From: an uncultured bacterium
Lineage (GTDB): Bacteria; Omnitrophota; Omnitrophia; Omnitrophales; Aquincolibacteriaceae
Reading direction: 5' to 3'
Length of the DNA: 64,000 nt
NCBI GenBank assembly: GCA_964385615.1
Contig: CAYLPP010000010.1
Coordinates: forward strand, 21,565-85,564
In this document: piece after piece, positions 1 through 64,000 of the stretch
How positions within the stretch are numbered: the first letter of the stretch is position 1
Layout of the letters: each line of letters begins with the position of its first letter
Notes under the pieces: generated by a model
The model's database searches: none
Told to the model about the DNA's origin: nothing
Seen by the model: only the letters and a program-made list of their open reading frames with translations
Program-made: the position numbers and the translations under genes

Positions 1-549
1 TCGCGCCATATTTTTTGGGGTCCGTGAACGGTCGGGATCATACAAGCTCAGGATTGAGGCTTGGGCAAAAACATTCGTAGCACCAAGACTTTCAGGATGA
101 TTCGGATTGCCTTCAAGATGAGTCGGCCGGCCCATATGGCTTTCCGCTAAAAGACCCAGTGCGGAACCCTGAAACGGCATAGCCGTCGCGAAATAAAGGG
201 GCTTTCCAGGAACCATGTATTCAGGAGCTTTGACAAAAGGCACAATCTTTTCGATCGGCTGACGGGTACAGCCTCCAAGGCCGGCAAGCGCGAGGGAAGC
301 GCCCATGAGTTTCATGAAATCCCGGCGGGTTAGTTCATCTGGAAGCGGTCTGGCTTTATCCGGAAATTCTTCTGACAAATGCTCAAGAAACTCTTCGGTT
401 CCCGCAATTTCAGAAAGACTGCGCCAATAGTCACGGCCCCAGACCGACGCGATTCTTTCGCGGATGTAAGTCATATCGAAAGCTCCCAGCTTCGGGGACA
501 CTTTTTCAGGCTTCATTTCAGGAAAATGATCGTGATGATGTTCGCTCAT
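1..549 (-). CDS. actB: Alternative complex III ActB-like molybdopterin-oxidoreductase/Fe-S subunit, N-terminal part (continues beyond the window start)
   Basis: Reverse-strand translation from the ATG at 547-549 gives MSEHHHDHFPEMKPEKVSPKLGAFDMTYIRERIA...TRRDFMKLMGASLALAGLGGC. This carries a twin-arginine (TAT) signal, RRDFMK followed by a hydrophobic stretch. The start overlaps the stop of the downstream cytochrome gene in an ATGA arrangement. Not listed in the ORF track because it runs off the window edge. Confidence 0.6.
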   Translation of the reverse strand, partial: MSEHHHDHFPEMKPEKVSPKLGAFDMTYIRERIASVWGRDYWRSLSEIAGTEEFLEHLSEEFPDKARPLPDELTRRDFMKLMGASLALAGLGGCTRQPIEKIVPFVKAPEYMVPGKPLYFATAMPFQGSALGLLAESHMGRPTHLEGNPNHPESLGATNVFAQASILSLYDPDRSRTPKNMAR

Positions 550-1199
550 CGGTGGCAAACCGAACAGTCGGTCCTCGATTGAATGTTATATTCCTTAACC
601 AGCTTCGGGCCCAGCGTTTTCTGCTCTTCAGCCGGAACTTCCCACTTCATATCAAATACGTGATCGCGCGGGCGCACAAACTTTTCAGGGTTCCGGTGGC
701 AGTCCAAGCACCAGGCCATGCGCAACGTATTCTTTTTCATGGTTAAAGGCATCTGATCCACCTGACCGTGACAGCTGGCGCAGCCGATCCCCTTCTTAAC
801 ATGAATGCTGTGATCAAAATAAACAAAATCGGCCAGGTCATGAACGCGGACCCATTCGATGGACTGATTGCTGCGGAAGCTTTCACGGACCGGTTCCAGC
901 GTCGGGCTGTCAGACCACATGGAAACATGGCAGTTCATGCAGGTTTTAGTGGGCGGAACCCCGGCAACCGCGGAATTTTCAACTGATGTATGACAATAAC
1001 GGCAATCAATCCCCAAACCGCCCACATGGTGTTTATGGCTAAAAGGAACCGGCTGTTCCCTGGCTATATTCACGAGGGTAAAGTAAGAGGAATCATTCAT
1101 GGTCATCATCACCTGAACTGCCGCCCCCAGAAAAAAAAGGGCTCCAATCAGGCTGACCTTGGCTATCGTATTTGCGCTTTTTGGGAAAATCTGAGCCAT
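546..1199 (-). CDS. actA: Pentaheme c-type cytochrome (ActA-like subunit of alternative complex III)
   Basis: Five CxxCH motifs are present (CRYCH, CMNCH, CASCH, CLDCH, CSVCH). MAQIFPK... is followed by an N-terminal hydrophobic anchor. I prefer the ATG at 1199 over the GTG at 1259 because a terminator-like hairpin lies at 1210-1248. The stop overlaps the actB start. Confidence 0.7.
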   Translation of the reverse strand: MAQIFPKSANTIAKVSLIGALFFLGAAVQVMMTMNDSSYFTLVNIAREQPVPFSHKHHVGGLGIDCRYCHTSVENSAVAGVPPTKTCMNCHVSMWSDSPTLEPVRESFRSNQSIEWVRVHDLADFVYFDHSIHVKKGIGCASCHGQVDQMPLTMKKNTLRMAWCLDCHRNPEKFVRPRDHVFDMKWEVPAEEQKTLGPKLVKEYNIQSRTDCSVCHR

Positions 1200-1209
1200 T
1201 CGTAGATTG

Positions 1210-1248
1210 CAAAAATAAGCACCCGCTTCGTAAAGAAGCGAGTGCGGG
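1210..1248 (-). terminator. Candidate intrinsic terminator or attenuator hairpin between the JAMM gene and actA
   Basis: On the minus-strand RNA the sequence is cccgcacucgcuuc-uuua-cgaagcgggug, an 11-bp stem with one G-U pair, followed immediately by uuauuuuug. Confidence 0.45.
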
Positions 1249-1330
1249 TTGGCCCGCACATTTTGTGCAAACCTGCCTGAATTTTAAAAGCGTTATTGTA
1301 CCAAAAACCCTGCAGAAATAAATGTTTAAA

Positions 1331-1810
1331 TCAAAAAAGAATGTCCCTGCCGGCGCCTTTGAAGCCTTTGAGGGCGGAATCCCATGAAAACAGAGCGGCT
1401 TTGTCTGCTTTGCCGTTAATCGTGGAAACAACCAGATAAAAGACACCGGGCCAGGCAGGAACTCCATCGGGAGCCGCCATTTTCCTGTCCTCTTCCGAGA
1501 AATAAGCGCCTGAGTCCGGGTGAGAGTGGTAAATGACACGGACAACTTCTCCGGATTCCCGGCACTGTTTCTGCAAATTCAGAAGTTCTGCCGGATCCAT
1601 AAAGAAAGCATTACGGGACGTGCGGGGAAAAGTTTCAGGGTCCTGACGGTGAAGTTCATCCTGAGCGTTACGGCACGGCACAATCCGGGTGAGCGTTTCC
1701 GGCTGTTTTTCAGGTCCCGTGATAATGCCGCAGCATTCCGAAGGGTATTCCTTTTCTGCCTGCAGACGGATCTGTTCAAGGAATCCTGAGGGGATTTTTA
1801 AAGCGGTCAT
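1331..1810 (-). CDS. JAMM/MPN+ (Mov34) zinc metallopeptidase, Mec+/CysO-peptidase-like
   Basis: HSHPDSGAYFSEED is a complete H-x-H-x7-S-x2-D JAMM motif, and there is an upstream conserved Glu in AEKEYPSECCG. The protein is about 160 aa, as expected for carrier-protein deubiquitinase-like peptidases. Confidence 0.8.
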   Translation of the reverse strand: MTALKIPSGFLEQIRLQAEKEYPSECCGIITGPEKQPETLTRIVPCRNAQDELHRQDPETFPRTSRNAFFMDPAELLNLQKQCRESGEVVRVIYHSHPDSGAYFSEEDRKMAAPDGVPAWPGVFYLVVSTINGKADKAALFSWDSALKGFKGAGRDILF

Positions 1811-2499
1811 GAACGGTTCAGCGCGTTCAAGAACTGATCAAGGTCGGTCAGATCCGTGAAAATATAATCCGAACCCGCTTTTTCGAAGTCTTCTTTCTGA
1901 TAACGGCCGGTGGTAATGCCAATCGTACAGGCGCCAATCTGTTTGCCGGCATGAATATCCCAAACCGTATCGCCAATGACAAAAATATCCTGAGGGTCTA
2001 TCACGCGCCCGACAAAATCATGCCCGCGAAGCATCGCTTTACGGGTTAATTCCGGGCGGTGATGGGAATCCGACCCAAATCCGCCAAAACGAAAATGATG
2101 CCGTATGCTTCCCCGCTCAAGCTTGGACCACGCCGCCTTCTCAAAATTGCCCGTAGCGACTCCCAGGGCCAGATCCGGCATGGCTGAAAGTTTTCCCAGA
2201 AGCTGCTTAACGCCGGGCATCAGACGAAACCGGGAGGCCTCACGAATACCCTCTTCAAATAATTCCAGATAACGGCTACAAAAAGCCTGATATTCGGCAA
2301 GCGTTAAACTTCTTCCCAGATTAGCTTGAGCAATCTCTTCAACCAAAGCGGGATCCGTTTTCCCGTCAGGGATACAATTGCCCCAGGCATCTTTAAGACC
2401 GAACATTTCCTGAAAAACTTGATTAAACGCAACGGCTCCCGTGCCTCCTGTCAGGAGAAGAGTGCCGTCAATATCGAAGAGAAGCATTTTGCGGATCAT
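1807..2499 (-). CDS. HAD-superfamily hydrolase (subfamily IA, phosphatase-like)
   Basis: N-terminal LLFDIDGTLL motif (DxDGT) and a C-terminal GDTVWD motif. The stop overlaps the JAMM start by 4 nt. Confidence 0.75.
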   Translation of the reverse strand: MIRKMLLFDIDGTLLLTGGTGAVAFNQVFQEMFGLKDAWGNCIPDGKTDPALVEEIAQANLGRSLTLAEYQAFCSRYLELFEEGIREASRFRLMPGVKQLLGKLSAMPDLALGVATGNFEKAAWSKLERGSIRHHFRFGGFGSDSHHRPELTRKAMLRGHDFVGRVIDPQDIFVIGDTVWDIHAGKQIGACTIGITTGRYQKEDFEKAGSDYIFTDLTDLDQFLNALNRS

Positions 2500-2588
2500 G
2501 GGAATACTCAGAGAGGGTAAAACCTCAGCCTGCTAGCGCGCGCATGGTTTCATTAACCGTGACGCTCTGTAGCTGCGTTTATGCGCAA

Positions 2589-4184
2589 CTAATCCTGATG
2601 AACAACTTCGGCAATTGCGCCGGAATTCAATTTGACCTTAACCCAAGGATTATTTTTAACGCCGGAGCGGACTTTGCGGATCCAAAGCTCTTTAGAAGCT
2701 GAGGCGCCGTCGATTGACACCGAAGAACCTTCAAAAGTTTTCGAAGCAACGGTCTTCTTGCCTTCTCTTATGTCCAGCTGATACGAGGCTCCTTTGTCAA
2801 AACCGTACTTCGCTTCAAGATCGGTAAACGTCAGCTGTCCACCCTTGAAATCAAAATCATCCAGCGGAGCGGATTTTGAAAACCAGTACGCGGCCGCCAA
2901 ATCACGGCGCTTGATCAATTGATCCGCGATAAAAGTTTCGTCGGGTTCTTCCGTGTACTTCCCCGCTTTTACGATCGCGCGAATATCTTCATCTGAAAAC
3001 GACTTGATGATCTTAGCGGCCCAAAAAGCGTCCGCGCGGGTTAAATCCTTAAAAACGTACTGGGGAAGAAACGTTTTAAACTTCTTGGGATTGAACTCAT
3101 TGTTGTCAAAATAACCGACGGCTGTTGAGTGAACCGTTTCACCGGATTCTCTCCAACGGCGCTGCCAGGGCTTCTCCCAAAAACCAAGTGTCCAGAAAGC
3201 CTTAGTAGTTTCTCCCGCATCATAGAGATATTCATAACCGATCATGGGAGGCTTAGCGCCTTCCGTGTCAGAACCCAAAGCCCCGTAAAACCCGGTTAAA
3301 TAATGCTTCAGAAATGTCTGCCCGTTTTCATTAACAAGATAATCACGGGTGCTTTGATCGTGAAAATTAAAATCATTAAGCCACGAACCAAACACGCGCA
3401 ACGCGCGAAGCTCACGCTGTTCCTGGTGATTCCACTTGTCATTCGGGTCATTCTTACGGCGGCCCTGAAAAGAAAAGGTTCCCTTATCAATTCCCACGGG
3501 AGTTTTAACCGCGGCCGCGCGGAATTTTCCGTCGTCCGCCCAAGGAATCATCAGCGTCAACGTATCAAGTTTTTCCTGAGTCAATTTTCTTTTAAAACCT
3601 GAGGAGTCAACAAACCGGGCGCCTTCCTGCGGTATCAAATTTTCAGGACTTAAAGAAACAAGCGTGATCTGGGGAACGTTATAACCGATCGCGTGATAAA
3701 ACCGGCTGGCAATAATCATGGCCGCGGTCATCATCCCGATTGAATCCGGTGAATCAAAATAAAGCGTGTATTCCTCTCCCTTAGAATCTTTCACGGTAAA
3801 AACTGGACGGAGCCCCATCAGATAGCCGTCGGTAATCATCATTTTCCCGGAGAGTTCCGGACCTGAGCTTACATAATTTCCCGCGGCAAGTTCTTGAGCC
3901 GAAAGCGCTTTGCGGGCGTGTCTGTTGGTAAAAAAAGCGGAATCCGCGACTTCATCATAGAGATTCACATCCGCTGAGCGGAGTTTCTTACCAAAAATCT
4001 TCCGGCCCAAACGGTCAAGATGAAGATAAGAGGTGTTGTCGTAGTAGACGTTATTATCGAAGACATCCTTGTAAAGACTGTCCGGGTTCTTTTTGAACTC
4101 CGGATTATCGGCAGCCGCTTCAGCAGCAAAACTAGCGGAGCTTTGTAAAAGCAAAAAGCAAAGGAGAAGGCTTATTGTTTTCAT
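2589..4184 (-). CDS. Exported protein of unknown function (about 530 aa; signal peptide MKTISLLLCFLLLQSSASFA)
   Basis: Long ORF in which the internal Met at 4184 gives a typical Sec signal peptide. I do not recognise the family. Confidence 0.55.
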   Translation of the reverse strand: MKTISLLLCFLLLQSSASFAAEAAADNPEFKKNPDSLYKDVFDNNVYYDNTSYLHLDRLGRKIFGKKLRSADVNLYDEVADSAFFTNRHARKALSAQELAAGNYVSSGPELSGKMMITDGYLMGLRPVFTVKDSKGEEYTLYFDSPDSIGMMTAAMIIASRFYHAIGYNVPQITLVSLSPENLIPQEGARFVDSSGFKRKLTQEKLDTLTLMIPWADDGKFRAAAVKTPVGIDKGTFSFQGRRKNDPNDKWNHQEQRELRALRVFGSWLNDFNFHDQSTRDYLVNENGQTFLKHYLTGFYGALGSDTEGAKPPMIGYEYLYDAGETTKAFWTLGFWEKPWQRRWRESGETVHSTAVGYFDNNEFNPKKFKTFLPQYVFKDLTRADAFWAAKIIKSFSDEDIRAIVKAGKYTEEPDETFIADQLIKRRDLAAAYWFSKSAPLDDFDFKGGQLTFTDLEAKYGFDKGASYQLDIREGKKTVASKTFEGSSVSIDGASASKELWIRKVRSGVKNNPWVKVKLNSGAIAEVVHQD

Positions 4185-4233
4185 GCATCCCTTTACCGGC
4201 AAGCGCACAGCTTCTTTAGCTGCGGCTTTGCTG

Positions 4234-4262
4234 TACTTGCGCATCGGCGCATCGGCGCAGCT
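4234..4262. repeat. Second copy of the ACTTGCGCATCGGCGCA hairpin element, with an internal GCATCGGC duplication, immediately 3' of the OMP stop codon
   Basis: Read directly from the sequence. 17 of 18 positions match the element at 11594-11615. Confidence 0.55.
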
Positions 4263-5577
4263 AGAACGGCGAACGGTTTTTAACATAAAAGGAAGTCCCT
4301 TCATCTCCATGAGCCAATTCTACTGAAAGTAAAACATGGTCTAATAATGAAAACCGGAAACCGCCGCCGTAACTCGCGTTAAAATCTTGAAACTGCATAC
4401 GGCTGGGTTTTCTAAAAACCTGCCCAACGTCGGTAAAAAGAAAACTGTCCGCTTTGAAATCACGGTACTCGTAAATAGTGTAGCGGTATTCAAAATTAAG
4501 AACCAGCGCGTCACGGTCATAAAAGCGGTTGTCATCGTATCCGCGAAGCGTTTGGCTAAGTGACGGATGATTTCCATAACCGCCCAAGCGGGCCATATCA
4601 TAAAAAGGAACCTGCTTGCCGGACAACGCCATATTATCTTCGAAGTATAAATGAGAAACGAACACGCGCCGCTCAGAACCCAAAGGAAGATAGTGGCTCA
4701 ATTCCAAAACCGCTTTAAAATAACGGGCGTCGGAACTGCCCAGGCCTTCATTGTATTTATATCCCGCGCGCGCATACATACCGCGGCTTGAAGAGGTTTG
4801 ATGATTACGGGTGTCATAAACCAACTCAGGCCCCGTTCCAAGCAATTCATCGCCTTTTAAACCCGGAACCGTAAAGGCGGTATCGGGAAAAGTCACGTCG
4901 ATAATTCCGCGTCCACCATCTTCGCCGTTGGTGATATTCACATTCTTATAGAAAAATTTCCAGTCCGCGGAAAAAGAAGGGTTCTTGCTGTAACCAAGAC
5001 TGGTTTCAATAAGAGTCTGTTCCATTTTATAGGAGGTGCCTTCACCCTTACTGGTATCAGGTCCAATTCCATAAAAATGTTCTTCGGGCCGGCTGGAATA
5101 TTCCACCGTGGCGAAAGTGCGGAGAGGTGTGTCAAGAATACGCTCCATGCCGATACGGCTTCCAGCAAACATATTGCCTTCATAAGAATCGTACCAGCCT
5201 TTAAGCGTTAAATCCGGAAAACGAACTTTCTGGCGCGTCAGCCTTATAAAATCAACTTCGGCACCGTAACGGCGAAGACCAATATAAGGGGTGATTCCGT
5301 AATCTCCGATTTTTTCATAAATCCACTGTCCTTTGCTGAGCAAGCGTTCTTTTTCCGCGAAAACAAGCGTCTTATTAAGCGGCCAGCGGACAAGTTCAAA
5401 AGGATAGGTCAGAAAATCGGAAGAAACTTTGGAAAGAAGGGAGCGTTCCTGACGATCCGCGTAAACGGAAGCATAGCGGTCATAGCTGACATTTTCCGCG
5501 TAAGCGGCAGACGCAAAAAGCAGTCCGGCCAGAACGATTGTAAAAAGTTTGTATTTCTTATTAATCATGTTGCCCAT
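4261..5577 (-). CDS. Outer-membrane beta-barrel protein of unknown function
   Basis: N-terminal signal peptide (LFTIVLAGLLFASAAYA). The protein is rich in alternating aromatic/hydrophilic residues and has a C-terminal ...YVKNRSPF ending in Phe, the OMP C-terminal signature. Confidence 0.55.
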   Translation of the reverse strand: MGNMINKKYKLFTIVLAGLLFASAAYAENVSYDRYASVYADRQERSLLSKVSSDFLTYPFELVRWPLNKTLVFAEKERLLSKGQWIYEKIGDYGITPYIGLRRYGAEVDFIRLTRQKVRFPDLTLKGWYDSYEGNMFAGSRIGMERILDTPLRTFATVEYSSRPEEHFYGIGPDTSKGEGTSYKMEQTLIETSLGYSKNPSFSADWKFFYKNVNITNGEDGGRGIIDVTFPDTAFTVPGLKGDELLGTGPELVYDTRNHQTSSSRGMYARAGYKYNEGLGSSDARYFKAVLELSHYLPLGSERRVFVSHLYFEDNMALSGKQVPFYDMARLGGYGNHPSLSQTLRGYDDNRFYDRDALVLNFEYRYTIYEYRDFKADSFLFTDVGQVFRKPSRMQFQDFNASYGGGFRFSLLDHVLLSVELAHGDEGTSFYVKNRSPF

Positions 5578-5667
5578 AGTTTCGACTTAAACCGGGATTT
5601 CTTGACTGAGGTACGGCAATTATTATGGATTTTAGGTGTTCACGCAACTCTTTTTATAGCCAAAACT

Positions 5668-6051
5668 TCAGGCTTCAAAAGCATTGTGAATCAACTTGAA
5701 TTCAGGGGGGGTCTTGCCATCCCAGGTTACCGCCAGCACCTCGAAGGAAACCCGGGCTTCCTTGTCGGCAGTCTGCCTTAAATACCACTCTGCCAGCCGT
5801 ACCAGCTTTGCCTGCTTGGCTGGGGTTACCGCCTCTTGGGGAGATCCGAACCGGTTGCTGGAGCGGGTTTTGATCTCGATAAAAACCAGTCTTTTGTCTT
5901 TTTGGGCAACAACATCAATTTCACCCAGCGGACAGCGGAAATTCTTCTCTAAAATCCGGTACCCCTGGTCCAGAAGGTATTTCCACCCCAGAGTCTCTCC
6001 TCTTTGTCCCAAGCTTAAATGAAAAGGCCGTTTCGCGGGTCCGTATTTCAT
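5668..6051 (-). CDS. yraN: YraN-family (UPF0102) endonuclease-like protein
   Basis: GEIDVVAQKDKRLVFIEIKTRS core. The start is set at the internal MKYGP; with this start the gene overlaps the rnhB stop by 4 nt. Confidence 0.6.
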   Translation of the reverse strand: MKYGPAKRPFHLSLGQRGETLGWKYLLDQGYRILEKNFRCPLGEIDVVAQKDKRLVFIEIKTRSSNRFGSPQEAVTPAKQAKLVRLAEWYLRQTADKEARVSFEVLAVTWDGKTPPEFKLIHNAFEA

Positions 6052-6653
6052 AAATGGAGGAAGCTTTTCCTGTGAATAGGGCACGGCCCGATTTCTTTAA
6101 GCTTTTGCAGATGGAGCGCAGTTCCATAGCCTTTGTGTCTTTTAAATTCATAATGCGGGTACAGGCTGTCGAAATGAGTCATCAGGCAATCCCGATAGAC
6201 TTTCGCGATAATAGAAGCGGCCGCGACGGAAGCGGACTTACCGTCACCGCCGACGACAGGCTGTTGAGGAAGAGGGAGATCAATGCGGGCTTTGCCATCA
6301 ATAACGAGAAAATCGGGAGTACTGCTCAGCGCGAGGACCGCGCGTTTCATGGCCAGGCGGGATGCCTGGTAAATATTGATTTGATCAATGGTGTTTTCAT
6401 CCACCACACCGATGCCGACAAGACCATGTTTGATGATTTCGAAAAAGAGTCTTTCACGGGCAGCGGGCTGAACTTGCTTGGAATCATTCAGGCCTTTGAA
6501 ATCTCCAAGACGCCGGAGAACAACAGCCGCGGCCACTACTGGACCGGCCAAAGGGCCTCTTCCCGCTTCATCCACACCCGCCATCCGGGCTCCGGCAAAA
6601 GGCCGGGTCCGGTCATCAAATCCAAGAAGGCGCGGTAAAGTGGGCCGTATCAA
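6048..6653 (-). CDS. rnhB: Ribonuclease HII
   Basis: MAGVDEAGRGPLAGPVVAAAVVL (the DEAGRG active-site region) and an overall length of about 200 aa. Confidence 0.85.
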   Translation of the reverse strand: MIRPTLPRLLGFDDRTRPFAGARMAGVDEAGRGPLAGPVVAAAVVLRRLGDFKGLNDSKQVQPAARERLFFEIIKHGLVGIGVVDENTIDQINIYQASRLAMKRAVLALSSTPDFLVIDGKARIDLPLPQQPVVGGDGKSASVAAASIIAKVYRDCLMTHFDSLYPHYEFKRHKGYGTALHLQKLKEIGPCPIHRKSFLHL

Positions 6654-6665
6654 ACCGGACCGTGC

Positions 6666-6983
6666 TTATTTCTTGCGCAGGTGGTAAAGCTTGGCGCGAA
6701 TCGCCTTGCCTTTACGTCCGACTACGATCTTTTCAATCGTCGGGGAATGCACAGGAAAAATCTTTTCCACAATATCACCGTGGGTTTCCTTCACAACCGT
6801 AAAGCTGGCGGAAATCCCGGTGCCGCGGCGCGCAATGCAGACGCCTTCAAAAAGCTGGGTACGGGTTTTATCGCCTTCTTTAACACGGACGTGAACTTTC
6901 AGCGTGTCACCCACGCGGAACTCCGGAACATCCTTGCGCTGCGCTTCTTTTGTTACTTTATCAATCGCTTCGATCGCTTTCAT
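6666..6983 (-). CDS. rplS: 50S ribosomal protein L19
   Basis: EFRVGDTLKVHVRVKEGDKTRTQLFEGVCIARR aligns with the E. coli L19 motif [34 protein letters not shown]. Confidence 0.9.
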   Translation of the reverse strand: MKAIEAIDKVTKEAQRKDVPEFRVGDTLKVHVRVKEGDKTRTQLFEGVCIARRGTGISASFTVVKETHGDIVEKIFPVHSPTIEKIVVGRKGKAIRAKLYHLRKK

Positions 6984-7087
6984 TTTATTCTCCTAAATGA
7001 GCACCAGACTTACGACGCCTTCAGGCGGCGTTAAGTCCTCCGTGCGAATTTATTCCAGGAACCCGCGGCCTAGCGGGTGACGTGGAA

Positions 7088-7783
7088 CTACCTCAGGTCA
7101 GGCCGTCTTTTTTTTGTCATCTCTTTTGACAAATCGGCGCGCCACTTTTTGACTTCTTTATGATTTCCCGAAACCAGAATCTCGGGCACTTGCCAGCCCC
7201 GGAAGTCGCGAGGCCTTGTGTATTGAGGATACTCCAACTGGCTCTTATCCTCTAAAAAACTTTCTTCTTTCAACGAATCTTCATTACCGATCACGCCCGG
7301 AATCAGCCTTGTCACGGCCTCAATCAAACTGAGCGAGGGAGCTTCTCCGCCCATCGTGACAAAATCACCGATAGAAATCAATTCATCGGCCAGATGCTCG
7401 TGAACCCGGTGGTCAATGCCTTCGTAATGCCCGCAAAGCAGAACCAAATGTTTCTTTTCCGAAAGCTGCTTTGCTTTTTTCTGCGTGAATCTTTCTCCGC
7501 GCGCATCCAGCAGAACCACCCAGCCTGAGCCCTGCTTCTCGCGGATATCTTCCACGCACTCAAAAATCGGCTCCGGCTTCATGACCATTCCAGGCCCTCC
7601 GCCAAAAGGCTTGTCATCCACCGTCCGGTGACGGTCATGCGTGAATTTCCTTAAATCATGCACGCGGATATCGATCAGCTTTTTTTCCCGGGCCTTCTTG
7701 ATCAGAGATTCTTCCATCGGCCCTTTGAAAAAAGCCGGAAAGATCGTGACTAGGTCAATTTCAAAAGGCCGGGAACTTCCCAC
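7088..7783 (-). CDS. trmD: tRNA (guanine37-N1)-methyltransferase
   Basis: FEIDLVTIFPAFF...PFGGGPGMVMKPEP are the SPOUT TrmD motifs. The gene sits in rpsP-trmD-rplS synteny without rimM. Confidence 0.9.
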   Translation of the reverse strand: MGSSRPFEIDLVTIFPAFFKGPMEESLIKKAREKKLIDIRVHDLRKFTHDRHRTVDDKPFGGGPGMVMKPEPIFECVEDIREKQGSGWVVLLDARGERFTQKKAKQLSEKKHLVLLCGHYEGIDHRVHEHLADELISIGDFVTMGGEAPSLSLIEAVTRLIPGVIGNEDSLKEESFLEDKSQLEYPQYTRPRDFRGWQVPEILVSGNHKEVKKWRADLSKEMTKKRRPDLR

Positions 7784-7793
7784 GCAAGCCCTT

Positions 7794-8042
7794 TTACTTT
7801 TTGGAACGCTTGGAACGCTTGATCAGGCTCTTGACGGAATCGCTGACCTGAGCGCCGCTCTTGGTCCAGTATTCGAGGCGTTCCTGCTTAACCACGAATT
7901 TTTCCTGAGCCGGAAGCGGATCATAGTAACCGATCTCCTCGATGAAACGGCCGTCGCGCGGCATTTTGGCATCCGCGACAACAACACGCCACTGAAGGCG
8001 GTTCTTGGTCCCGAAACGTTTTAATCTGATTTTTACTGCCAT
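7794..8042 (-). CDS. rpsP: 30S ribosomal protein S16
   Basis: MAVKIRLKRFGTKNRLQWRVVVADAKMPRDGRFIEEIGYYDP. Confidence 0.9.
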   Translation of the reverse strand: MAVKIRLKRFGTKNRLQWRVVVADAKMPRDGRFIEEIGYYDPLPAQEKFVVKQERLEYWTKSGAQVSDSVKSLIKRSKRSKK

Positions 8043-8070
8043 TTTGATTCTCCTTTATTACTTTTATTAA

Positions 8071-9336
8071 TTACTCTTTTTCCCGGTGAATCGAAGCTCC
8101 GATCGCCGAAAACTTTTCTTCCAATTTTTCATAACCGCGGTCCAAATGGTATACGCGGTGAACTTCAGTCGTGCCTTCCGCCACCAAACCCGCCACCACG
8201 AGAGCGGCGCTGGCGCGAAGATCGGAAGCCATCACGGGCGCTCCCGACAAATTCTTAACCCCGTGCACAATCGCACTGGGACCTTCCAGAAAAATTTTTG
8301 ACCCCATGCGGTTCAATTCGCTGACATGCATGAACCGGTCCGGATAAATCTTTTCCGTAATCACGCTGATTCCCGGAGTGACCGCCATCAGCGCCATCAT
8401 CTGCGCCTGCAGGTCCGTAGGAAAACCGGGGTACGGAAGCGTCGTCACATCGACAGCTTTAAGCTTTCCGCTGCGCTTCACGCGGATAGTGCTCTTGCCT
8501 TTCTGAATCGTAACGCCCGCCTGCTTTAACTTATCAATGACCGCGTTCTGATGCGAAGGTTCCGTTTTCTTAATCAAAACGTCTCCGCCCGTCATCGCGG
8601 CCGCGAAAACATAGGTTCCGGTTTCAATCCGGTCCGGAATAATCGAGTATCGTGTTCCGTGAAGCTTTTTGACGCCTTCAATCGTCACAATCGGCGAACC
8701 TTCACCTTCAATTCGCGCGCCCATCTTCTTCAGAAACCTGGCCAGGTCTACAACCTCAGGTTCGCAAGCCGCGTTTTCAATCTGCGTCACGCCTTGAGCG
8801 AGCGTAGCGGCCATCATGACGTTTCCGGTGGCCAGCACCGAAGAACCAAAAGCCCCGCCCAAAAAAATGTCGGTTCCGCGAAGTTTTTTTAAAACCTTGG
8901 CGTGCACATACCCGTGCTGAATTTCAGATTTCGCGCCGAGTGCTTCAAGCCCCTTCAAATGCAGGTCGATCGGGCGTGAACCAATAATACATCCGCCGGG
9001 TACTGAAACTTCAGCCCGCCCCAAACGGGCGATCAGCGGACCCAGTACGCAGATCGAAGCGCGCATCGTGCTGACCAGCTTGTAGGGCGCTACCGGATTC
9101 AAATTTTTTCCGGGCTTAATAATGACCCGGCCTTTATCAAACTGAGCTTTACAGCCAAGCGCCCGAAGGAGCTTCAGCATGGTCTGAATGTCCCTTAAAT
9201 CGGGAACATTCTCAAGAATCGTTTCTTCTTCTGAAAGAAGCGCGGCCGCCATAATCGGCAGCGCGGAATTCTTGGCGCCGGAAATCTCGACTTCGCCCCT
9301 TAATTTCCGTCCGCCCTCAATAACGATCTTATCCAT
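8071..9336 (-). CDS. murA: UDP-N-acetylglucosamine 1-carboxyvinyltransferase
   Basis: MDKIVIEGGRKLRGEVEISGAKNSALPIMAAALL is a typical MurA N-terminus; the protein is 421 aa. Confidence 0.9.
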   Translation of the reverse strand: MDKIVIEGGRKLRGEVEISGAKNSALPIMAAALLSEEETILENVPDLRDIQTMLKLLRALGCKAQFDKGRVIIKPGKNLNPVAPYKLVSTMRASICVLGPLIARLGRAEVSVPGGCIIGSRPIDLHLKGLEALGAKSEIQHGYVHAKVLKKLRGTDIFLGGAFGSSVLATGNVMMAATLAQGVTQIENAACEPEVVDLARFLKKMGARIEGEGSPIVTIEGVKKLHGTRYSIIPDRIETGTYVFAAAMTGGDVLIKKTEPSHQNAVIDKLKQAGVTIQKGKSTIRVKRSGKLKAVDVTTLPYPGFPTDLQAQMMALMAVTPGISVITEKIYPDRFMHVSELNRMGSKIFLEGPSAIVHGVKNLSGAPVMASDLRASAALVVAGLVAEGTTEVHRVYHLDRGYEKLEEKFSAIGASIHREKE

Positions 9337-9348
9337 TCAATTCCGGTC

Positions 9349-10248
9349 TTAGATCCGCGCCATCATCACGCGGTCAATGTTCAAATAATCTTTAAAAACG
9401 CGCGGGCTTTCATAACCCTCGCGCAAAACAAACTTTTTAATCGCTCCCGCTTGACCCGCTCCCATTTCAAAGCAAAGCAGACCATCGGGATTTAGAAAAT
9501 TTTTAGCTTCTGCGCTGATCTTCCTGTAAAAATCCAACCCTCCCGCCCCGCCTTTTAAAGCGGTTTCGGGCTCATAACCCAGCTCGGGCTCCAGCGTGTG
9601 AAAATCTTCATCGGCAACATACGGCGGATTGCTGATGACGGCATTCCACTTTTTCGGCTTTTTCTGCCAAGCCCCGAAACAATCGGAACGGACTGTTTCC
9701 GCTCTTTCCAGAAGCTTGTAACGCTTCAGGTTGCGTTTGGTAACTTTCAGCGCGGCCGCGGAAATATCAGAGAACGTCGCAACGGCTTTAGGGAAAGACC
9801 TCAGAATCGCAATTCCGATAGCTCCCGAACCGCAGCCCAAATCCAAAAAAGTAAAACGGTTCTCCTTTTTAAAACCTGAGAACCGGATAAAAGAATCGAC
9901 CAGAATTTCTGTTTCTGGACGGGGAATCAAACACGACGCATCCACTTCCAGAACTTCGTCCCAAAAATAGGCTTTGCCGAGGAGATAAGCAACCGGAATG
10001 CGTTTCTTTCTCTGGCGAATCAGCTGCCGGTAACGCTTTGCCCGCGCGGCGGATACTTTTTGATCCGCCCGCATAAAAAGAGCCGTGCGCTCGACTTCCA
10101 AAACCTCTTCAAGCAGCCGCTCCGAACTGGCTTTGGCTTCTTCAGGACCGAGTAAAGCGAGTGTGTCTTTTGCCCAAGCCAACAATCCTGAAACCGTCAA
10201 AGACCGGACCAAATCAGGCAACTTCACGGAGTCTGCGGTCTTTCTCAT
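9349..10248 (-). CDS. prmC: Release-factor glutamine N5-methyltransferase (PrmC/HemK)
   Basis: VISNPPYV motif. The gene lies downstream of, and overlaps, prfA. Confidence 0.85.
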
Positions 10249-11293
10249 CCCTCTCTAGGGCTTGAACCAGTTCGTCCAAAGAGCCGTCTAAAATATCATC
10301 CAGGGCATGCAAAGTCAAACCGATTCGATGGTCGGTGACCCTCTGGTCCGGAAAGTTGTAAGTCCTTATTTTACCGGACCTATCACCGCTTCCAACCTGG
10401 TCTTTGCGCTGTTTAGCCATCTCATTGTGATGCTTCTGCTGAGCCGCGTCAAAAAGCCGTGCCCGAAGCACCCGCATCGCCTTTGCTTTATTTTTATGCT
10501 GAGACCGCTCATCCTGACAGCTGACAACCACCCCGGTCGGAATATGCGTGATCCGAACCGCGGATTCTGTCTTGTTCACATGCTGACCGCCCGCGCCTGA
10601 AGCGCGATAAACATCAATCCTGAGATCCGCCGGATTGACGTGAACTTCGGTCTCTTCAGCTTCAGGAAGCACGGCAACCGTAACCGCTGAAGTGTGAACC
10701 CGTCCGCTGGCTTCCGTATCGGGTACACGCTGCACGCGATGAATGCCGCTCTCGTATTTAAAAAGCGGAAAACTGCCCGCGCCGGAAACGCTGAAGATCA
10801 CTTCCTTGAACCCGCCCTTGCCGGTCGGATTAGAATCCATAACTTCCACCGCCAGCTTTTTGGCGGAAGCATATCGGGAATACATCCGAAAGAGATCCGC
10901 GGCAAACAGCGCGGCTTCTTCACCGCCCGTGCCCGCCCGGATTTCCACGATGCAGTCCCGGCCCCGGTTGGGATCCGATTCTTTCAGAAGATGGTCTTCA
11001 ATTTCACCAACCAGCTCTAACTTCCGTTTTTCAAGCGCTTCAAGCTCTTCTTCGTAAAGCTTGCGCATTTCCCGGTCAACGCCGGCGTCATCCAAATGCG
11101 CTTTCAGTTCCCGAGATTCCTTCTCCGCCTTTTTATAAGCGGCAAAAGATTCCGCGACCGGCCGGAGGTCCGCGAGTTCGCGCATCAGTTTCTGATAGCG
11201 TGAATGCTCCTTGACCGCGTCCGGGTTCGACATTTCCGTTTCAATGTCGCGGATCTTCTGCTCGATTTTTTCGAGCGTCGAATAAAATCTCAT
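10214..11293 (-). CDS. prfA: Peptide chain release factor 1
   Basis: [28 protein letters not shown] (GGQ motif); 359 aa. Confidence 0.92.
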
Positions 11294-11303
11294 TTAAAAC
11301 AAT

Positions 11304-11519
11304 TTAGTCTTTTTTCTGGAACTTCGCGAACTTCTTGTTGAAACGCTCAATACGGCCCGCGGTATCGACAAAGCGCTGCTTGCCGGTAAAAAACGGGTGG
11401 CACTGGGAGCAGATTTCAACCTGCACGCGCTCTTTAAGAGTGCTGCGGGTTTCGATCGTGCTGCCGCACGCGCATTGAATAGTGCAAGTTCCATAAGCGG
11501 GATGAATATCTTTCTTCAT
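11304..11519 (-). CDS. rpmE: 50S ribosomal protein L31
   Basis: [27 protein letters not shown]...[10 protein letters not shown], showing the Zn-binding Cys pairs of L31 type A. A good SD (aggag) precedes it. Confidence 0.9.
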
Positions 11520-11593
11520 TTTAAAATCTCCTCTTCTAAGTTTTATTTTTAACGAACGGCTCGCGCGAAACTTTCAAAGTTTCGGCGAAGCCG

Positions 11594-11615
11594 CACTTGC
11601 GCATCAGCGCAAGTG
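11594..11615. repeat. Perfect 9-bp-stem palindrome CACTTGCGC-atca-GCGCAAGTG abutting the rho stop codon; a related copy lies at 4235-4259
   Basis: Read directly from the sequence. An 18-nt core ACTTGCGCATC(A/G)GCGCA is shared with the site immediately 3' of the OMP gene stop. Confidence 0.6.
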
Positions 11616-13013
11616 TTAATCTTTTACTTTGTTCATGCTGAGCAAAAATTCGGCATTGCTCTTGGTCTTGCCGAGACGGTCCACCAGAAGCTCCATGGCT
11701 TCGGCCGGATTCAGCTCGTTGAGAACCTTACGCAGCACCCACACCCGGGTCAGCTCATCCGGGTGCATCAGAATATCTTCCTTACGCGTGTTCGACTTCT
11801 TAACGTCGATCGCGGGATAGATACGTTTCTGGAACAAGTTGCGGTCCAGCTGGATTTCCATATTACCCGTACCTTTGAATTCTTCAAAGATCACTTCGTC
11901 CATGCGTGAACCGGTATCGACAAGAGCGGTCGCAATAATCGTCAAGCTTCCGCCTTCTTCAATATTACGCGCGGCGCCGAAAAACCGTTTGGGTTTGTGC
12001 AGCGCGCTGGAGTCCACACCGCCGGAAAGAATCTTCCCGGAATGCGGAACCACCGTGTTGTACGCGCGGGCCAGACGGGTGATGGAGTCAAGCAGGATCA
12101 CGACATCGCGCTTGTGTTCGACAAGACGCTTGGCTTTTTCGAGCACGATTTCAGCAACCTGAACGTGACGTTCAGCGGGTTCATCGAAAGTCGAAGAAAT
12201 AACTTCGCCTTTCACCGAACGCTGCATGTCCGTGACTTCTTCAGGACGCTCATCAATCAACAGCACAATCAGGTACGTGTCCGGATTGTTGTGCACAATG
12301 CTGTTGGCGATTTTCTGAAGCAGAATGGTTTTACCGCTGTAAGGCGGGGCCACGATCAAACCGCGCTGGCCGAAACCGATCGGCGTCAGAAGATCCATGA
12401 CGCGCATGGAGACTTCCTTCGGATCCGTTTCAAGCAAAATGCGTTTCTCGGGATACAGCGGAGTCAGGTTATCGAACGGAATCTTGTTCTTGATCGTCTC
12501 CGGATCTTCGAAATTGACCGCTTCAACCTTAAGCAGGGCGAAATAACGCTCGCCTTCCTTCGGAGGGCGGATATGCCCGCTAACGTTGTCACCCGTGCGC
12601 AGATTGAAACGGCGGATCTGGCTGGGAGAAACGTAAATATCGTCCGGTGAAGGCAAGTAGTTGTAGTTCGGGGAGCGGAGGAAACCAAAACCATCCTGGA
12701 GTATTTCCAGAACACCTTCTCCGAACATCAGTCCTGAACGCTCAGCCTGTGCCTGCAGAATTTTAAAAATCACATCCTGCTTTTTGACGCCGACGGTAGG
12801 ACCAATATTGAATTTGTGCGCCAGCTCGTGAAGCTCGCTGATTTTCATCCGCTTGAGGCTGACCACGTCAAAGGTCTTTTCCCCCGGTTTGGCTTCAGGA
12901 ATCTGGTTTTCACTCGCGTCATCAACGATCGGCGCGTGACTGTGGCGCTGAGGCGCTTCCGGCTTTCTGCTGGAATGCGATCTTTCGGGTCTTTCAGTTC
13001 TCTCTCTTGGCAT
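11616..13013 (-). CDS. rho: Transcription termination factor Rho, with a basic N-terminal extension of about 45 aa
   Basis: Cold-shock-like RNA-binding region (FGFLR), P-loop [12 protein letters not shown], and the C-terminal ATPase domain; 465 aa. Confidence 0.92.
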
Positions 13014-13017
13014 TGCT

Positions 13018-13617
13018 TTACTTCTCTCCTTTCGAAACGGAGCGGAGGTCTTTCCAGACTTTTTCCGCTTCCCGTCGGGTTGAATCTAAGTTACCTGAAT
13101 TATTAATAACGTAATCCGCTTTACTGACTTTTTCTTCCAGGGGCATTTGGGCTTTGCGGCGCGAAGCCACTTCGTCCGCCGAAAACCCGCGGGCTTTCAG
13201 ACGCTCGCAAACCGCTTCTTCCGGCGCGTTGACGACCACGACTTTGTCGCACCGTTTATCCAGTCCGCTTTCAAAAAGCAGCGGGACATTCAAAACCACC
13301 ATATCTTCTTCAGCTTCCAGAATCTCTTCTTCCATCCGGTCAAAAACGTACGGGTGAATAACAGCTTCGAGTTTCTTCCGTTTACCCGCGTCCTTGAAGA
13401 TGACTTCAGCAATCTTTTTACGGTCAAAACCCCGCGCAGTCCGCGCCTCAGGAAAAAGCTTCAGAATCTCTCCGTAAACGGAGCTTCCCTCCATCAGTGT
13501 TTCATGAGCCAGCTGATCGGCATCAATCATGCACGCGCCCAGCTCTTGAAACAAACCGGCTACCGTGGATTTTCCAGTGCCGAAACCGCCTGTTAGCCCG
13601 ACAATCGTTTTTTTCAT
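13018..13617 (-). CDS. coaE: Dephospho-CoA kinase
   Basis: [27 protein letters not shown] (P-loop); about 200 aa. Confidence 0.88.
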
Positions 13618-13620
13618 CGC

Positions 13621-16317
13621 TTACTTGTACCAGGAGTCCCCAGTGAAAACATCCACGCGAAGCGGCACTTTTAATTCATAAGCCGATTCCATTTCGGATC
13701 GGACCAGGCGCGTCATTTTTTCTTCTTCGCCCGGAGCCATATCAAATACCAGTTCATCGTGGACCTGCATGATCATCAAACTTTCCAACTTTTCTTTTTC
13801 AAGCCGTTCCTGAACCGTGAGCATGGCCAGTTTAATTAAATCCGCCGCAGAGCCCTGAATCGGCGCGTTAACCGCGGCGCGCTCAGCGAACTGCCGGACC
13901 ATGACATTCTTGGAATTAATATCCGGAAAATAAGACCGCCGGCCGAGGATCGTCGTCAAATAACCCTGCTTCCGCGCTTTTTCTTTCTGGCCTTCCAGAT
14001 AATCTTTAACCGCCTTGTAACGGTCGAAATAATTTTTAATGAACGTGTCGGCTTCCCCAATGGGAATACCCAGTTCCTGCGCCAGCCCGTAGGCTGTCTT
14101 GCCGTAAATCACGCTGAAATTAATTGTCTTGGCCATGTGGCGCATTTCACGCGTCACATCCTGCTCTTTGACGCCGTAAAGCAAAGTCGCCGTGTATTTA
14201 TGAACATCACGGTCTTCGCTGAAAGCGCTGGTCAAATTTTTGTCGCCGGTCAAATGCGCCAGAATTCGCAGTTCGATCTGCGAATAATCCGCGGATAAAA
14301 GTTTGCGTCCTTGCCCGCGCGGAACAAACGCTTTACGGATCTTCCGGCCCGATTCCGTCTTGATCGGGATATTCTGTAAATTCGGATCAGAGCTCGAAAG
14401 CCGCCCCGTGGCCGTCACCGTCTGGTGGTACGACGTATGCACCAGTCCCGTTTCCGGGTTGACCATTTCCGGAAGCGCATCCAGATAGGTTGATTTCAGT
14501 TTATTTTTTTCCCGGTACTCTAAAAGCTTCTTGGGCAATTCATAATTCACCGCCAGCCTCTCCAGGACGCCGACATCCGTCGAAAAACCGGTCTTGGTTT
14601 TCTTCATGGCCGGAAGCTTCATCTTCACAAACAGAATATCCGCCAACTGCTTGGTGGAATTAATGTTAAATTCCTGCCCGGCTTCTTCGTAAATCTCGCG
14701 AGTCAGGCGGTCTAATTCTTCCTGAGTCTCGTCTGAAAACTTTTTAAGCATTTTCAAATCAAGACAAACGCCATTCATCTCGATCTTGCCCAGCACCTGA
14801 GAAAGCGGCATTTCCAATTCCCGGAATAATTTCTCAAGCCCATCTTCTTCCAGGCGCTTGCTTAGCAGCGGCTGAAGCCGAAAAACGCAATCCGCGTCTT
14901 CGCAGGCATACTCCGAAATCTTTTCCAGCTCCACGTCCCCCATGGAAATCTGGTTTTTACCGCTCCCAATCAGCGAGTCCGTCGTGATCTTGCGCACGCC
15001 CAAAAACTCAAGGCTGATATCATCAAGATTGTGATTCAGCTTGATCGGATTCACCAGATAACTGGCAATCATGGTGTCAAAACTAATACCGCGCATCGCG
15101 ACACCCGCGCGGTTCAAAACAATCCAGTCGTACTTGATATTTTGACCGGTTTTTTTAATTTCCTCATCTTCCAGAACCGGTCTCAGAGCTTTAAGCACTT
15201 CCTTTTCGGAAAGACCAGGCCCTTTGTGATGCTGGCTTGAAACCGGAATATAAAAAGCTGAAAACGGCTCCCAGGAAAAACTCAACCCAACCAGCTTCGC
15301 GCGCATCGGATCGGCGGACGTTGTTTCCGTATCAAAGCTGAAATTTTCGGCTTTCTTCAGGTTACTCAAAAAAGCTTCAAACTCTTTTGCCGTCTGAACC
15401 GTTTGATAAGCCCGGCTCCCGGATTCCTTTTCCCCGGTCGGAATTAATTCCTTGGCAAGAGAGCGGAATTCGTAACGTTTATAAAACTCCAATAGTTTTT
15501 CAGAGGTTCCCGCGTGAAGTTTTGTTTTTTCCCAATCCACTTTCACTGGAACATTAAGCTCGATCGTGGCCAGCATTTTTGACATCTCAAGGCTTTTGAT
15601 ATTGTCCTTGATCAGCGTCTGCTGGGACTTGGAACTGATCTTTCCCGCGTGTTCGATCAGCTTCTCCACTGAGCCGAATTGATGAATCAATTTCACCGCG
15701 GTTTTCTCGCCAATCCCAGGCACCCCCGGAATATTATCTGACGCGTCTCCCATCAGCGCCATAATATCCACAACCTTCTCCGGCCCCAGGCCTTCGAAGC
15801 GCCTCTTAACGCCTTCGCGGTCAATCACAAGATCCTCTTTATGCGGATTGAGAATCTTGATCTGATCATCAACCAACTGCATGGCATCCTTGTCACTGGT
15901 CACAATAAATACGTCGAAACCTTTTTTAGCGCCCTGCACGGCCAGTGTACCGATCAGGTCATCGGCTTCATACCCGGCCATTTCAAAAAGCGCGTAATCC
16001 GATAAGCGACAGAATTCCTTGATCGGCTCCATCTGAGGAACCAGGTCTTCGGGCATCGGTTTGCGGTGCGCCTTATAATCTTCAAACCTTTCGTGGCGGA
16101 AGGTAGGTTCCTTGCGGTCAAAGCAGACCGCCAAATGGTCCGGCTCATGCTCCGCGATCAGTTTGCGCATGATGGAGATAAAACCGTAAATCGCGTTGGT
16201 CGGTTCCCCTTTGGAATTTGAAAGAGCGCGAATCGCGTAATACGCCCGGTAAATAAACGAACTACCGTCGATCAAATACAGCGTAGGCCGGCCGTTTTTA
16301 TTTTTTCCGGATTTCAT
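13621..16317 (-). CDS. polA: DNA polymerase I
   Basis: 898 aa. 5'-3' exonuclease N-terminus (LYLIDGSSFIYRAYYA), 3'-5' exonuclease and polymerase domains, with the C-terminal QVHDELVF motif C region. Confidence 0.92.
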   Translation of the reverse strand: MKSGKNKNGRPTLYLIDGSSFIYRAYYAIRALSNSKGEPTNAIYGFISIMRKLIAEHEPDHLAVCFDRKEPTFRHERFEDYKAHRKPMPEDLVPQMEPIKEFCRLSDYALFEMAGYEADDLIGTLAVQGAKKGFDVFIVTSDKDAMQLVDDQIKILNPHKEDLVIDREGVKRRFEGLGPEKVVDIMALMGDASDNIPGVPGIGEKTAVKLIHQFGSVEKLIEHAGKISSKSQQTLIKDNIKSLEMSKMLATIELNVPVKVDWEKTKLHAGTSEKLLEFYKRYEFRSLAKELIPTGEKESGSRAYQTVQTAKEFEAFLSNLKKAENFSFDTETTSADPMRAKLVGLSFSWEPFSAFYIPVSSQHHKGPGLSEKEVLKALRPVLEDEEIKKTGQNIKYDWIVLNRAGVAMRGISFDTMIASYLVNPIKLNHNLDDISLEFLGVRKITTDSLIGSGKNQISMGDVELEKISEYACEDADCVFRLQPLLSKRLEEDGLEKLFRELEMPLSQVLGKIEMNGVCLDLKMLKKFSDETQEELDRLTREIYEEAGQEFNINSTKQLADILFVKMKLPAMKKTKTGFSTDVGVLERLAVNYELPKKLLEYREKNKLKSTYLDALPEMVNPETGLVHTSYHQTVTATGRLSSSDPNLQNIPIKTESGRKIRKAFVPRGQGRKLLSADYSQIELRILAHLTGDKNLTSAFSEDRDVHKYTATLLYGVKEQDVTREMRHMAKTINFSVIYGKTAYGLAQELGIPIGEADTFIKNYFDRYKAVKDYLEGQKEKARKQGYLTTILGRRSYFPDINSKNVMVRQFAERAAVNAPIQGSAADLIKLAMLTVQERLEKEKLESLMIMQVHDELVFDMAPGEEEKMTRLVRSEMESAYELKVPLRVDVFTGDSWYK

Positions 16318-16510
16318 TCAATTGAATTTAAAAACAAGGATTTCTCATGCAGCATATGGAAGAGACTTGGGAACCGGGAAAAACAGAATTAAATTAAACC
16401 TCTAAGTCTTGATTTTTAAGGGATTTAGAATTGCCGCGCGGGCCTGACGAGACTGGATTTACTCTCCGTGAGGCATTAGGATACTCAAAGCCCTCTAGGT
16501 GGTCAAGCTT

Positions 16511-17632
16511 TTATTTCTTTAGAGGGGACACCGGTTTAGCCGGCTGTTTCAGGGCCCTCTCAGCCAGCTCCTTGGGATCCTGCGCCATTTCAATCATCGA
16601 GTCGTAACTGATGATACCACCTTGATATAGCTCTTTTAAGTGGTCATCCAGAGCCCGCATCCCAAACCGGGCGCCTGTCTGAATCTCAGAGACCACCTGA
16701 TAGGTCTTCCCTTCCCGGATCAGATTCCGGATGGCCGGAGTCGCAATCATAATCTCAAAAGCGCAAATACGCCCTCCTTTACCATCAATACGGGGAAGCA
16801 GAGTCTGTGAAATGACCGCGACCAGGGTTGAGGCCAGCTGAATACGGATCTGGGTCTGTTGGTGCGCCGGAAACACGTCAATAATACGGTCTACCGTGCG
16901 GGCCGCGCCGGTCGTATGAAGGGTTGAGAAAACCAGATGGCCGGTTTCAGCAGCACGAATCGCCGTTTCCATGGTGGAAAGGTCGCGCATTTCACCGATC
17001 AGAATCACGTCCGGATCCTGACGCAAAGCTTTGACCACCGCTTCGGAAAAGCTGGGCACGTCTTCCCCGACTTCACGCTGAGTCATCACTGATTTTTTGT
17101 GAGGATGCATGAATTCAATCGGATCTTCAGCCGTAATAATGTGCTTCTCAAAATTTTCATTGATGTAATTGAGCATGGAAGCGAGCGTCGTGGTTTTACC
17201 GGAACCCGTGGGACCCGTAACCAGGATCAGACCTCTCGGACGGGAAAGCAACTCGACCAAGTGCTGAGTCGGAAGCCCGATCTGCTCAAAAGAATAAAAC
17301 TTGTAAGGAAGCTGGCGGAGCACCATCGCGTAGGTGCCTTTTTGCTTATAACAGGAAACGCGGAAACGCGCTTTCTCACCGTAGGAAAAACCAAAATCGA
17401 TACCGCCGACTTCTTCGACTTTTTTACGCTGTTCTTCCGTTGTGATTTCACGGGCAAGCTCTTCGGTCTCCTGCGCGGTCAAAGGTTTGTCATCAATTGA
17501 GGTGATGATGCCGTGAAGACGCACGGACCGGGGACGGCCCACGGAAATATGGATATCGGAAGCTTCACGTTCAATCGCGTAATTTAAAATGGATTCGATA
17601 GACATATTGATCTCCTTAATGAAGGATAACAC
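16511..17632 (-). CDS. pilT: Type IV pilus retraction ATPase PilT
   Basis: GLILVTGPTGSGKTTTLASMLNYIN Walker A, Asp box, His box and the PilT-type C-terminal region; 373 aa. Confidence 0.85.
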   Translation of the reverse strand: MLSFIKEINMSIESILNYAIEREASDIHISVGRPRSVRLHGIITSIDDKPLTAQETEELAREITTEEQRKKVEEVGGIDFGFSYGEKARFRVSCYKQKGTYAMVLRQLPYKFYSFEQIGLPTQHLVELLSRPRGLILVTGPTGSGKTTTLASMLNYINENFEKHIITAEDPIEFMHPHKKSVMTQREVGEDVPSFSEAVVKALRQDPDVILIGEMRDLSTMETAIRAAETGHLVFSTLHTTGAARTVDRIIDVFPAHQQTQIRIQLASTLVAVISQTLLPRIDGKGGRICAFEIMIATPAIRNLIREGKTYQVVSEIQTGARFGMRALDDHLKELYQGGIISYDSMIEMAQDPKELAERALKQPAKPVSPLKK

Positions 17633-17732
17633 CGCGATCCAAGAATACCAGAAACCCGCGGTGCCGGCGCGATACGTACCGGCATATCGACTTTTGAAGC
17701 AACGGCCATACCCAGATAAAACTGTAGCCGGT

Positions 17733-18251
17733 TTAAGCGCGAAGGTAAGGCAAAAGCGCCCAGGCCGATAAAATCAGAGAAGCCCAAAAAGCCTGAAGGA
17801 GCTTCAGCGGTAAGCCGGCGGTTATTTTAGGCGGTCTAAAAAAAAGCGCCCGCTCATTGAAGCCCAGCATTATCATTCGAAAGCCGGAAAACAGCAGGGC
17901 GGATTGTAAGATCTCTTTCAAGAACTGAGAACCGGCACCAGGGCTCAGATAACGGAAACTTAATCCGCAAACCGCCAGAAAAAAAACGAACGGCCGGCGG
18001 GCGAGAGAACAAACGGCAAAAACCGCGGGAATCATCCAAAGCGCGAAATCTTCCCGGCTGAAAGAAATAAAATTCAGAAGGAGAACGGCCGTAAGAGCGA
18101 TTACGGCCACGCACGCAAAAATGCGGAAAGTATCTTCCAGAATTTGGCGCGGAGAAACGCGTTCTTCCGCTAGACAGAATAGAAAACCAAAAGCGATTGA
18201 GGAGAAAAGAATGGAGTTCACACTTCCGCCGCCGATTGAAATTTTTTCCAT
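17733..18251 (-). CDS. RnfA/NqrE-like small polytopic membrane subunit (divergent)
   Basis: About 170 aa with 5-6 TM segments. Its C-terminal ...LFSGFRMIMLGFNERAL resembles the RsxA ...YGFSAAVGFSLVM...IRERL region. The start is set at the internal MEKISIGG. Confidence 0.4.
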   Translation of the reverse strand: MEKISIGGGSVNSILFSSIAFGFLFCLAEERVSPRQILEDTFRIFACVAVIALTAVLLLNFISFSREDFALWMIPAVFAVCSLARRPFVFFLAVCGLSFRYLSPGAGSQFLKEILQSALLFSGFRMIMLGFNERALFFRPPKITAGLPLKLLQAFWASLILSAWALLPYLRA

Positions 18252-18760
18252 CCCGAACCGGTAAAAAGCGCTTTCTGCTTTCGGCTGGCCGGCCAGACCA
18301 TCGCGGGAAGAATCAGCAATGCTAAACTCCCGGGAACCCTCTGAAAAAGCGGCCACTCGGCCTGACGCCCTAAAACTTCCTGCGTAATGCCAAGATAAAT
18401 TACAAGGGCCAGAAAACAAACCGCTTTAATAAAAACTGACGTGGGATCGCGGTGCTTCTCCTGCCGGCCCGCGAGCGGAAAAAGCAGAAGACAAACGCTT
18501 AAGGCCGCCGCCCCGCGTGAGTATTGAAATCCGGGGAGAACGGAAACGGCGCAGCAAACGGTTAAAACCGTAGCCCACGAGATCAGGCGTTTTGGAAAAA
18601 GAGGGGTCAGAATCTCAAAAAGAAGCGCCGTCGCGACAAATACCGCGGCAACCGAAAAACCCGCCTCAAGGGAAGATCCGAACTGAAGCAGTCCGGGAAG
18701 AATGGGAAAAACGGGAGCCGCAGCTTCAGAGAAAGAAGGGAGAAGGTATTTTTTTTTCAC
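18218..18760 (-). CDS. RnfE/NqrD-like small polytopic membrane subunit (divergent)
   Basis: 180 aa polytopic membrane protein whose start overlaps the RnfG-like stop by 4 nt. The call rests mainly on context plus topology. Confidence 0.35.
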   Translation of the reverse strand: MKKKYLLPSFSEAAAPVFPILPGLLQFGSSLEAGFSVAAVFVATALLFEILTPLFPKRLISWATVLTVCCAVSVLPGFQYSRGAAALSVCLLLFPLAGRQEKHRDPTSVFIKAVCFLALVIYLGITQEVLGRQAEWPLFQRVPGSLALLILPAMVWPASRKQKALFTGSGWKKFQSAAEV

Positions 18761-19263
18761 GCGAAAGTTCCTTCGCTGGCTTTTTCAATAAAAAGCGCGC
18801 GTCGGCTGTCAAAGAATTCCTGGGCGCCGGAAACCAAGTCCGGAGCAAGTCTGTTTTCGGGGACAAGCGCTTTTCTGATAAAACTGGGCTTCAATCCCGT
18901 AACCCTGCCCTCGAGATCGATCCCAATCAAAACCGGATTGACGCCTTCACCGTCTGAGTTCTCCGAAATCCAAAAAGCAAAACCCGTGAGCTTATTAACC
19001 CTGACAGGTTCTGATACTTCATCCAGCCGCACATCCTGCTCATGCCGGGCCGGAAAAATCCGGCGGCCTTCGATTTCAAAAGATTCTTCTTCCGGATGAT
19101 TGCTGAAAGAAGGCAGAACCGTTTTTAAATCGAGCTCGGTCTTCGAAGTTTTTTCCGCCGCTGTGTCGACCTTCAATAAAAAGACGCCAGCGGCCAGCGC
19201 CGCCGCGTAAACAATCAAAAATAAATACTGCAGAATGACGATTCTTCTTTTCTTTTCAGACAT
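18757..19263 (-). CDS. RnfG/NqrC-like periplasmic FMN_bind-fold subunit lacking the flavinylation threonine
   Basis: N-terminal TM anchor and an FMN_bind-like core (VLIGIDLEGRVTGLKP). The D-x-x-[ST]-G-A-T site reads DLVSGAQ, so the flavin-accepting Thr is replaced by Gln. The start is set at MSEKKRR (19263). Confidence 0.55.
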   Translation of the reverse strand: MSEKKRRIVILQYLFLIVYAAALAAGVFLLKVDTAAEKTSKTELDLKTVLPSFSNHPEEESFEIEGRRIFPARHEQDVRLDEVSEPVRVNKLTGFAFWISENSDGEGVNPVLIGIDLEGRVTGLKPSFIRKALVPENRLAPDLVSGAQEFFDSRRALFIEKASEGTFA

Positions 19264-20095
19264 TTGGAAAAACTTTCGATTTTTCACGGGCCGGAAACGG
19301 CTGGGTGAGCGCGTCAAACCAAGGGGTTAAAACATTCACGCTCAGAATAGCCAACGCGCAAGCCAAAAAAAGCGGCAGTCCATTCCCATATAAAACTACC
19401 GTTAAAAACCCGGCTGTTAGAGAAAATACGCAATGCCCGTAAAGACTCAGCGGAGTCGTTTCGGCATCTGTAATAATAAAAAACCCCGTGATTATCCAAA
19501 CGCTTATATCGCGCGGAGAAATTGGGATTCCAAACCAAAAAATGCCGGTAAATACTGCCGCTAGATAAATAAAAGGAATCTGCGGGCGGAATACTTTGCG
19601 CGCGGCCAACCAAAAAACCCCAGGGATCAGCAGGGCCGGAACCATCCAGGCAATGATTGACGTTGGTAATTCTTGATTCGAAAAAACATTCTGCCCTTGC
19701 AGAAGAATCGCCAGAAAAAGAAAAGCCGCGGGAACGGGATGCGCAAAACAGGCTCCCTGACCGCCTAAAAAAGTTCTCGCGAACAAAAGAGAGAAAAAAA
19801 GCCCCGCGGCGGCGGCTGGAAGGGCGGTGCTTGCCGGAATAAGAGCTGTGTAAAGCAGCGCGTATAAAACCAGACTTCCTTTTTTAAATTCTTCCGATTT
19901 TTTCAGCACTAGTCCGGAAAAAAATTCATGCCCGGCACAAGCCAGCAAAGATACCGCCATGATAAACAACCTGGAAGGTTCCGCGAAAAATGAAAGGCCT
20001 ACAGAAGGCAAAAGAACCGCGGCAGCTGCCCAGTTCAGACTCTGAACCGTCTGAGAAGACCGGATATGGGGATGCGTGCCGGAACTGTAGCTCAT
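19256..20095 (-). CDS. RnfD/NqrB-like membrane subunit lacking the flavin-bearing loop
   Basis: The C-terminal FFIITDAETTPL matches the RnfD FFMLTDPVTSP motif, and GQGACFAHP aligns to the GQNPFNPAM region. The protein is 279 aa versus about 350 aa for RsxD. The roughly 60-aa loop carrying the S/TGAT FMN-attachment site is absent. Confidence 0.6.
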   Translation of the reverse strand: MSYSSGTHPHIRSSQTVQSLNWAAAAVLLPSVGLSFFAEPSRLFIMAVSLLACAGHEFFSGLVLKKSEEFKKGSLVLYALLYTALIPASTALPAAAAGLFFSLLFARTFLGGQGACFAHPVPAAFLFLAILLQGQNVFSNQELPTSIIAWMVPALLIPGVFWLAARKVFRPQIPFIYLAAVFTGIFWFGIPISPRDISVWIITGFFIITDAETTPLSLYGHCVFSLTAGFLTVVLYGNGLPLFLACALAILSVNVLTPWFDALTQPFPAREKSKVFPNV

Positions 20096-20104
20096 AAACG
20101 CCCG

Positions 20105-21397
20105 CTATTTTTTAGCAGGCTGCGCGGTTTTCTGAAGTTCTTCGTCAATCACTCTTTGAAAACTCGCGAAAGGCTGAGCCCCCTTCATAATCCGGCCGTT
20201 CACAAAAACCGCCGGCGTTCCTGTGACTCCGGATTCAATCCCTTTCTGAATATCTTTCTGCACAATATCCTTGGGCTCTTGAGAATCCAAACATTTCTTA
20301 AAATCTTTCATTTTTAAACCTGTTTGCTCAGCCAGCGAAATAAGCAAAGCGTCATCTTTGGTAACATTGAGATTTTGAAAGAGCTTCTGATGGTACGGCC
20401 AGAATTTCCCTTGTTGATTCGCGCATTCCGAAGCTTGATGGGTGCGGTCCGAACCCGCGTGCATCTGCAGCGGAAAATGCCGCCAGACTTTCCGGACTTT
20501 CCCCTGATATTGAGTCATCACTTGCTGAATCGTAGGTTCAAGGCGCTGGCAAAACGGGCAATGAAAATCGCTGAATTCCACAAGAAGAACCGGGGCTTTT
20601 TCAGGACCTTCGGAAGGCCGTCCCGCGAGGTCATTGAATTCGACAATTTTAGGCGGTTCGGGCGGAGCTACGGGAGCGGCCGCGGAAGGCGCTGCGGCCG
20701 GGGGCTGTTTTCCCGGATTTAGAATTGCTTCAATTTTATTTACAAAAGCCTGATAAGAAAGTGCTCCGGACGATTTTTGACCGTTGATGAAAAAAGTCGG
20801 AGTCCCGTCTACCTGAAGGTCTCTGGCTTCTTTTAAATCAGCGTCGATAGCCTTTTTAGGCCGGCCGCTGGCAAGACAGCTTTCAAACGCCGCGGAATTT
20901 AAGCCGATCTGAGCGGCGATTTGCCGAATAACCGCAGCATCCGGCCGGTCGGCGCGGGCGTATACCGCATCATGAAAAGGCCAGAACTTTCCCTGCTCGT
21001 GCGCGCAAACCCCGGCCTGATGAACCAGATAAGAACCCTGCCCGGGAGTTTCAGAAAGCGGAAGGTTTTTATAAATAATGTGAACTTGATTCGGATAATT
21101 ATTAAAAACCTGGAGCAGTGTAGGGGCCGCTTTTTTACAATATGGACAGAAGAAATCCGAGAAATCAACAATCGTCACGGGCGCGTTGGCTGGACCCCGG
21201 TCAGGCGAAGGTGTCTGGACCGGCTTTTTAACCTGAGCCGCAAGCTGAAGAGTCCCGGTAGCTGGAATCAATGGATTGGCCGTGGGGGCAGGCACGGGAG
21301 CTGAAGCTGTTTTATGATAAGTCACAAAAGCAACGACAGTCGCAAGGGTCAAAGCAGTACCGCAGACAAATCCGGAAAGAAAAGGATTGGGTTTCAT
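20105..21397 (-). CDS. Membrane-anchored tandem DsbA-like thiol:disulfide oxidoreductase (two thioredoxin-fold domains)
   Basis: N-terminal TM anchor followed by two DsbA-family domains. Each has a CxxC active site (FSDFFCPYCKK and FSDFHCPFCQR) and the VCAHEQGKFWPFHD / CANQQGKFWPYHQ helical-insert signature. The two are separated by a Pro/Ala-rich linker. Confidence 0.75.
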   Translation of the reverse strand: MKPNPFLSGFVCGTALTLATVVAFVTYHKTASAPVPAPTANPLIPATGTLQLAAQVKKPVQTPSPDRGPANAPVTIVDFSDFFCPYCKKAAPTLLQVFNNYPNQVHIIYKNLPLSETPGQGSYLVHQAGVCAHEQGKFWPFHDAVYARADRPDAAVIRQIAAQIGLNSAAFESCLASGRPKKAIDADLKEARDLQVDGTPTFFINGQKSSGALSYQAFVNKIEAILNPGKQPPAAAPSAAAPVAPPEPPKIVEFNDLAGRPSEGPEKAPVLLVEFSDFHCPFCQRLEPTIQQVMTQYQGKVRKVWRHFPLQMHAGSDRTHQASECANQQGKFWPYHQKLFQNLNVTKDDALLISLAEQTGLKMKDFKKCLDSQEPKDIVQKDIQKGIESGVTGTPAVFVNGRIMKGAQPFASFQRVIDEELQKTAQPAKK

Positions 21398-21403
21398 AGA
21401 TTC

Positions 21404-22648
21404 CTATTTTGAGTTCGCGTAACGGATTAACTCGGTCATGGGCCGTTTGGACGGACACACGTAGGAGCAATTTCCGCATTCCACGCAATATTCTGAACCA
21501 TACTGCCGCGCCAGATTAACTCTGTCATTTTCGGCAGCAAGACTGATCATAGCCGGAGAAATTCCGGCCGGACAAACATCCAGACATCGCCCGCATCGAA
21601 TACAAGGTTCCGGGACTTCCGGCCTGGAGGCCTCAATCGGCAGAGCCAGAATCCCCTGGGTTCCAGGCACAACAACAGCATCCAGACTCTTTTGAGTCTT
21701 TCCGCTCATGGGACCGCCCATGATTAATTTTCGGGGTTCACGCATAAAACCTTTACAAGTTTTAACGACGCTTGAAAAATCCTGCCCCATCCGGGCCCAG
21801 ACATTTTTAGGCTCCATCACGCATTCCCCGGAAACAGTCACAACCCGCTCAAGAAAAGGCTTATGGAAAACCGCGGCTTCATACACCGCGAAAACCGCGG
21901 ATGGATCAAAAATACAGGCGGAATCCAACCCGGCCCGGCGAGAAAGAATATTTTCAGTGTCCGGGTAACCGCATGGAATCATCCGCACATCAGCGTGTTC
22001 CCATTTCAAAAAATAGATTTTACTTTTCAAAAGTTCCGCGGCTTCACGTTTATCCTCTTCGGTCACGATCAGAATATTTTCAGCACCGCACGCGCGCCTG
22101 AGAATTTCAGCGCCTTTCAAAATTTCCAGAGGATGCGACATGATCAAAGAGTAATTCGAGGAAAGATACGGCTCCGACTCACAAGCATTCACAACGAGCG
22201 TCTTAGCCGGGGCTTTGATTTTAAGATGCGCGGGCGTCATTTTCAGATCCGTATCCATCAGGCCCATTTCCCTGAAAAATTCCGGCCACCGGTCCGCCGG
22301 CATTTTTTCCCAGTCCTGCTCTTTTCCGAATCCCGGTATTTTTTCATCCTGGCCGTCAGAAAGAATTTCAATGGCCTGCGATCTTCCAAAAACCGGGTGC
22401 TCTATTTTAAGAATTTTCGAGACTTTTCCAGAGACGGACGCGTGAAGCGCGACATTGGAAATATGCCCCGGCTCGGCGATTTTTTGCCCCATAAGAACAG
22501 CATCCCCCGCTTTCACGCAGGGATGGGCTTCAAAACCGGTGGATTGCAGAAGGGGAACGCAAATTTTAGCGGGAGAGGAAGAAGGGCGGTGAATCGTCCA
22601 GATCAGGAAAAAAATTTCTTTTTTGTTTTCGAGCTTTAAAAGTTTCAT
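21404..22648 (-). CDS. RnfC-like subunit with two [4Fe-4S] ferredoxin motifs but no GGAGFP flavin/NADH motif
   Basis: Aligns to E. coli RsxC in the barrel-sandwich region (CVKAGDAVLMGQ), the ...LVVNACESEPY... region, VTVSGE...NVWARMG and IMGGPMSG. It has two CxxCxxCxxxCP motifs (CIRCGRCLDVCPA and CVECGNCSYVCPS). The position of GLGGAGFPTGVKL reads GLMDTDLKMTPAHLKIK. Confidence 0.6.
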   Translation of the reverse strand: MKLLKLENKKEIFFLIWTIHRPSSSPAKICVPLLQSTGFEAHPCVKAGDAVLMGQKIAEPGHISNVALHASVSGKVSKILKIEHPVFGRSQAIEILSDGQDEKIPGFGKEQDWEKMPADRWPEFFREMGLMDTDLKMTPAHLKIKAPAKTLVVNACESEPYLSSNYSLIMSHPLEILKGAEILRRACGAENILIVTEEDKREAAELLKSKIYFLKWEHADVRMIPCGYPDTENILSRRAGLDSACIFDPSAVFAVYEAAVFHKPFLERVVTVSGECVMEPKNVWARMGQDFSSVVKTCKGFMREPRKLIMGGPMSGKTQKSLDAVVVPGTQGILALPIEASRPEVPEPCIRCGRCLDVCPAGISPAMISLAAENDRVNLARQYGSEYCVECGNCSYVCPSKRPMTELIRYANSK

Positions 22649-22666
22649 GCCTGCCGCCGAGGGAAA

Positions 22667-23740
22667 TCAGGACACGAGATCAATCCAACCGCCGCCCAAA
22701 ACCCTGTTACCGTCATAGAGAACCGCGCCCTGCCCCGGAGTAATGGCATCCTGCGGCTCTTCAAATTCAATGGCAATACTCTGATCATTTAAAACCCTGA
22801 TTTCCGCGGGAGCCTTGGTGTGCTGTGAGCGGATTTTAACATGCGCCTTAAAAAGATTTTCACCTGGTTTCACAAACCAATTCATACGGCCCACATTGCA
22901 CCGCAAGCCGTACACTTCTTCTTTTGTGCCGACAACCACTTCATTTGTTTCAGGCAATGTTTCAAGCACGTAAAGGCGTTCTGAATTTCCTCCGCCCAAG
23001 CCGCGCCGCTGGCCGCGGGTGTAATTAAAAAATCCTTCGTGTTCGCCAAGAACCTGGCCCGCGCGGGTACGGATAATTCCTTTACGGGGAGCCGCTTCCT
23101 TATATTCGCGTTTCAGAAACTGACCGTAATCATTGCTCGGAATAAAGCAGATTTCCTGAGAATCCGGCTTTCCGGCAACTTTCAGCCCCATTTCAGCCGC
23201 CTGAGCCCGAATCTCCGCCTTGGTGAAACCTCCAATAGGAAGGTAAAGCCGGTTCAGCACTTCCGGGTCTAAAGGAAACAGAACATACGACTGATCTTTT
23301 GAAGCATCGGCACCTTCTGATAAAACCGAACGGCCGGTTTCGTCACGTTCAAGTTTCGCGTAATGTCCGGTGGCAATCGCGTCAAAACCCAATTCCTGGG
23401 CGCGCTTTAAAAATAGACGAAATTTGATGTGCTCATTACAAGCGACGCAAGGATTGGGTGTACGGCCCTTGAGGTATTCGGAAGCAAAATAATCAACAAC
23501 GTGTTTTTTGAAATCTTTTTCAAAATTAAAAACCCAGTAGCGGATTCCCAGTGATTCAGCGACATCACGCGCGTCTTCAACGCCGGAAAGACCGCAGCAG
23601 GCCCGGGTATTCAGATCCGCGCATTCATTGGAAGCCCACGTGCGGATCGTGGCCCCCGCGACCTCATGGCCCTGCTTCTGTAAAAGAGCCGCGGCCACGG
23701 AACTGTCCACTCCGCCGCTCATGGCGACAAGTATTTTCAT
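22667..23740 (-). CDS. mnmA: tRNA-specific 2-thiouridylase
   Basis: MKILVAMSGGVDSSVAAALL PP-loop, 357 aa, and a MnmA-type C-terminal domain. Confidence 0.88.
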   Translation of the reverse strand: MKILVAMSGGVDSSVAAALLQKQGHEVAGATIRTWASNECADLNTRACCGLSGVEDARDVAESLGIRYWVFNFEKDFKKHVVDYFASEYLKGRTPNPCVACNEHIKFRLFLKRAQELGFDAIATGHYAKLERDETGRSVLSEGADASKDQSYVLFPLDPEVLNRLYLPIGGFTKAEIRAQAAEMGLKVAGKPDSQEICFIPSNDYGQFLKREYKEAAPRKGIIRTRAGQVLGEHEGFFNYTRGQRRGLGGGNSERLYVLETLPETNEVVVGTKEEVYGLRCNVGRMNWFVKPGENLFKAHVKIRSQHTKAPAEIRVLNDQSIAIEFEEPQDAITPGQGAVLYDGNRVLGGGWIDLVS

Positions 23741-23742
23741 AG

Positions 23743-25868
<2,126 letters not shown>

Positions 25869-26265
25869 ATCGGTTTAACCATAAACGCTGGCGCCGGATT
25901 CTCAGTTCAGGCTCTACCCGAAACCGTACATCCGGAAGCCGGCCCTCTTCAAATAAAACAGCCTGCACTTCTCTCGTTTCTGACGCTCTGAGCACAAGGG
26001 TGATGTCTTTTCTCAAAACCCGAATAGGCAAATCTCCCTTAGGGGCTGTTTCATCATAAAAAACAGCCTGCGCCCGAAGTACCACCTCGCGGGGTTCTTC
26101 AGTAGCATTCACAACTTTTCCGGTCACTTTATATTGAAACGGCTGGGTCTGCTGAAGGCTGACATTATCAACGGAGACTTCACCGAAGGCTTTGAGCGTT
26201 GAAACAAAACCCGCGAATAAAAGAACAGTGATTCCTAAAATTTTTATTTTTTCTAATTTCATATT

Positions 26266-26991
26266 TTAAAAACTTAGAACCGCATGGCTGTCTTGCCCGG
26301 AAATGACGCAGCGGATTTTTCCGCGCCCGTCACGCCTGGCTTCGGCTAGCCCAGCCAAAGCCCGTTCGATCAACTGTTCCCGGCTTTCGCCCGCGTGATA
26401 GGCGGTAAGCCCGGCGCTGAAACTGCAATCGAGCCTTTCCTGCGCCTGAGCTAACAACCGTTGAATAAATTTTTCCGAACGGACCAAGTCCGTGTGCGGA
26501 AGTAAAATATAAAACTCATCGCCTTCCCGCCGGGCCAGCAAATCCGTAATCCGGACACTGGCGCGTAAAAACCCGGCGAACCTCTGAAGCGTTTCCGGCC
26601 CGCGGTTTTTGAGATCTAAGAGGCAAAGCGTGGCGGGATAATGATACCGCCCTGCGCGGCGCATTTCTGTTTCCAGCAGCTTTTCAAAATGAAGCCGGTT
26701 AAAAAGCCCTGTCTGAAGATCGTGATTCACCGCACGGTCAAACCCCATCCAGAAAAACCGGGCAGAAAAAATCATAACCCAGAAAATCAGGTTAACGGCC
26801 TGAAGCCCCATCAGCAAAGGTTCTTTGAGGCATTCCTGAATAACGGAGTCAAGCGACCGGGTTCCAAAACCCAGCCAGAGCATAAACGCGAGCTGGCTTA
26901 AAAGCGCGGCAATAAGAAAAAAACTTTCGGCCTGGATCAGCTGAATGCGTCTTTCGAAAAGAGTCGGAACTTCTTTATCGCGGATGCGCAT
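26266..26991 (-). CDS. Membrane-anchored GGDEF-domain protein with a variant EGDEF signature
   Basis: Two to three N-terminal TM helices, then DLQTGLFNR...LLDLKNRG...RREGDEFYILL. This is a GGDEF-type domain with an E-G-D-E-F active-site motif. Confidence 0.7.
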   Translation of the reverse strand: MRIRDKEVPTLFERRIQLIQAESFFLIAALLSQLAFMLWLGFGTRSLDSVIQECLKEPLLMGLQAVNLIFWVMIFSARFFWMGFDRAVNHDLQTGLFNRLHFEKLLETEMRRAGRYHYPATLCLLDLKNRGPETLQRFAGFLRASVRITDLLARREGDEFYILLPHTDLVRSEKFIQRLLAQAQERLDCSFSAGLTAYHAGESREQLIERALAGLAEARRDGRGKIRCVISGQDSHAVLSF

Positions 26992-27048
26992 GGGAGCCTC
27001 CGGGTTTCCTGTATTATGGCACAGGCTTGAGCCCGGGTCAGCCAGGAT

Positions 27049-28215
27049 TTACTGAAGCGCTTCTTTTAAAGCTTCAAGCAAGAACCGGATATCCCCTTCA
27101 TTGTGAGCCGCGGAAGCCGTAACTCGAAGCCTGGCCTTACCTTTCGGCACCGTCGGATACCTGACCGCGGGCACCAGAACCCCCCGGCTGAGCAGCTTTT
27201 CAGATACCGCTAAAGCTTTTTCTTCCGTTCCCAAAATGACCGGAAGAATCGGGGAAGCATTTCCTTCAGGAATTTCGATCCCCAGACTTTGAAAACCTTT
27301 TTTCAGCCTTTCCGCGTTAGCCCAAAGTTTTAAACGGAGAGCGGGTTCTTCTTTCATAACATCAAAGGCTTCGTGGGCGGCACGGCACACCGCGGGAGGA
27401 AGCGCCGTGGCAAAAATAAACGGCCTGGAAAAATTAATCAGATACTCGACCGTTTGAATGGAGGCCGCCGCAAAACCGCCGATCAAACCCGCCGCTTTCG
27501 ACAAAGTTCCGGTAATGACGTCCACTTTCGCGCAAAGATTTTGATCAATAGCCGGGTTTCCCTGCGGATCGGGAAAAACACCCGTTACATGCGCGTCATC
27601 CAGGACAAGCAAGGTATTGTATTTTTCTTTCAGCCGGACAAGCTCGGAAATATCGGCAAGATCACCATCCATACTGAAAACGGTATCAGAGACCAGAATT
27701 TTCTTTGCGTGCTCTGAAATTTTCAGAATTTCCTCCGCCCGCTCATAATTTTTGTGAGGAAACACGCGGATTTCCGCGCCGGATAAACGGGCACCGTCAA
27801 CCAGTGACGCGTGGCAGAGTTTGTCCATCAGGATCAAATCTCCTTCGCCGGCCAGCGCGCTTAAAACTCCAAGATTCGCGAGATAGCCCGCGCTGAACAA
27901 TAGCGCGTTTTCTTTGTGCTTATAACCGGCAATCTTTTTTTCAAGCCTGACGTGATCCTCTGAGTGACCCGAGATCAGCTGAGCGGCTCCGGAACCCGCG
28001 CCGGTCTCCTGAATCGCTTGGCCAAAAGCCTGAGTAACGCGCGGATGATGCGTCAATCCCAGGTAGTCATTCCCGCAGAAAAGAAGGATTTCACGGCCTT
28101 CGTGAAGGGCTCTGACGGCGCTGACAGGCTGAAGCCCGCGCAGTTTCCGGTAGAGGTTTTTTTCACGGACTTCACGGAGTTCTTCTTCAATAAAATTTGT
28201 CATTTTTGAGTTCAA
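27049..28215 (-). CDS. bioF: 8-amino-7-oxononanoate synthase (alpha-oxoamine synthase family)
   Basis: Aligns along its length with E. coli BioF, for example DTVFSMDGDLADISELV versus EGVFSMDGDSAPLAEIQ, and VRYPTVPKGKARLRVTASAAH versus [21 protein letters not shown]. 388 aa. Confidence 0.75.
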   Translation of the reverse strand: MNSKMTNFIEEELREVREKNLYRKLRGLQPVSAVRALHEGREILLFCGNDYLGLTHHPRVTQAFGQAIQETGAGSGAAQLISGHSEDHVRLEKKIAGYKHKENALLFSAGYLANLGVLSALAGEGDLILMDKLCHASLVDGARLSGAEIRVFPHKNYERAEEILKISEHAKKILVSDTVFSMDGDLADISELVRLKEKYNTLLVLDDAHVTGVFPDPQGNPAIDQNLCAKVDVITGTLSKAAGLIGGFAAASIQTVEYLINFSRPFIFATALPPAVCRAAHEAFDVMKEEPALRLKLWANAERLKKGFQSLGIEIPEGNASPILPVILGTEEKALAVSEKLLSRGVLVPAVRYPTVPKGKARLRVTASAAHNEGDIRFLLEALKEALQ

Positions 28216-29423
28216 ACCTTTCGAAGAAGAATCGCGGCTGCATGACCGCCGAATCCCAACGAGTAGGATAACGCTGTTTGAATTTTCGCGGGCCGGGCTT
28301 TTAGCGGTGTGTAATCCAGGTCACATTCCGGATCAGGTTTTTCCAGATTGGCCGTAGGCGGAACAAAACCGTATTCCATCGCTAAAAAAGCCGCGATCAC
28401 TTCAACGGCACCCGAAGCCCCGAGCATATGGCCGGTAATCGATTTAGTGGAAGTCATGGGAATTTTAAAAACTCCGCTGCCGAAGAATTTTTTAAGCTGG
28501 CAGGTTTCGTATACATCCCCAAGCTTGGTCGCGGTACCATGAAGATTAATATGCTGAATTTCAGACCGGCTGACCCCGGTTAATTCAAGCGCTTGTTCTA
28601 ACGTCCGTTGTAAGGTATCCCCGTCAGGATCAAATTGGACAGGATCATACGCGTCCATACCATAAGCTCCTCCGAGAATTTCTCCGTAGATTTTAGCGCC
28701 TCGAGCTTTAGCGCTTTCCAAAGTTTCCAAAAAAATCACCCCGCCCCCCTCACCGACCCCGAATCCATCCCGGCGCAAATCAAAAGGACGCATGGGACCG
28801 CGCGTAAGGGCTTTCATATTATGGTAAGCAGCCATCATGAGCGGTGTTACTGAAGCGTCGCTGGAACCCGCAAGGCAGTAATCCGTGTAGCCATCTGCGA
28901 CCATACGGGCACCCTCAAGAATCGAAGCCGTTCCCGTGGCGCAAGCCAGAACATAGCATTTAGCGGGACCTTGAAGTTTCCATTTCCGCGCGATCCATTG
29001 AGCGCCAAAATTCGGAACAGAATTACAGTAAATGCGCGCGCCCAGAATCGCACTTGGATTTTTTTTAAACCGCTCTGAGAAACGGTCAAGCGTGTGAACA
29101 CCGCCCTTGCTTGAACTAACCGCCATTCCAACACGATAAGGGTCTACTTGAGACGGATCAAACTTCGCGTCCCGCAAAGCTTCATCCGCGGCCGCAACCG
29201 CGTATTGAATGAATGGATCCAAAAGATGGGTGCCGTGCACATGGGGAACAAAATTTTTAACTTCGTAGGCGTATTTAGCGGGAAAATCTGGAATATCAAA
29301 AGAACGGATGGGACCTCCGCCATGATTACCCGCGCGAAGATTGCTCAGGAATTCAGGAAGACTGCTGCCCGCCGGACTGACCACGCCCATTCCGGTGGCA
29401 ACCACACGGCGCTTAAAACTCAT
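28212..29423 (-). CDS. Beta-ketoacyl-ACP synthase I/II-like (FabF/FabB family)
   Basis: 403 aa with a KAS I/II-type thiolase fold: active-site Cys region (ACATGT), HGTATKLGD and [14 protein letters not shown]. Overlaps bioF by 4 nt. Confidence 0.75.
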
Positions 29424-31237
29424 TTCCCCCCGTCGGCCTGGAGAAAAATATTCTGAGAGTTTAAAAACGAAAGGAGTTTTTTGGCGTTTTTTGAAGCGGA
29501 ATCTTTTTCACTTAAATCCAAATCAACAATACTGCTGCGGAATTGATTGGGACCCACGTTTACGATAAAAATACCGGAACGGTCCGTGACTTCCTGAAGA
29601 AGATGAAGTTCCTCATCATTCAAATTACTGGCTGTTGCCAGCACAATCAGGCCGGCATCCATTAAAATGTGCCCGACTTCGCCCAAACGGCGGACGTGTT
29701 CACGGCGTTTGGATTTATGCCCTTCAATATCCGCGTCTAACCCGCGAAGAAGATTTCCAATACCCAGAAAATAGGTTTTAGCTCCATTTTCAAAAAGAGT
29801 TTTTTCTACTTCCTTAGCGATCGTCTTTTTATCGACTCCCACTTTACCGGTCAAAAGAACCAGCTTGGGCTGGTGACCATACTTAGCCTCCCGCACCTTG
29901 GGTTCGACAACGCTGAAATCCCATTTCATTTCGCGTTCGTGCACCTGCTCGCGAACATCCGCCTGGTCATCGCGCACCAAAGCGGAAATAATTCCTCCGC
30001 CGGCAATATCGTATTGGTCTACGATCACAAACCGGCCCGTAGCTTCAATCGCATCCGCCGTATCAAAAGCAAGCGGGCGGGCGCATTCAAGCACGCACTG
30101 GGCAACATCATGACGCTCAATGATTTTCTTCTCAGCCTTCTTCAGGTCAGAAGCATCAATGATCTTTTTGATGGTTTTTAAATAAACAGGAACGGCAGCG
30201 CTTCCAATCTTGAGTTTGTATTCCTTGTCCTGAACCATTGGACTCTTGCCCATCCAGAAGATCTCAACCTGAATCAGCGGACCAACCAACGGCTGGGTTT
30301 CCTCCAGCTTGCACATAATATCGCCACGCTGAATATAAATCTGTTCTTTCAGGGTGAATCCAGCGCAATACCCGGCAACCATTTTTTTAGGTGACGGAGC
30401 ATTGAAAATTTCGATACTTTTAATTTCAGTCCGCTTGTTGGATGGCAGGAAGACGACCTTATCACCGACAGCAATGGTTCCCGCTTCAATCTTACCTGCC
30501 ACGATACGGCGGTCATCCCCCTCTTCCGTAAACTTGTAAACACCCTGCACCGGAAGACGAAAAGGTTTTTGCGCCAAGTCCGGAGCTTTTTCAAACAAGT
30601 CCAGAACCTCGAGCACGGATGGGCCTTTAAACCAGGAAAGATTTTTAGAGCTTTCGATCAGATTTTCACCGTGCATCGCGGCGAGCGGAATAAAAAACTT
30701 AGGCTCGACGCCGATCTGCTTCAGAAACTTGCGGTATTCAATCTGAATATCGTTAAAAGCTTTTTCGCTGTAATTAACCAAATCCATTTTGTTAACACAA
30801 ACCGCGATCTGGCGGATGCCAAGCATGGAAAGCAGGTAGCCGTGACGTTTAGAATTTTCCTGCACGCCTTCTTTAGCGTCAATAATCAAAAGAGCGGCTT
30901 CAGCTCGCGCGGCACCGCTAACCATGTTTTTCAGAAATTCAATGTGTCCGGGAGCATCGATAATAATGTATTCGCGTTTCTTGCTTTTAAAAAAGCAGCG
31001 GGCTGAATCAATCGTGATTCCCTGAGCTTTTTCATCTTTAAGAGCATCGAGAAGGAAAGCGTATTCGAAGGGTTTGGAATTGCGTTTGCACTCAGCGCGA
31101 ACCTGATCCAGCTTACCCTGAGGAAGCGAACCTGTATCCGCGAGCAAACGGCCAATGACCGTGCTTTTGCCATGGTCCACATGACCCACGATCACAATAT
31201 TCATTTTTAGGTCATTTTTTTCAGCCGTCTTAGACAT
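29420..31237 (-). CDS. cysN: Sulfate adenylyltransferase subunit 1 (CysN GTPase) fused to a C-terminal APS-kinase-like domain with degenerate catalytic motifs
   Basis: N-terminal GHVDHGKST / DAPGH / NKMD GTPase motifs. The C-terminal roughly 175 aa align to CysC ([22 protein letters not shown] versus [22 protein letters not shown]). The P-loop reads GKVGVDKKT instead of GLSGSGKST, and the LDGD motif is LGIG. Confidence 0.8.
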
Positions 31238-32112
31238 TACATGTATCCTTCTTTACGAAGAGTCTCAAGACCGCCGTCTTCAGCATCCTGCGCGCGGCCG
31301 GCACGCTCAGCAATGTTCGCAAATTTACCGGTCTTAAGTTCTTGAATAATCTCTTTAATATTTTTTGCCGTGGATTCCACTGAGGAAGTGCACGGGTAAC
31401 AGCCCAGGGAACGGTAACGTCTACCGGTACCTTGATCGAAATAAAGAGGAACTACCGGAATGTTTTCCGCATCGATATATTCCCAAATATCGAGCTCCGT
31501 CCAATCAAGCAAAGGATGAACCCGGATATGCGTTCCTGGCGCGAAATCCGTTTTGAACTGGTTCCAGAGTTCAGGCGGCTGATCGCCGATATTCCAGTCA
31601 TTGCGTTTATCGCGAGGAGAAAAATAGCGTTCTTTTGACCGGCTGCCTTCTTCATCGGAGCGCACGCCGACGATCACGCCGGTATAAGGTTCTTTATTTT
31701 CATCAACAACGTATTTTTTAAGCTCATGATCCATACGGTAACGCGTCCACTCGCCAGAAAGGGTTTTACGAAGAGCTTCCGTCTTTAAAGTTTTGCAGCA
31801 GCTGAGGCGATCGAGATTACCATCCGGATAGGTACGCTTTTCTCTAAGCGCATCCACGTTTTGTCCGTAAACCATGTTCAGCTTCCATTCCAGAGCGAGC
31901 CGGTCACGGTACTGAATCATTTCCGGGATCTTGTAGGCTGTATCAATATGAACAAGGGGAAAGGGCACGTGGCCGAAAAACGCCTTGCGGGCCAGCCAGA
32001 GTAGAACAGTGCTGTCTTTGCCGATCGACCAGAGCATCGCCAGGTTTTTAAAGTTGGCGTAGGCCTCGCGCAAAATATAAACGGATTGAGCTTCAATCTT
32101 TTCGAGATGTGT
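31237..32112 (-). CDS. cysD: Sulfate adenylyltransferase subunit 2
   Basis: [46 protein letters not shown] aligns to the E. coli CysD N-terminus. The ORF track extends it to a TTG at 32157. The stop overlaps the cysN start. Confidence 0.85.
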
Positions 32113-32204
32113 CATAAATGAAGAGTCCGTATTATAGCACAACTCCTGAATTTGCAAAGAGTTGTAATCATGAATCCCTATTGATGCGGTAGGGATTTAT
32201 CCGG

Positions 32205-32921
32205 CTAGATTTTTCGGGATTCGAAGTGAAAAACCTGTCCCGTGACCCCTTTCATGGCGTCTGAAGACAGATAAACCAGAAAATCCGCGACTTCTTCGGG
32301 GTCGGAAATCCGGCCAAGAGGGCTGGCTTCGGTCTGGTTGAGCAAGACCTGCTCAGGAAGATTTTCAGTCATAGAGGATTTCATGAACCCCGGATTGACC
32401 GCATTGACTAGAATGCTTTTTTTACCAAGTTCCTGGGCTAGAGATTTCGTCAAACCAATCAGTCCGGCCTTGGCGGCAGAATAATTCGAAATTCCGACAC
32501 CGCCTTGAATCGCGGCACGGCTGGTAATCATTAAAATTTTGGCCGGAGGCTCTGCCCGAAAAAGAGACAGCAAAAGTTTTTTCGTCAGGTAATACGGAGC
32601 TTTTAAATCCACCGCCATGACGTGATCCCATTCCTCTTCCGTCATATTCTGCAGAGTGTGGTCACGCACCGCGGCCGCATTATGAATCAAAACATCCAGC
32701 GTTTTTATTTTTTCTTTGAAGGTCTTAACAAAAGCGTCAATAGCGGCGGTGTCGGCAAGATTAAGGGGAAAGCCTTCCGCTCCGCTTTTTTGAAGCTCTT
32801 GTGCCTCAGTAAGATTTTGATGGTAGGTAAAAAAAACGCGGGCACCTGCCGCTGCCGCTTTTCGGACAAAGCAGCTTCCCAATCGGCTTGTGCCTCCCGT
32901 GATCAGGATATTTTTATTCAA
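32205..32921 (-). CDS. Short-chain dehydrogenase/reductase (FabG-like)
   Basis: TGGTSRLG Rossmann motif, NAA, and the YSAAKAG catalytic Tyr-x3-Lys; 238 aa. The start overlaps the bioB stop (ATGA). Confidence 0.75.
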   Translation of the reverse strand: MNKNILITGGTSRLGSCFVRKAAAAGARVFFTYHQNLTEAQELQKSGAEGFPLNLADTAAIDAFVKTFKEKIKTLDVLIHNAAAVRDHTLQNMTEEEWDHVMAVDLKAPYYLTKKLLLSLFRAEPPAKILMITSRAAIQGGVGISNYSAAKAGLIGLTKSLAQELGKKSILVNAVNPGFMKSSMTENLPEQVLLNQTEASPLGRISDPEEVADFLVYLSSDAMKGVTGQVFHFESRKI

Positions 32922-33943
32922 ACTTGCGCGGGATCTTTCTTGGAATCAGCCGCCGGGCGTTTTGCAGGTTCAAAGCCGGCGCGCTTCAGCATCTCAAAAT
33001 CGTCTTTCATAGGATTCGCAGAAGTCGTGAGATACCCGCCGACAATCAAACCATTCGCACCGCCCTTAAGCGACATTTCCTGGTATTGATTCCCCAAATT
33101 CACTTCCCGTCCTCCAGCCAGTTTAATGTTGGCTTTCGGATGGATAAACCGGTAAACGGCGATGGTTTTAACCATTTCCAGCGGATCGGGCGCCGGTACA
33201 TTTTCTAATGGCGTTCCAGGACGAGGGTTCAAGATATTCATCGGAAGACAATGAGGCGCGAAAGGCTTAAGTTCAAAAGCCAGTTTCACGCGGTCTTCAC
33301 GGGTTTCTCCCATGCCAAGAATTCCTCCGGAGCAAATTTCCATATTCCCGTCCTGAAGCATCTTCAAGGTTTCAAGTCTCTTATCATAAGTATGCGTGGT
33401 CACAATCTTAGGATAAAACTCGCGGGAACTCTGAAGGTTATCATTAAAACGGCGGACCCCCGTTTCCTTCAAGCGCTTCACCCGTTCTGGAGTCAAAAAT
33501 CCCAAAGACCCGTCTAAATTCATGGAGGTTTCCGCTTTTAGGCGCGTATAAATTTCGATGACCTGATCGAATTCTTTCTCAGACAATTCCCCGCCGCTGG
33601 TCACAACGCAGAAATTATGAGCACCTTTCTTTTCGAAATCCTTAGCCGCCGCGACCACTTCTTCGGTCGGCATCATCTGATAGCGGTTAACCCGGGTATC
33701 AAAACGCACGGACTGCGAACAAAAACCGCAATCTTCTCCGCAAAGATAACTCTTGGCGTTAATCAAAGAACAAAGTCCCGGCTCATTGGAGTTAAAATTA
33801 AAATTAATTTCCCGCGCCGCTTCCAAAAGCGGTTCCATGTCCGGCCCCGCCGGATCAATTTCGACGAGCTTCATCGCTTCTTCAAAAGAAACTTCTCCGC
33901 CGCCCAAAACTTTGTTTTTGAGTTCTTCGATCAAATTTTTCAT
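32918..33943 (-). CDS. bioB: Biotin synthase (radical SAM)
   Basis: CGEDCGFCSQS radical-SAM cluster motif. NDNLQSSREFYPKIVTTHTYDKRLETLKMLQDGNMEICSGGILGMGET aligns to E. coli BioB [47 protein letters not shown]. Confidence 0.8.
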   Translation of the reverse strand: MKNLIEELKNKVLGGGEVSFEEAMKLVEIDPAGPDMEPLLEAAREINFNFNSNEPGLCSLINAKSYLCGEDCGFCSQSVRFDTRVNRYQMMPTEEVVAAAKDFEKKGAHNFCVVTSGGELSEKEFDQVIEIYTRLKAETSMNLDGSLGFLTPERVKRLKETGVRRFNDNLQSSREFYPKIVTTHTYDKRLETLKMLQDGNMEICSGGILGMGETREDRVKLAFELKPFAPHCLPMNILNPRPGTPLENVPAPDPLEMVKTIAVYRFIHPKANIKLAGGREVNLGNQYQEMSLKGGANGLIVGGYLTTSANPMKDDFEMLKRAGFEPAKRPAADSKKDPAQV

Positions 33944-33950
33944 TTAATTT

Positions 33951-34193
33951 TCAGCCTTCAACAATATCCCCGATGACCGGATCCACACCCACGCCTTTTT
34001 CGCGCAAGCCTTTCTCGGCTTTGTCGATATCCGATTGGGCGCCTTCCAGTTCGATCGTGGCTTCACCCGCTTCATGCGAAATCTTGGCGCGGCGAATATT
34101 TAAGAGCAGGTTGTTGTCACGGGCCACCAGGTACATGATAGGCTCCTTGATCAATTTCTGAGGAAAAACGAGGTGGAACGCTTTTTTGGGCAT
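33951..34193 (-). CDS. Stand-alone NIL-domain (MetN C-terminal-like, ferredoxin-fold) protein
   Basis: About 80 aa resembling the C-terminal NIL domain of methionine-ABC ATPases (NNLLLNIRRAKI...GEATIELEG). The start is set at the internal Met to avoid overlap with the carrier gene. Confidence 0.45.
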   Translation of the reverse strand: MPKKAFHLVFPQKLIKEPIMYLVARDNNLLLNIRRAKISHEAGEATIELEGAQSDIDKAEKGLREKGVGVDPVIGDIVEG

Positions 34194-34194
34194 A

Positions 34195-34470
34195 TTACCC
34201 TCCGGCAATCGCGGGAACGATAGAAATCTGATCCCCGTCTTTCAGAGACGTTTCTTCCTGCTGAAGAAAGCGGATGTCTTCTTCGTTCAGGTAAACATTC
34301 ACGAACCGGCGAACTTTTCCGGTATCGTCGCAAAGGCGGTCCTTGATGCCTGGAAAATTTTTCTCGAGCTGATTGATCATGTCCTTGACGTTGCCGGCCT
34401 GGATATCAACTTCACCCTGATTATTGGTCAGTTTCTGAAGCGGTGTTGGAATTCTTACTTTAATCGCCAT
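34195..34470 (-). CDS. MoaD/ThiS/CysO-type sulfur-carrier protein ending in Gly-Gly
   Basis: 91 aa with a beta-grasp-sized ORF whose C-terminus is ...[10 protein letters not shown] followed by stop. It lies between the NIL protein and the PLP enzymes. Confidence 0.75.
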
Positions 34471-34500
34471 GAGATTTTCTCCCTTACTAAGATTTTTAAA

Positions 34501-35751
34501 TCAGACTTTAACAGCCGCGCCAGACCCCATAACCTTGCTGTCAAAAGAAGACAGATTCGGCTCAATAAGCGAGGGCTCGCCCACGCTGTCCTGGATCGCT
34601 TCCTGCGTTTTTAGACCATTTCCGGTAATCGCCAAAACGGTTGACCCGGTTTTCGGAATGACGCCCTGTTCAATCAGTTTCTTGGCGGTGGCTACGGTTA
34701 CTCCGCCGGCTGTTTCGGTGAAAATACCTTCAGTGCGCGCCAAAAGCTTGATGCCTTCCCGGATCTCATCATCTGAAACAATTCCGGCGGCGCCGCCGGA
34801 ATTTAAAATAACATCTTTCGCGTAATAACCATCGGCAGGATTGCCAATCGCGAGCGATTTGGCAATCGTTGAGGGTTTAACGGGCCGGATCACATCTGCT
34901 TTGGCTTGAATTGCGGTAGAAATCGGCGAACAGCCTTCAGGCTGAGCGCAGAAAACCTTGGTCTGCACTTTATTTTCGAGCAGGCCGAGTTTTTCAAATT
35001 CTTTTAAAGCTTTCCAGATTTTTGTGATTAAAGAACCGCTGGCAGCCGGAGCCACAATATGATCAGGGGCGCGCCAACCAAGCTGTTCAGCAATTTCAAA
35101 ACCCATAGTCTTGGAACCTTCAGCGTAATACGCGCGCAAATTAATATTCACAAAACCCCAACGGTACTTAGCCGCGATCTCAGCGCATAAACGGTTAACA
35201 TCGTCGTAGTTTCCGTTCACGGCGACCAGGTTCGGAGAATAAACAAGACTGGCGATAATCTTGGTTTTTTCCAACGTCGCCGGAATAAAAATGTAGCGCT
35301 TGAAACCCGCCCATGCCGCATTGGCGGCAACCGAATTCGCTAAATTGCCGGTTGAAGCGCAAGCAACCGTATCAAAACCCAATTCCCGGGCGCGGGACAA
35401 AGCGACTGCCACAACACGGTCTTTAAACGACCAGGTTGGATGGCATACAGAATCATCCTTAATATAGAGTTCTTTAACCCCAAGCTCACGGGCAAGCACA
35501 TCCGCTTTAACCAGCGGAGTAAACCCAGAATAAAAACCAGCGCTGGGCTCTCCGTCGATCGGCAGTAATTCACGGTAACGCCACAAACTTTTCGGACCCT
35601 TAAGAATTTTATCCCGGGTCAAAGTTTTTTTTATGCCGTCATAATCGTAAACCGCCTCAAGAGATCCAAAGCAGTACTCACAGACATAGAGCGCCTGCTT
35701 GGGAAATTCGCGGCCGCATTCACGGCATTTTAACGCTTTCAAGAAAGACAT
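34501..35751 (-). CDS. Threonine-synthase-family PLP enzyme with an N-terminal Cys4 zinc ribbon (candidate carrier-protein-dependent homocysteine synthase, or cysteate synthase)
   Basis: CRECG...CEYC ribbon, SFKDR PLP-lysine motif, and a ThrC-like fold over 416 aa. Its neighbours are the GG carrier and the APS/PAPS reductase. Confidence 0.6.
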   Translation of the reverse strand: MSFLKALKCRECGREFPKQALYVCEYCFGSLEAVYDYDGIKKTLTRDKILKGPKSLWRYRELLPIDGEPSAGFYSGFTPLVKADVLARELGVKELYIKDDSVCHPTWSFKDRVVAVALSRARELGFDTVACASTGNLANSVAANAAWAGFKRYIFIPATLEKTKIIASLVYSPNLVAVNGNYDDVNRLCAEIAAKYRWGFVNINLRAYYAEGSKTMGFEIAEQLGWRAPDHIVAPAASGSLITKIWKALKEFEKLGLLENKVQTKVFCAQPEGCSPISTAIQAKADVIRPVKPSTIAKSLAIGNPADGYYAKDVILNSGGAAGIVSDDEIREGIKLLARTEGIFTETAGGVTVATAKKLIEQGVIPKTGSTVLAITGNGLKTQEAIQDSVGEPSLIEPNLSSFDSKVMGSGAAVKV

Positions 35752-35765
35752 TTATCTCACCTTTT

Positions 35766-36722
35766 TTAGACTTTGAAGGCCTCATCCATGCTGAGATACC
35801 GTTCGCCGGTATCACAAATCACGGTGACCACATTTTTACCAGGACCAAGCTCACGGGCCAGTTGAAGCGCCGCCCATACGTTGGCACCCGCTGAAATACC
35901 GCACAGAAGCCCTTCTTTTGAAGCAAGCTCCATGGAAGTTTTCCAAGCATCCTGATCTTCAACCTGAATAACTTGATCGATCACATTACGGTTTAGAACT
36001 TCCGGAACAAAACCCGCGCCGATGCCCTGAATTTTATGTTTCCCCGGAGCACCTCCGGAAAGAACAGGCGAGGTTTTCGGCTCCACAGCAACGACTTTAA
36101 TAGCCGCGTTTTTCTTTTTGAATACTTCCCCGCAGCCTGTCACGGTTCCGCCGGTACCCACGCCAGCGACAAAACCATCCACTTTCCCATCCAGGGCTTC
36201 CCAGATTTCTTCAGCCGTGGTTTCACGGTGAATTTTAGGGTTGGCCGGATTGGCAAACTGCTGCGGAATAAAACTGTTTTTATTCTGTTCGGCAATTTCT
36301 TTAGCCTTGGCAATCGCGCCTTTCATGCCTTCCGCGCCCGGCGTCAGCACAAGCTCGGCTCCGTACCGCTTCAAAAGCTGACGGCGCTCCACGCTCATTG
36401 TTTCCGGCATAGTCAAAATCAAACGGTACCCTTTCACGGCGCAAACCAGCGCGAGACCAATTCCGGTATTGCCTGATGTAGGCTCTACAATGACCGTGTC
36501 TTTATTAATCAGCTTTTTTTCTTCCGCGTCCCGAATCATGCTTAAACAAATCCGGTCCTTAACGCTTCCCCCCGGATTAAAAGATTCCAGTTTTCCATAA
36601 ACCGCGGCCATTTGCGGATTCGCTAATTTATTGATGCGAACTAACGGAGTGTTACAGATCAACTCAAGCATATTAGAGGCTAATGCGGGCTTGCTGTGCT
36701 TCACGGTCGTCGTCATAATCAT
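35766..36722 (-). CDS. cysK: Cysteine synthase (O-acetylserine/O-phosphoserine sulfhydrylase; CysK/CysM family)
   Basis: SVKDR PLP lysine, [10 protein letters not shown] and GIGAGFVP motifs; 318 aa. Confidence 0.8.
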
Positions 36723-36730
36723 CTCCCTCG

Positions 36731-37489
36731 TTAAATATTTTCCGAATACCCGGCCTGGTCTTCTTTGGGTTCGGACATTTCTTTGGGTTTTACTTCTTTA
36801 AATGTGTGGATACCGCATTCCTTTTTACTCAACCCTGCCCAGCGCCCTGAACGCTCATCATCCCCGGCCTGAATGGGTTTGGTGCACGGCCAGCAGCCAA
36901 TACTTAAATACCCTTTTTCAAAAAGAGGGTGCTGAGGAATCTGGTGTTCCTTTAAATACCACCAGGCGTCGCGGGACGTAAAATTAGCCAGCGGGCTGAC
37001 TTTATAAAGACCGCCCTCATATTCTTCAAGAATCCGGATAGACTTCCTAAAGTCGGTTTGATGCCTGCGGATTCCGCTCATCCAGGCGTCATAATTTTTA
37101 AGCGCTTCGTCCAGAGGTTCAACTTTATTGATCTGACAGCACAAGTCCGGATTTTTCTCGTAAGGGACGCCGTCATAGCGCTTCACAACTTCCGCTTTCT
37201 TGGCCGGATCCGCCTTCAAATCGAGAACCTGGGTCAGGCCAAACATCTGCACCAGCCTGTTTTTGTATTCGAGCGTCTCAGGAAAATGATATCCGGTTTC
37301 CAAAAAAAGAACAGGAATATTTGGGTTGATCCGGCTAGCCATATGAAGCAGAACACCGCTTTCCGGCCCGAAGGAAGAAGTCATGGCAAAACGCGGGAAT
37401 TCTTTCACCGCCCAGGCAATAATCTCCTGCGGTTTTTTATTTTCAAAATCATCGTTAAATTTTTCAAGATCTATTTTGCTGATCAACAC
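36731..37489 (-). CDS. cysH: Adenylylsulfate/phosphoadenylylsulfate reductase, Fe-S-containing type
   Basis: PAPS_reduct fold with the CC pair ([10 protein letters not shown]) and CxxC (SIGCWPC) that ligate the [4Fe-4S] cluster of APS-reductase-type enzymes. Confidence 0.8.
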
Positions 37490-37497
37490 GGTTCCTT

Positions 37498-38367
37498 TTA
37501 GGCGGCAATGCGGCCGCGTAAACGCTCAACCATTTCATAACCCATCTGAATACCGTAACTGCCAAGATCCACGCCAGGTTTTTGCGTGCCGTGAAAATCG
37601 CTCCCGGCAGTTACAACCAAGTTATAGCGCTTGGCTATTTTTAGATAAACGCCCTGCTCTTCCATGTTCTGACAACTGTTATAAACTTCGATGCCGGCTA
37701 AACCGTATCCGGCCAGTTTTTCAATTTCACGGTCCAACTCACCGTCATTCAATTTCATTTGCTTCGGGTGAGCCACAGAAGCAACCCCGCCCGCTTTTTG
37801 AATTAATTCAATCGCTTCCCGGGCTTCAATGCGTCTTTTGTCAATATAAGCCGGCCGGCCTTTCGCCAGATACTTTTCAAAGGCTTCCCGGGCATCTTTA
37901 ACAACACCCTTTTTAACCAGAACTTTGGCAAAATGCGGGCGCCCGATCTGTTTAAGGTTTTCCGGCACTTCTTTCGAAGCCCCCGAAAAAGCTTCTTCAA
38001 GAACTTCCTTCATAGTAATTTCAATTCCCGACTCATTGAGTTTTCGAATGATGCCGGGATTTCTTTCACGCCGGGCGATCTGAATTTCTTCCAGTTTCCG
38101 CTTTAAATCCGGATGATTACGATCCAGAAAATAACCCAACACATGCAGTGTTCCGGGTTCAAAAACGGCGCTGAGCTCAATCCCCGGGACAAGCTCAATC
38201 CCTAATTTTTCAGCTTCCCGCGCACACGGTTCGTAACTCGACATCGTGTCATGATCTGTAACCGAAACACACGCCAGTTTTTTTTCCGCGCAATAGCGCA
38301 TCAACGCTTCCGGAGAGTAGCTCCCGTCAGAGTGCGTGGTGTGCATATGAAAATCCACAATTTTCAT
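37498..38367 (-). CDS. PHP-family phosphoesterase (candidate 3'-phosphoadenosine-5'-phosphate phosphatase)
   Basis: MKIVDFHMHTTHSDGS... with a PHP-domain His/Asp pattern (HxH, DHD). The start is set at the internal Met so that it abuts the cysC stop. It sits between cysC and cysH. Confidence 0.6.
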   Translation of the reverse strand: MKIVDFHMHTTHSDGSYSPEALMRYCAEKKLACVSVTDHDTMSSYEPCAREAEKLGIELVPGIELSAVFEPGTLHVLGYFLDRNHPDLKRKLEEIQIARRERNPGIIRKLNESGIEITMKEVLEEAFSGASKEVPENLKQIGRPHFAKVLVKKGVVKDAREAFEKYLAKGRPAYIDKRRIEAREAIELIQKAGGVASVAHPKQMKLNDGELDREIEKLAGYGLAGIEVYNSCQNMEEQGVYLKIAKRYNLVVTAGSDFHGTQKPGVDLGSYGIQMGYEMVERLRGRIAA

Positions 38368-38368
38368 A

Positions 38369-38947
38369 TCAAGCTTTAAACTGAAGGTACCCCAGAGCTT
38401 CCAGGCGGCTGACAACTTTCGCTGCGGACTGTTCCGGCGTTTCATTTTCGGTTTCGCAGACAACTTCAGGATTCAAAGGTTCTTCATAGGGGTCATCCAC
38501 GCCAGTCATGCCTTTCAGCTCGCCGGCTTTGGCTTTTTCATAAAGACCCTTCACGTCACGTTTTTGACATTCCGCCAAAGAAGTTTTCACAAAAACCTCG
38601 ACAAAATTTCCAATCATACGCCGGGCTTGATCCCGCGTTTCACGGTAAGGGGAAATGGCGGAGGAAACCGCCAAAACATCATTGCGGGTCAAAAGTTGGC
38701 AAACAAAAGCCAAGCGTTTGACATTTGTGTCCCGGTCTTCTCGGGAGAAACCCAAACCCTTGGTTAAATGAGTGCGAATCACGTCACCATCCAGCAACTC
38801 TGTTTTAAGACCCCACTTGCGGAATTGTCTCTCAAGAAGCCGGGCAATGGTGGATTTGCCGGAACTAGGCAGGCCGGTAAACCAAACCGTGACCCCCCGG
38901 GTCAGGCTGGCTTGATCACGTTTTAAGATGGCTGTATCAGTTGTCAT
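38369..38947 (-). CDS. cysC: Adenylylsulfate kinase
   Basis: VWFTGLPSSGKSTIARLL P-loop and the LDGDVIR motif; 192 aa. Confidence 0.88.
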   Translation of the reverse strand: MTTDTAILKRDQASLTRGVTVWFTGLPSSGKSTIARLLERQFRKWGLKTELLDGDVIRTHLTKGLGFSREDRDTNVKRLAFVCQLLTRNDVLAVSSAISPYRETRDQARRMIGNFVEVFVKTSLAECQKRDVKGLYEKAKAGELKGMTGVDDPYEEPLNPEVVCETENETPEQSAAKVVSRLEALGYLQFKA

Positions 38948-39006
38948 ATTCTTAACCCATTGAAATAAATAGACTTGTGAAAATTTATCTCTCGGGAGAG
39001 AAATTC

Positions 39007-39035
39007 ACTATACATCTAAAGAGAAAGGGTGTCAA
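39007..39035 (-). promoter_or_regulatory. Near-consensus sigma70-type promoter upstream of cysC
   Basis: On the minus strand the sequence reads TTGACA-17 nt-TATAGT. The ATG follows about 65 nt downstream, and the -35 element overlaps the tatC stop codon. Confidence 0.5.
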
Positions 39036-39760
39036 CGCTCCGCAGGAGGGGCCGCGCGACGCTTTTCAATGACTCCGCAGATCAAAAGAGACAGCTCAAA
39101 AAACACCCAGAGAGGGACCGCCAGCATTAGTTGGCTCACAGGATCCGGCGACGGCGTTAAAATCGCCGCCGCGACAAAAATCAGCACAATCATGATCTTT
39201 CTAGAGGCCTTAAGTGTCCGGGTTTGAATCAACCCCAACTTGACCAAGCCTATTAAGATGACAGGAAAATCAAAAAGGATCCCGAAGGCCAGCATCATGC
39301 CTGTTAAAAATGAGAAATAGGCCCCGATATCAAGGATCGGCTTGAGACTTTCAGTCTGAAAACTAAGCAAAAACTGAAGGCCCCACGGAATAACCAACGC
39401 ATACGAAAACGCGGCCCCAGTCAAAAACAAAACGGTGCTGATGGCAATCAGAGGTAAAACCCATTTTCTTTCCGCGGGATAAAGCCCCGGGGAAACAAAA
39501 AACCAAGCTTGCGCGAATAAAACAGGCGAAGAAAAAAAGAAGCCGGAGAAAGCTGCTGTTTTTAAGGCAACAAAAAAAGCCTCGTGAGGTTTTTGAAAAT
39601 AAAGAGAAGCATTTGTGAAATGACGCAGCGGCCAAGTTAAAAAATCGAGGAGGGGCCGTGAGAAAAAGTAAGAAACAAAGGAGGCTGCCCCAAAAACAAT
39701 CAGGCAGAGGATAAGGCGCTTTCGGAGCTCTTCGAGGTGAGAAGTCAGCTCAGAGGACAC
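39032..39760 (-). CDS. tatC: Sec-independent protein translocase TatC
   Basis: 242 aa with 6 TM segments and an N-terminus of HLEELRKRLI. Confidence 0.8.
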   Translation of the reverse strand: MSSELTSHLEELRKRLILCLIVFGAASFVSYFFSRPLLDFLTWPLRHFTNASLYFQKPHEAFFVALKTAAFSGFFFSSPVLFAQAWFFVSPGLYPAERKWVLPLIAISTVLFLTGAAFSYALVIPWGLQFLLSFQTESLKPILDIGAYFSFLTGMMLAFGILFDFPVILIGLVKLGLIQTRTLKASRKIMIVLIFVAAAILTPSPDPVSQLMLAVPLWVFFELSLLICGVIEKRRAAPPAER

Positions 39761-39765
39761 ACGTT

Positions 39766-40989
39766 TTAGGCCTGCGCGAAGACTTCGCGCGCCACAATTC
39801 CAACCACACCCAAAGCGACGGCATTTTCGCCGAAAGCCGACGGAATAATTTTAACCTGGGCGGCAGCTTCTTCAACCGACCATTCTTTGATGGAGCCTTT
39901 GATCGAATCTAAAAGCGGAGCCCCGCAGTCCTCAATACCGCCGCCGATCACGATAATTTCAGGATTCAAAAGATTGGTTAGAAACGCGGCTTTCTTACCG
40001 AGATCCTGCCCGGCCTGATCAACCACTTTTAAAGCCAAAGCGTCTTTTTCCTTAACTGCACGGACAATCTCCTTAAAAGTAAGCTTTGAAAGATCGCCTG
40101 AAACGTAATCCTTAAGAACGGATTTTTCACCGCTCTCGATAGCTTTTTGAGCGCGGCTAACCATTCCAATATCCATCCCCCAGCGTCCCAACTGAGGCGC
40201 GATAGCCTCAGAGTAATCACGGGGAGCTTTTCCGCTGGTAATACCAAGTTCACCGGCGGCACCTGTCGCCCCGCGGTAAATTTCACCATTGATCAAAATG
40301 CCGCAGCCGACACCGGAAAACATATAAAGCATATGCCGAACGTCTCGGTCTAACCCAAGCCACTTTTCGCCCAGAACCGCGGCGTTTGCGTCATTTTCAA
40401 CAAAAGTAGGAATGTTAAGCCTGCGTTCAAAAGTGTCCTTAATTGAAAGACACACGGAAAGGTCTTTCTCGCCCAATGTTTGGGGCCAGCGAATCGTACG
40501 TCCCCGCTCATCAATAATCCCAGGAACCCCGACGCCCACACCCACAATTTTCTCTTTATCGATTTCGGCCTTCTGAATAATTTCAGCCGCCATATCGACC
40601 ATGCTCTCAATCACATTCTCGGAATTTTCAGGCGGGCGTTCACGCTTTAACTCAACAATAACATTGATCTCCAAATCCACTAACACGCCAACAATACTAA
40701 ACATATTTAAGCCCACACCCACCATATAGCCGGCTTTTGCATTCAGCTCAACTAAAACGGGTTTACGGCCGCCGGTTGATTCATCCAGCTCGCCTTCAAT
40801 GACGAGGCCTTTTTTAATGTAGTGATTGACGTAATTGGAGACTGTTACGATATTAAGTTCGGTAATTTTGGAAATGTCGGTCCTTGAGATAGGTCCGTTT
40901 TTGCGGATAACCTCGAGAATCGCGAGGTTTTTGCGCTCTTTATCGGTAAGAATCCGGTCTTTCAAAAGGATTTGCTTGATCATGCTCAT
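39766..40989 (-). CDS. ROK-family transcriptional regulator (N-terminal wHTH plus sugar-kinase-like domain)
   Basis: NLAILEVIRKNGPISRTDISKITELNIVTVSNYV is the HTH region; the kinase-like domain has a GVGVGVPG glycine motif. 407 aa. Confidence 0.75.
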   Translation of the reverse strand: MSMIKQILLKDRILTDKERKNLAILEVIRKNGPISRTDISKITELNIVTVSNYVNHYIKKGLVIEGELDESTGGRKPVLVELNAKAGYMVGVGLNMFSIVGVLVDLEINVIVELKRERPPENSENVIESMVDMAAEIIQKAEIDKEKIVGVGVGVPGIIDERGRTIRWPQTLGEKDLSVCLSIKDTFERRLNIPTFVENDANAAVLGEKWLGLDRDVRHMLYMFSGVGCGILINGEIYRGATGAAGELGITSGKAPRDYSEAIAPQLGRWGMDIGMVSRAQKAIESGEKSVLKDYVSGDLSKLTFKEIVRAVKEKDALALKVVDQAGQDLGKKAAFLTNLLNPEIIVIGGGIEDCGAPLLDSIKGSIKEWSVEEAAAQVKIIPSAFGENAVALGVVGIVAREVFAQA

Positions 40990-41063
40990 AACCCAACGCG
41001 CTCCTTTTTTATCTGAAACCGCATCAATATTAAAGAATGGAAACTTATTTTAACTCTAAATAA

Positions 41064-41095
41064 ATGATTGTCAAACAACAAGTTAAAACAATCAT
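41064..41095. promoter_or_regulatory. Inverted repeat ATGATTGT-N16-ACAATCAT in the ROK-gene upstream region (candidate operator)
   Basis: Perfect 8-bp arms read from the sequence, in the intergenic region 5' of the ROK regulator. Confidence 0.35.
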
Positions 41096-41162
41096 AACAA
41101 CTTTAGAATACCTTTTTTTTGCGGGTGTTTCCCCTGCCTAAAAAGCACTTTTATAACCCGCG

Positions 41163-43190
41163 CTACTTTTCAAAGAAGTCTTCTTTAAGCAAATCCAGAG
41201 CCTTTTGCGTAATTTCGTCTTTCTGGAACCTTTTTTGGATGGAACCCTTTTGCAGATAATTGGTTAGAGCAATTAATGTCATTCCTTGATCCAGCGCTAG
41301 ATATTGAGGGTTAGCCTTTTGCTGTTTAAGGTCATACGAGTCATATAAACCGTACTCTCCATAGATAGCGAGCTCCAAGAGCCTGCGAATGTTGCTTATA
41401 GCATCCTTGGGAAGGATATTAAGCGCTAAAAAGGTCACATGCGGAGTTACAACCCCTGCATCCGGATACCCTTTAGCGCTCATGGCTTTAATTCCATATT
41501 CTCTGTAAGACCAACGGCGCCCGTCAGAAGTAGCTGCAGGTGAAATGCCCCAGACGGGATATTTTTTATCCGCTAACGCATAATCTCTCTGAATCTCAAC
41601 CGCCCTACGATCATTAAGACCTAATCCTTTCGGAGCCAAAGCCGGTTCATCCAGAACTAATGTAGGCATCAAGAACTCGAATAAAGACCCGCCCCAACTA
41701 GGCACAAACTTCTTTCCCTTATAGTCATAGTACCCCTGAAAATAATTCGCTTTCCCGTCAGGGGTTTCTTTTTCAATCCCCTTTGGAGTCTGTGTCTGCC
41801 AAGTCCAGGCATCGGGAGGTGTTCTAAAAAGAGACCACCAATGATTCCTCGGAATATCTCCTTTCCCGATCGCGTAAAAACTGGCAATGCGCGCCTCTGA
41901 AACCAGCATGCCGTAATGGTGTACATCCCGGTCAGCTTTGTAAGGAAGTTCAATACCGATCATTAATTGGTTGGTTTCCGGATCGAGAAATTCATTGAAT
42001 GAGAAGCTTTTGATAAATTCCGTCGCCTGTTCGGCTATTTTTCCGGGAAAAGCCTGCCGTAAAACCACAAAGGCGACCGCGATCCATCCGCTGTCCACGG
42101 AAGAAATATATTCACGAGTTACCGAAAGCTTTTTTGTATCATAAAAATTATAGAAGAATCCTTTATACCGGCGCATTTCTTCAAGGGTCTTGAAGGTTCC
42201 TAAAACACGCTCTTCCGCTTGGTCTTTTGATAAAAATCCCAAATCCATTGCCGCTACCGTCGCGATAAGATCCATCGCGATATTCGTCGGAGAGGTGTAA
42301 TCCGCGGCAAGCGACGAATCCCCGGTTCTGATGTGATCTACAACCAGCCCGGTATCTTTATCGCGCGCGTTTTCAAAATATTTCCACGTATCCCGGGCCA
42401 AAGCCTTAAGAAGCTCCGCGTCTTTCATTTTAAGGAGCTGGTTTTTGCGGTTTGAATCAAAAACAACTTTGGGGAAACCTTTTAAATTATCCCGGAGAGA
42501 TTCAAAAAAAACGTCGTTAAAACCAAAAAAAGCGATTTCGTCTATCCAGACATCGCCAAAAATCTCTTTCGTTCCCGCTTTAATCTCAAAAGCAATCGAA
42601 AAAAGCTGGTCTAGATCCAGAAGTTTGAAGCGGGACATAGGGATCAAAACATTGCGCCAGCCGTCTCCGTTAGGCGGGCAAAGGACCGTGACATCCTGAG
42701 TGACTGTTTTATGTTTCCAGTCAGTAAGTGAGACGCGAAGCCGGCCGCTAAAAACCTTTTCTTTACTGCTGCCCAGTTTCATTTTCATGACCAGATATTG
42801 AGCTTGAGAAACATCTACGCGCTCCAGAAAACTTTCCACCCGGGCTTTTTCACGGGGCAGCAAATGAAAGTTGGCGCGCATGGAATACCCGCGATGCTGA
42901 CTCCGCGCGTCGTCTTTGTCCAAAGAGAGTTCGACAGATTCGTTAGGCCCCCGGGTCCGCCAGGAAGCCCCGCGGCGGTTCAGAAATTTTCCTGAATTAA
43001 AGTCATCAATCAGAATAAATTGAGGCGAAGTCAACAAAGACCGCCCTTCAGGAACGGCTTCGTAAACTTTAAAGGATTGTTTTTCAGAATTGCTTTCGGC
43101 AAAAGCGGACGGTAAAGCGCGAAAAAGGAGGAGGGAAAAGCTAAATAAGAGAAGTTTTAAAAAAACCTGGGAGAAATTAGATGATTTCAA
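41163..43190 (-). CDS. Secreted glucoamylase-like (alpha/alpha)6-barrel glycoside hydrolase (DUF3131 / endo-beta-1,2-glucanase-like)
   Basis: The C-terminal roughly 430 aa resemble the glucoamylase-like DUF3131/GH144 fold, recalled from memory. A probable TTG start at 43190 gives a signal peptide KSSNFSQVFLKLLLFSFSLLLFRALPSAFA. The ORF-track start at 43334 would overlap the upstream gene. Confidence 0.4.
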   Translation of the reverse strand: MKSSNFSQVFLKLLLFSFSLLLFRALPSAFAESNSEKQSFKVYEAVPEGRSLLTSPQFILIDDFNSGKFLNRRGASWRTRGPNESVELSLDKDDARSQHRGYSMRANFHLLPREKARVESFLERVDVSQAQYLVMKMKLGSSKEKVFSGRLRVSLTDWKHKTVTQDVTVLCPPNGDGWRNVLIPMSRFKLLDLDQLFSIAFEIKAGTKEIFGDVWIDEIAFFGFNDVFFESLRDNLKGFPKVVFDSNRKNQLLKMKDAELLKALARDTWKYFENARDKDTGLVVDHIRTGDSSLAADYTSPTNIAMDLIATVAAMDLGFLSKDQAEERVLGTFKTLEEMRRYKGFFYNFYDTKKLSVTREYISSVDSGWIAVAFVVLRQAFPGKIAEQATEFIKSFSFNEFLDPETNQLMIGIELPYKADRDVHHYGMLVSEARIASFYAIGKGDIPRNHWWSLFRTPPDAWTWQTQTPKGIEKETPDGKANYFQGYYDYKGKKFVPSWGGSLFEFLMPTLVLDEPALAPKGLGLNDRRAVEIQRDYALADKKYPVWGISPAATSDGRRWSYREYGIKAMSAKGYPDAGVVTPHVTFLALNILPKDAISNIRRLLELAIYGEYGLYDSYDLKQQKANPQYLALDQGMTLIALTNYLQKGSIQKRFQKDEITQKALDLLKEDFFEK

Positions 43191-43254
43191 AGGGTGTTGG
43201 TACCGGTTCTGATCAGAAAATTTTGAGCAGAACCGGTACCGTAACTGCAACCGC

Positions 43255-45714
43255 TTACCCCAACGTAACCTTGACGTGATGTTCCTTGCCGTCCTTGAAC
43301 GCAGGAACAATAGTGCCGGAAATTTTCTTTCCATCCACGATCACTTCGGTCACGCCCTGACCTTTTCCGTTCTTGTTGACACATTCGACAAGATAAGTCG
43401 CGCCGCGGAAAAGTCTCTTAGCTTTGAATCCAGGCCATTTCTTGGGAATAACAGGATCCATCAAGAGACCTTCTTTAACGGGACGAAGGCCGAGCATCCA
43501 GTTCAGAACAACGACTGCGTACCACGCGCCGGAACCCGTGTACCAGGTCCAGCCGCCGCGTCCGTTGAACGGAGAATCGGGACCATCGACGTTACCCGGC
43601 GTCACATACGGTTCGCAGGCATACGTGTCGGGTTCGAGTCCGCGCTGAGCGGGATTGAAGCTCTTGTAAACTTCATACGCACGATCGCCGTCGCGCATGA
43701 TGCACTCAGCCTGAATGGCCCAGGTGCCGGCATGCGTGTAAAGTCCGCCGTTTTCACGAACGGAAGGCGCGTAACGCGTAATGTAACCGACGGTAGGATC
43801 GGTCACGGAATATCCAGGAGTGAAAAGAAGCGGTCCGTATTTCTTATAAAGAATCTTACGGATCGATTCCATGGCCTGCTTGCCGCGTTCCGGAGTCGCA
43901 GAACCGCAGATCACAGCCCAGGTCTGAGCGTTCAAAAAGATACGGCCCTGTTTGCAGTCTTTGCTGCCCAGGATCTCGCCATTATCTTTAGTCGCGCGCC
44001 AGTACCATTCTCCGTCCCAGCAATGTTTGTTCACGGCATCTTTAAGAGCCTGCGCGCGCTTGGCGTAGTTCTGCGCGCGAGACTTGTCGCCGCGCTGTTC
44101 ACAAATGGGCGCAAACCGGGTCAAAATCCCATAAAGGAAATGCGCAAGCCAGACCGTTTCACCCTTCCATTTGATGCCCACGTGAGAAAGACCGTCGTTC
44201 CAGTCGCATTCACCAATCAGCGGAAGACCGCGGTCAGAGAAACGAGTGAAGACTTTGTCGATCGAACGGCAAAGATGATCATACAAAGAACCCTCGGTTA
44301 CTTCTTTGGTCTTCGGATCAGGAAGGAACTTAGCCTTAATATCCAAAATCCCGTAGTCATTGGTTTCATCCAGATAATTCAGCGTGATGAAATCAAGCCA
44401 CAGAAGGTCGTCGGAGCAATGAGTAATCGCTCCCATGCTGGTTCCGTGGTGCCACCAGTGGTAAACCGTTCCGTCCGGGAACTGTTGTTCGGCGTGCAAA
44501 AGAATCTGCTTTTTCGCAAGCTCAGGCTTGGTCGAAAAGAAAATCTGGCAGTCCTGCAGCTGATCGCGGTAACCGAAACCGCCGGAAGACTGATAGTACG
44601 CGCAACGAGCCCAAAGGCGCGCTGAAATCGCCTGATACTTCATCCATGTATTGGTCATGAAGTTTAGTGATTCATCCGGAGTTTCAACGTTAGTCGCATT
44701 GACGAACGTGTCCCACATCGCCTTGACCTTGGAAAGTTCCTGGTCAGCGGCTTTGGGGTTGGAGTATTTCTTGATGATTTGCGCGGCGTGTTCCTTAGAG
44801 TTCGGAGACCCGAGCAGGAAAACAACCGTCTGCTCGCCCTTTGGCGCAAGCTCAACATCAACTTGCAAACTGCCGGCGGCATCGCCCCACTTACCTTCGG
44901 AATTTTTCGACTTGCCGTCAATCAGCACCTGCGGAGCGTGCGGATCGTTGTACATGCCGAGGAAAGATTCCTTATAGCCGTCAAAACCAACCGGCTTGGG
45001 AAACGAAGCGTGAAAACCCTGAAGCGGCTTTTCCACCATACCGGTCGAAATGAAACCGGGAACCAACGGAGCGCGCTTAAGACCGTAGAGCATTCCGTTT
45101 TTCTTATCGAAAGACGTTTCGATAAAGGTTTTGTGGAATTCACGGTGAGTGTCAGCCCAGTTGCCAAGAAGCCAGTCGAAGTAAGTGAAAACGCTGAGTT
45201 TGCGTTTTTTATTCGATTCGTTCTTGAGTTTAATTTTCCAAATTTCAACCGGTTCTTCAGTATCAACGAAAACGGTTTTTTCCGTCGTGACATCGTTGAG
45301 GCGGCTGGTGAGAACTGAGTAGCCCTGGCCGTGACGAACTTCGAAGAAGTCAAACTTCGGCATCATCGGTTTCCAGGTAGCCGACCAGAATTTCTTGGTT
45401 TCATTATCGCGGATATAAATGTATTTGCCCCAGCTATCGCGGATAAGATCCTGGTCCCAGCGGGTCACGCGGGAAAGGTTCGAGTTATCACGCCATGAAA
45501 AACCGGAACCCGTCTGGGTTTCAGTCATGCCGTAATCGCCATTGCAGATCACATTGACCCACGGGCGCGGCGTATCGGGGCGCGTAATCACAAACTCACG
45601 GCCATCCGCGGTAAAATAACCGTATTTATTTTCGAACTTACGTTCGGTTTTTGTGACTGCCTTCATTGAGGGACCTGCCTGTTTCGATTTTTTGAGGGTT
45701 GCTGTTTTTGCCAT
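43255..45714 (-). CDS. GH94 glycoside phosphorylase (cellobiose/beta-glucan phosphorylase-like)
   Basis: 819 aa. The N-terminus YGYFTADGREFVITRPDTPRPWVNV, the GGFGYRDQLQD motif and the ECDWNDGL catalytic region are GH94 signatures, and the size matches cellobiose-phosphorylase-type members. Confidence 0.8.
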   Translation of the reverse strand: MAKTATLKKSKQAGPSMKAVTKTERKFENKYGYFTADGREFVITRPDTPRPWVNVICNGDYGMTETQTGSGFSWRDNSNLSRVTRWDQDLIRDSWGKYIYIRDNETKKFWSATWKPMMPKFDFFEVRHGQGYSVLTSRLNDVTTEKTVFVDTEEPVEIWKIKLKNESNKKRKLSVFTYFDWLLGNWADTHREFHKTFIETSFDKKNGMLYGLKRAPLVPGFISTGMVEKPLQGFHASFPKPVGFDGYKESFLGMYNDPHAPQVLIDGKSKNSEGKWGDAAGSLQVDVELAPKGEQTVVFLLGSPNSKEHAAQIIKKYSNPKAADQELSKVKAMWDTFVNATNVETPDESLNFMTNTWMKYQAISARLWARCAYYQSSGGFGYRDQLQDCQIFFSTKPELAKKQILLHAEQQFPDGTVYHWWHHGTSMGAITHCSDDLLWLDFITLNYLDETNDYGILDIKAKFLPDPKTKEVTEGSLYDHLCRSIDKVFTRFSDRGLPLIGECDWNDGLSHVGIKWKGETVWLAHFLYGILTRFAPICEQRGDKSRAQNYAKRAQALKDAVNKHCWDGEWYWRATKDNGEILGSKDCKQGRIFLNAQTWAVICGSATPERGKQAMESIRKILYKKYGPLLFTPGYSVTDPTVGYITRYAPSVRENGGLYTHAGTWAIQAECIMRDGDRAYEVYKSFNPAQRGLEPDTYACEPYVTPGNVDGPDSPFNGRGGWTWYTGSGAWYAVVVLNWMLGLRPVKEGLLMDPVIPKKWPGFKAKRLFRGATYLVECVNKNGKGQGVTEVIVDGKKISGTIVPAFKDGKEHHVKVTLG

Positions 45715-45760
45715 TTTAACTTCGTCCTTTCAGGATTTTGAGGTGAATGATTTCAAAAAT

Positions 45761-47056
45761 TTATTTTTCGCCCGAACGCAAAAGCTGGTTCATCTCAGGC
45801 GTTAACTGCTGGGCAACTTCCGCCGCGGTCTTCTTGCCGTTAAACACAAGATCCAACTGCGGTTTCAAATATTTTTCTTCGATTTCGCGCCAAAGCGGAT
45901 GAAACGGGCTGAACACAATATGCTTAACCGCCTCATTCAGCATTTTTTTATTCGCGGGAGGTTCCGCGCTCGCAGCCCAAGCCGGCCCTGAAGCCACATC
46001 CATGCGGGAAGGCTGAGCGAGACCGCGTTCCGCAAGTTTAGTCTGCCCGGAAGCGCTGGTTAGAGCCTGAATTACCTGCCAGGCTTCTTCTTTATGTTTG
46101 GAAGATTTCAAAATAGCGTAGCCGGAGCCGCCGGAACCAAAAGCGCGCACGCCTTCGTTATTTTTCGGGAACATAGCTACGTCCCATTTAAAGGTATAAT
46201 TACGAAGTCCCGGGGTTTCCCAAATACCGGAAAGAAACATCGCGAGTCTTCCGCTGGCAAACATCAGATCAACGCCCATCCCCATATTAGAAAGGGCTAC
46301 CGGAGTCGGCATGACTTTATAGAGGTTAATTAAATCAGAATAAAACTGAAGGCCTTGGATTGTTTTAGGATCATCCAGGGTAACGCGTGTAGGATTCTTA
46401 ACATTGTCTACCAGCGATCCCCCGTTACCATAAACAAAATCCTGCCAAGCCCATCCATAAAAACCATATTGGATCGTACGCCCGCTCGCGTCCTGCTTGG
46501 TTAAAGCGCGCGCATCACGGAGTAGATCATCCCAAGTCCATTCATCTTTAGGATATTCAAGCTGTGCTTCATCAAATAATTCTTTGTTATAAAAAACACA
46601 GGCGAACGGCGCGACATCGCGCGGAACTGCGTAAACTTTTCCATCCACCGTAAAACGGTCGAGAATAGTAGGAAAAAAATCATTTTTCGTAATGCCTGAA
46701 GACGGCTGAAAATACGGGGTCAAATCTTCAAGAACATTCTTGGTCGCGAACGTCACGAAGTAGTCAACTTCGGTGGCGATAATATCCGGAGCCGCTCCGC
46801 CGGCAACACGGGTTAGGATTTTGCTGTCATACCCCGTATAAGGCGTGTGCTCAAAAATAATTTTGATATTGGGATGCGTGGTCTGCCAATCCTTGATGGA
46901 ATTGGTAATAATATCAATTTCTTCAGGGCTTCCCCAGAAAGCGATTTTAATGGGAATGGTCCCGTCTTTATCCTGAGTGTTACCGCAGCCGGTAACATTC
47001 AGCATTATAAAAACCGTCAAAAAAGTGGCGAAAAATTTCCTCAAAATTGTTTTCAT
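45761..47056 (-). CDS. ABC-transporter sugar-binding lipoprotein (SBP family 1), orphan
   Basis: Lipoprotein signal (...LNVTGC) and family-1 SBP features; 431 aa. No permease or ATPase genes are adjacent. Confidence 0.7.
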   Translation of the reverse strand: MKTILRKFFATFLTVFIMLNVTGCGNTQDKDGTIPIKIAFWGSPEEIDIITNSIKDWQTTHPNIKIIFEHTPYTGYDSKILTRVAGGAAPDIIATEVDYFVTFATKNVLEDLTPYFQPSSGITKNDFFPTILDRFTVDGKVYAVPRDVAPFACVFYNKELFDEAQLEYPKDEWTWDDLLRDARALTKQDASGRTIQYGFYGWAWQDFVYGNGGSLVDNVKNPTRVTLDDPKTIQGLQFYSDLINLYKVMPTPVALSNMGMGVDLMFASGRLAMFLSGIWETPGLRNYTFKWDVAMFPKNNEGVRAFGSGGSGYAILKSSKHKEEAWQVIQALTSASGQTKLAERGLAQPSRMDVASGPAWAASAEPPANKKMLNEAVKHIVFSPFHPLWREIEEKYLKPQLDLVFNGKKTAAEVAQQLTPEMNQLLRSGEK

Positions 47057-47174
47057 TTTTTGGATTTCCGGATTGTTAGAAGGAGGTTCTTCTCTAATGG
47101 TCTCTGCGGAAAATTTGAAAAATTATAACACAGCACTCAAGGCTGTCAACAAATGGAAACCTTGATTAAAGATT

Positions 47175-48083
47175 TCAAGACCCCTTAGGAAGACCTGTCT
47201 GTTCCAAAATTCGGTCAAGGTCATCTAAGGAGAAATAACGAATCTCAACTCGCCCCTCTTTTTGGTTCTTTTTGGGGTAAATTTTAACTTCTGTGCCAAA
47301 ATGTCTCGATAGACGCGCCTCTAAGTCCACAATTTCAGGGCGTAAGTGCCGAGCTGTCTTGGCTTTGCGTTTATGGGCGTTACTACGGCCAACAATCGCC
47401 TCTACCTGACGAACTGAGAGATTCTCCTGAACGATACGACGGGCCATCTGCCTTTGATGCTCTGGAGTCATAAGCCCTAAAATAGCGCGAGCGTGCCCCG
47501 CGGAAAGCTGGCCGGAAGCTAAATAGATCTGAACTTCATCCGGAAGACGCAGTAACCGCAAGGTATTGGTTACGGTTGAACGCTCTTTACCCACCCTTTT
47601 AGCAATTTCTTCCTGAGAAAGCATTCTTTCTTCGGCCAACCGCCGGTAAGCCTCCGCCTCTTCAATGGCATTCAAATCCTGGCGCTGAATATTTTCAATC
47701 AATGCCCATTCCAGGAAATCATCCTGAGCTAAATCTTTGACCACCGCCGGTACTTCCGTTAATCCGCAAACGGTAGCCGCACGAAAACGGCGCTCTCCGC
47801 AGATAAGCATATATTGGTTTTCGCCTTTTTTTGTCACAATAACAGGCTGTAAAATCCCCTTCTCTTTAATGGAAGCCGCTAAATCACGGATTGCTTCATC
47901 TGAAAATTCTTTCCGTGGTTGATCCACGTTTGGAATAATTTGAGACAGAGGAATCATTTGAAACCCGCCGCTCGAAACAACTTTCGCCCGGACACCTGAA
48001 ACGGCAGTTTCTTTTTGAGATTCTTTTACATAATTATCTGGTATTAAAGAACTTAGGCCTTTGCCTAAAGCTTTCTTAATCAT
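47175..48083 (-). CDS. parB: Chromosome partitioning protein ParB (Spo0J)
   Basis: GERRFRAA / HTH region and a ParB N-terminal domain; 302 aa. It overlaps parA. Confidence 0.88.
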   Translation of the reverse strand: MIKKALGKGLSSLIPDNYVKESQKETAVSGVRAKVVSSGGFQMIPLSQIIPNVDQPRKEFSDEAIRDLAASIKEKGILQPVIVTKKGENQYMLICGERRFRAATVCGLTEVPAVVKDLAQDDFLEWALIENIQRQDLNAIEEAEAYRRLAEERMLSQEEIAKRVGKERSTVTNTLRLLRLPDEVQIYLASGQLSAGHARAILGLMTPEHQRQMARRIVQENLSVRQVEAIVGRSNAHKRKAKTARHLRPEIVDLEARLSRHFGTEVKIYPKKNQKEGRVEIRYFSLDDLDRILEQTGLPKGS

Positions 48084-48922
48084 ACATTCTCCTCGATTTT
48101 GGCAGCGGATTCAGAATTTTGGGACGGTGCCGTTTCCGATAATTTTTCGGGCGCATGGGAACTGAAACGATTGGCAAATTCTTCCGCGATTAAAACATAA
48201 TTTTTTGAGCCGCGATTAGAAGGGTCATAAAAAACAGCTGGCTTTCCAAAGCTAGGCGCCTCAGAAAGCTTCACGGATCTAGGAATGATACTTTCAAATA
48301 CTTTTTCTTTAAAATACCCTTTAACCTCCTCAATAACTTGCTGGGTTAAATTGGTCCTGAAATCAGCCATTGTTAATAAAACTCCGCCGATTTCCAACTC
48401 TGGTTTCAAATTTTGCTTTACCAACTGAAATGTATTTAAGAGCTGCCCAAGTCCCTCGAGCGCATAGTATTCACATTGAAGCGGAATAATAAGAAAGTCA
48501 CTCGAGGTTAACGCGTTAATCGTCACAAGCCCTAAAGACGGCGGACAATCCAAGAAGATAAAATCAAAATTTTCAGCAATTTCCGTAAGCCTCTCTTTAA
48601 GCCTGTATTCGCGTTTCTCGCGATTCACAAGCTCCAAGTCAGCTCCGGAAAGGTCCATATTTGAAGGGATTAGGAAAATATTCTCAAACTGAGTTTTTCG
48701 AACAAGATCGGCGGCATTTGAGTTTTCCACAATCAGTTGATAACTTGTGGATTCTATAGAAGGCTTTTCTTCGCCAAGCCCGCTGGTAGCATTTCCCTGA
48801 GAATCTAAATCGATAATCAAAATTTTGAAACCTTGTTTTGATAAAGAAGCCGCAATATTAATAACAGAGGTTGTTTTACCAACCCCCCCTTTTTGATTAC
48901 AGAAAGCGAAGACTTTTTTCAT
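48080..48922 (-). CDS. parA: Chromosome partitioning ATPase ParA (Soj)
   Basis: FCNQKGGVGKTTSVINIA deviant Walker A; 280 aa. Confidence 0.88.
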   Translation of the reverse strand: MKKVFAFCNQKGGVGKTTSVINIAASLSKQGFKILIIDLDSQGNATSGLGEEKPSIESTSYQLIVENSNAADLVRKTQFENIFLIPSNMDLSGADLELVNREKREYRLKERLTEIAENFDFIFLDCPPSLGLVTINALTSSDFLIIPLQCEYYALEGLGQLLNTFQLVKQNLKPELEIGGVLLTMADFRTNLTQQVIEEVKGYFKEKVFESIIPRSVKLSEAPSFGKPAVFYDPSNRGSKNYVLIAEEFANRFSSHAPEKLSETAPSQNSESAAKIEENV

Positions 48923-48992
48923 TAGGAATCCTCTAGATGAAATTCCGCATTATACGCACAATGGCCTTGAAACGAATCTCTCCGGATACTCT

Positions 48993-49008
48993 TTGTTCCA
49001 CGTGAAAC
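48993..49008. promoter_or_regulatory. parS centromere site
   Basis: TGTTCCACGTGAAACA is a 16/16 match to the canonical parS palindrome. Confidence 0.75.
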
Positions 49009-49153
49009 ATAAACTGTTTTTTAGTCTGTTCTACGCCGAAGGCGTTGGAGTTTCCTTAAGATTGCGCCCGATTATATCAAGGATTTTGCACGTTTAAATA
49101 GTTTTGTTCTTAATTTATCGATCAGCAGGGGAGATTAATTGAGGGGGGAATTT

Positions 49154-49169
49154 CGTTTCACGTGGAACA
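49154..49169. promoter_or_regulatory. Second parS site (15/16 match)
   Basis: CGTTTCACGTGGAACA is the reverse complement of TGTTCCACGTGAAACG. It lies 160 bp from the first site, between parA and mnmG. Confidence 0.65.
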
Positions 49170-49217
49170 TTTTAAAAATATGAGTGTAACTGTAATAATT
49201 AAATATGTTTACATAAA

Positions 49218-51044
49218 TTAAAGGTTTTTGCCTTTGCCTAAAGAAACAGCCAGCAACGAGAGGTCGCAAGGAGACAGGCCTGGGATTCGGGATGCTTGAC
49301 CTATAGACTCAGGACGAATTTTTGAGAGTTTTTCACGTGCTTCACGGCTCATTCCTTTAATAAGCGCATAATCAAACTGAGGAGGAATCTGTTTTTTCTC
49401 GTATTTTTTAAATCTCTGGATTTCAGCCATTTGCCGAGAAATGTACCCCGCGTACTTAATTTCAGTCTCAACGCGCGTAATCTCTTCTTCACAGCTTAGC
49501 TCGCAAACATAACCAGCCTGAGCAACCATAGCTTTAAAATCCATTTCCGGTCTGCGCAAAATCTGATCTAAAGGAATGTTTTGAAACCATGTTTTTTTCA
49601 AACGGCCAATTTCTTCTTGAACCCTTGCGATTCTAGCCAGACTTTCCGCGTAAACTTCCTGAGAAATTAATCCGAAACCGATGCCATATTTCATCAAGCG
49701 CTCATCCGCGTTATCTTGCCGTAAAACCAGACGGTATTCCGCGCGGGAAGTGAAAAGACGGTACGGTTCATTTGTGCCGCGCGTAACCAGATCATCAATC
49801 AAGACGCCGATATAGGCTTCTGATCGGTCTAAAGTGAAGGCTTCCTGGCCATTCAGCTTCCGTACCGCATTCAATCCAGCAATCAGCCCCTGGGCCGCTG
49901 CTTCTTCATAGCCGGAAGTACAATTAATCTGTCCGGCCAGAAAAAGATTTTCTATTTTTTTGGTTTCCAGCGAGTGTTTTAGTTGCGTCGGCGGAAAACA
50001 ATCATATTCGATCGCGTATCCCATACGGACAATTTCCGCGTTTTCAAGACCTCGAATCGAATGAATAATTTCAAGCTGAACATCCGCGGGAAGGCTGGTA
50101 GACAACCCATTAACGTAAATTTCATCCGTATCACGGCCCTCAGGCTCGAGATAAATTTGATGCCGTTCTTTATCCTGAAATTTCACAATTTTATCTTCGA
50201 TAGACGGACAATAACGCGGTCCGGTACTTTTGATACGCCCCGCATAAAGAGGTGAGCGGTGCAAATTTTTACGGATAATCTCGTGCGTTTTTTCATTGGT
50301 GTAAGTCATGAAGCAGGACATTTGTTCAGCTTCTATTTTTTTTGTCCGGTAAGAAAAAGGACTGGGCGGATGATCGCCTTTTTGCTCTTCGGTAACAGAC
50401 CAATCGATCGTTTGCGCTCGGAGACGGGGGGGGGTTCCAGTTTTAAAGCGAATGACTTCCAAACCGTGCGCGGCCATTGAAGCGGAAAGCCCGACGGAAG
50501 GCGCTTCATCTCTCCGGCCGCCTGGATAATTCACATCCCCGACGTGAATCAATCCCTGCATAAAAGTTCCGGTGGTAATAATAACAGCGCGCGCGGTAAA
50601 GTCCCGGCCATCTTGAGAACGGATGCCGTAACATTTTCCGTCTTTAACAAGAATTTCTACAGCCTGCCCCCGCTGAAGCGAAATGTTTTTTTCGGCTTCA
50701 ATGCTTCGGCGCATATAAAGACTGTATTGTTTTTTATCCGCCTGCGCGCGAGGAGCCCACACGGCCGGCCCTTTCGAGCGGTTAAGCATACGGAATTGAA
50801 TACCGGTCGCGTCAATCGCACGGGCCATTTCTCCGCCAAGCGCGTCGATTTCACGGACAACATGGCCTTTAGCCAGGCCTCCAATAGCGGGATTGCAGGA
50901 CATTCTCGCGACAGCATCAGTGTCCATAGTCAGAAGCAAAACCTGAAACCCGCATCGAGCCGCAGCTAGCGAAGCTTCCACACCCGCATGCCCTGCGCCG
51001 ACAACGATTACATCAAATTTTTCTGAAGATTTTTGCTGCCGCAT
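49218..51044 (-). CDS. mnmG: tRNA uridine-5-carboxymethylaminomethyl modification enzyme MnmG (GidA)
   Basis: FDVIVVGAGHAGVEAS FAD motif; 608 aa. No rsmG/gidB follows. Confidence 0.9.
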   Translation of the reverse strand: MRQQKSSEKFDVIVVGAGHAGVEASLAAARCGFQVLLLTMDTDAVARMSCNPAIGGLAKGHVVREIDALGGEMARAIDATGIQFRMLNRSKGPAVWAPRAQADKKQYSLYMRRSIEAEKNISLQRGQAVEILVKDGKCYGIRSQDGRDFTARAVIITTGTFMQGLIHVGDVNYPGGRRDEAPSVGLSASMAAHGLEVIRFKTGTPPRLRAQTIDWSVTEEQKGDHPPSPFSYRTKKIEAEQMSCFMTYTNEKTHEIIRKNLHRSPLYAGRIKSTGPRYCPSIEDKIVKFQDKERHQIYLEPEGRDTDEIYVNGLSTSLPADVQLEIIHSIRGLENAEIVRMGYAIEYDCFPPTQLKHSLETKKIENLFLAGQINCTSGYEEAAAQGLIAGLNAVRKLNGQEAFTLDRSEAYIGVLIDDLVTRGTNEPYRLFTSRAEYRLVLRQDNADERLMKYGIGFGLISQEVYAESLARIARVQEEIGRLKKTWFQNIPLDQILRRPEMDFKAMVAQAGYVCELSCEEEITRVETEIKYAGYISRQMAEIQRFKKYEKKQIPPQFDYALIKGMSREAREKLSKIRPESIGQASRIPGLSPCDLSLLAVSLGKGKNL

Positions 51045-51083
51045 GAGAGAGGGTTGCCTTTTTAGTGCAGGATTTTAAAGCAT

Positions 51084-51126
51084 GCGGCCAGCGCACTTAG
51101 CCTTCCTTAAGCTAAGGCGCTGCCGC
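51084..51126 (-). terminator. Imperfect hairpin downstream of yidC (weak terminator candidate)
   Basis: gcggcagcgccuuagc...gcuaagugcgcuggccgc imperfect inverted repeat with no clear U-tract. Confidence 0.2.
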
Positions 51127-51141
51127 AGTAAAACTCAAGTT

Positions 51142-52797
51142 TTACTGATCCTCGTGATGAAGGACCACAACCATTTTTTTAATGAAAACCTGATGCACAA
51201 CCGTCAGCAAATTGTTGACTAGCCAGTAAAGCACCAGCCCGGAGGGCATTTGATAAAACATGAAGCCAAAAATTAACGGCATAAACTGCATGACTTGCGC
51301 TTGTTCAGCTGAGGCTGAAGGCTGGGGTGTCAGTTTCTGCTGCCAAACCATGGAACCAATCATTAACAAAGGCAGAAGATTAAAGTGATCGCCAAGCACG
51401 GGCAATGAAAACGGCAAAGCGAAAAGCTGATCCGGCTGGGCCAAATCATGAATCCAAAAAGCGAAATCAGCGCCTTTCAGCTCAATGGTTTCGTTTAAAA
51501 CCTGATAAAACGCAATAAAAATAGGAATCTGCAGGAGCATCGGAAGACAACCGCCCATCGGGTTGACTTTATTTCGCTTATAAAGCTCCATCATTTCTTT
51601 ATTCATCTTGGAAGGATCGTTTTTATACCGTTCCTGAATCGATTTCACTTTCGGCTGAATGGCCTGCATTTTTTTCATAGACTCATAGCTCATATGAGTC
51701 AGGGGAGTAAAAAGCCCCTTGATGATCAGGGTCATTAGAATAATCGCCAGCCCGTAATTATGAACAAACCCAAAGAGGAATTTAAGCGCCAGAAGAAGCC
51801 ATATCTTGAACATCCCGAAAAACCCCTGAGAAAAAATAGGGTCGAATCCAAATTCTTTTAGATATTCATATTTCTGCGGACCAGCATAAATCAAAACCCC
51901 GCGCGAAATTTCCTGTCCCGGAGCAATGCTGACAGGTTCGGTGCGCAATGTCTGAAAAAGAGTTTGATCTTCCACGCGCGCGAAAGCGCTGATGGCTTGC
52001 GCTTCAGGTTTCGCCAGAATCGCGAAATATTTTTTCTGAACACCGGCCCAAATCAATTTATCCGAAACAGAAAAGCCTTTTTTGCGGATTTTTCCAGGAT
52101 TAGCGTCCGTCATTTTGTCAGACATAACCGCCGCGTGAACATTGTGATCAGACTCTTCAAACTGAAGGCCGTAATCCAACTCGATAGGGAAGTTCTGCTC
52201 AATGGCAGCCAGGTTTTTCAAAGTCACCTGGAGATGAATAACCGGTTTAACGGGATCTAAAATATATTTCTTCGTCAGCCGGTAATGACCGGGTTTTTCA
52301 AAAAAGAATTCGTGTGCCCCTCTGGACTGAGGGCCTTTTTCGAAGACGGTTTGGGAAAGATCCAGTATTTCCTTTGAAAATCGGACACCGAAAATACCGG
52401 GTTTAGCGGGATCGTTTTCATAAAAAACCGTGCTGGTTTTTTCGGGCTTATCGGGCTCGCCAAGATACCGCAGGCGAGTCACGGTAGCGCCAAAAGTCGA
52501 AAAATCAGCATCATAAACGCCGTTATTGTCTGAGATTAATTCGGGAAGAGCGGGTTTTTCAAGCTGTGCCGGAATTTCGGCCGCGGGGGAAAGTTCGGTC
52601 TCTTTCGCGGCAGATAAAACTTTCTCGGCGGAAGGCTGAAAACCATCAACGGATGCCGCCGGCGCAGAGGCTTGCGGTTTGGACTGCCAAATCCCCATTT
52701 TTCTCAAAACATATGGATAGCCGATTAAAATCAGCATTGAAAGCACAAGCGCGATCCAGTAATTCTTATCCATGCGGTCTTTATTCAACGGGGTCAA
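51142..52797 (-). CDS. yidC: Membrane protein insertase YidC
   Basis: 551 aa with an N-terminal TM segment, a large periplasmic domain and a C-terminal 5-TM core, in yidC-yidD-rnpA-rpmH synteny. Confidence 0.88.
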   Translation of the reverse strand: MTPLNKDRMDKNYWIALVLSMLILIGYPYVLRKMGIWQSKPQASAPAASVDGFQPSAEKVLSAAKETELSPAAEIPAQLEKPALPELISDNNGVYDADFSTFGATVTRLRYLGEPDKPEKTSTVFYENDPAKPGIFGVRFSKEILDLSQTVFEKGPQSRGAHEFFFEKPGHYRLTKKYILDPVKPVIHLQVTLKNLAAIEQNFPIELDYGLQFEESDHNVHAAVMSDKMTDANPGKIRKKGFSVSDKLIWAGVQKKYFAILAKPEAQAISAFARVEDQTLFQTLRTEPVSIAPGQEISRGVLIYAGPQKYEYLKEFGFDPIFSQGFFGMFKIWLLLALKFLFGFVHNYGLAIILMTLIIKGLFTPLTHMSYESMKKMQAIQPKVKSIQERYKNDPSKMNKEMMELYKRNKVNPMGGCLPMLLQIPIFIAFYQVLNETIELKGADFAFWIHDLAQPDQLFALPFSLPVLGDHFNLLPLLMIGSMVWQQKLTPQPSASAEQAQVMQFMPLIFGFMFYQMPSGLVLYWLVNNLLTVVHQVFIKKMVVVLHHEDQ

Positions 52798-52990
52798 AGC
52801 CTCCTGAGCTCAATGGGTTGCATCTTAAAATTCTAAAAAAAGAAAGCGCCGCTCCCTGGAAAAAACCTTTTTTCTCCAAAGCTTGCCGGCAATATTCAGA
52901 ACACGAAGGATAAAAGCGGCAGCAATTCCCCAAAAAAGGGGAAATGCTTATTCGGTAGAGATAAAGCAAGAAGGTTAGTAACCGTTTCAC
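52781..52990 (-). CDS. yidD: Membrane protein insertion efficiency factor YidD
   Basis: ISISPFLGNCCRFYPSCSEY motif; 69 aa. Confidence 0.85.
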   Translation of the reverse strand: MKRLLTFLLYLYRISISPFLGNCCRFYPSCSEYCRQALEKKGFFQGAALSFFRILRCNPLSSGGFDPVE

Positions 52991-53349
52991 TTTACAAAAC
53001 CCGCTTTTCCTAAAAGCGTTTTCATTTCAAGTTCGATTTCCCTGTAAAGAGGCGGTTTCCCGGCTGTTTTAACTTTAAATAAAACGGCAGTGCCCGGAAT
53101 CCATCCGCTTTGATTCCTGCGAAAAGCTTCGCGTGTCCTTCTTTTCCAAAGATTCCTCACCGCGGCCCGAGAATCCACTTTCTTACTGACCATCACCGCG
53201 CATCGAGGAAGCGTCTTCCCTTCAGGTCCTGACTGATTTAAAACCCAAAGAGCAAACAGGCGTCCGCGAACAGGTTTGGCCTTATCAAAAAGGAGCTGAA
53301 ACTCCCGCTTCTTTCGGATTCTCTGGTTCCGGCCCAGATTCTGCTTCAC
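52987..53349 (-). CDS. rnpA: Ribonuclease P protein component
   Basis: Basic, about 120 aa, located between rpmH and yidD. Confidence 0.8.
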   Translation of the reverse strand: MKQNLGRNQRIRKKREFQLLFDKAKPVRGRLFALWVLNQSGPEGKTLPRCAVMVSKKVDSRAAVRNLWKRRTREAFRRNQSGWIPGTAVLFKVKTAGKPPLYREIELEMKTLLGKAGFVK

Positions 53350-53363
53350 GGAGAAGATGTTTG

Positions 53364-53513
53364 TTACGAAGGGTAAATCGGAATCAGCCGTTTACGGCCT
53401 TTTTTACGGCGGCGGCTTAACACTTTGCGTCCGCTTTTGGTACGCTTACGCGCCAAAAATCCATGCTTGGAGCGGCGTTTTCTTTTGGAAGGCTGGTATG
53501 TTCTTTTGCTCAC
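53364..53513 (-). CDS. rpmH: 50S ribosomal protein L34
   Basis: Reverse translation gives [49 protein letters not shown] (GTG start, 49 aa). Not in the ORF track because of its length. Confidence 0.85.
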
Positions 53514-53809
53514 TTTATCAACTCTTTTCGTCTTGCAAGTTTTGAACTCGATTCAAGTTACAGTTGCGTGATTATAACAGAATCGCCCATTGAGTCAATC
53601 CAGTACGATCGAACCCTTAAATGAACGGGTAAATAGCTTGGCATCACAGACCTCGCTTTGCAAAGCTGGATTAAAAAATAAAAAGAATTCCCGTGACTTT
53701 TTGGAAGGGCGGGGTAGAATGAGGCCTTAAATAGCTTGATTGAAATTGTTTATTTTTTGTTTATAACCTGTGTATAATTTTGGATTAATTGTTGATATCT
53801 TGTGGATAA
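53514..53809. promoter_or_regulatory. oriC / dnaA promoter region with DnaA boxes, at the point where the coding strand switches
   Basis: A perfect DnaA box, TGTGGATAA (the reverse complement of TTATCCACA), lies at 53801-53809 and overlaps the dnaA start. TGTGTATAA (8/9) is at 53769-53777 and TTATCAACT (7/9) at 53515. There is an AT-rich tract with TATAAT at 53773-53778. All genes left of this point are on the minus strand and all genes right of it on the plus strand. Confidence 0.6.
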
Positions 53810-55187
53810 ACAAAAATCTCCGTTAGATCTTTCTGTTGCAGACGCTAAAACAGACCCCGCATCCGTTTGGGAAAAAGTTCGCGATATTCTCGGAAAAGAG
53901 CTAAGCGAACAATCTTTCCGTACATGGTTTGACCCTGTCAATTGCCGGCAGATCAACGACGTTTCGGTTCTCCTTGCGGTTCCAGATGCTTATTTTGGCC
54001 AGTGGCTTAAAAACCATTATGAGAATTTGATTCAATCTGCTATTGAAGAAATCATCGGCCAGCGGCGCGCGATTGAGTATAAAGTTGAAGAACCTGTTAA
54101 AAACTCCCTCTTACCCGTCAGCACCCCCCGTACCACGGCCAAGCCTGTTTCAGAAACCCGCGAATCCGATCTTAACAGTAAATACACTTTTGATGATTTT
54201 GTCATTGGGCCTGGTAATCGTTTTGCGCACGCGGCTTCCTTGGCGGTTTGTGAAGCTCCGGCAAGACAGTATAACCCGCTTTTTATCTACGGTCCGGTGG
54301 GTTTGGGGAAGACGCATTTAATGCAATCGATCGCACACGAAATCAAAAGAAAAAATCCTGATTTTCGCGTTCTTTATATTTCGAGTGAAAAATTTACGAA
54401 CCAGCTGATTTCGGCCATTCAAAATCGTTCTACTCACCAGTTCCGCAATAAATATAGGTCGCTGGACCTGTTACTGATTGATGATATTCACTTCCTTGCC
54501 GAAAAAGAGGCCACGCAAGAAGAGTTTTTCCACACGTTTAATTCACTTTACGATGCTCACAAACAAATAGTCGTGTCGAGTGACCGGCCGCCTAAAGACA
54601 TTCCCGGACTTGAAGAGCGTCTTGTTTCGCGTTTCGGGTGGGGTCTTGTTACCGATATTCAGCCGCCTGACTTTGAAACGCGTGTTGCCATTTTAAAGAA
54701 GAAGATGGAAAAAGAAACGGTCATCGTTCCTGATGACGTCGCCTTTTTTATCGCGAGTAAAATCCGGTCTAACATTCGAGAGCTTGAGGGTGCTTTGATC
54801 CGCGTGGTCGCTTATTGCACACTTACGCGTCAAAAACTTGATCTTAAAGCTGCCCAGGAAGTGCTGAAAGATTCCCTAAAAGAAGAAGAACAGAAAATAA
54901 GTATTGATCAAATCCAGAGAATTGTGGCTGAATACTTCCATTTGAAAGTTTCGGATTTGCGCGCGAAGAGAAGAAGCCGCTCTATTGCCCGTCCCAGGCA
55001 AATTGCTATGTTCCTGGTTCGCTCCATGACAGATCACTCTTTACCTGAGATTGGAGAATATTTCGGCGGCCGAGATCACACGACTGTCTTACATGCTGTG
55101 AATAAGCTGGGGAAAGAAGTTGAACAAAATGAGGAGACCCGGCGGCTCGTCGATGATCTGCGCGATCTGTTGAAAAAGGGCACTTGA
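53802..55187 (+). CDS. dnaA: Chromosomal replication initiator DnaA
   Basis: AAA+ Walker A GPVGLGKTHLMQSIA, box VII and the C-terminal DNA-binding helix; 461 aa with a GTG start. Confidence 0.93.
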   Translation: MDKQKSPLDLSVADAKTDPASVWEKVRDILGKELSEQSFRTWFDPVNCRQINDVSVLLAVPDAYFGQWLKNHYENLIQSAIEEIIGQRRAIEYKVEEPVKNSLLPVSTPRTTAKPVSETRESDLNSKYTFDDFVIGPGNRFAHAASLAVCEAPARQYNPLFIYGPVGLGKTHLMQSIAHEIKRKNPDFRVLYISSEKFTNQLISAIQNRSTHQFRNKYRSLDLLLIDDIHFLAEKEATQEEFFHTFNSLYDAHKQIVVSSDRPPKDIPGLEERLVSRFGWGLVTDIQPPDFETRVAILKKKMEKETVIVPDDVAFFIASKIRSNIRELEGALIRVVAYCTLTRQKLDLKAAQEVLKDSLKEEEQKISIDQIQRIVAEYFHLKVSDLRAKRRSRSIARPRQIAMFLVRSMTDHSLPEIGEYFGGRDHTTVLHAVNKLGKEVEQNEETRRLVDDLRDLLKKGT

Positions 55188-55324
55188 TTATAAACAGTTT
55201 TTTAAGATCATAAACTCAATCAAATGAGCAGTTTAAGGAAGTTATCAACATATAAACAAACCCTATTAATAAGACGGCTATTTTGTTAAGATATAAAGCC
55301 TTAATACAGTAAAGAGGAGTTTTC

Positions 55325-56425
55325 ATGGAAATTAAAGTCTCGAAAAGTAATTTATTAAAGGGTTTGGCGCTGGTCGGAGGTGTTACAGCGCAAAAGGCAA
55401 ACACACTTCCCATTTTGAGTAACATTCTGCTTGAAACAGGAAAAGAAGGGCAACTTCGTCTGGTTGGAACCGATCTTGAAGTTGGAATTTCCACAAACAT
55501 TCCGGTAGAAATCGTAAAAGAAGGAAATATTACGGTTCCCGCCAAGAAAATTCATGAAATTATCCGCGAACTTCCCGAGGGAGAAGTTGAAATTACAGTT
55601 GCAAAAAATAATGCCGTCAATATCAGGGCCGGAAAAGCCTATTTTAAAATTATGGGGCTGAGTAAAGAGGATTATCCGAAACTTCCAGAATGGTCCGCTA
55701 AAGACGCGATTGAAGTTGATCAGGCGATGGTAAAAGAAAGTCTGTCGTTAACCTCTTTCGCGATTTCTTACGACGAAACGCGGTATGTGCTCAACGGAGT
55801 TTTAATTTCAGCTTCGGCTGGTAAAATTCGTTTTGTTGCCACGGATGGACGCCGGCTTGCCTACACCGAAAAAGAGTTCGAAAATAAGGGTGGAAAGAAA
55901 ATGGAAATGATTGTTCCTGTGAAGGCCGTCCAGGAACTGGTGAAGCTTTTAACGTGGGACGGAACTTTGCAAATTATCCCGTCTCAAAACCAGGTTGTTT
56001 TTAATCTTGGCGACACTTTTCTTACCTCGCGTCTGATCGAAGGGCATTTCCCGAATTACGAGCAAGTTATTCCAAAAGGCGAAAAAACAACGTCATCGGC
56101 AAACCGCGAAGAATTTCTTCAAGCGATCCGCCGCACGGCGCTTTTAACTTCACCGGATGCGCCAGCCGTAAAACTGGATTTTGTGAAAGGTAAAATTCTC
56201 GTTTCTTCACGTTCGCCTAATTTAGGCGAAGCCAAAGAAGAACTTCTCGCGGATGTCAGCGGAGAAGAACTCGCGATTGGTTTTAATCCGCATTATTTGA
56301 TCGACGCACTTAAAAATCTGGACATTGATAAAATTTCATTCTGCATGACTGATCCCGATAAGCCGGGATTGCTGAAAGGAAAAGACGGGTATCTGTACGT
56401 TGTGATGCCTATGCAGCTGAACTGA
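55325..56425 (+). CDS. dnaN: DNA polymerase III beta sliding clamp
   Basis: 366 aa, starting MEIKVSKSNLLKGLALVGGV..., showing the three-domain clamp. Confidence 0.92.
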   Translation: MEIKVSKSNLLKGLALVGGVTAQKANTLPILSNILLETGKEGQLRLVGTDLEVGISTNIPVEIVKEGNITVPAKKIHEIIRELPEGEVEITVAKNNAVNIRAGKAYFKIMGLSKEDYPKLPEWSAKDAIEVDQAMVKESLSLTSFAISYDETRYVLNGVLISASAGKIRFVATDGRRLAYTEKEFENKGGKKMEMIVPVKAVQELVKLLTWDGTLQIIPSQNQVVFNLGDTFLTSRLIEGHFPNYEQVIPKGEKTTSSANREEFLQAIRRTALLTSPDAPAVKLDFVKGKILVSSRSPNLGEAKEELLADVSGEELAIGFNPHYLIDALKNLDIDKISFCMTDPDKPGLLKGKDGYLYVVMPMQLN

Positions 56426-56718
56426 TGCAGCAGATTAAGGATTTGCTTTCCGGCGTTTTAAGGGAACTGCAGGATCCTGAAAAAAAGAAACGGAGCAAAT
56501 TGGTAACCGCTTGGCCGTCCATCGCGGGGCCCAAAATCGCGCCGCATACAAAACCAATTTTAACAGAGCGCGGCGACTTACTTGTTTGGGTGGATCAGTC
56601 GGCGCTGGCGTACGAATTGAATCAAAAATACAGGCAGTCGCTTTTAAAGCGCACCCAGGCAGTGTTGGGTGAAGACGCTGTTAAAACAATTAAAATTAAA
56701 GTGGGGCAATTGCGGTAA
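56425..56718 (+). CDS. dciA: DUF721 / DciA-like protein (helicase-loading factor family)
   Basis: 97 aa between dnaN and gyrB in the position usually held by recF. The ATG overlaps the dnaN TGA. Confidence 0.6.
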   Translation: MQQIKDLLSGVLRELQDPEKKKRSKLVTAWPSIAGPKIAPHTKPILTERGDLLVWVDQSALAYELNQKYRQSLLKRTQAVLGEDAVKTIKIKVGQLR

Positions 56719-59220
<2,502 letters not shown>

Positions 59221-59304
59221 CCCGGAGCAATATTCACTGAATTGTCCCAGGCGAGCATCGGCGCATGAAGCTCCGATGGTAAGAATCTAAAAAAGGAATA
59301 GAAA

Positions 59305-61878
59305 ATGGCTGATGAAAATCTGTATGCAATGAACGAAAAAATCGTTCCGCAGGCAATTGAAGACGAAATGAAGAATTCGTACATCGATTACGCGATGTCC
59401 GTCATCGTGGGTCGCGCTCTGCCCGACGTTCGTGACGGCTTAAAGCCTGTGCATCGCCGGATTCTCTACGCCATGAGTGAGTTGGGGCTTGCATCTAACC
59501 GGCCTTATAAAAAATCCGCCCGTGTCGTTGGGGAAGTCCTGGGTAAATATCACCCGCACGGCGACCTTTCGGTTTATGACGCTCTCGTTCGTATGGTGCA
59601 GGATTTCTCGCTTCGTTATCCGCTTGTGGATGGTCAGGGAAACTTTGGTTCTGTAGACGGGGACAACCCGGCCGCAATGCGTTACACCGAAGTCCGGCTT
59701 GATTCGGTGGCCAATGAACTTTTGAACGATATCGAAAAAGAGACCGTGGATTTCGGGCCTAACTTTGACGAATCTCTTCAGGAACCTCTTTTGCTTCCTG
59801 CCCGCATTCCGAACCTGCTGGTCAATGGATCCAGCGGTATCGCCGTCGGTATGGCCACGAATATTCCCCCCCATAATTTAAAAGAAGTAATCAGCGGAAT
59901 TTTGGCCGTGATTGAAAATCCCGCGGTTACGATTAAAGACCTGACAAAAATTATTAAAGGCCCCGATTTTCCGACCGGCGGTTTGATTCTGGGCCGTGAA
60001 GGGATTCGTGACGCGTATGAAAAAGGCCGCGGCCGCATTGTCATTCGGGCTAAAGCCAACATTGAAACCGGCGGCAAAAAAGACGCGATCGTGATTACGG
60101 AAATTCCGTATCAGGTCAATAAATCTAATTTGATTCAATCGATCGCGGGACTTGTCGAATCCAAAAAAATCGAAGGCATCAGCGATATCCGCGATGAATC
60201 TGACCGTGAAGGGATGCGCGTAGTTATTGAGCTTAAACGCGACGCGGTTCCTCAGATCGTGCTTAACCTGCTTTATAAGCACACTCAGATGCAGGAAACT
60301 TTCGGCGTTATTATGCTGGCTTTGGTGGACGGTCAGCCGCGCGTGCTCAATATCAAGCAGGTGCTTGAGAATTTTATCGAATTCCGCGTGGACGTTATCA
60401 CCCGCCGTACCCGGTACGACTTAGATAAAGCTGAAAAGCGCGCTCATATTCTTGAAGGTTTGAAAATTGCCATCGCGAATCTTGATAAAGTGATCAAGGT
60501 TATCCGCGCGTCAAAAAGCCCTGAGCAGGCCAAGCAGGGACTTCTGGAAAATTTCAAACTTTCCGTTGTCCAGGCTCAAGCGATTCTCGAAATGCAGCTT
60601 CAGCGGTTGACAGCTCTTGAGCGCGATAAAATTGACGAAGAATACGCGGAGCTGATTAAAAAAATCGAATACTACCGTTCCGTTTTAAAAAGCCGCGCTA
60701 AAGTCCTCAGCATTGTTAAAGAAGAAAGCGAAGAGCTCGTTAAGAAGTATGGAGATGAGCGCCGCACGCAGATTGTCGCCGCTGAGCAGGAAATCGAAAT
60801 CGAGGATTTAATCGCTGAGGAAGACGTTATTATCACGCTCTCCCGCCAGGGTTATATCAAACGCATTCCGGTGACTATGTACCGCAAGCAGAAACGCGGC
60901 GGCACGGGTGTGACTGGCGGCGGAATGAAAGACGATGATGATTTTGTGGAGCATATGTTTTTGGCTTCCACGCATGATTCCATCATGTTCTTCACGAATA
61001 AAGGCCGCTGCTTCTGGCGTAAAGCATATGAAATTCCTCAGGCATCGCGTCAGGCCAAAGGGAAAGCCATTGTTAATTTCTTGGCGTTGAGCTCAGAGGA
61101 GCAGATTTCCAGCTTTCTTCAGGTTAAAGAGTATGACGACAAGCATTACGTTCTGATGGTCACGAAAAACGGTGTGATTAAAAAGACGAACTTGATCCAA
61201 TACTCACGGCCGAGATCTACCGGGATTAACGCAATTACCCTTCGGGATAAAGACGAGCTGGTTTCCTGCAAAATCACCAGCGGGAAAGACGAGATTTTCC
61301 TCGCCACCCGTTCCGGGAAAGCGATTCGTTTTAACGAGGACCAGGCGCGCGATATGGGCCGCACTGCTTCAGGCGTGCGCGGTATGAACATCGATAAAAA
61401 AGATGAAATTATCGCCATGGAAGTTGTGGACAAAGAAGCCACGGCGCTCAGCATTACTGAGCTTGGATTCGGCAAAAAAACCAAATTCAAGGAATACCGC
61501 CTGCAATCCCGCGGCGGCAAGGGGATTATCAACGTCAAGGTTACTTCGAAAAATGGAAATGTCGTGAATGTGCTGACAGTCCGCGAAGAAGACCAGATCG
61601 TAATTGTGACAACCGGCGGTATGATTGTCCGCTGCCCTGTTGATCAAATCCGCACCTCCGGGCGTAACGCTCAAGGCGTGCGTGTGATTCGGTTAAAAGA
61701 CGGCCACAAAGTCGCTGCTGCCGCGCGCGTTGTGGAGAAAGACGACGATGATGAAACTCTGCCTTCCCCTCAGCTCGATTTAATCGAGGGTGAAGAAGAG
61801 GAAGCGAAGCCGTCAAAAAAAGAATCCAGCGCTCCCGAAAAAAAATCAGCACCCAAAAGCGCTAAGAAGAAAAAGTAG
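59305..61878 (+). CDS. gyrA: DNA gyrase subunit A
   Basis: Active-site Tyr region AAMRYTE, a GyrA-box beta-pinwheel C-terminal domain and an acidic tail; 857 aa. Confidence 0.93.
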
Positions 61879-61887
61879 GAGCCGGGA

Positions 61888-63159
61888 GTGCTTGATCTCA
61901 AATGGATTCGTGAAAACCAGGATCTTTTCCGTAAAGGCCTGGCTGCCAAGAACGCGAAAATAGACGTCGATGAACTTCTGCGTCTCGATAAAGAAAAACG
62001 AGCACTCCTCCAGGAAGTCGAAGATTTAAAAGCCCGCCGGAATGAAGCCAATGAACAGATTACCCGCTTTAAAAAAGAGGGTAAAAATGACCAGGCGAAT
62101 GAGCTTATAGCCTCTCTGAAGTCTATATCCCAAAAAATCAAAGAAATTGATACTTTGGTGGAGGGTTTTACTCAAAGAATAGACAATTTATTACACCTTA
62201 TCCCAAATATGGCCCATGAAACGGTACCGGTTACCAAGGGGCCTGAGGGGAATCAGGTCGTACGGACGTGGGGAGAGCCTAGAAAATTTGATTATAAGCC
62301 GTTGGATCACCTGCAAATTGGAACGGACCGCGGTTGGCTCAACATGGCATGGGGGAGCAAAATAGCGGGTTCCGGGTTTCCTGTTTATACTAATTTCGGT
62401 TCAAGGCTTGAGCGGGCTTTGATTAATTTTATGCTCGATCTTCACACTTCAAAGCACGGATATTCTGAAGTCTGGCCTCCCGCGCTGGTGAATCGTCAAT
62501 CCATGACCGGCACCGGACAGCTTCCTAAGTTTGAAGAAGATATGTATAAGCTTCGGGATGACGAATATTTTTTAATTCCAACCGCTGAAGTTCCCGTGAC
62601 CAATTTGATGCGTGATGAGGTTTTGGAAGAAAAAAATCTTCCGGTCAAATTGACGGCGTATTCTCCCTGCTTTCGAAGAGAGGCAGGTTCTTACGGTAAA
62701 GACACCAAAGGTCTTTCGCGTGTGCATCAGTTCGATAAAATTGAAATGGTTAAATTTGTAAAACCTGAAGATTCCCTGACTGAGCTGGAATCGTTGGTGG
62801 TAAACGCGGAAACGGTTCTGCAGGCGCTGGAGCTTCATTACCGCGTAGTTCTGCTCGGCACCGGAGACTTGAGTTTTTCAGCCGCTAAGTGTTATGATCT
62901 CGAAGCTTGGGCGCCGGGAACCGGAAAATGGTTTGAGGTTTCAAGCTGCAGTACCTTTTGGGATTTTCAAGCGCGGCGGGCCAATATCAGGTTTCGCCGT
63001 GAAAAAACGTCCAAACCTGAATATGTGCATACGCTGAATGGTTCGGGTGTTGCGCTGGCGCGAGTGGTTCTTTGCCTGCTGGAAACAGTCCAGCCGAAAA
63101 ATGATTCCGTCGATCAATTCCCTAAAGCATTACAACCCTATTTGAAGAGTCTCGCTTAA
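61888..63159 (+). CDS. serS: Seryl-tRNA synthetase
   Basis: N-terminal coiled-coil and class-II core motifs; 423 aa. Confidence 0.92.
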   Translation: MLDLKWIRENQDLFRKGLAAKNAKIDVDELLRLDKEKRALLQEVEDLKARRNEANEQITRFKKEGKNDQANELIASLKSISQKIKEIDTLVEGFTQRIDNLLHLIPNMAHETVPVTKGPEGNQVVRTWGEPRKFDYKPLDHLQIGTDRGWLNMAWGSKIAGSGFPVYTNFGSRLERALINFMLDLHTSKHGYSEVWPPALVNRQSMTGTGQLPKFEEDMYKLRDDEYFLIPTAEVPVTNLMRDEVLEEKNLPVKLTAYSPCFRREAGSYGKDTKGLSRVHQFDKIEMVKFVKPEDSLTELESLVVNAETVLQALELHYRVVLLGTGDLSFSAAKCYDLEAWAPGTGKWFEVSSCSTFWDFQARRANIRFRREKTSKPEYVHTLNGSGVALARVVLCLLETVQPKNDSVDQFPKALQPYLKSLA

Positions 63160-63231
63160 AATAGGCTCCATTGAATTTTATAATTCAATGCGACACAGCG
63201 GCGGCTCAAAGAAGACCGTCTGCTGTGCTTG

Positions 63232-63321
63232 GGAGGAGTGGCAGAGTGGCCGAATGCGGCGGTCTTGAAAACCGTTAGACCCGCAAGGGTCTCGTGGGTT
63301 CGAATCCTACCTCCTCCGCCA
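63232..63321 (+). tRNA. tRNA-Ser (anticodon TGA), with encoded CCA
   Basis: GGAGGAG...CTCCTCC acceptor stem, anticodon loop CT-TGA-AA and a long variable arm, read by hand. Confidence 0.8.
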
Positions 63322-63421
63322 TGAATCTTACGGTTCATGATGGCGCCGGCGAAGCTTAAAGAGCGCTTTGCCCTGCGTGGTTGATACGGCGTTGCTCAGA
63401 TGGATTAAGCTGAAAATTATT

Positions 63422-63514
63422 GGAGAGGTGGCCGAGCCCGGTTTAAGGCGGCGGTTTGCTAAACCGCTGTACTGGTGAAAGCCGGTACCGGGGGTTCAAA
63501 TCCCCCCCTCTCCG
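63422..63514 (+). tRNA. tRNA-Ser (anticodon GCT)
   Basis: GGAGAGG...CCTCTCC acceptor stem, anticodon loop TT-GCT-AA, a long variable arm and T-loop GGTTCAAAT, read by hand. Confidence 0.75.
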
Positions 63515-63543
63515 TATTCTAATTTAACCGGGGCCGATCACTC

Positions 63544-64000
63544 ATGAATGCTGGTTTGACAGCAATTTCTGATTCGACCAATCTTCATCAAGCGGGACGC
63601 AACCGGTTTCGCGACACGGTTTTTCTAGCGATTCTCTTTTCCGCGGTTCTCAACGGTTCGTTGCTTTCCATGGCGCATCTGGCCTGGCTGATTCTGGCCA
63701 TTTTTTTCGCGCTCGATCTCAGCTACGCGGTTTATTCCGTTTTTTTCTTCGCCTCTTTCTTTCACCCTTCCGGATTTTTGAAAGATTTATTTTTCAGCAT
63801 AAAACATCTGCACATCGCTTTTTTTCTTCTGGCCGCCGTTCAGATTTTTCAAAATCGATTTTTGCCGACATGGAAAAAGGCATTTCAATCCGCGCCGTAT
63901 TTTTATCTTTTGTTCGCGATTTGCGGGATTGCCCTGGCCTCAGGGATTGCTCACCATGAATCCTGGAAAACGTTTTCACTTACGGCTAATTTCGCGGCTA
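63544..64000 (+). CDS. Integral membrane protein of unknown function (5' part; runs off the window)
   Basis: An open frame from the ATG at 63544 to the window end with no stop and very hydrophobic content. Absent from the ORF track because it is unterminated. Confidence 0.4.
   Translation, partial: MNAGLTAISDSTNLHQAGRNRFRDTVFLAILFSAVLNGSLLSMAHLAWLILAIFFALDLSYAVYSVFFFASFFHPSGFLKDLFFSIKHLHIAFFLLAAVQIFQNRFLPTWKKAFQSAPYFYLLFAICGIALASGIAHHESWKTFSLTANFAA

What the first reader, a model, noticed from the sequence alone, without database searches (positions are those of the whole stretch)
17733..22648. Rnf/Nqr-like membrane complex that appears flavin-free, lacks RnfB, and carries an embedded tandem-DsbA gene
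Six tightly packed minus-strand genes run RnfC-like, tandem DsbA, RnfD-like, RnfG-like and two small RnfE/A-like subunits. Adjacent gaps or overlaps are 6, 9 and 4 nt, then 4 nt and 34 nt of overlap. The arrangement recalls rnfCDGEA, but three things are missing or changed. There is no RnfB-like polyferredoxin. The FMN motif is absent from the RnfC-like protein. The covalent-FMN sites are absent from both the RnfD-like and RnfG-like proteins. What remains is a cytoplasmic two-[4Fe-4S] module, a membrane core, and a membrane-anchored extracytoplasmic protein with two CxxC thioredoxin-fold domains inserted between rnfC and rnfD. One possible reading is a transmembrane electron conduit linking cytoplasmic Fe-S carriers to periplasmic thiol/disulfide chemistry. 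That would be a DsbD- or DsbB-like role carried out by an Rnf scaffold instead of an NAD-coupled ion pump. I do not know of a described system with this composition.
Basis: partly seen in the sequence, partly recalled or inferred. Interest (0 to 1): 0.85.

Follow-up and report, generated by a model that had tools for sequence, protein, structure and literature searches.

The report
Cofactor-stripped Rnf-like complex with embedded DsbA
An uncultured bacterial lineage carries a relative of the Rnf/Nqr membrane redox pump that has lost almost all of its usual electron-carrying sites, and in this branch it has gained a membrane-anchored double DsbA protein, so it may connect cytoplasmic iron-sulfur chemistry to disulfide chemistry outside the membrane, though this is untested.

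Summary

The RnfC FMN loop and both flavinylation sites are absent. I add that the four Cys ligands of the RnfA/E [2Fe-2S] centre are absent too. No RnfB-like gene lies in the window or in 309 kb of related loci. The two RnfC [4Fe-4S] motifs and the RnfD Asp that lines the riboflavin/Na+ site survive, so "flavin-free" is not shown.

The same six-gene cluster recurs in at least six other metagenomic assemblies. More distant relatives carry 2- or 3-domain DsbA genes at the same position, and the DsbA-bearing clusters group together in a neighbour-joining tree.

A sister clade of at least ten loci has only C-D-E-A, with no DsbA and no G. The core therefore has a function that does not need DsbA.

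No carrier is visible in the membrane subunits, and the direction is open. I found no description of this system in the literature. I rate it a new variant of a known kind, interest about 0.7.

The parts
21404..22648 (-). RnfC-like cytoplasmic Fe-S subunit (414 aa). It has the RnfC_N, truncated NuoF-like and SLBB domains plus a C-terminal 2x[4Fe-4S] ferredoxin domain. The FMN loop is absent. Family-specific Cys residues are C44, C156 and C276.
20105..21397 (-). Membrane-anchored tandem DsbA (430 aa). It has an N-terminal hydrophobic helix and Pro/Ala-rich linkers. DsbA domain 1 carries CPYC and domain 2 carries CPFC. Each domain has a Thr-cisPro (GTP) motif and one extra conserved Cys pair.
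19256..20095 (-). RnfD-like membrane subunit (279 aa). It lacks the periplasmic loop that carries the flavinylated Thr. It keeps Asp210, the equivalent of C. tetanomorphum RnfD Asp248.
18757..19263 (-). RnfG-like remnant (168 aa, ATG at 19263, 8-nt overlap with the D-like stop). It keeps the N-terminal TM helix and the first half of the RnfG fold. The SGAT flavinylation region is deleted and the protein has no Cys.
18218..18760 (-). RnfE-like six-helix membrane subunit (180 aa). No sequence hit to any library. The fold matches RnfE, RnfA and NqrE. The canonical Cys26 and Cys109 ligands are absent.
17733..18221 (-). RnfA-like membrane subunit (162 aa from the GTG at 18221, 4-nt overlap with the E-like stop). 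The fold matches RnfA and NqrE. The canonical Cys26 is absent, and a Cys near the canonical Cys114 position is present in 8 of 9 family members.

Best explanation
This is a lineage-specific derivative of the Rnf/Nqr machine. Its four-subunit core consists of a cytoplasmic RnfC-like protein with two [4Fe-4S] clusters docked on an RnfD-like subunit and an RnfE/RnfA-like membrane pair.

The core has lost the whole RnfB to RnfA/E to RnfG electron-entry branch:
- there is no RnfB;
- the [2Fe-2S] ligands of RnfA/E are gone;
- the RnfG FMN site is gone.
It has also lost the NADH/FMN site of RnfC and the covalent FMN of RnfD. Only the RnfC(Fe-S)-RnfD branch keeps recognisable redox or ion-site residues.

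In the clade that contains this window, the core additionally retains a truncated RnfG. It has also recruited a membrane-anchored protein with two DsbA domains, encoded between C and D.

The most likely role in this clade is to exchange electrons between the cytoplasmic Fe-S module and the CxxC pairs of the extracytoplasmic DsbA domains. The exchange would pass through a site in the RnfD-like subunit, either a non-covalent flavin or a quinone, occupying the position of riboflavin or FMN in canonical RnfD. The thiol-disulfide pairs would replace the lost periplasmic flavins as the outer redox station.

What is shown: subunit identities, which motifs are lost or kept, and the conserved gene linkage. 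What is inferred: that the proteins form one complex, that electrons flow between Fe-S and CxxC, the carrier inside D, and the direction. The direction could be reoxidation of an oxidising DsbA, as DsbB, VKOR or MauE do. It could equally be reduction of an isomerase-type DsbA, as DsbD or ScsB do.
For: - Gene order and tight coupling. The gaps are 6 and 9 nt, followed by overlaps of 8, 4 and 4 nt.
- The same six genes occur in six further assemblies, with D-like identity down to 28-31%.
- Multi-DsbA genes sit at the same position in the more distant L023, L024 and L026, and the DsbA-bearing clusters group together in a neighbour-joining tree.
- The C-like protein (57-71% identity) and the Dsb protein (46-60%) are the best conserved of the six. 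All eight Dsb Cys and the Fe-S Cys of the C-like protein are conserved. D, G, E and A are 28-54% identical. This fits C and Dsb being the working ends.
- Asp210 of the D-like protein is invariant in 18 family sequences. In C. tetanomorphum RnfD the equivalent Asp248 flanks the riboflavin and the putative Na+ site, and riboflavin lies 11.7 A from the [4Fe-4S] cluster of RnfC (PMC9588780).
- Literature precedents, Meheust et al., PMC8238504: partial NQR/RNF-like systems that use a single branch for one-way transmembrane electron flow, and P19 gene clusters in which an FMN-binding gene is replaced by a thioredoxin-like gene.
- The organism is a diderm with a periplasm: the window encodes an Omp85 protein and a multihaem cytochrome c.
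Against: - A sister clade of at least 10 loci has C-D-E-A with neither DsbA nor G. The core function therefore does not require DsbA.
- There is no conserved Cys, His pair or known cofactor motif in D, G, E or A that could bridge Fe-S and CxxC.
- Binding of a flavin or quinone by the D-like subunit is not demonstrated.
- Residues that line the outer FMN site in canonical RnfD are lost. Asn90 is replaced by a hydrophobic residue and Glu185 lies in the deleted loop.
- No multimer model could be made.
- In the oxidative direction, electrons would have to move uphill towards low-potential Fe-S clusters unless the transfer is coupled to an ion gradient, and the canonical coupling cofactors are missing.
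- Gene order in this lineage is unusually conserved for housekeeping genes too (bioA-bioD-mnmA...pilT-polA). Linkage alone is therefore weaker evidence here than usual.
Confidence: 0.4

Rival explanations
1. The Rnf-like C-D-E-A core has its own function that does not involve DsbA. One example would be moving electrons between a cytoplasmic one-electron donor such as ferredoxin and a membrane quinone through the RnfC Fe-S clusters and the RnfD site, as in the last steps of Na+-NQR. On this view the multi-DsbA gene is an ordinary periplasmic folding catalyst that is merely co-transcribed with the core in one clade.
For: - Type II loci have only C-D-E-A.
- The C-like proteins of all clades share the same lost FMN loop, the same extra Cys residues and the same Fe-S motifs.
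- Housekeeping synteny around the cluster is very rigid in this lineage.
- mnmA also appears only in the DsbA-bearing clade, directly upstream of C, which shows that unrelated genes can become fixed in this operon.
- In NQR, electrons leave riboflavin in NqrB for quinone (review PMC12174285).
Against: - The Dsb gene sits inside the cluster, between C and D, and not at an edge. Spacing is 6-20 nt or overlapping.
- It has stayed there while D diverged to under 30% identity and while its own domain number changed from 2 to 3.
- The G-like remnant, a periplasmic subunit, is found only in DsbA-bearing clusters.
Confidence: 0.3
2. The complex is no longer an electron-transfer enzyme. It would be an ion channel or transporter, or an envelope-assembly scaffold, derived from Rnf. 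RnfD/NqrB resemble urea and ammonia channels. The Fe-S clusters of the C-like subunit would act as a redox or oxygen sensor or play a purely structural role.
For: - Every cofactor site of the membrane core is lost.
- The Asp of the putative ion site is invariant.
- The structural similarity of RnfD to urea and ammonia transporters is noted in PMC9588780.
Against: - Both complete CxxCxxCxxxCP motifs are kept in 23 of 24 C-like sequences. Three further family-specific Cys residues (C44, C156, C276) are conserved. This level of conservation is more typical of an active redox module.
- The presence of CxxC proteins in the operon points to redox chemistry.
Confidence: 0.15
3. It is a normal ferredoxin:NAD+ Rnf complex. 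On this view rnfB and apbE lie elsewhere in the genome and the motifs were only thought missing because of misalignment.
For: The C-like protein scores above the TIGR01945 rnfC cutoff. The rest of the genome could not be examined.
Against: - The losses are seen in HMMER alignments to solved RnfC and RnfD chains and in MAFFT alignments to E. coli and clostridial proteins.
- They are deletions of whole loops, not substitutions.
- The canonical Cys ligands of RnfA/E, invariant in 9-10 canonical sequences, are absent.
- The D-like protein scores 58 bits against the TIGR01946 cutoff of 207.
- No ferredoxin-motif ORF other than the C-like gene occurs in 309 kb of 28 related loci.
Confidence: 0.03
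4. The cluster is a decaying remnant of an rnf operon and has no function.
For: Loss of nearly all canonical functional motifs.
Against: - The reading frames are intact and translationally coupled in more than 25 loci from different samples.
- 150 invariant residues are shared by seven C-like proteins, and there are family-specific invariant motifs such as KSKIYFLKW, GECV and MREPRK.
- The E-like and A-like proteins keep invariant motifs across 9 sequences.
Confidence: 0.02

Closest known systems
Rnf complex (RnfABCDGE/RsxABCDGE). Solved structures: C. tetanomorphum 7ZC6, A. vinelandii 8AHX, A. woodii 9ERI.
   Same: - Gene order C-D-G-E-A.
- RnfC domain architecture with two [4Fe-4S] motifs.
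- RnfD fold, including the Asp of the riboflavin/Na+ site.
- The N-terminal half of RnfG.
- The RnfE/RnfA fold.
   Different: - No RnfB.
- No FMN loop in C.
- No flavinylation site in D or G.
- No [2Fe-2S] Cys ligands in E or A.
- D, E and A are 30-70 residues shorter than their canonical counterparts.
- A tandem DsbA gene is inserted between C and D.
- The 2025 review (PMC12174285) describes the cofactors of the membrane core as strictly conserved between RNF and NQR.
Na+-NQR (NqrABCDEF)
   Same: It derives from Rnf by loss of RnfB. NqrA is an RnfC homologue that has lost cofactors, a precedent for a stripped C subunit. Electrons leave through the NqrB (RnfD-like) subunit.
   Different: NQR keeps the covalent FMNs of NqrB and NqrC, riboflavin and the NqrD/E [2Fe-2S] centre, and it gained NqrF. 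None of these is present here. Here the C subunit keeps its Fe-S clusters, whereas NqrA has none.
Partial 'NQR/RNF-like' systems of Meheust et al. 2021 (PMC8238504)
   Same: They use only one of the two transmembrane branches of the Rnf/Nqr core and are proposed to give one-way electron flow to an extracytosolic acceptor.
   Different: Those systems are an NqrB/RnfD protein fused to an NqrF-like NAD-binding domain. They are ApbE-associated and flavinylated. They have no RnfC, RnfE/A or DsbA.
DsbA recycling systems: DsbB, VKOR and MauE (oxidising); DsbD/CcdA and ScsB-ScsC (reducing)
   Same: A membrane machine is encoded next to a DsbA-type periplasmic protein. The DsbA domains resemble MdbA, BdbD and ScsC.
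   Different: All known partners move electrons through their own membrane-embedded Cys pairs, plus a quinone in the oxidising systems. The membrane subunits here have no conserved Cys, and the cytoplasmic end is an Fe-S protein.

Membership tests
Rnf complex (RnfABCDGE) | RnfC with an NADH/FMN site (G-x-G-G-A-x-F-P loop) | tested here: not met
   The loop is replaced by DTDLKMTP in the window and is absent in all 24 family C-like sequences.
Rnf complex (RnfABCDGE) | RnfC C-terminal ferredoxin domain with two [4Fe-4S] motifs | tested here: met
   CIRCGRCLDVCP and CVECGNCSYVCP are present. TIGR01945 scores 282.7 against a cutoff of 245.95.
Rnf complex (RnfABCDGE) | RnfD with covalent FMN on a Thr of the periplasmic (S/T)xAT loop | tested here: not met
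   About 70 residues, including E. coli GISQATPL and the equivalent of C. tetanomorphum Thr153, are deleted. TIGR01946 scores 58 bits against a cutoff of 207.
Rnf complex (RnfABCDGE) | RnfD membrane fold with the conserved Asp of the riboflavin/Na+ site | tested here: met
   PF03116 scores 101 bits. hhalign gives 99.7%. Asp210, the equivalent of C. tetanomorphum Asp248, is invariant in 18 family sequences.
Rnf complex (RnfABCDGE) | RnfG FMN_bind domain with a flavinylated Thr (SGAT) | tested here: not met
   Only residues 16-125 align to RnfG (93.4%). The region carrying DQFTGAT is deleted, and there is no FMN_bind Pfam hit.
Rnf complex (RnfABCDGE) | RnfE/RnfA pair (Rnf-Nqr fold) | tested here: met
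Rnf complex (RnfABCDGE) | Four Cys in RnfA/RnfE that hold the intramembrane [2Fe-2S] centre | tested here: not met
   Canonical RnfE Cys26 and Cys109 and RnfA Cys26 and Cys114 are invariant in 9-10 canonical sequences. No invariant Cys exists in the E-like or A-like families.
Rnf complex (RnfABCDGE) | RnfB polyferredoxin as the electron-entry subunit | tested here: not met
   The C-like gene is the only CxxCxxCxxxC ORF in the 64-kb window and in 309 kb of 28 related loci. The rest of the genome could not be examined.
Na+-NQR | NqrF (FAD/[2Fe-2S]) together with flavinylated NqrB and NqrC | tested here: not met
   There is no NqrF-like gene in the cluster. The nqrA and nqrB NCBIfam scores are far below their cutoffs. 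The flavinylation sites are absent.
DsbA/BdbD/ScsC-type thiol-disulfide oxidoreductase | Thioredoxin fold with a helical insertion, a CxxC active site and a cis-Pro loop | tested here: met
   Two Thioredoxin_4/DSBA domains are present. The CPYC and CPFC motifs and the GTP motifs are invariant in 7 relatives. PDB hits are MdbA/DsbA, BdbD and ScsC. Redox activity and direction cannot be tested here.
DsbB / VKOR / MauE / DsbD-type DsbA partner | Membrane protein with conserved redox-active Cys pairs (plus a quinone site in the oxidising systems) | tested here: not met
   There is no conserved Cys in D, G, E or A. Any resemblance in function would have to rest on a different chemistry.

The most novel reading that the evidence does not exclude
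The cluster encodes a previously unknown way of recycling periplasmic DsbA-type proteins. An Rnf-derived membrane complex would wire their CxxC pairs to cytoplasmic [4Fe-4S] clusters through a flavin or quinone site in the RnfD-like subunit, with no Cys relay in the membrane. [quoted passage not shown]
Probability: 0.3. Interest if true: 0.9.

Novelty: new variant of a known kind. Interest (0 to 1): 0.72.

Why it matters
Rnf and Nqr are regarded as flavin-based redox pumps whose membrane-core cofactors are strictly conserved (PMC12174285). A conserved family that keeps the protein scaffold but only the RnfC Fe-S clusters would show that the scaffold can be reused for a different chemistry. It would also give a natural "minimal" version for working out which parts do what.

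If the link to DsbA is functional, the cluster would be a new route connecting cytoplasmic Fe-S carriers to extracytoplasmic thiol-disulfide chemistry. [quoted passage not shown]

The hypothesis is directly testable, by complementing E. coli dsbB or dsbD mutants and by cofactor analysis of the expressed complex.

Tried and rejected
- **Sequence identification of the E-like and A-like proteins.** Pfam, NCBIfam and PDB profile searches gave nothing. hhalign against canonical RnfE and RnfA profiles was not significant (2.3% and 12.4%). Only fold comparison identified them.
- **Paralogy of the E-like and A-like proteins.** hhalign did not support it.
- **A thiol relay or surviving [2Fe-2S] site in E/A.** With two sequences, Cys69/90/115 of E and Cys37/71/85 of A looked conserved. 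This was rejected once 9 and then more sequences were aligned.
- **Genome scan.** A scan of 185,579 species genomes with the D-like alignment found only one family member, plus canonical clostridial Rnf operons.
- **Taxonomy of the organism.** It could not be established. The sources give no names, and record titles say only "uncultured bacterium". Omnitrophota was considered, but nothing supports it.
- **N-terminal extension of the L023 and L026 Dsb proteins.** The roughly 200-residue extension looked SurA-like by eye, but Pfam gives only E about 0.1. It is not G-like.
- **Promoter and terminator scans.** Hits around the cluster were at chance level.
- **Rfam.** It found only two tRNA-Ser genes in the window.
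- **Literature.** Searches for Rnf combined with DsbA or thiol-disulfide found no description of such a system.


Full report
**1. What is in the sequence**

Six ORFs lie on the minus strand between 17733 and 22648. I refined the gene models by comparison with orthologous loci:
- C-like, 21404-22648
- tandem DsbA, 20105-21397
- D-like, 19256-20095
- G-like, 18757-19263
- E-like, 18218-18760
- A-like, 17733-18221

The junctions are gaps of 6 and 9 nt, followed by overlaps of 8, 4 and 4 nt. The D/G overlap ATGTCTGA can be read directly. The A-like start at GTG 18221 follows from the MN(S/T/L)xxF N-terminus shared by all nine family members. mnmA ends 18 nt upstream of the C-like start. A pilT-like gene with a strong AAGGAG ribosome-binding site starts 127 nt downstream of the A-like stop.

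**2. Subunit identities**

The C-like protein passes the NCBIfam rnfC threshold (282.7 against 245.95 bits). It aligns end to end with the RnfC chains of three solved Rnf complexes at E 1e-55 to 1e-60.

The D-like protein passes Pfam PF03116. It matches a canonical RnfD profile at 99.7% but fails TIGR01946 (58 against 207 bits).

The G-like protein has no library hit. Its only PDB hits are three RnfG chains at E about 0.2. A seven-sequence family profile matches an RnfG profile at 93.4% (E 2.5e-7), but only over the TM helix and the first half of the domain.

The E-like and A-like proteins match nothing by sequence. I collected their few homologues and predicted structures from nine-sequence alignments:
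- The next hits in both searches are unrelated helical proteins with shorter alignments.

The Dsb protein has an N-terminal hydrophobic anchor, Pro/Ala-rich linkers and two Thioredoxin_4/DSBA domains (CPYC and CPFC). Each domain has a Thr-cisPro motif and one further conserved Cys pair. Its nearest solved relatives are actinobacterial MdbA/DsbA, BdbD and ScsC proteins.

**3. Which cofactor sites are lost and which are kept**

*Lost:*
- The glycine-rich FMN loop of RnfC (GIVGMGGATFP in 7ZC6) is GLMDTDLKMTP here. It is absent in all 24 family C-like sequences.
- The periplasmic loop of RnfD that carries the flavinylated Thr is deleted. This is Thr153 in C. tetanomorphum and lies in GISQATPL in E. 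coli.
- The part of RnfG that carries the flavinylated Thr is deleted.
Canonical RnfE Cys26 and Cys109 and RnfA Cys26 and Cys114 are invariant in my canonical sets. The E-like and A-like families have no invariant Cys at all.
- No other ORF with a ferredoxin motif exists in the 64-kb window or in 309 kb of 28 related loci, so there is no local RnfB.

*Kept:*
- Both CxxCxxCxxxCP motifs of the C-like protein.
- Asp210 of the D-like protein, invariant in 18 family sequences. It corresponds to Asp248 of C. tetanomorphum RnfD, which flanks the riboflavin and the proposed Na+ site (PMC9588780).

"Flavin-free" is therefore not established, because a non-covalent flavin in D cannot be excluded.

The C-like family also has its own conserved Cys residues. 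C44 and C276 are present in 24 of 24 sequences and C156 in 23 of 24. C156 lies in the NxCE(S/P)EPY motif that replaces the canonical NxAECEPY of the former FMN pocket.

**4. Distribution**

The family is rare:
- A word-indexed search of 5.8 billion proteins found 2, 8 and 9 clusters for the D-, A- and E-like proteins.
- A scan of one genome per species for 185,579 species found a single family member.

Wherever enough context is available, the gene order is identical: mnmA-C-Dsb-D-G-E-A-pilT-polA. This holds for L001, L015, L016, L018, L019/L020 and L022. Identity to the window proteins is 57-71% for C and 46-60% for Dsb. It is only 28-44% for D and 32-54% for G, E and A.

A metagenome scan with the C-like alignment then revealed a wider family with C-like identity of 37-49%. 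HMM searches and ORF maps show the following:
- L023 and L024 have C, a 773-aa protein with three CPFC DsbA domains, then D, E and A, with no G.
- L026 has C, a 590-aa two-domain DsbA protein, then D, G, E and A.
- Ten loci (L027/L041, L028, L030, L031, L033-L037, and L044) have only C-D-E-A, with no DsbA and no G within 8 kb on either side.
- L038-L040 are more divergent.

All loci lie in the same housekeeping neighbourhood (bioB-like, SDR, fabF-like, bioF, bioA, bioD ... pilT, polA, coaE). This is therefore one lineage with very stable gene order.

In a neighbour-joining tree of the C-like proteins rooted on canonical RnfC, the DsbA-bearing clusters group together and the C-D-E-A clusters are their sister group. 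This is a distance tree without support values, so it is only indicative.

The exhaustive HMMER search with the D-like profile points to a still broader group. Of the best 150 hits, 75 are short proteins (about 245-310 aa) matched in one stretch, meaning they lack the flavinylation loop. One of them sits in a different context, after YdjC and an amidohydrolase (L017).

**5. Interpretation**

In canonical Rnf, electrons enter through RnfB. They cross the membrane through the RnfA/E [2Fe-2S] centre to the FMN of RnfG. They then return through the FMN and riboflavin of RnfD to the RnfC Fe-S clusters, FMN and NAD+ (PMC9588780; PMC12174285).

In this family the whole first branch is without cofactor sites, and so is the NADH end. 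Only the RnfC(Fe-S)-RnfD segment keeps recognisable residues.

In the window's clade, the periplasmic flavin stations are replaced in the operon by a membrane-anchored double DsbA, and a truncated RnfG persists only in DsbA-bearing clusters. There are precedents. Partial NQR/RNF-like systems with a single branch have been proposed to act as one-way conduits. FMN-binding and thioredoxin-like proteins substitute for each other in other extracytosolic systems (PMC8238504).

I therefore consider the most likely reading to be that, in this clade, the complex exchanges electrons between its cytoplasmic Fe-S module and the DsbA CxxC pairs through a site in the D-like subunit. My confidence in this is about 0.4.

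What is shown is composition, motif loss and retention, and conserved linkage. Complex formation, the carrier in D, and the direction are inferences.

The direction is open. The DsbA domains resemble both oxidases (MdbA, BdbD) and reductase- or isomerase-type proteins (ScsC). The organism makes a multihaem cytochrome c and has an outer membrane, so both an oxidising and a reducing periplasmic pathway would be useful to it.

**6.

The C-D-E-A clade shows that the core has a function without DsbA. No conserved Cys or other carrier is visible in the membrane subunits. Gene order in this lineage is conserved even for unrelated genes. One example is mnmA, which appears directly upstream of C only in the DsbA-bearing clade. 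I therefore give substantial weight to two rivals:
- The core has its own role, for example Fe-S to quinone transfer as in the last steps of NQR, and the DsbA gene is only co-transcribed (0.3).
- The complex has a non-redox role (0.15).

A normal Rnf with its missing parts encoded elsewhere, and a decaying relic, are both contradicted by the alignments and by the conservation.

**7. Novelty**

Full-text searches for Rnf together with DsbA or thiol-disulfide oxidoreductases found no description of such a cluster. The 2025 review of RNF/NQR states that the membrane-core cofactors are strictly conserved, and it mentions neither thioredoxin nor disulfide.

I classify the finding as a new variant of a known kind: an Rnf/Nqr-superfamily complex with a radically reduced cofactor set and, in one clade, a DsbA partner.

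Noticed in passing
window 22667-23740 (-); L001, L016, L018, L019, L022, L023: mnmA (tRNA 2-thiouridylase) lies directly upstream of the C-like gene on the same strand. The gap is 18 nt in the window, and the genes overlap by 4-17 nt in four relatives. mnmA is present in the DsbA-bearing loci where the upstream region could be read. It is missing from the C-D-E-A-only clusters, where bioD abuts C. In L026 it is unclear: no intact mnmA ORF was called there.
   Followed up: partly
window about 8000-34500; L001, L022, L023, L027, L028, L034-L037: Long-range gene order is conserved in every relative, even at 40-50% protein identity. The order is bioB-like radical SAM, SDR, fabF-like, bioF, bioA, bioD, (mnmA), the Rnf-like cluster, pilT, polA, coaE, rho, rpmE, prfA, prmC, murA. 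The Rnf-like cluster may be co-transcribed with the biotin genes.
   Followed up: partly
window 21404-22648 (C-like residues C44, C156, C276, C298): Conserved Cys residues lie outside the ferredoxin motifs. C44 and C276 occur in 24/24 family sequences, C156 in 23/24 and C298 in 22/24. C156 lies in the motif that replaces the canonical NxAECEPY of the FMN pocket. These residues could form a new metal or disulfide site where FMN used to bind.
   Followed up: partly
proteins P0005-P0150; L017; L044: Half of the best 150 hits to the D-like profile are short RnfD-like proteins matched in a single stretch, so they lack the flavinylation loop. At least one sits in an unrelated context (YdjC, amidohydrolase, D-like). 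A sizeable unnamed subfamily of loop-less RnfD proteins seems to exist beyond this lineage.
   Followed up: partly
L023 9502-11823, L024 9496-11823, L026 9327-11099: The multi-DsbA proteins of distant relatives carry a shared extension of about 200 residues (37% identical between L023 and L026). It lies between the membrane anchor and the first DsbA domain. The only hints are weak SurA_N and rotamase hits (E 0.04-0.1). It is not G-like.
   Followed up: partly
window 29420-37489 (-) and 1331-1810 (-): A dense set of sulfur-metabolism genes: CysN/APS-kinase fusion, CysD-like, PAPS-reductase family, ThiS-family carrier, NIL-domain protein, two PLP (PALP) enzymes, and a prokaryotic JAB domain protein. 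This resembles a thiocarboxylate-dependent cysteine pathway next to sulfate activation.
   Followed up: partly
window 546-1259 (-) and 4261-5577 (-): A multihaem cytochrome c (Cytochrome_C7/c3 families, a CLDCH motif) and an Omp85-family protein. The organism is therefore a diderm that matures c-type cytochromes in a periplasm.
   Followed up: no
window about 52900-61900: A chromosomal origin region. rnpA, yidC, mnmG, parA and parB are on the minus strand, and dnaA, dnaN, gyrB and gyrA on the plus strand. These gene names were assigned by eye from ORF N-termini, not by a library search. The cumulative GC skew reaches its minimum near 52-54 kb.
   Followed up: no
window 2589-4310 (-): A 573-aa ORF with no Pfam hit, upstream of the Omp85 gene.
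   Followed up: no

What the first reader, a model, noticed from the sequence alone, without database searches (positions are those of the whole stretch)
18757..20095. RnfD-like and RnfG-like subunits both lack the covalent-FMN attachment sites
The RnfG-like FMN_bind domain reads DLVSGAQ where the family has D-x-x-[ST]-G-A-T, so the flavinylated Thr is replaced by Gln. The RnfD-like protein is about 70 aa shorter than RsxD. The roughly 60-aa periplasmic loop that carries the S/TGAT site is replaced by about 11 residues (NVFSNQELPTS). Flanking conserved segments are retained: GQ...P and FFIITDAETTPL matching FFMLTDPVTSP. Loss of flavin sites from two subunits in parallel argues for a functional change in the electron path rather than annotation noise.
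Basis: seen in the sequence. Interest (0 to 1): 0.65.

Follow-up and report, generated by a model that had tools for sequence, protein, structure and literature searches.

The report
Flavin-less Rnf-derived operon with tandem DsbA
A conserved six-gene operon in a rare group of uncultured bacteria descends from the Rnf respiratory ion pump, but it lacks every canonical flavin site, the membrane iron-sulfur ligands and RnfB, and it has gained a membrane-anchored double DsbA, so it cannot work as a normal Rnf complex and has probably been put to another use.

Summary
The RnfD-like protein (19256-20095, minus strand) lacks the periplasmic loop that carries the flavinylated Thr. The next ORF (18757-19263) is an RnfG homologue only in its N-terminal three quarters. 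It has no FMN_bind Pfam match and no acceptor Thr.

Further losses appear in the same operon:
- The RnfC-like subunit has lost its glycine-rich FMN/NADH loop but keeps both [4Fe-4S] motifs.
- The RnfE-like protein has lost the first Cys ligand of the membrane [2Fe-2S] cluster. No Cys is invariant in it or in the sixth protein.
- No rnfB or apbE lies in the 64 kb window.
- A membrane-anchored tandem DsbA with two intact CxxC motifs sits between rnfC and rnfD.

Six other metagenomic assemblies carry the same operon in the same synteny. Its ORFs stay intact but evolve much faster than the flanking housekeeping genes. The loop-less RnfD type belongs to a wider, apparently undescribed family of at least 60 clusters at 50% identity.

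The operon is a repurposed Rnf derivative, not noise. Its function is unknown; I favour a link to envelope thiol-disulfide redox.

The parts
21404..22648 (-). RnfC-like subunit (414 aa)
   Evidence: TIGR01945 rnfC scores 282.7 bits against a cut-off of 246, and Pfam finds RnfC_N, Complex1_51K and Fer4 domains. It matches RnfC chain 7zc6_C at E 1e-60.
22217..22264 (-). Degenerate FMN/NADH glycine-rich loop of the RnfC-like protein (GLMDTDLKMTPAHLKI, where canonical RnfC has GIVGMGGATFPTHVKL)
   Evidence: Alignments to RsxC, 7zc6_C and 9eri_C. The loop is replaced in all 7 clade members and deleted in L009. Coordinates.
21452..21604 (-). Two CxxCxxCxxxCP [4Fe-4S] motifs of the RnfC-like protein (aa 349-360 and 388-399)
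   Evidence: Retained in the window and in relatives; L007 has one Cys-to-Ser change.
20105..21397 (-). Membrane-anchored tandem DsbA/Thioredoxin_4 protein (430 aa); CPYC at nt 21137-21148 and CPFC at nt 20549-20560
   Evidence: Pfam Thioredoxin_4 and DSBA each match twice, and NF041057 scores 225 bits against a cut-off of 190. It has one N-terminal hydrophobic helix. Both CxxC motifs are kept in all 7 relatives.
19256..20095 (-). RnfD-like subunit without the flavinylation loop (279 aa)
   Evidence: Pfam PF03116 scores 101 bits. Split match to RnfD chains 7zc6_D and 9eri_D. Loop measurement. The equivalent of the riboflavin/Na+ Asp (D210) is invariant.
19658..19690 (-). Stub NVFSNQELPTS that replaces the loop carrying the flavinylated Thr
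18757..19263 (-). Truncated RnfG-like protein (168 aa): TM anchor, N-terminal part of the RnfG fold and a C-terminal helix, with no acceptor Thr
   Evidence: hhalign against an RnfG profile gives probability 93.5% and E 2e-7 over residues 11-127. In a profile search of the PDB the only hits are RnfG chains, at E 6e-6. There is no Pfam hit. The 168-aa product equals the called NCBI gene.
18820..18840 (-).
   Evidence: Present in the window but not conserved in any relative.
18218..18760 (-). Y: RnfE-like six-segment membrane protein (180 aa) lacking the conserved Cys ligands
   Evidence: In a profile search of the PDB the only hit with E<=10 among 177,635 sequences is RnfE chain 7zc6_E, at E 0.013. 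hhalign against RnfA/E gives E 0.011 and a collinear alignment. It links to the L009 protein, which matches Pfam Rnf-Nqr at E 0.004. It occupies the rnfE position in the gene order.
17733..18221 (-). Z: six-segment membrane protein (162 aa) in the rnfA position, with no detectable homology
   Evidence: Conserved in 6 loci. No Pfam, PDB or hhalign match. Its start overlaps the Y stop by 4 nt.

Best explanation
Shown:
- The genes from 22648 to 17733 on the minus strand form one tightly packed, partly overlapping operon.
- Its order is rnfC-like, tandem dsbA, rnfD-like, rnfG-like, rnfE-like (Y) and Z. This is the canonical rnfCDGEA order with a dsbA insertion and no rnfB.
- It descends from Rnf but lacks most of the canonical cofactor sites: the NuoF-type FMN/NADH loop of RnfC, the Thr-bearing loop of RnfD, the flavin-holding half and acceptor Thr of RnfG, and the first Cys ligand of the RnfA/E [2Fe-2S] centre. 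The second ligand position in Y is not conserved, and no Cys is invariant in Y or Z.
- What remains is the RnfC 2x[4Fe-4S] ferredoxin domain, the RnfD core including the Asp that coordinates riboflavin in solved Rnf, and two intact CxxC thioredoxin folds facing the periplasm.

Inferred:
- The complex cannot run the U-shaped ferredoxin-to-NAD+ electron loop and is not a canonical Rnf pump.
- My preferred mechanism is that the Rnf-derived scaffold joins a cytoplasmic one-electron carrier to the membrane through the RnfC Fe-S clusters and a non-covalent riboflavin in RnfD.
- It would then serve the co-encoded DsbA pair, acting as an unconventional redox partner for envelope disulfide formation or reduction.
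- This functional step is a guess drawn from gene linkage alone.
For: - **Operon and homology:**
- **Loss of the RnfC loop:**
- **Loss of the RnfD loop:**
- **RnfG truncation and non-conserved motif:**
- **Cys ligands:**, compared with the invariant Cys25/Cys113 of RnfA and Cys26/Cys109 of RnfE in PMC9588780 and in bioRxiv 10.1101/2024.06.21.599731.
- **No rnfB, apbE, rnfA/E or rnfG:** E. coli queries and Pfam scans find none in the window.
- **Same operon elsewhere:** six further assemblies carry it with intact ORFs.
- **Retained sites:** the Fe-S motifs, both DsbA CxxC motifs and the RnfD Asp are kept throughout.
- **Faster evolution than neighbours:** the D, G, Y and Z proteins are 29-53% identical between genomes, while PilT is 89-95% and PolA 74-81%. 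Canonical RnfD and RnfA keep 37-60% identity across phyla.
Against: - No path for electrons across the membrane can be named. The periplasmic flavins are gone, and no Cys or His that could replace them is conserved in D, G, Y or Z.
- The riboflavin site is only half conserved. The second ligand, Asn (N123 in A. woodii), is His in 5 of 7 members, Val in one and Asn in one.
- The link to DsbA rests on gene order alone. A related loop-less cluster (L009) has neither dsbA nor rnfG.
- The assignment of Z is by position only.
- Only 64 kb of the genome was seen, so apbE, rnfB or a separate FMN_bind protein could lie elsewhere.
Confidence: 0.5

Rival explanations
1. The complex no longer transfers electrons at all. 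The RnfD/E/A-like membrane core is related to solute and cation transporters, and here it would work as a channel, transporter or structural scaffold. The RnfC Fe-S domain would be kept for stability or as a redox sensor, and dsbA would be a neighbour with no functional tie.
For: - Every membrane and periplasmic cofactor site is missing.
- The membrane subunits evolve very fast.
- RnfD/NqrB is structurally related to ammonium and urea transporters (review PMC12174285).
- NqrA shows that an RnfC homologue can persist without cofactors.
- The loop-less cluster L009 lacks dsbA.
Against: - Both [4Fe-4S] motifs are kept in nearly all members, and the riboflavin-coordinating Asp is invariant. This fits retained redox chemistry.
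- dsbA lies inside the operon, between rnfC and rnfD, in all 7 genomes.
Confidence: 0.25
2. It is still a working Rnf-type oxidoreductase. Flavins would bind non-covalently or sit on separately encoded FMN_bind proteins, and rnfB and apbE would lie elsewhere in the genome.
For: - Only 64 kb of the genome is visible.
- RnfC, RnfD, RnfG and RnfE homology is real.
- There is precedent for an RnfD-like subunit without the Thr that is proposed to use a non-covalent flavin site (PMC10979944).
Against: - The whole loop is deleted in RnfD, not just the Thr.
- Roughly 26-36 residues of the flavin-holding part of RnfG, including the ETPGLG segment, are missing.
- The RnfC GGAxFP loop is replaced, which removes the NAD+ end of the path.
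- The first [2Fe-2S] Cys ligand is absent in Y in all members, and one genome (L014) has no Cys at all at the candidate positions.
Confidence: 0.1
3. The short-loop, flavin-less form is ancestral rather than derived. It would be a relic of the transporter-like precursor of RnfD, from before flavins were recruited.
For: - Short-loop RnfD-likes form a large, mostly coherent group.
- RnfD is related to solute transporters.
- The tree is unrooted in effect.
Against: - The partner RnfC still has the full NuoF-like domain architecture with a degenerate loop, and RnfG is a truncated remnant. These look like decay of a complete Rnf.
- The canonical rnfCDGEA gene order is retained.
Confidence: 0.1
4. 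The genes are decaying pseudogenes, or the pattern is an assembly or annotation artefact.
For: High divergence of the D, G, Y and Z proteins.
Against: - Seven independent assemblies keep all six ORFs intact, with conserved lengths, overlapping start and stop codons, and conserved motifs such as PHIR, GG, TD..T.P and FFRPP..QAFW.
- No stop codons or frameshifts appear despite divergence down to about 30% identity.
Confidence: 0.03

Closest known systems
Rnf complex (RnfCDGEAB; ferredoxin:NAD+ oxidoreductase; PDB 7ZC6, 9ERI, 8AHX)
   Same: Gene order C-D-G-E-(A). RnfC passes TIGR01945. The RnfD core motifs are kept, including the riboflavin/Na+ Asp. The RnfG N-terminal fold and an RnfE-like membrane protein are present. 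The RnfC 2x[4Fe-4S] domain is present.
   Different: - No RnfB.
- No RnfC GGAxFP FMN/NADH loop.
- No RnfD Thr loop.
- No RnfG acceptor Thr or ETPGLG region.
- The RnfE-like protein lacks the first Cys ligand, and no Cys is invariant in the two small membrane proteins.
- A tandem DsbA is inserted.
- The subunits evolve several-fold faster than canonical ones.
Na+-NQR (NqrABCDEF)
   Same: It is a precedent for an RnfC homologue (NqrA) that has lost its cofactors, and for electrons leaving riboflavin in NqrB directly to a membrane acceptor (PMC12174285).
   Different: NQR keeps both covalent FMNs and the [2Fe-2S] centre, and it has NqrF. Here the RnfC homologue keeps its Fe-S clusters, while the flavin sites are gone and the [2Fe-2S] ligands are not conserved.
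NQR/RNF-like two-subunit systems (Meheust et al. 2021, PMC8238504; Huang et al. 2024, PMC10979944)
   Same: An NqrB/RnfD-like subunit in which the flavinylated Thr is not conserved.
   Different: In those systems the RnfD-like domain is fused to a PF00175 NAD-binding domain and paired with a flavinylated RnfG/NqrC-like protein near apbE. Here there is no fusion, the G-like protein has no flavin site, RnfC-like and RnfE-like subunits are present, and a DsbA is inserted.
DsbA-DsbB/VKOR and DsbD/CcdA envelope thiol-redox pathways
   Same: A periplasm-facing CxxC thioredoxin-fold protein encoded with a membrane module that could link it to another redox pool. This is a functional analogy only and is inferred.
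   Different: There is no homology to DsbB, VKOR or DsbD, and no conserved membrane Cys pairs. A quinone or flavin link is untested.

Membership tests
Rnf complex | RnfC homologue with NuoF-like domain and C-terminal 2x[4Fe-4S] ferredoxin domain | tested here: met
   TIGR01945 scores 282.7 bits against a cut-off of 246. 7zc6_C matches at E 1e-60. Both CxxCxxCxxxCP motifs are present.
Rnf complex | RnfC glycine-rich FMN/NADH-binding loop (G-x-G-G-A-x-F-P) | tested here: not met
   It reads GLMDTDLKMTPAHLKI. The loop is replaced in all 7 clade members and deleted in L009.
Rnf complex | RnfD with a periplasmic loop carrying the flavinylated Thr (Thr153 in C. tetanomorphum; [ST]-x-A-T-P-L) | tested here: not met
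   The loop is 45 residues against 70-118 in canonical RnfD, and no such motif exists anywhere in the protein. The residue number comes from PMC9588780.
Rnf complex | RnfD riboflavin ligands (A. woodii N123 and D249) | tested here: inconclusive
   The Asp is invariant (window D210). The Asn is His in 5 of 7 members, Val in one and Asn in one.
Rnf complex | RnfG: TM anchor plus FMN_bind domain with an acceptor Thr in D-x-x-[ST]-G-A-[ST] | tested here: not met
   No PF04205 hit. Homology is limited to residues about 11-127. The acceptor position reads Q/K/R/R/V/K/S in the seven members.
Rnf complex | RnfA/RnfE pair with four invariant Cys ligating a membrane [2Fe-2S] cluster | tested here: not met
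   Y matches RnfE only weakly (E 0.013) and Z not at all. GLCP is replaced by APVFP in all members. The second Cys position is Cys in 4 of 6 Y proteins, and L014 has no Cys at any candidate position in Y or Z.
Rnf complex | RnfB polyferredoxin subunit | tested here: not met
   It is absent from the operon in all 7 loci. tblastn with RsxB hits only the Fe-S motifs of RnfC. The rest of the genome was not seen.
Rnf complex | ApbE flavin transferase in the genome | not testable with these tools
   None in the 64 kb window (tblastn with E. coli ApbE; Pfam scans of ORFs). The complete genome is not available here.
NQR/RNF-like (Meheust 2021) | RnfD-like domain fused to a PF00175 NAD-binding domain, with a flavinylated FMN_bind partner | tested here: not met
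   The D-like protein is 279 aa with PF03116 only. The G-like protein has no FMN_bind match or motif.
DsbA-family thiol:disulfide oxidoreductase (tandem) | Thioredoxin fold with a CxxC active site and cis-Pro loop, located outside the cytoplasm | tested here: met
   Two Thioredoxin_4/DSBA domains. CPYC and CPFC plus GTP motifs are conserved in 7 of 7 members, and there is an N-terminal TM helix. Activity was not tested.

The most novel reading that the evidence does not exclude
The operon encodes a previously unrecognised class of Rnf-derived, flavin-free membrane complex. The RnfC Fe-S clusters and a non-covalent riboflavin in a loop-less RnfD would connect a cytoplasmic electron carrier to a membrane-anchored tandem DsbA. 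That would be a route for envelope disulfide formation or reduction independent of DsbB/VKOR and DsbD. The wider loop-less RnfD family (at least 60 clusters at 50% identity) would then be a new functional branch of the Rnf/Nqr superfamily.
Probability: 0.2. Interest if true: 0.85.

Novelty: new variant of a known kind. Interest (0 to 1): 0.62.

Why it matters
Rnf and Nqr are defined by an unusual cofactor chain: a membrane [2Fe-2S] cluster, two covalent FMNs and a riboflavin. That chain couples electron flow to ion pumping.

A conserved complex that keeps the protein scaffold but drops most of that chain shows that the scaffold has a second use. It gives a natural experiment on which parts of Rnf are structural and which are catalytic.

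It also warns that genes annotated as "RnfC" or "RnfD" in metagenomes, used to infer energy conservation, may not encode an Rnf pump. This may apply to the whole loop-less RnfD family; only one other locus of it (L009) has been checked for its RnfC loop. If the DsbA link is functional, it would reveal a new way of powering envelope disulfide chemistry.

Tried and rejected
- **Single-sequence AlphaFold2 of Y and Z.** It gave pLDDT 51 and 58. Foldseek searches of the PDB with those models gave no hit below E 2. These results are uninformative.
- **Profile search with 53 short RnfD-likes.** It returned mainly canonical RnfD.
- **Genome and metagenome scans.** Genome scans found only the L001 contig again. 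Two JGI metagenome scans found nothing.
- **Taxonomy.** It could not be established. The relatives are labelled "uncultured bacterium" and every window protein looked up is a nameless singleton cluster.
- **Z.** It has no detectable similarity to RnfA/E, Y, Pfam or the PDB. Calling it RnfA-like rests on gene position only.
- **Literature.** Searches for partial or degenerate Rnf clusters, or for an Rnf-DsbA link, found nothing relevant.
- **Rejected: simple T-to-Q substitution.** The motif column is not conserved and the domain is truncated.
- **Rejected: pseudogenes or artefact.** Seven assemblies carry the ORFs intact.
Full report
**The locus.** The minus strand between 22648 and 17733 carries six tightly packed genes.
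- rnfC-like, 21404-22648.
- A 430-aa protein with two DsbA/Thioredoxin_4 domains, 20105-21397.
- rnfD-like, 19256-20095.
- A 168-aa single-TM protein, here called G, 18757-19263.
- A 180-aa membrane protein, Y, 18218-18760.
- A 162-aa membrane protein, Z, 17733-18221.

The D/G, G/Y and Y/Z junctions overlap by 4-8 nt, and the other gaps are 6-9 nt. mnmA lies upstream and pilT and polA downstream. The order C-D-G-Y-Z is the canonical rnfCDGEA order with a dsbA inserted and rnfB absent.

**Checking the observation.** The D-like protein passes Pfam PF03116 at 101 bits, but it scores only 58-64 bits against NCBIfam rnfD models whose cut-offs are 207-400.

phmmer aligns it to solved RnfD chains in two blocks. 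Residues 3-129 match 7zc6_D residues 7-134, and residues 154-266 match 190-303. So 24 residues stand where C. tetanomorphum RnfD has 55. That stretch contains Thr153, which carries the covalent FMN (PMC9588780).

I measured the distance between two conserved anchors in 151 family members. The window has 45 residues, RsxD has 113, and canonical members have 70-118. A D-x-x-[ST]-x-A-[ST]-P motif occurs only in long-loop members. Regular-expression scans find no flavinylation-like motif anywhere in the D-like or G-like proteins of the window or its six relatives.

**Is G really RnfG-like?** Pfam and NCBIfam find nothing at E<=1. A profile of seven orthologues aligns to an RnfG profile with hhalign probability 93.5% and E 2e-7, covering G residues 11-127 and RsxG residues 10-122. 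The same profile searched against all PDB sequences hits only RnfG chains: 8rb9_G and 8ahx_G at E 6e-6, and 7zc6_G at E 0.024.

So G is a true RnfG relative. The ETPGLG region is therefore gone.

The conserved C-terminal helix (xFFxxxRxxFxxKAxE) plausibly corresponds to the helix that follows the acceptor Thr in RnfG. At that position the seven genomes read Q, K, R, R, V, K and S. The preceding residues are unrelated to S/T-G-A.

- *RnfC-like.* This is a bona fide RnfC (TIGR01945 above cut-off; E 1e-60 to 7zc6_C). The glycine-rich loop GIVGMGGATFPTHVKL of solved RnfC reads GLMDTDLKMTPAHLKI here. An 11-residue segment further on is also deleted. Both changes are shared by all seven clade members, and the loop is deleted outright in the related locus L009. 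RnfC binds FMN and NADH in a NuoF-like site. That this loop is the FMN-binding element is inferred from the NuoF/Nqo1 homology and was not tested here. Both CxxCxxCxxxCP cluster motifs remain; L007 has one Cys-to-Ser change.
- *Y.* This is a weak but specific RnfE relative. The only PDB sequence matching its profile at E<=10 is RnfE chain 7zc6_E, at E 0.013. hhalign gives a collinear full-length alignment to RnfA/E at E 0.011. Y also links at E 4e-5 to the L009 protein, which matches Pfam Rnf-Nqr at E 0.004. In that alignment the first ligand motif GLCP is APVFP in Y. The second (TNC) is Cys in only 4 of 6 genomes.
- *Z.* No similarity to anything is detectable. Its two semi-conserved Cys are absent in L014. 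In solved Rnf the four Cys are invariant and their mutation is lethal.
- *Other components.* tblastn with E. coli RsxA, B, E, G and ApbE, together with Pfam scans of the large ORFs, finds no rnfB, apbE or second rnf/nqr gene in the 64 kb window.

**What is retained.** The RnfD core motifs (PHIR, GG, TD..T.P, N..P..D) are conserved. They include Asp210, the equivalent of D248 in C. tetanomorphum and D249 in A. woodii. That Asp coordinates riboflavin and Na+, and mutating it abolishes activity.

The second riboflavin ligand is Asn in 63 of 69 long-loop sequences. It is His in 5 of the 7 core members and in 33 of 62 other short-loop sequences.

The tandem DsbA keeps CPYC/CPFC-type sites, the cis-Pro GTP motifs and an N-terminal membrane anchor in all seven genomes.

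**Conservation and evolutionary rate.** The same bioD-mnmA-rnfC-dsbA2-rnfD-G-Y-Z-pilT-polA arrangement occurs in these loci:
- L001 (GCA_964553835.1).
- L005.
- L006.
- L007 (partial).
- L012 and L013.
- L014 (GCA_964541285.1).

Their RnfD-likes form an exclusive clade in a neighbour-joining tree.

Identity to the window:

| Protein | Identity to window (%) |
|---|---|
| PilT | 89-95 |
| MnmA | 77-86 |
| PolA | 74-81 |
| RnfC-like | 57-71 |
| DsbA2 | 44-60 |
| D | 29-43 |
| G | 33-44 |
| Y | 35-53 |
| Z | 29-52 |

For comparison, canonical RnfD, RnfE and RnfA keep 37-47%, 42-50% and 56-60% identity between E. coli, an Omnitrophica MAG and a Spirochaete MAG. The membrane subunits here therefore diverge as much within one narrow lineage as canonical ones do between phyla. 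Even so, all ORFs stay intact. This is relaxed but continuing selection, not pseudogenisation.

**A wider family.** A full HMMER scan of 1.84 billion representatives gave 2113 RnfD-family hits. Among the best 150, about 60-70 are short (260-295 aa), match in a single stretch and lack the loop.

I could read three contexts outside the core clade.
- L009 encodes RnfC (loop deleted), short RnfD and an RnfE/A-like protein, with no dsbA and no G.
- L008 has YdjC and an amidohydrolase upstream of a short RnfD.
- P0006 sits on a 1.8-kb ENA contig for which no DNA was returned, with only a divergently oriented PilZ gene beside it.

The loop-less state is thus older and broader than the dsbA-linked clade.

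**Comparison with the literature.** The nearest described case is the two-subunit NQR/RNF-like system, in which the RnfD-like Thr is not conserved. There the protein is fused to an NAD-binding domain and works with a flavinylated RnfG-like partner (PMC8238504 and PMC10979944). NqrA is a precedent for a cofactor-less RnfC homologue. Searches found no description of a flavin-less Rnf-type operon or of an Rnf-DsbA linkage. The library is incomplete, so this is not proof of novelty.

**Mechanism.** It is shown that the canonical U-shaped path cannot exist here. That path runs from RnfB through the [2Fe-2S] cluster, the FMN of RnfG, the FMN of RnfD, riboflavin and the RnfC clusters to the FMN of RnfC and NAD+. 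Its input end, its periplasmic flavins and its output end are missing here, and its [2Fe-2S] ligands are lost or not conserved.

It is inferred that the surviving elements could still form a short wire from a cytoplasmic one-electron carrier into the membrane. Those elements are the two RnfC clusters, which in Rnf lie next to the RnfD riboflavin, and a partly conserved riboflavin pocket. The invariant placement of an intact double DsbA inside the operon suggests that the complex serves envelope thiol-disulfide chemistry.

No conserved residues explain how electrons would cross the periplasmic half of the membrane. A non-redox role therefore remains a serious rival, whether as transporter, scaffold or Fe-S sensor. 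I put about 0.85 on [quoted passage not shown] and about 0.25-0.3 on the DsbA-coupled redox function.

**Verdict.** The finding is real, reproducible across assemblies and larger than reported. It is a new variant of a known kind in a rare, unnamed lineage, and its function is open.

Noticed in passing
window 52798-55187: This looks like the chromosomal replication origin region. dnaA (53802-55187), dnaN, gyrB and gyrA lie on the plus strand, with yidC, mnmG, parB and parA on the minus strand just upstream. Cumulative GC skew reaches its minimum at about 52-54 kb. The 1 kb gap at 52798-53801 is a candidate oriC.
   Followed up: partly
window 18001-20000: AT skew of +0.25 on the plus strand is by far the highest in the window. 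It coincides with the four hydrophobic membrane genes D, G, Y and Z on the minus strand, as expected from U-rich second codon positions.
   Followed up: no
window 2589-4310 and 4261-5577: A 573-aa ORF with no Pfam match at E<=10 lies immediately downstream of, and overlapping, an Omp85-family gene. It could be an uncharacterised outer-membrane partner.
   Followed up: no
window 546-1259: A multihaem cytochrome c of the c7/c3 type sits at the window edge. It shows that the organism has periplasmic haem-based electron transfer.
   Followed up: no
L001 3349-3352; L006 1135-1138; L007 1898-1914: In three relatives the mnmA stop overlaps the rnfC-like start. The tRNA thiouridylase gene may therefore be co-translated with the operon. 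In the window the gap is 18 nt.
   Followed up: no
L011 7110-7829: The RnfG of an otherwise canonical Spirochaete rnfCDGEA operon reads NAISAITGAMITS where S/T-G-A-T is expected. The usual acceptor position is Met. This may be another flavin-site variant or an alignment shift.
   Followed up: no
L009 151-2661; L008 2322-3149: Other loop-less RnfD genes occur in different contexts. One follows an RnfC with the G-loop deleted and precedes a 164-aa weak Rnf-Nqr match, with no dsbA or rnfG. Another lies downstream of YdjC and an amidohydrolase.
   Followed up: partly
proteins P0040, P0054, P0086, P0088, P0089, P0118, P0135, P0151: Among the RnfD-family representatives are RnfD proteins of 468-565 aa. 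P0040, the only one read in full, is an RnfD-RnfG fusion with a flavinylation motif in both halves (DGVSGAT in the RnfD part, ISGATITS in the RnfG part). Most of the others show the RnfD-loop motif; I used their C-terminal parts as RnfG references without inspecting them.
   Followed up: no
window 63232-63318 and 63422-63514: Two tRNA genes lie downstream of serS. They are the only Rfam matches in the window.
   Followed up: no
window 29420-38947: An assimilatory sulfate-reduction set (cysN/C-like fusion, cysD-like and cysH-like PAPS_reduct proteins, APS kinase) is interleaved with biotin genes (bioB, bioF-like) and two PALP enzymes.
   Followed up: no

Follow-up and report, generated by a model that had tools for sequence, protein, structure and literature searches.

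A membrane-anchored tandem DsbA-family protein within a cofactor-poor Rnf-like operon of Omnitrophota: a putative housekeeping thiol:disulfide oxidoreductase

The stretch of Omnitrophota DNA analysed here, 64,000 nucleotides long and referred to as the window, carries a gene for a membrane-anchored protein with two DsbA-family domains, dsbA2, amid genes for homologues of Rnf subunits (Table 1). A preliminary description of this DNA had placed the gene inside an Rnf-like operon; the genes stand in the order rnfC-D-G-E-A, and homology is detected for each of these subunits. It had also described dsbA2 as tightly packed between the rnfC-like and rnfD-like genes, which agrees with the junctions: 6 nt lie between the TAG of rnfC' and the ATG of dsbA2, and 9 nt between the TAG of dsbA2 and the ATG of rnfD'. 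Elsewhere in the operon, the rnfG' ATG at 19263 gives an 8-nt overlap with rnfD', the same as in locus L001, and the rnfA' GTG at 18221, a start placed from orthologues and sequence, overlaps the rnfE' stop as GTGA.

Table 1. dsbA2, its parts and the neighbouring Rnf-like genes, in window coordinates.
Feature	Position	Strand	Basis
dsbA2, 430-aa membrane-anchored tandem DsbA-family protein	20105..21397	-	ORF with ATG start; two Thioredoxin_4/DSBA stretches
N-terminal transmembrane anchor of DsbA2, aa 5-30, predicted N-in/C-out	21308..21385	-	AlphaFold2 helix 5-30; orthologue N-termini
DsbA domain 1, aa ~65-228; CPYC, T199-P200, second Cys pair C131/C174	20714..21205	-	
CPYC of domain 1	21137-21148	-	translation
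Pro/Ala-rich inter-domain linker, aa ~229-250, sequence KQPPAAAPSAAAPVAPPEPPK	20648..20713	-	pLDDT <50 at 232-246
DsbA domain 2, aa ~251-425; CPFC, T394-P395, second Cys pair C325/C369	20123..20647	-	
CPFC of domain 2	20549-20560	-	translation
rnfC', RnfC homologue, both CxxCxxCxxxCP motifs, degenerate GxGGxxFP FMN/NADH loop	21404..22648	-	TIGR01945
rnfD', RnfD homologue without the loop bearing the flavinylated Thr	19256..20095	-	PF03116; profile vs 7zc6_D
rnfG', truncated RnfG-like periplasmic protein, no S/TGAT flavinylation motif	18757..19263	-	profile search
rnfE', very divergent RnfE-like membrane protein	18218..18760	-	36-sequence profile
rnfA', divergent RnfA/NqrE-like membrane protein, probable GTG start	17733..18221	-	41-sequence profile

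DsbA2, which is 100% identical to database protein P0001, matches the Pfam families Thioredoxin_4 (PF13462, E=2.7e-55) and DSBA (PF01323, E=7.1e-48), each in two stretches. Its AlphaFold2 model (mean pLDDT 86.5) consists of a helix at residues 5-30 and two well-folded domains, with disorder at residues 32-59 and 232-246, the latter being the Pro/Ala linker. In Foldseek searches each domain retrieves solved structures of the DsbA family; together with Pfam and the secondary structure of the model, this identifies both as a thioredoxin fold with an inserted helical domain. Each domain has a CxxC motif and a Thr-cisPro loop (GTPTFFING in domain 1, GTPAVFVNG in domain 2), and the halves align with each other at 37% identity over 166 columns (E=1e-41). 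The membrane anchor, two complete DsbA-like domains, internal tandem duplication and Pro/Ala-rich linker that had been proposed for this protein are thus all confirmed, the anchor as a hydrophobic helix in the model that is kept in orthologues. Assignment of DsbA2 to the Rcas_1661 family of thioredoxin-like (seleno)lipoproteins (NF041057) was considered and rejected. The whole protein scores 225 bits, above the NCBIfam equivalog cutoff of 190 bits, because the scores of two copies add up; taken singly, the domains reach 103.5 bits (domain 1) and 124.9 bits (domain 2). No lipobox cysteine was found in DsbA2: Cys12, in 'GFVCG', lies inside the anchor helix, and orthologues have Y, G, A or S instead.

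Both CxxC pairs, both T-P loops and the additional pairs C131/C174 and C325/C369 are invariant in 19 two-domain orthologues. Domain 2 has CPFC in all 19, the dipeptide of domain 1 varies (CPYC, CPFC, CGFC, CGYC, CSFC, CVFC), and the single-domain versions in loci L012 and L014 are of the domain 2 type. An invariant extra cysteine pair in each domain suggests that structural disulfides form and hence that the compartment is oxidising. All orthologues begin with a short K/R-containing tail followed by a hydrophobic segment. We favour a periplasmic location for DsbA2, to judge from its predicted anchor helix, positively charged N-terminal tail and invariant non-catalytic cysteine pairs. Some orthologues carry an extra SurA_N/PpiD-like chaperone segment, or adjoin a SurA_N gene and lpxD.

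The Rnf-like proteins retain Rnf ancestry with few of the expected cofactor sites. RnfC' scores 282.7 bits against TIGR01945 (cutoff 245.95) and matches PDB chain 7zc6_C with E=1.2e-60, and its eight Fe-S cysteines are invariant among orthologues. In the alignment with 7zc6_C, its FMN/NADH loop reads GLMDTDLKMTPAHLKI in place of GIVGMGGATFPTHVKL. This loop has degenerated in every Omnitrophota orthologue and is kept in three of six non-Omnitrophota outgroup loci; the outgroup loci (L060-L065) are RnfC-RnfD-only pairs or incomplete loci, from which no canonical RnfG, RnfE or RnfA was obtained. RnfD' scores 101.5 bits against PF03116, and its profile matches 7zc6_D (E=3e-42) with a gap opposite 'TTATPL...'. 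A gap occurs at the flavinylated-Thr column in 38 of 54 aligned RnfD-like sequences (four are non-Omnitrophota outgroups), and in the alignment the flavinylation loop of RnfD' is deleted or changed. Pfam and NCBIfam give no match for the three small ORFs. The RnfG' profile matches RnfG chains only (8rb9_G, E=6e-4; 7zc6_G, E=0.016), and no conserved Thr motif was found in RnfG', which reads SGAQ in the window and has unrelated residues there in orthologues. Small E-like and A-like profiles gave no match or only E=0.069, and larger alignments were needed. With 36 sequences, the RnfE' profile matches RnfE of three organisms (8ahx_E, E=0.0034; 7zc6_E, 0.074; 9eri_E, 0.12), with the 'LCP' cysteine of RnfE replaced ('AvLP'); with 41 sequences, the RnfA' profile matches RnfA (8ahx_A, 1.4e-9) and NqrE (7xk3_E, 6.8e-8). 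An hhalign comparison of the E-like with the A-like profile detected no homology between them (probability 0.8%), and each was therefore linked to RnfE or RnfA separately through the PDB profile searches. The 36 E-like and 41 A-like sequences contain no invariant or near-invariant cysteine. A conserved cysteine relay across RnfD', RnfG', RnfE' and RnfA' was looked for and not found, and no RnfB gene lies between mnmA and pilT. A literature search on RnfC/RnfD in Omnitrophica returned nothing relevant.

The rnfC'|rnfD' junction was compared in ~55 Omnitrophota species with the Rnf-like operon. A DsbA gene with one to three domains occupies it in ~20 species, and it is empty in 31. Three others have an unrelated 7-kb block there, on the other strand, that splits rnfC' from rnfD', and one has an additional amidohydrolase gene. 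RnfG' and DsbA show no consistent co-occurrence among species with the operon. The whole block from bioA to rho is collinear across the phylum, and a frozen array of this kind means that adjacency of dsbA2 and the rnf genes tells little about function. Tight packing is also usual here: same-strand gaps in the window have a median of 9 nt, and 55% are <=10 nt. A scan of 16300-24600 for promoters and terminators found nothing above shuffled expectation. Judged on gene layout, dsbA2 is almost certainly co-transcribed with the Rnf-like genes. Retention of DsbA at this junction in ~20 species whose RnfC' proteins share only 37-68% identity, together with the 6- and 9-nt gaps and the lack of promoter or terminator signals in the scanned interval, makes some coupling, regulatory or functional, possible. 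Overall, the position of dsbA2 is better read as the result of a lineage-specific insertion into a gene array whose order is rigidly conserved than as evidence of joint function.

Homologues of DsbA2 in database searches number in the thousands, and the best 120 matches all have two to four domains and come from Omnitrophota and Myxococcota, in which tandem DsbA proteins are common. Homologues without Rnf neighbours occur at three loci (L005, L006 and L007), and some that are ~49% identical to DsbA2 have unrelated gene settings. For example, locus L069 is collinear with window positions 1331-7783, and its 49%-identical homologue follows a Prok-JAB gene. Rnf-embedded and non-embedded forms interleave in the domain tree, which, like the other trees, is a neighbour-joining tree without support values. 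The nearest solved relatives of DsbA2 are exported oxidoreductases, including Corynebacterium diphtheriae DsbA and TsdA, BdbD, ScsC and Wolbachia alpha-DsbA1. A literature search on tandem DsbA domains returned nothing relevant, and none of the multi-domain homologues was found to be characterised.

No DsbB, VKOR or MauE candidate, no CcdA/DsbD and no multi-TM ORF with CxxC or CXC was found within the 64-kb window; apart from those of the operon, its multi-TM proteins comprise TatC, YidC, a GGDEF protein and the product of a partial ORF that contains a single cysteine. The earlier observation that dsbA2 has no DsbB or VKOR nearby is therefore correct over this interval, and it says little because the oxidant is usually encoded at a site unlinked to dsbA, as DsbB is in Escherichia coli. 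MauE is a third oxidant class beside DsbB and VKOR, and ~20% of species are without all three classes (10.64898/2026.03.05.709764).

With a probability of roughly 0.6, DsbA2 is a housekeeping extracytoplasmic thiol:disulfide oxidoreductase for folding of envelope and secreted proteins that works independently, in mechanism, of the Rnf-like genes. Its N-terminal signal-anchor would attach it to the inner membrane on the outer side, and a flexible stalk and the Pro/Ala linker would carry two independent DsbA modules. Domain 2, with its invariant CPFC, would be the ancestral core and is the most likely disulfide introducer; domain 1, whose dipeptide varies and in some orthologues gives CGYC or CGFC, is likely to differ in redox potential and may serve in proof-reading or isomerisation. 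Together the domains would form a PDI-like two-site enzyme, with a re-oxidant or reductant that may be encoded elsewhere or be a small molecule. The gene would be a clade-specific insertion at a junction that tolerates such additions, in a tightly packed array of same-strand genes that is conserved throughout the phylum and lies near the replication origin; it would be co-transcribed with the Rnf-like genes and have no mechanistic dependence on them.

A less likely reading is that DsbA2 acts chiefly as a reductase or isomerase, in the manner of DsbC, ScsC and PDI: its two tethered sites would shuffle wrong disulfides or reduce oxidised cysteines, with a CcdA/DsbD/ScsB-type transporter from another locus keeping the protein reduced. 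Two thioredoxin-type active sites per chain recall multivalent isomerases such as the DsbC dimer and the a/a' domains of PDI, ScsC trimers are among the closest structures, and several orthologues have CGFC or CGYC, the E. coli DsbC motif, in domain 1. A slight pointer in the same direction comes from a supplementary table in which, over the portion covered, two Omnitrophota entries have K06196 (ccdA) and not K03611 (dsbB) (PMC10066038). The best sequence matches, however, are oxidases (C. diphtheriae DsbA/TsdA and BdbD), and the CPFC of domain 2 is the motif found in the C. diphtheriae DsbA 4PWO alignment; the protein also has no dimerisation or substrate-cleft domain, and the window has no CcdA/DsbD.

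That DsbA2 is a dedicated periplasmic partner of an Rnf-derived complex, which would re-oxidise or reduce it without quinone in place of DsbB, VKOR or MauE, is improbable. The embedded and almost certainly co-transcribed gene, the DsbA gene kept at the junction in ~20 species, the two [4Fe-4S] motifs kept in RnfC', the lack of a known DsbA oxidant within the window and the expectation that further disulfide-forming pathways exist are consistent with such a partnership. The implied role of the Rnf-like subunits as a DsbB/VKOR substitute is nevertheless not supported, because dsbA and oxidant genes are usually unlinked, tight packing is the genome norm, 31 species have the operon without DsbA and four others have different cargo at the junction, DsbA2 homologues occur in non-Rnf contexts, the array is collinear and synteny thus uninformative, and the cofactor sites (RnfC' FMN loop, RnfD'/RnfG' flavinylation sites, RnfE'/RnfA' Fe-S cysteines) are lost. 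Absence of RnfB, membrane subunits without any conserved cysteine that could serve a transmembrane electron or thiol relay, inconsistent co-occurrence of RnfG' and DsbA, and separation of rnfC' and rnfD' by 7 kb in three species also argue against it. A literature search for DsbA with Rnf returned no relevant paper, and canonical rnf operons are not known to include a DsbA gene. More doubtful again is the proposal that, in one Omnitrophota clade, a cofactor-stripped Rnf descendant (RnfC' with two [4Fe-4S] clusters plus RnfD', RnfG', RnfE' and RnfA') was co-opted to serve a tandem DsbA as its membrane partner, and that the two would recycle disulfide catalysts of the periplasm independently of quinone, as a fourth class in addition to DsbB, VKOR and MauE. 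Least likely of all is a specialised role in folding a single local client, either type IV pilins, which need a disulfide, or the periplasmic 5-CxxC multihaem cytochrome at 546-1259 of the window: pilT lies 100 nt downstream of rnfA', but it has that place whether or not a species carries DsbA in the operon, the adjacent genes include no pilin gene, and cytochrome c maturation relies on TlpA/ResA-type rather than DsbA-type proteins.

As a DsbA-family enzyme of envelope folding, DsbA2 is ordinary. The tandem architecture is widespread, with no characterised example in the literature searched, which makes a two-site, membrane-tethered DsbA a reasonable target for studies of oxidative folding in uncultured anaerobes. 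The surrounding genes could have wider importance. A locus that would pass as a 'conserved Rnf complex' in ~55 Omnitrophota species is without RnfB and without recognisable flavin or intramembrane Fe-S sites, and in published metabolic reconstructions the Rnf of Omnitrophota functions as a ferredoxin:NAD+ pump (PMC10066038, PMC8542988). Omnitrophota Rnf annotations deserve checking for the locus on which they rest, which is a more consequential matter than dsbA2 itself.

Compared with known systems, the dsbA2 operon shares the gene order C-D-G-E-A and subunit homology with Rnf (RnfCDGEAB) and Na+-NQR, but RnfB is missing from it, as are the FMN loop of RnfC, the threonines that bind FMN covalently in RnfD and RnfG, and the RnfE and RnfA Fe-S cysteines. 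DsbB, VKOR and MauE, including VKOR-Trx and MauE-Trx fusions, are the known recyclers of DsbA-type domains; none is fused or adjacent to DsbA2 or encoded within the window. The ScsC trimer, DsbC dimer and eukaryotic PDI resemble DsbA2 in having several thioredoxin-type active sites and flexible linkers, with the catalytic domain of ScsC matching closely in structure. Multivalency arises by oligomerisation in ScsC and DsbC and by tandem duplication in DsbA2, which has no trimerisation or dimerisation domain in its sequence or AlphaFold2 model and no adjacent ScsB/DsbD. Its best sequence and structure matches are C. diphtheriae DsbA (4PWO) and TsdA (7UNN) and Bacillus subtilis BdbD (3EU3) (E=8e-16; Foldseek 1e-11, TM-score to target 0.59-0.83), which have the same fold, a CPxC motif and a Thr-cisPro loop and are likewise membrane-tethered or exported. 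These are single-domain proteins, and BdbD has a DsbB-type partner, BdbC, whereas DsbA2 has two domains in tandem, each with a second conserved cysteine pair. Multi-DsbA-domain proteins of Omnitrophota and Myxococcota, annotated as 'DsbA family protein' or 'thioredoxin domain-containing protein', have three or four domains rather than two (three in the 656-aa Myxococcus xanthus P0087), and the Myxococcus and TARA loci are without Rnf neighbours, but these proteins are homologous to DsbA2 at 36-61% identity and share with it the repeated domain, the CPFC motif and the N-terminal anchor.

The protein dsbA2 is a further DsbA-family member, and the degenerate Rnf-like operon that holds it is the more surprising object. 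Pfam matches to Thioredoxin_4 (E=2.7e-55) and DSBA (E=7.1e-48) each cover two stretches of dsbA2, and the two halves of the protein share 37% identity when aligned (E=1e-41). A G-T-P cis-proline loop lies C-terminal to each CxxC; aligning 19 two-domain orthologues shows no variation in either CxxC pair, in either T-P loop or in the extra pair of cysteines that each helical insert contains (C131/C174, C325/C369). The domain 2 motif is CPFC throughout these 19, and domain 1 has a variable dipeptide among orthologues (CPYC, CPFC, CGFC, CGYC, CSFC, CVFC). An AlphaFold2 model (mean pLDDT 86.5) has two confident DsbA folds, an N-terminal helix (residues 5-30), a disordered stalk (32-59) and a disordered Pro/Ala linker (232-246); its pTM of 0.50 suggests that the relative orientation of the two domains is not fixed. 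Every anatomical detail of the preliminary description (membrane anchor, internal duplication, Pro/Ala-rich linker and two DsbA domains, each with CxxC and cis-proline) is thus borne out by ORF, Pfam, self-alignment, motif, orthologue, AlphaFold2 and structure-match results. Fold and catalytic motifs place dsbA2 in the DsbA family. Membership of NF041057 (Rcas_1661) was rejected: the cutoff is 190 bits, the domains alone score 103.5 (domain 1) and 124.9 bits (domain 2), the whole-protein score of 225 bits is the sum of these two sub-threshold domains, and the absence of a lipobox in dsbA2 also counts against it. Among the candidates scored, 3208 homologues were found at E<=1e-5. Each of the best 120 has several domains and a length of 400-750 aa; where names are given, they read 'DsbA family' or 'thioredoxin domain-containing' protein, and the source organisms belong to Omnitrophota or Myxococcota. 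The tandem architecture is widespread, yet apparently uncharacterised in the literature searched.

dsbA2 is best read as a disulfide catalyst with two active sites that is tethered to the membrane, faces the periplasm and serves envelope proteins. Domain 2, with its invariant CPFC, is predicted to be the oxidase, and the same type is kept in single-domain versions; domain 1 would be a tunable second site. The main rival is that dsbA2 acts as an isomerase rather than a net oxidase. Longer family members of ~570-770 aa (L017 11324-13096, L034 11430-13727 and L006 8001-9722, in comparison loci from other genomes) have a SurA_N/PpiD-like, chaperone-type segment between anchor and DsbA domains, called by eye and from a Pfam match on the adjoining gene in L006, which fits a folding role. 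In two other loci (L021 11109-12623, L056 11262-12614), one DsbA domain of the pair has lost its CxxC (L021 has CPYS there); the family thus tolerates a redox-inactive domain.

Features of dsbA2 and of the Rnf-like operon in the window (prime, divergent homologue; 7zc6_C and 7zc6_D, chains of the solved Rnf structure 7ZC6)
Feature	Position	Strand	Basis
rnfC'	21404-22648	-	upstream of dsbA2; TIGR01945 282.7 bits, above cutoff; 7zc6_C E=1.2e-60
dsbA2	20105-21397	-	ORF, 430 aa
dsbA2 active site CPYC, domain 1	21137-21148	-	translation
dsbA2 active site CPFC, domain 2	20549-20560	-	translation
rnfD'	19256-20095	-	downstream of dsbA2; PF03116; profile vs 7zc6_D E=3e-42
rnfG'	18757-19263	-	profile matches RnfG chains only, E=6e-4 and 0.016
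rnfE'	18218-18760	-	profile matches RnfE of three organisms, E=0.0034 to 0.12
rnfA'	17733-18221	-	profile matches RnfA E=1.4e-9, NqrE E=6.8e-8

The three small ORFs after rnfD' have no match in Pfam or NCBIfam. Profiles built from their orthologues and compared with Rnf subunits tie them to RnfG, RnfE and RnfA, which gives the order rnfC-[dsbA2]-rnfD-G-E-A with successive junctions of +6, +9, -8, -4 and -4 nt; rnfB is absent from the operon, up to pilT. With homologues of RnfC, D, G, E and A found in order, the earlier label 'Rnf-like operon' is correct. Its sequences nevertheless set it apart from a canonical Rnf. The glycine-rich FMN/NADH loop of RnfC' reads GLMDTDLKMTPAHLKI where 7ZC6 has GIVGMGGATFPTHVKL and is degenerate in all Omnitrophota orthologues (GxGGxxFPT is kept in three outgroups); all eight Fe-S cysteines of its two [4Fe-4S] motifs are invariant. 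Of the 54 sequences aligned for RnfD', 38 lack the periplasmic loop that bears the flavinylated threonine, and none of the Omnitrophota ones has a full [S/T]GAT motif. RnfG' is truncated, lacks the conserved [S/T]GAT and was found in only 11 loci (HMM map). No conserved cysteine occurs in the RnfE' and RnfA' orthologue alignments, and the Cys of the RnfE 'LCP' is replaced in RnfE'. With these sites lost from all five proteins, there is no recognisable transmembrane cofactor path, and the membrane subunits, lacking conserved cysteines, have no cysteine pair able to relay thiol-disulfide exchange. The operon rnfC'D'(G')E'A' without rnfB (window 17733-22648, minus strand; L008-L059, L061, L064) is kept in ~55 Omnitrophota species, across which the two RnfC' motifs are the only Rnf cofactor sites retained. 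Papers on Omnitrophota assume a working Rnf, i.e. a functional Fd:NAD+ pump (PMC10066038, PMC8542988). Some lineages may have a canonical copy elsewhere, since all six rnf KOs appear in two entries of the supplementary KO list, as far as accessible, of PMC10066038. Two Oscillospiraceae outgroups (L062 9130-11699, L063 9923-12165) have an RnfC-RnfD pair with no rnfG/E/A/B detectable downstream; by eye, the L062 ORF after rnfD resembles a class II aminoacyl-tRNA synthetase.

An RnfC' profile scan with one genome per species gave 59 loci (~53 Omnitrophota), which were then mapped with HMMs. A DsbA gene of one, two or three domains directly follows rnfC' in ~20 loci (the window is one of these, and four more come from other look-ups), and rnfD' comes next wherever the contig continues. 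At 31 loci rnfC' and rnfD' abut or overlap with nothing inserted, in three the junction is occupied by seven opposite-strand genes spanning ~7 kb (L025 11365-18959; L046 11327-18517; L048), and one further locus has an Amidohydro_2 (amidohydrolase) gene between dsbA2 and rnfD' (L067 8277-9239). In a neighbour-joining RnfC' tree, which has no support values, a single large clade contains the DsbA-bearing loci together with one DsbA-less subclade, and its sister clade has no DsbA; this pattern would fit one ancient DsbA insertion with later loss. Two contigs of MAG nzgw335 (JAHFHI01; L013 and L020) each have mnmA-rnfC'-dsbA, so either the locus is duplicated or the bin combines two strains.

The array bioA-bioD-(mnmA)-rnfC'-(dsbA)-rnfD'-(G')-E'-A'-pilT-polA-coaE-rho (window 11616-25868) is collinear in ~50 species-level genomes, and its genes are functionally unrelated to one another; mnmA is clade-limited much like dsbA, and the clade to which it is confined tends to have dsbA as well. 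The tight packing previously emphasized for dsbA2 is real but not special: coding sequence fills ~96% of the window and the median gap between same-strand genes is 9 nt, so flanking gaps of 6 and 9 nt are unremarkable. Minus-strand genes of the window run away from the dnaA/rnpA origin region near 53.5 kb. In the probable replication origin region (~52987-55187), rnpA and yidC are minus-strand genes and dnaA-dnaN-dciA-gyrB-gyrA are plus-strand genes; strand and GC-skew sign both switch at ~54 kb. Homologues 44-49% identical to dsbA2 occur in unrelated neighbourhoods: L005 (TARA), L006 (SurA_N gene, dsbA, then lpxD) and L007 (Myxococcus xanthus). The most telling example of a tandem DsbA outside an Rnf context is L069, which is collinear with window 1331-7783 (38-63% protein identity) but has its tandem DsbA gene after a Prok-JAB gene. 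Just downstream of the window's Prok-JAB gene, where L069 has the tandem DsbA, lies a 237-aa multihaem cytochrome c (546-1259, minus strand; Cytochrome_C7/c3 matches, five CxxC). In a neighbour-joining tree built from the last DsbA domain, again with no support values, sequences embedded in an Rnf-like operon are intermingled with those that are not. Given the frozen array, tight packing, non-Rnf homologues, L069 and interleaved tree, adjacency of dsbA2 to Rnf genes is weak evidence here. A dedicated partnership of dsbA2 with the Rnf-like complex is very improbable, with the cofactor losses, the cysteines missing from the membrane subunits and the distribution of DsbA genes all against it.

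The preliminary description was also right that no DsbB or VKOR lies near dsbA2: none of the multi-TM ORFs within the 64-kb window has CxxC or CXC. Outside the operon these are TatC, YidC, a GGDEF protein and a partial ORF (63544-64000, plus strand) with ~four hydrophobic segments that runs past the window end. The latter has a sub-threshold DmsC-like match (21.8 bits vs a cutoff of 22.3) and was rejected as DsbB, VKOR or MauE for its single Cys. In E. coli, dsbA and dsbB are unlinked, and S. aureus DsbA functions without DsbB. MauE is a newly added third oxidant class, and ~20% of surveyed species are without any of the three (10.64898/2026.03.05.709764). Absence of a partner near dsbA2 is thus expected anyway. 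Known proteins nearest to each domain of this putative two-site disulfide catalyst (Foldseek, phmmer) are C. diphtheriae DsbA/TsdA, S. pomeroyi 3GYK, B. subtilis BdbD, ScsC and Wolbachia alpha-DsbA1.

Follow-up and report, generated by a model that had tools for sequence, protein, structure and literature searches.

A conserved sulfur-plus-biotin gene array in Candidatus Omnitrophota and the placement of cysDN inside its biotin genes

Introduction

The sulfate adenylyltransferases of assimilatory sulfate reduction come in two non-homologous types, CysDN and Sat. Why should the genes of one of them, cysD and cysN, lie between a FabG-like SDR and a FabF-like KAS gene, with bioB on one side and bioF on the other? 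This arrangement is found in the window, by which we mean the whole 64,000-nt stretch of DNA analysed here, whose host is a Candidatus Omnitrophota MAG. The original prediction read the locus as a bio operon whose KAS and SDR could feed pimeloyl-ACP, but raised capnine-type sulfonolipid synthesis as an alternative.

Results and discussion

All genes of the described cluster lie on the minus strand, and ORF coordinates together with HMM assignments reproduced the gene order and overlaps noted originally. The bio genes of the presumed operon are indeed present; however, they occupy just the central part of a far longer co-directional array, which runs from cysC (starting at 38947) through mnmA to rnf-like genes with intergenic gaps of 2–30 nt. 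Its order is cysC, PAP phosphatase, cysH, sat (in relatives), cysK, thrC-like, thiS-like, NIL, bioB, SDR, cysD–cysN (where present), KAS, bioF, the GGDEF and small-protein genes, bioA, bioD, mnmA and rnf-like genes, and this long sulfur-plus-biotin array is conserved within an order of Candidatus Omnitrophota.

Sulfur assimilation in the array starts with cysC, encoding a stand-alone adenylyl-sulfate kinase (38369..38947; NF002059, 251 bits, cut-off 244). It is followed by a gene for a PHP-family 3',5'-bisphosphate nucleotidase (PAP phosphatase)-like protein (37498..38463), whose best model, NF041577, gave 218 bits, below its cut-off of 400, and whose position beside cysC and cysH is kept in relatives. 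Next come the PAPS/APS reductase gene cysH (36731..37489; NF002537, 263 bits against 154), the cysteine synthase A gene cysK (35766..36722; TIGR01139, 459 against 351) and a ThrC-family PLP enzyme gene (34501..35751; TIGR00260, 267 against 167). Compared with cysteate-synthase models, the ThrC-family protein reached 72 bits against the 325 of TIGR03844 (cysteate_syn), and the CysK, an ordinary one by TIGR01139, 217 against the 600 of CapA. Genes for a ThiS-family small sulfur-carrier protein of 91 aa (34195..34470; PF02597, 63 bits) and a stand-alone NIL-domain protein of 85 aa (33951..34208; PF09383, 38.8 bits) lead up to bioB, the latter ending 7 nt before it; both are also kept in the relatives' loci L110 and L112.

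The biotin genes begin with bioB, for a biotin synthase with Radical_SAM and BATS domains (32918..33943; TIGR00433, 362 bits against 225), which the SDR gene (32205..32921) overlaps by 4 nt. Beyond cysDN, the KAS gene (28212..29423) overlaps cysN by 4 nt and bioF (27049..28215) overlaps the KAS gene by another 4 nt. Between bioF and bioA, as in many members of the family, lies a gene for a membrane protein whose GGDEF domain is degenerate (EGDEF; 26266..26991; PF00990, 70 bits), accompanied by one for a 141-aa protein with a signal-peptide-like N-terminus (25837..26262), which is without a family match and whose gene is kept in relatives. Then follow bioA (24474..25868; TIGR00508, 549 bits against 405), bioD (23743..24471; TIGR00347, 170 against 83) and, starting 2 nt past bioD in an order shared with relatives, the tRNA 2-thiouridine synthase gene mnmA (22667..23740; NF001138, 418 against 284).

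The identity of the alpha-oxoamine synthase (AOS) is central to the choice between biotin and sulfonolipid. Sequence, tree and context show that it is BioF, and that bioB, bioF, bioA and bioD constitute an ordinary late biotin pathway. Its best NCBIfam model is bioF, and the 414 bits, although 12 below the curated TIGR00858 cut-off of 426, exceed the 345–348 of the next families and the roughly 296 of SPT. Against PDB structures, BioF scored 267, 263 and 256 bits, ALAS 236, SPT and KBL 224, and the cysteate-C-fatty acyltransferases 192 (CapB-type) and 152 (SulA). In the AOS phylogeny the protein falls in a BioF clade (UFBoot 99, SH-aLRT 86) comprising Omnitrophota, E. coli and 30 context-validated Desulfobacterota BioFs, apart from Kbl, SPT-like and SulA sequences, which were represented by few references each, with ALAS absent from the tree. 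Alistipes SulA orthologues (712 bits against PDB 7u7h) form a separate long branch, and an Omnitrophota-plus-SulA grouping was rejected by the AU test, though only marginally (p = 0.042). Lys240, Arg23 and Arg352 are conserved, the two arginines (E. coli Arg21 and Arg349) in all 20 Omnitrophota AOS sequences. At the position of E. coli Arg21, Kbl has Lys and SPT-like sequences Pro, the partial SulA sequence used stopping short of it, while at Arg349 Kbl, SPT-like and SulA sequences carry hydrophobic residues.

In a capnine-type pathway, the AOS would instead be a cysteate-C-fatty acyltransferase and the SDR a dehydrocapnine reductase, the KAS would be the source of the acyl chain, and cysDN with a nearby cysteate synthase would supply cysteate. 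It is true that the AOS, SDR and KAS trio adjoins sulfur-activation genes and two beta-replacement PLP enzymes, and that the SDR family is not discriminable by sequence alone. However, beyond the tree position and the scores, this AOS is the only AOS-family gene in a genome having bioA, bioD and bioB, and any other identity would therefore leave biotin synthesis without BioF. Both candidate cysteate synthases, including the ThrC-family gene that had been suggested for this role, fail both cysteate-synthase models and pass those for ThrC and CysK. The trio is moreover unchanged in relatives that show no cys genes in the fetched loci and that yielded neither cysD nor sat. With the AOS inside BioF and no cysteate synthase at the locus, the sulfonolipid alternative is largely refuted, and we consider it highly improbable. 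The biotin reading preferred originally is upheld by the sole AOS being a BioF and by the order bioB–SDR–KAS–bioF being kept in relatives.

What the KAS and SDR contribute to this biotin cluster is a separate matter. The KAS, with PF00109 and PF02801 domains, is of the KAS I/II type and its best HMM is fabF (378 bits, below 494), while the SDR matches TIGR01830 best (194 bits, below 298); since both lie under the equivalog cut-offs, function is not assigned by HMM. The Cys161-His295-His332 triad of the KAS is invariant. All 122 homologues share Lys106, Asp189, Tyr200 and Tyr305, and 121 also have Leu271. In the alignment, Lys106 takes the place of E. coli FabF Ile108, which helps direct the acyl chain (PMC4606726). 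In the SDR the Ser-Tyr-Lys triad is intact, Arg135, next after the catalytic Ser134, is present in all 18 orthologues and Arg236 in 17, whereas four FabG-type comparison sequences (E. coli FabG, the genome's own C28 FabG and its own C2 and C1 SDRs) have Val or Leu and Gly at these positions, respectively. Orthologues of the KAS (at least 45% identity in aligned loci) were seen only in Omnitrophota, and FabF paralogues from the same genome share about 40% identity with the biotin-cluster KAS.

We propose, from sequence alignment, that Lys106 of the KAS and Arg135 and Arg236 of the SDR may be carboxylate-binding pocket residues. KAS and SDR would act as a biotin-specific front end: malonyl- or glutaryl-ACP, its omega-carboxylate left free, is probably the substrate that the KAS extends, the SDR would reduce the 3-oxo intermediates, and the remaining steps of each cycle on the way to pimeloyl-ACP would fall to the housekeeping AcpP, FabZ and enoyl reductase. 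The omega-carboxylate might be bound by Lys106 in the acyl pocket of the KAS and by Arg135 and Arg236 in the SDR, and such basic residues would fit a dicarboxylate, Desulfovibrio-like pimeloyl-ACP route.

Alternatively, KAS and SDR could be fatty-acid-synthase paralogues of general or other lipid metabolism that accompany the bio genes without serving biotin synthesis; pimelate would then be provided by some unrecognised route, for example a divergent BioC plus esterase, oxidative cleavage or uptake. The genome is rich in KAS and SDR paralogues with at least two further KAS clusters, which is compatible with such a role, and so are the sub-threshold HMM scores; in one distant relative two methyltransferase genes directly follow bioF. 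Against this, a complete canonical fabH-fabD-fabG-acpP-fabF set resides elsewhere in the genome. In almost every locus inspected, order-wide and in distant representatives, the KAS gene keeps its place next to bioF, and the SDR gene stands next to bioB or the KAS gene. The basic substitutions at pocket positions are clade-invariant, and there is genetic precedent in Desulfovibrio. Furthermore, among 41 genomes BioC gave no match above cut-off and BioW no match, with working positive controls, although BioC-type methyltransferases are diverse and a divergent BioC could therefore escape the model. We regard travelling paralogues as unlikely, and the original suggestion that KAS and SDR feed pimeloyl-ACP gains from their fixed place between bioB and bioF in 18 of 20 relatives and from the clade-specific basic residues.

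The inserted genes score above the HMM cut-offs for sulfate-activation genes. The small subunit gene cysD (31237..32157; NF003587, 350 bits against 195) is the only cysD in the genome and encodes an intact PP-loop (SIGKDS). The GTPase subunit gene cysN (29420..31237; TIGR02034, 338.5 bits against 336.1) overlaps cysD by 1 nt; its product has intact GTPase motifs, including NKMD, and is fused to a degenerate C-terminal APS-kinase-like domain, in which Walker A reads GKVGVDKKT and LGIG stands in place of LDGD. A sulfite reductase-type gene lies on contig C11. The sole sulfate adenylyltransferase of the genome is cysD–cysN, which feeds the adjacent CysC, CysH, sulfite reductase and CysK route. 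The SDR–cysD gap measures 47 nt if cysD starts at the TTG and 89 nt if it starts at the ATG (32115). The ATG is favoured by the CysD alignments of the relatives, all of which begin at query residue 8–15 and nearly all at 12–15. In this gap lies a promoter-like element (32131..32158, minus strand; TTTGCA, 16-nt spacer, TGcTATAAT), and while promoter-like sites in the region are in total no more numerous than expected by chance, the corresponding gap of 5 of 7 relatives contains a TG-n-TATAAT-like element. This suggests that an internal promoter could also transcribe cysDN, KAS and bioF.

Comparison with relatives places the insertion in an evolutionary context. The order bioB–SDR–KAS–bioF was recovered in 18 of 20 fetched loci, one exception being without the SDR and the other comprising only cysD–cysN–KAS–bioF. 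In 14 of the 20 the SDR directly abuts the KAS. Genes for cysDN sit at the SDR/KAS junction in 12 of 25 genomes of a single family, that of the host, and these 12 genomes, with an SDR–cysD or cysN–KAS junction, span at least nine genera. The placement, which had been called unusual, is thus not a one-off, and it has an ordinary evolutionary explanation in the displacement of sat. Among 41 genomes, CysD was found in 19 and Sat in 13, never both, with neither in 9. A clade of three genomes (G012, G014 and G021) keeps bioB–SDR–KAS–bioF with no cys genes in the fetched 19-kb loci. Homomeric Sat performs this step in other families of the order as well as in three members of the host's family. In the genomes in which sat was located, it belongs to or adjoins the sulfur part of this array. 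Three loci have it between cysH and cysK, an order read in G017 and G027; G019 carries it between the PAP phosphatase gene and cysK, in G038 it stands between cysH and thrC, and in G030 it is a neighbour of cysH. Since CysD and Sat never occur together and Sat is encoded in the same array, we infer from these comparative data that cysDN displaced sat non-orthologously inside one array. In much of the host's family sat is missing and cysDN occupies the SDR/KAS junction instead, and the odd placement is therefore no sign of sulfate activation in acyl chemistry. In a bio-protein tree, the genomes whose cluster includes cysDN do not group as one clade, which requires at least three changes, and G017 carries sat though sister to cysDN-bearing genomes; the history therefore included several losses, relocations or recombination events.

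A functional placement would mean deliberate co-expression of sulfate activation with KAS and bioF, be it as sulfur-responsive control of a sulfur-containing cofactor or through participation of APS/PAPS or a CysDN complex in the pathway. The 4-nt overlaps of cysN with KAS and of KAS with bioF, the recurrent -10-like element before cysD, the retention of the junction across at least nine genera and the wealth of sulfur-handling genes in the array (bioB, mnmA, thiS-like) would all agree with it. However, the 14 loci with SDR directly abutting KAS have no cysDN there, in G007 and G008 cysDN and the bio cluster are on different contigs, and Sat-bearing relatives activate sulfate from another slot of the array. 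The 4-nt cysN–KAS overlap is not conserved, relatives showing gaps of about 7–130 nt as judged from approximate tblastn alignment ends, and no biotin step is known to require APS or PAPS. Functional placement therefore appears very unlikely to us. Taken jointly, the reading we hold to be quite probable is that of a BioF in a biotin cluster, cysDN having displaced sat within the array, and KAS and SDR forming a pimelate front end.

Comparison with known systems

CysDN passes its family models with intact motifs and, as in ordinary cys operons, has cysC, cysH and cysK nearby. Unlike in such operons, thrC–thiS–NIL–bioB–SDR separate cysDN from the other cys genes, KAS and bioF come after it, and CysN carries a degenerate APS-kinase-like tail despite a separate intact cysC. 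The capnine/sulfonolipid system (CapA, CapB/SulA with PDB 28eh and 7u7h, CapC) likewise has an AOS-family enzyme and an SDR near sulfur genes; however, the AOS here is a BioF, not a SulA/CapB protein, and a cysteate synthase is absent.

Alpha-proteobacterial biotin synthesis employs BioZ, a 3-ketoacyl-ACP synthase of the KAS III type (PMC7645780, PMC12625853). Both systems have a dedicated condensing enzyme in the bio locus, which would have to accept a primer with a charged omega-carboxyl, but the KAS described here, with its Cys-His-His triad, is of the KAS I/II type and outside the BioZ family. The clustering with BioZ or pimelate enzymes envisaged originally is for this reason not literally attainable.

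A close parallel is the extended biotin cluster DVU2558–DVU2565 of Desulfovibrio vulgaris Hildenborough, predicted by Rodionov et al. 2004 (PMC545781) and supported by RB-TnSeq (Trotter et al. 2023, PMC10102598), whose FabF/FabG-type bio genes are required for biotin prototrophy and whose type is limited to Desulfobacterota and Chrysiogenetes (PMC10102598). Our search of 90 Desulfobacterota BioF loci yielded no DVU2558–DVU2565-like cluster. The Omnitrophota cluster differs in phylum, in being without a dedicated ACP and a FabZ-like gene, and in the insertion of cysDN between SDR and KAS. The putative counterparts of the Omnitrophota KAS and SDR in that cluster are DVU2563 and DVU2561. Both clusters combine a FabF-like KAS and a FabG-like reductase with bioB, bioF, bioA and bioD, their hosts are anaerobes for which no BioC, BioH or BioW was found, and both are proposed to serve methyl-ester-free elongation to pimeloyl-ACP.

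Locus layout and the extended array

The gene order, coordinates and overlaps of the original prediction could be reproduced from ORF coordinates, with all genes on the minus strand, and HMM searches upheld the family assignments from bioB, SDR, cysD and cysN through KAS and AOS to bioA and bioD. In transcriptional order, bioB (TIGR00433, 362 bits) is followed by the FabG-like reductase (SDR, 32205–32921), by cysD (NF003587, 350 bits vs. a cut-off of 195) and by cysN (TIGR02034, 338.5 vs. 336.1 bits), which carries an APS-kinase-like tail at its C-terminus. A condensing enzyme of the KAS I/II type (KAS, 28212–29423; PF00109 and PF02801) and the alpha-oxoamine synthase (AOS, 27049–28215), for which bioF is the top model, complete this segment. 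The gap between SDR and cysD amounts to 47 nt if cysD begins at a TTG or to 89 nt if it begins at the ATG at 32115, the latter being the likelier start, since the CysD alignments of relatives all begin at query residue 8–15 and nearly all at 12–15.

Two genes lie between bioF and bioA (25837–26991, minus strand). One encodes a membrane protein whose GGDEF domain is shortened and degenerate (EGDEF), the other a product of 141 aa that matches no family and has a signal-peptide-like N-terminus. The pair occupies this position in many genomes of the family and is absent from more distant families.

The locus had been described as a bio operon; the bio genes are, however, only one part of a longer array on the same strand. 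Upstream of bioB, separated by gaps of 7–30 nt, lie cysC, a PHP-family phosphatase gene with a PAP-phosphatase model as its top match, cysH, cysK, a ThrC-family gene, a ThiS-family carrier and a stand-alone NIL-domain gene ending 7 nt from bioB. The last three (33951–35751, minus strand; carrier of 91 aa, NIL gene of 85 aa) are kept as a trio in two of the loci fetched from relatives (L110 and L112). Downstream, mnmA (22667–23740, minus strand) starts 2 nt past bioD and is followed by rnf-like genes. It encodes the tRNA 2-thiouridine synthase, a further sulfur-transfer enzyme of the array, and its position is kept across the order. A search of 20000–44000 for Rfam elements found none. The source genome comprises 2.59 Mb on 33 contigs and is 95% complete.

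The alpha-oxoamine synthase is BioF

The AOS is the sole gene of its family in the genome. Against the curated equivalog TIGR00858 it scores 414.1 bits, 12 bits short of the cut-off of 426.45, and this match leads the next family by about 66 bits. Compared with solved structures, BioF entries score 267, 263 and 256 bits, followed by ALAS (236) and by SPT and KBL (about 224), while two cysteate-C-fatty acyltransferase structures reach 192 and 152 bits.

The phylogeny that had been proposed as a check was run with BioF and Kbl of E. coli from the annotated K-12 record, one Kbl and two SulA orthologues of Alistipes (one of them matching PDB 7u7h with 712 bits), an SPT-like protein from a deltaproteobacterial MAG and 30 Desulfobacterota homologues, nearly all of which adjoin bioB, bioA or bioD. 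In the careful IQ-TREE tree (supports as UFBoot/SH-aLRT), 20 Omnitrophota AOS form a single clade (100/99) inside the BioF references, and the bipartition of BioF from Kbl, SPT and SulA is supported at 99/86. Constraining the Omnitrophota AOS with SulA was worse by 30 log-likelihood units, a marginal rejection in the AU test (p = 0.042).

The PLP lysine Lys240 is conserved together with His135, Asp206, His209 and Thr237. Arg23 and Arg352, present in 20 of 20 Omnitrophota AOS, correspond to Arg21 and Arg349 of E. coli BioF, which we take to have a part in pimeloyl binding. At the first position Kbl has Lys and the SPT-like protein Pro, and the partial SulA sequence stops short of it; at the second, Kbl, the SPT-like protein and SulA have hydrophobic residues (Phe, Leu, Ile). 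By tree position, residues and its context of bioA, bioD and bioB, the sole AOS is therefore BioF, and the biotin reading of the cluster is right.

The original prediction had also raised capnine-type sulfonolipid synthesis, in which the AOS would act as a cysteate-fatty-acyl transferase supplied by a nearby possible cysteate synthase. Tree position and structure scores speak against placing the AOS in the SulA/CapB clade of cysteate-C-fatty acyltransferases. As to cysteate, the candidate is recognised by the ThrC model but stays below the cut-off for cysteate synthases: no archaeal-type enzyme was found, the ThrC-family gene scoring 72 bits vs. 325 (TIGR03844), and none of the CapA type, as the gene beside it is a normal CysK below the cut-off of the CapA model (217 bits vs. 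600, NF053679). Since the AOS evidence points to BioF and the cysteate-synthase candidates fail their models, we reject the sulfonolipid reading, which removes a tempting but false lead of sulfonolipid synthesis in Omnitrophota.

A candidate elongation module of KAS and SDR

The KAS/SDR pair is more interesting than the placement of cysDN. In 41 genomes, with working positive controls, BioC gave no match above cut-off and BioW no match. A canonical fabH-fabD-fabG-acpP-fabF set is complete on another contig of the genome, and the KAS of the biotin cluster is only about 40% identical to the genome's own paralogues, its orthologue group being seen in Omnitrophota only. Other KAS clusters exist as well, two of them at about 109–115 kb of contig C1 and about 264–282 kb of contig C2, the former also with ACP-like, FabZ-like and SDR genes; they point to further pathways of a lipid or polyketide type in this small genome.

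The KAS keeps its Cys-His-His triad, which together with its domains PF00109 and PF02801 excludes it as BioZ, a KAS III enzyme with a FabH-like fold. All aligned KAS of the biotin cluster share Lys106, Asp189, Tyr200, Leu271 and Tyr305, five positions at which FabF has other residues; among 122 homologues, Leu271 is found in 121 and the other four in all. Lys106 aligns with Ile108 of E. coli FabF (numbering checked), a residue that guides the acyl chain within the binding pocket (PMC4606726). The SDR likewise keeps its Ser-Tyr-Lys triad, and carries Arg135 right after the catalytic serine (18/18 orthologues) and Arg236 in the C-terminal tail (17/18), positions filled by Val/Leu and Gly, respectively, in the four FabG-type sequences compared. 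Taken together, this is in keeping with a dedicated module that elongates acyl chains bearing a free omega-carboxylate, and from the alignment Lys106 of KAS and Arg135 and Arg236 of the SDR may contact the carboxylate. KAS and SDR would then represent, in two genes, the route that reaches the biotin precursor without a methyl ester and has yet to be solved biochemically, with named residues to address.

A KAS profile search over 1.84 billion representatives gave an output dominated by giant polyketide synthases, and matches of 812–869 aa, considered as KAS-BioF fusions, turned out to be KS-KS proteins. The SDR-KAS-AOS order is shared by two distant representatives of this KAS family. For P0217, a distant family member, the context reads tatC-PHP-bioB-SDR-KAS-AOS, followed by two class I methyltransferase genes, which could be BioC-like, an RRM protein and then bioA.

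A probable displacement of Sat by CysDN within a conserved array

Both CysD and CysN score above the cut-offs of their family models. The PP-loop of CysD (SIGKDS) and the GTPase motifs of CysN, among them NKMD, are intact. cysD is present in a single copy and the genome has no Sat, the homomeric ATP sulfurylase; on comparative evidence, CysDN fills the sulfate-activation role in the genome, and with a sulfite reductase-type gene on contig C11 the assimilatory route is complete. We can discard CysN as a bifunctional CysNC with a competent APS kinase (NF004035, 453 bits vs. a cut-off of 715; motifs degenerate). Its C-terminal APS-kinase-like domain (29420–29950, minus strand) has GKVGVDKKT as Walker A and LGIG in place of LDGD, and 7 kb upstream there is a separate cysC that is intact. 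This long CysN form is kept in every relative with cysDN.

Gene order was compared over the KAS-orthologue neighbourhoods of 20 relatives and 11 further loci, as had been suggested, and the bioB-SDR-KAS-bioF core proved conserved, in full as bioB-SDR-KAS-bioF-(GGDEF-small)-bioA-bioD-mnmA-rnf-like, often with cysC-PAPase-cysH-cysK-thrC-thiS-NIL upstream. SDR directly abuts KAS in 14 of the 20 relatives. cysD-cysN occupies the SDR/KAS junction in 12 genomes of at least nine genera, in the window's own family; a few genomes carry cysDN at other positions, and in 22 it was not found. With Sat searched by PF01747, CysD occurs in 19 of 41 genomes and Sat in 13; nine genomes have neither, and in none do the two occur together.

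In the relatives in which its position was checked, sat falls within the sulfur genes of this array or next to them: in genomes G017 and G027 it is found between cysH and cysK, in G019 between the PAP phosphatase and cysK, in G038 between cysH and thrC, and in G030 beside cysH. In the window, cysH and cysK are spaced by 8 nt, which therefore leaves no room for sat. The 19-kb loci fetched for the clade of G012, G014 and G021 showed no cys genes, with bioB-SDR-KAS-bioF still kept. The simplest reading of the cysDN position is displacement of sat, in which cysDN would have replaced it inside one conserved array, at the SDR/KAS junction about 4.5 kb downstream. The placement called unusual is real and conserved, and is best accounted for by sat displacement in a sulfur-plus-biotin array, making this odd-looking operon mixture an example of origin by in-situ displacement in a long conserved array.

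A single origin of the insertion is unsupported, as the concatenated bio-protein tree requires at least three changes to account for the genomes that carry cysDN in the cluster; the history therefore has losses, relocations or recombination. In G017 (locus L008 on C23, 7037–9371) bioB is directly followed by KAS, both SDR and cysDN being absent, and sat is found between cysH and cysK. The bio proteins of this genome group with those of cysDN-bearing genomes, a sign that the array may have recombined or been rearranged repeatedly. Two further loci deviate upstream of cysD: L114 (G005, C76, 1053–5660) holds three ORFs of 348, 482 and 541 aa between SDR and cysD, and in L109 (G024, C52, 9666–15506) the place of bioB-SDR ahead of cysD is taken by a giant opposite-strand open frame, more than 1900 aa long.

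The SDR-cysD gap contains a TG-n-TATAAT-like element that is also seen there in 5 of 7 relatives. Promoter and terminator scans of the region gave counts not above chance, and we give this −10-like element weight only because of its recurrence, which hints at an internal promoter. That it would turn cysD-cysN-KAS-bioF into a sulfur-responsive sub-operon, coupling the committed biotin steps to sulfate activation, we regard as quite improbable. If true, a sulfur-containing cofactor would be under regulatory coupling to sulfur supply, on top of a minimal, Lys/Arg-lined KAS/SDR route to pimeloyl-ACP.

Comparison with known systems

The extended bio cluster of Desulfovibrio was predicted in 2004 (PMC545781), and transposon fitness data showed that it is required for biotin synthesis (PMC10102598). 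Loci of this type, with DVU2563 and DVU2561 as the possible counterparts of KAS and SDR, were sought in Desulfobacterota and none was retrieved: a KAS search at E <= 1e-95 returned no match in 201 genomes, and none of the 90 BioF loci, from 108 of these genomes, has a KAS adjoining BioF. In contrast to the Desulfovibrio type, the window cluster is without a dedicated ACP and without a FabZ-like gene: its small ORFs are ThiS-like and NIL, and the genome's ACP-like genes are located on contigs C28 and C1 only, its FabZ-like genes on C12 and C1, while C2 gives a weak match. Both systems have in common a FabF-like KAS and a FabG-like reductase among bio genes, with BioC and BioW not found, and the Desulfovibrio cluster is the closest precedent for the KAS/SDR module.
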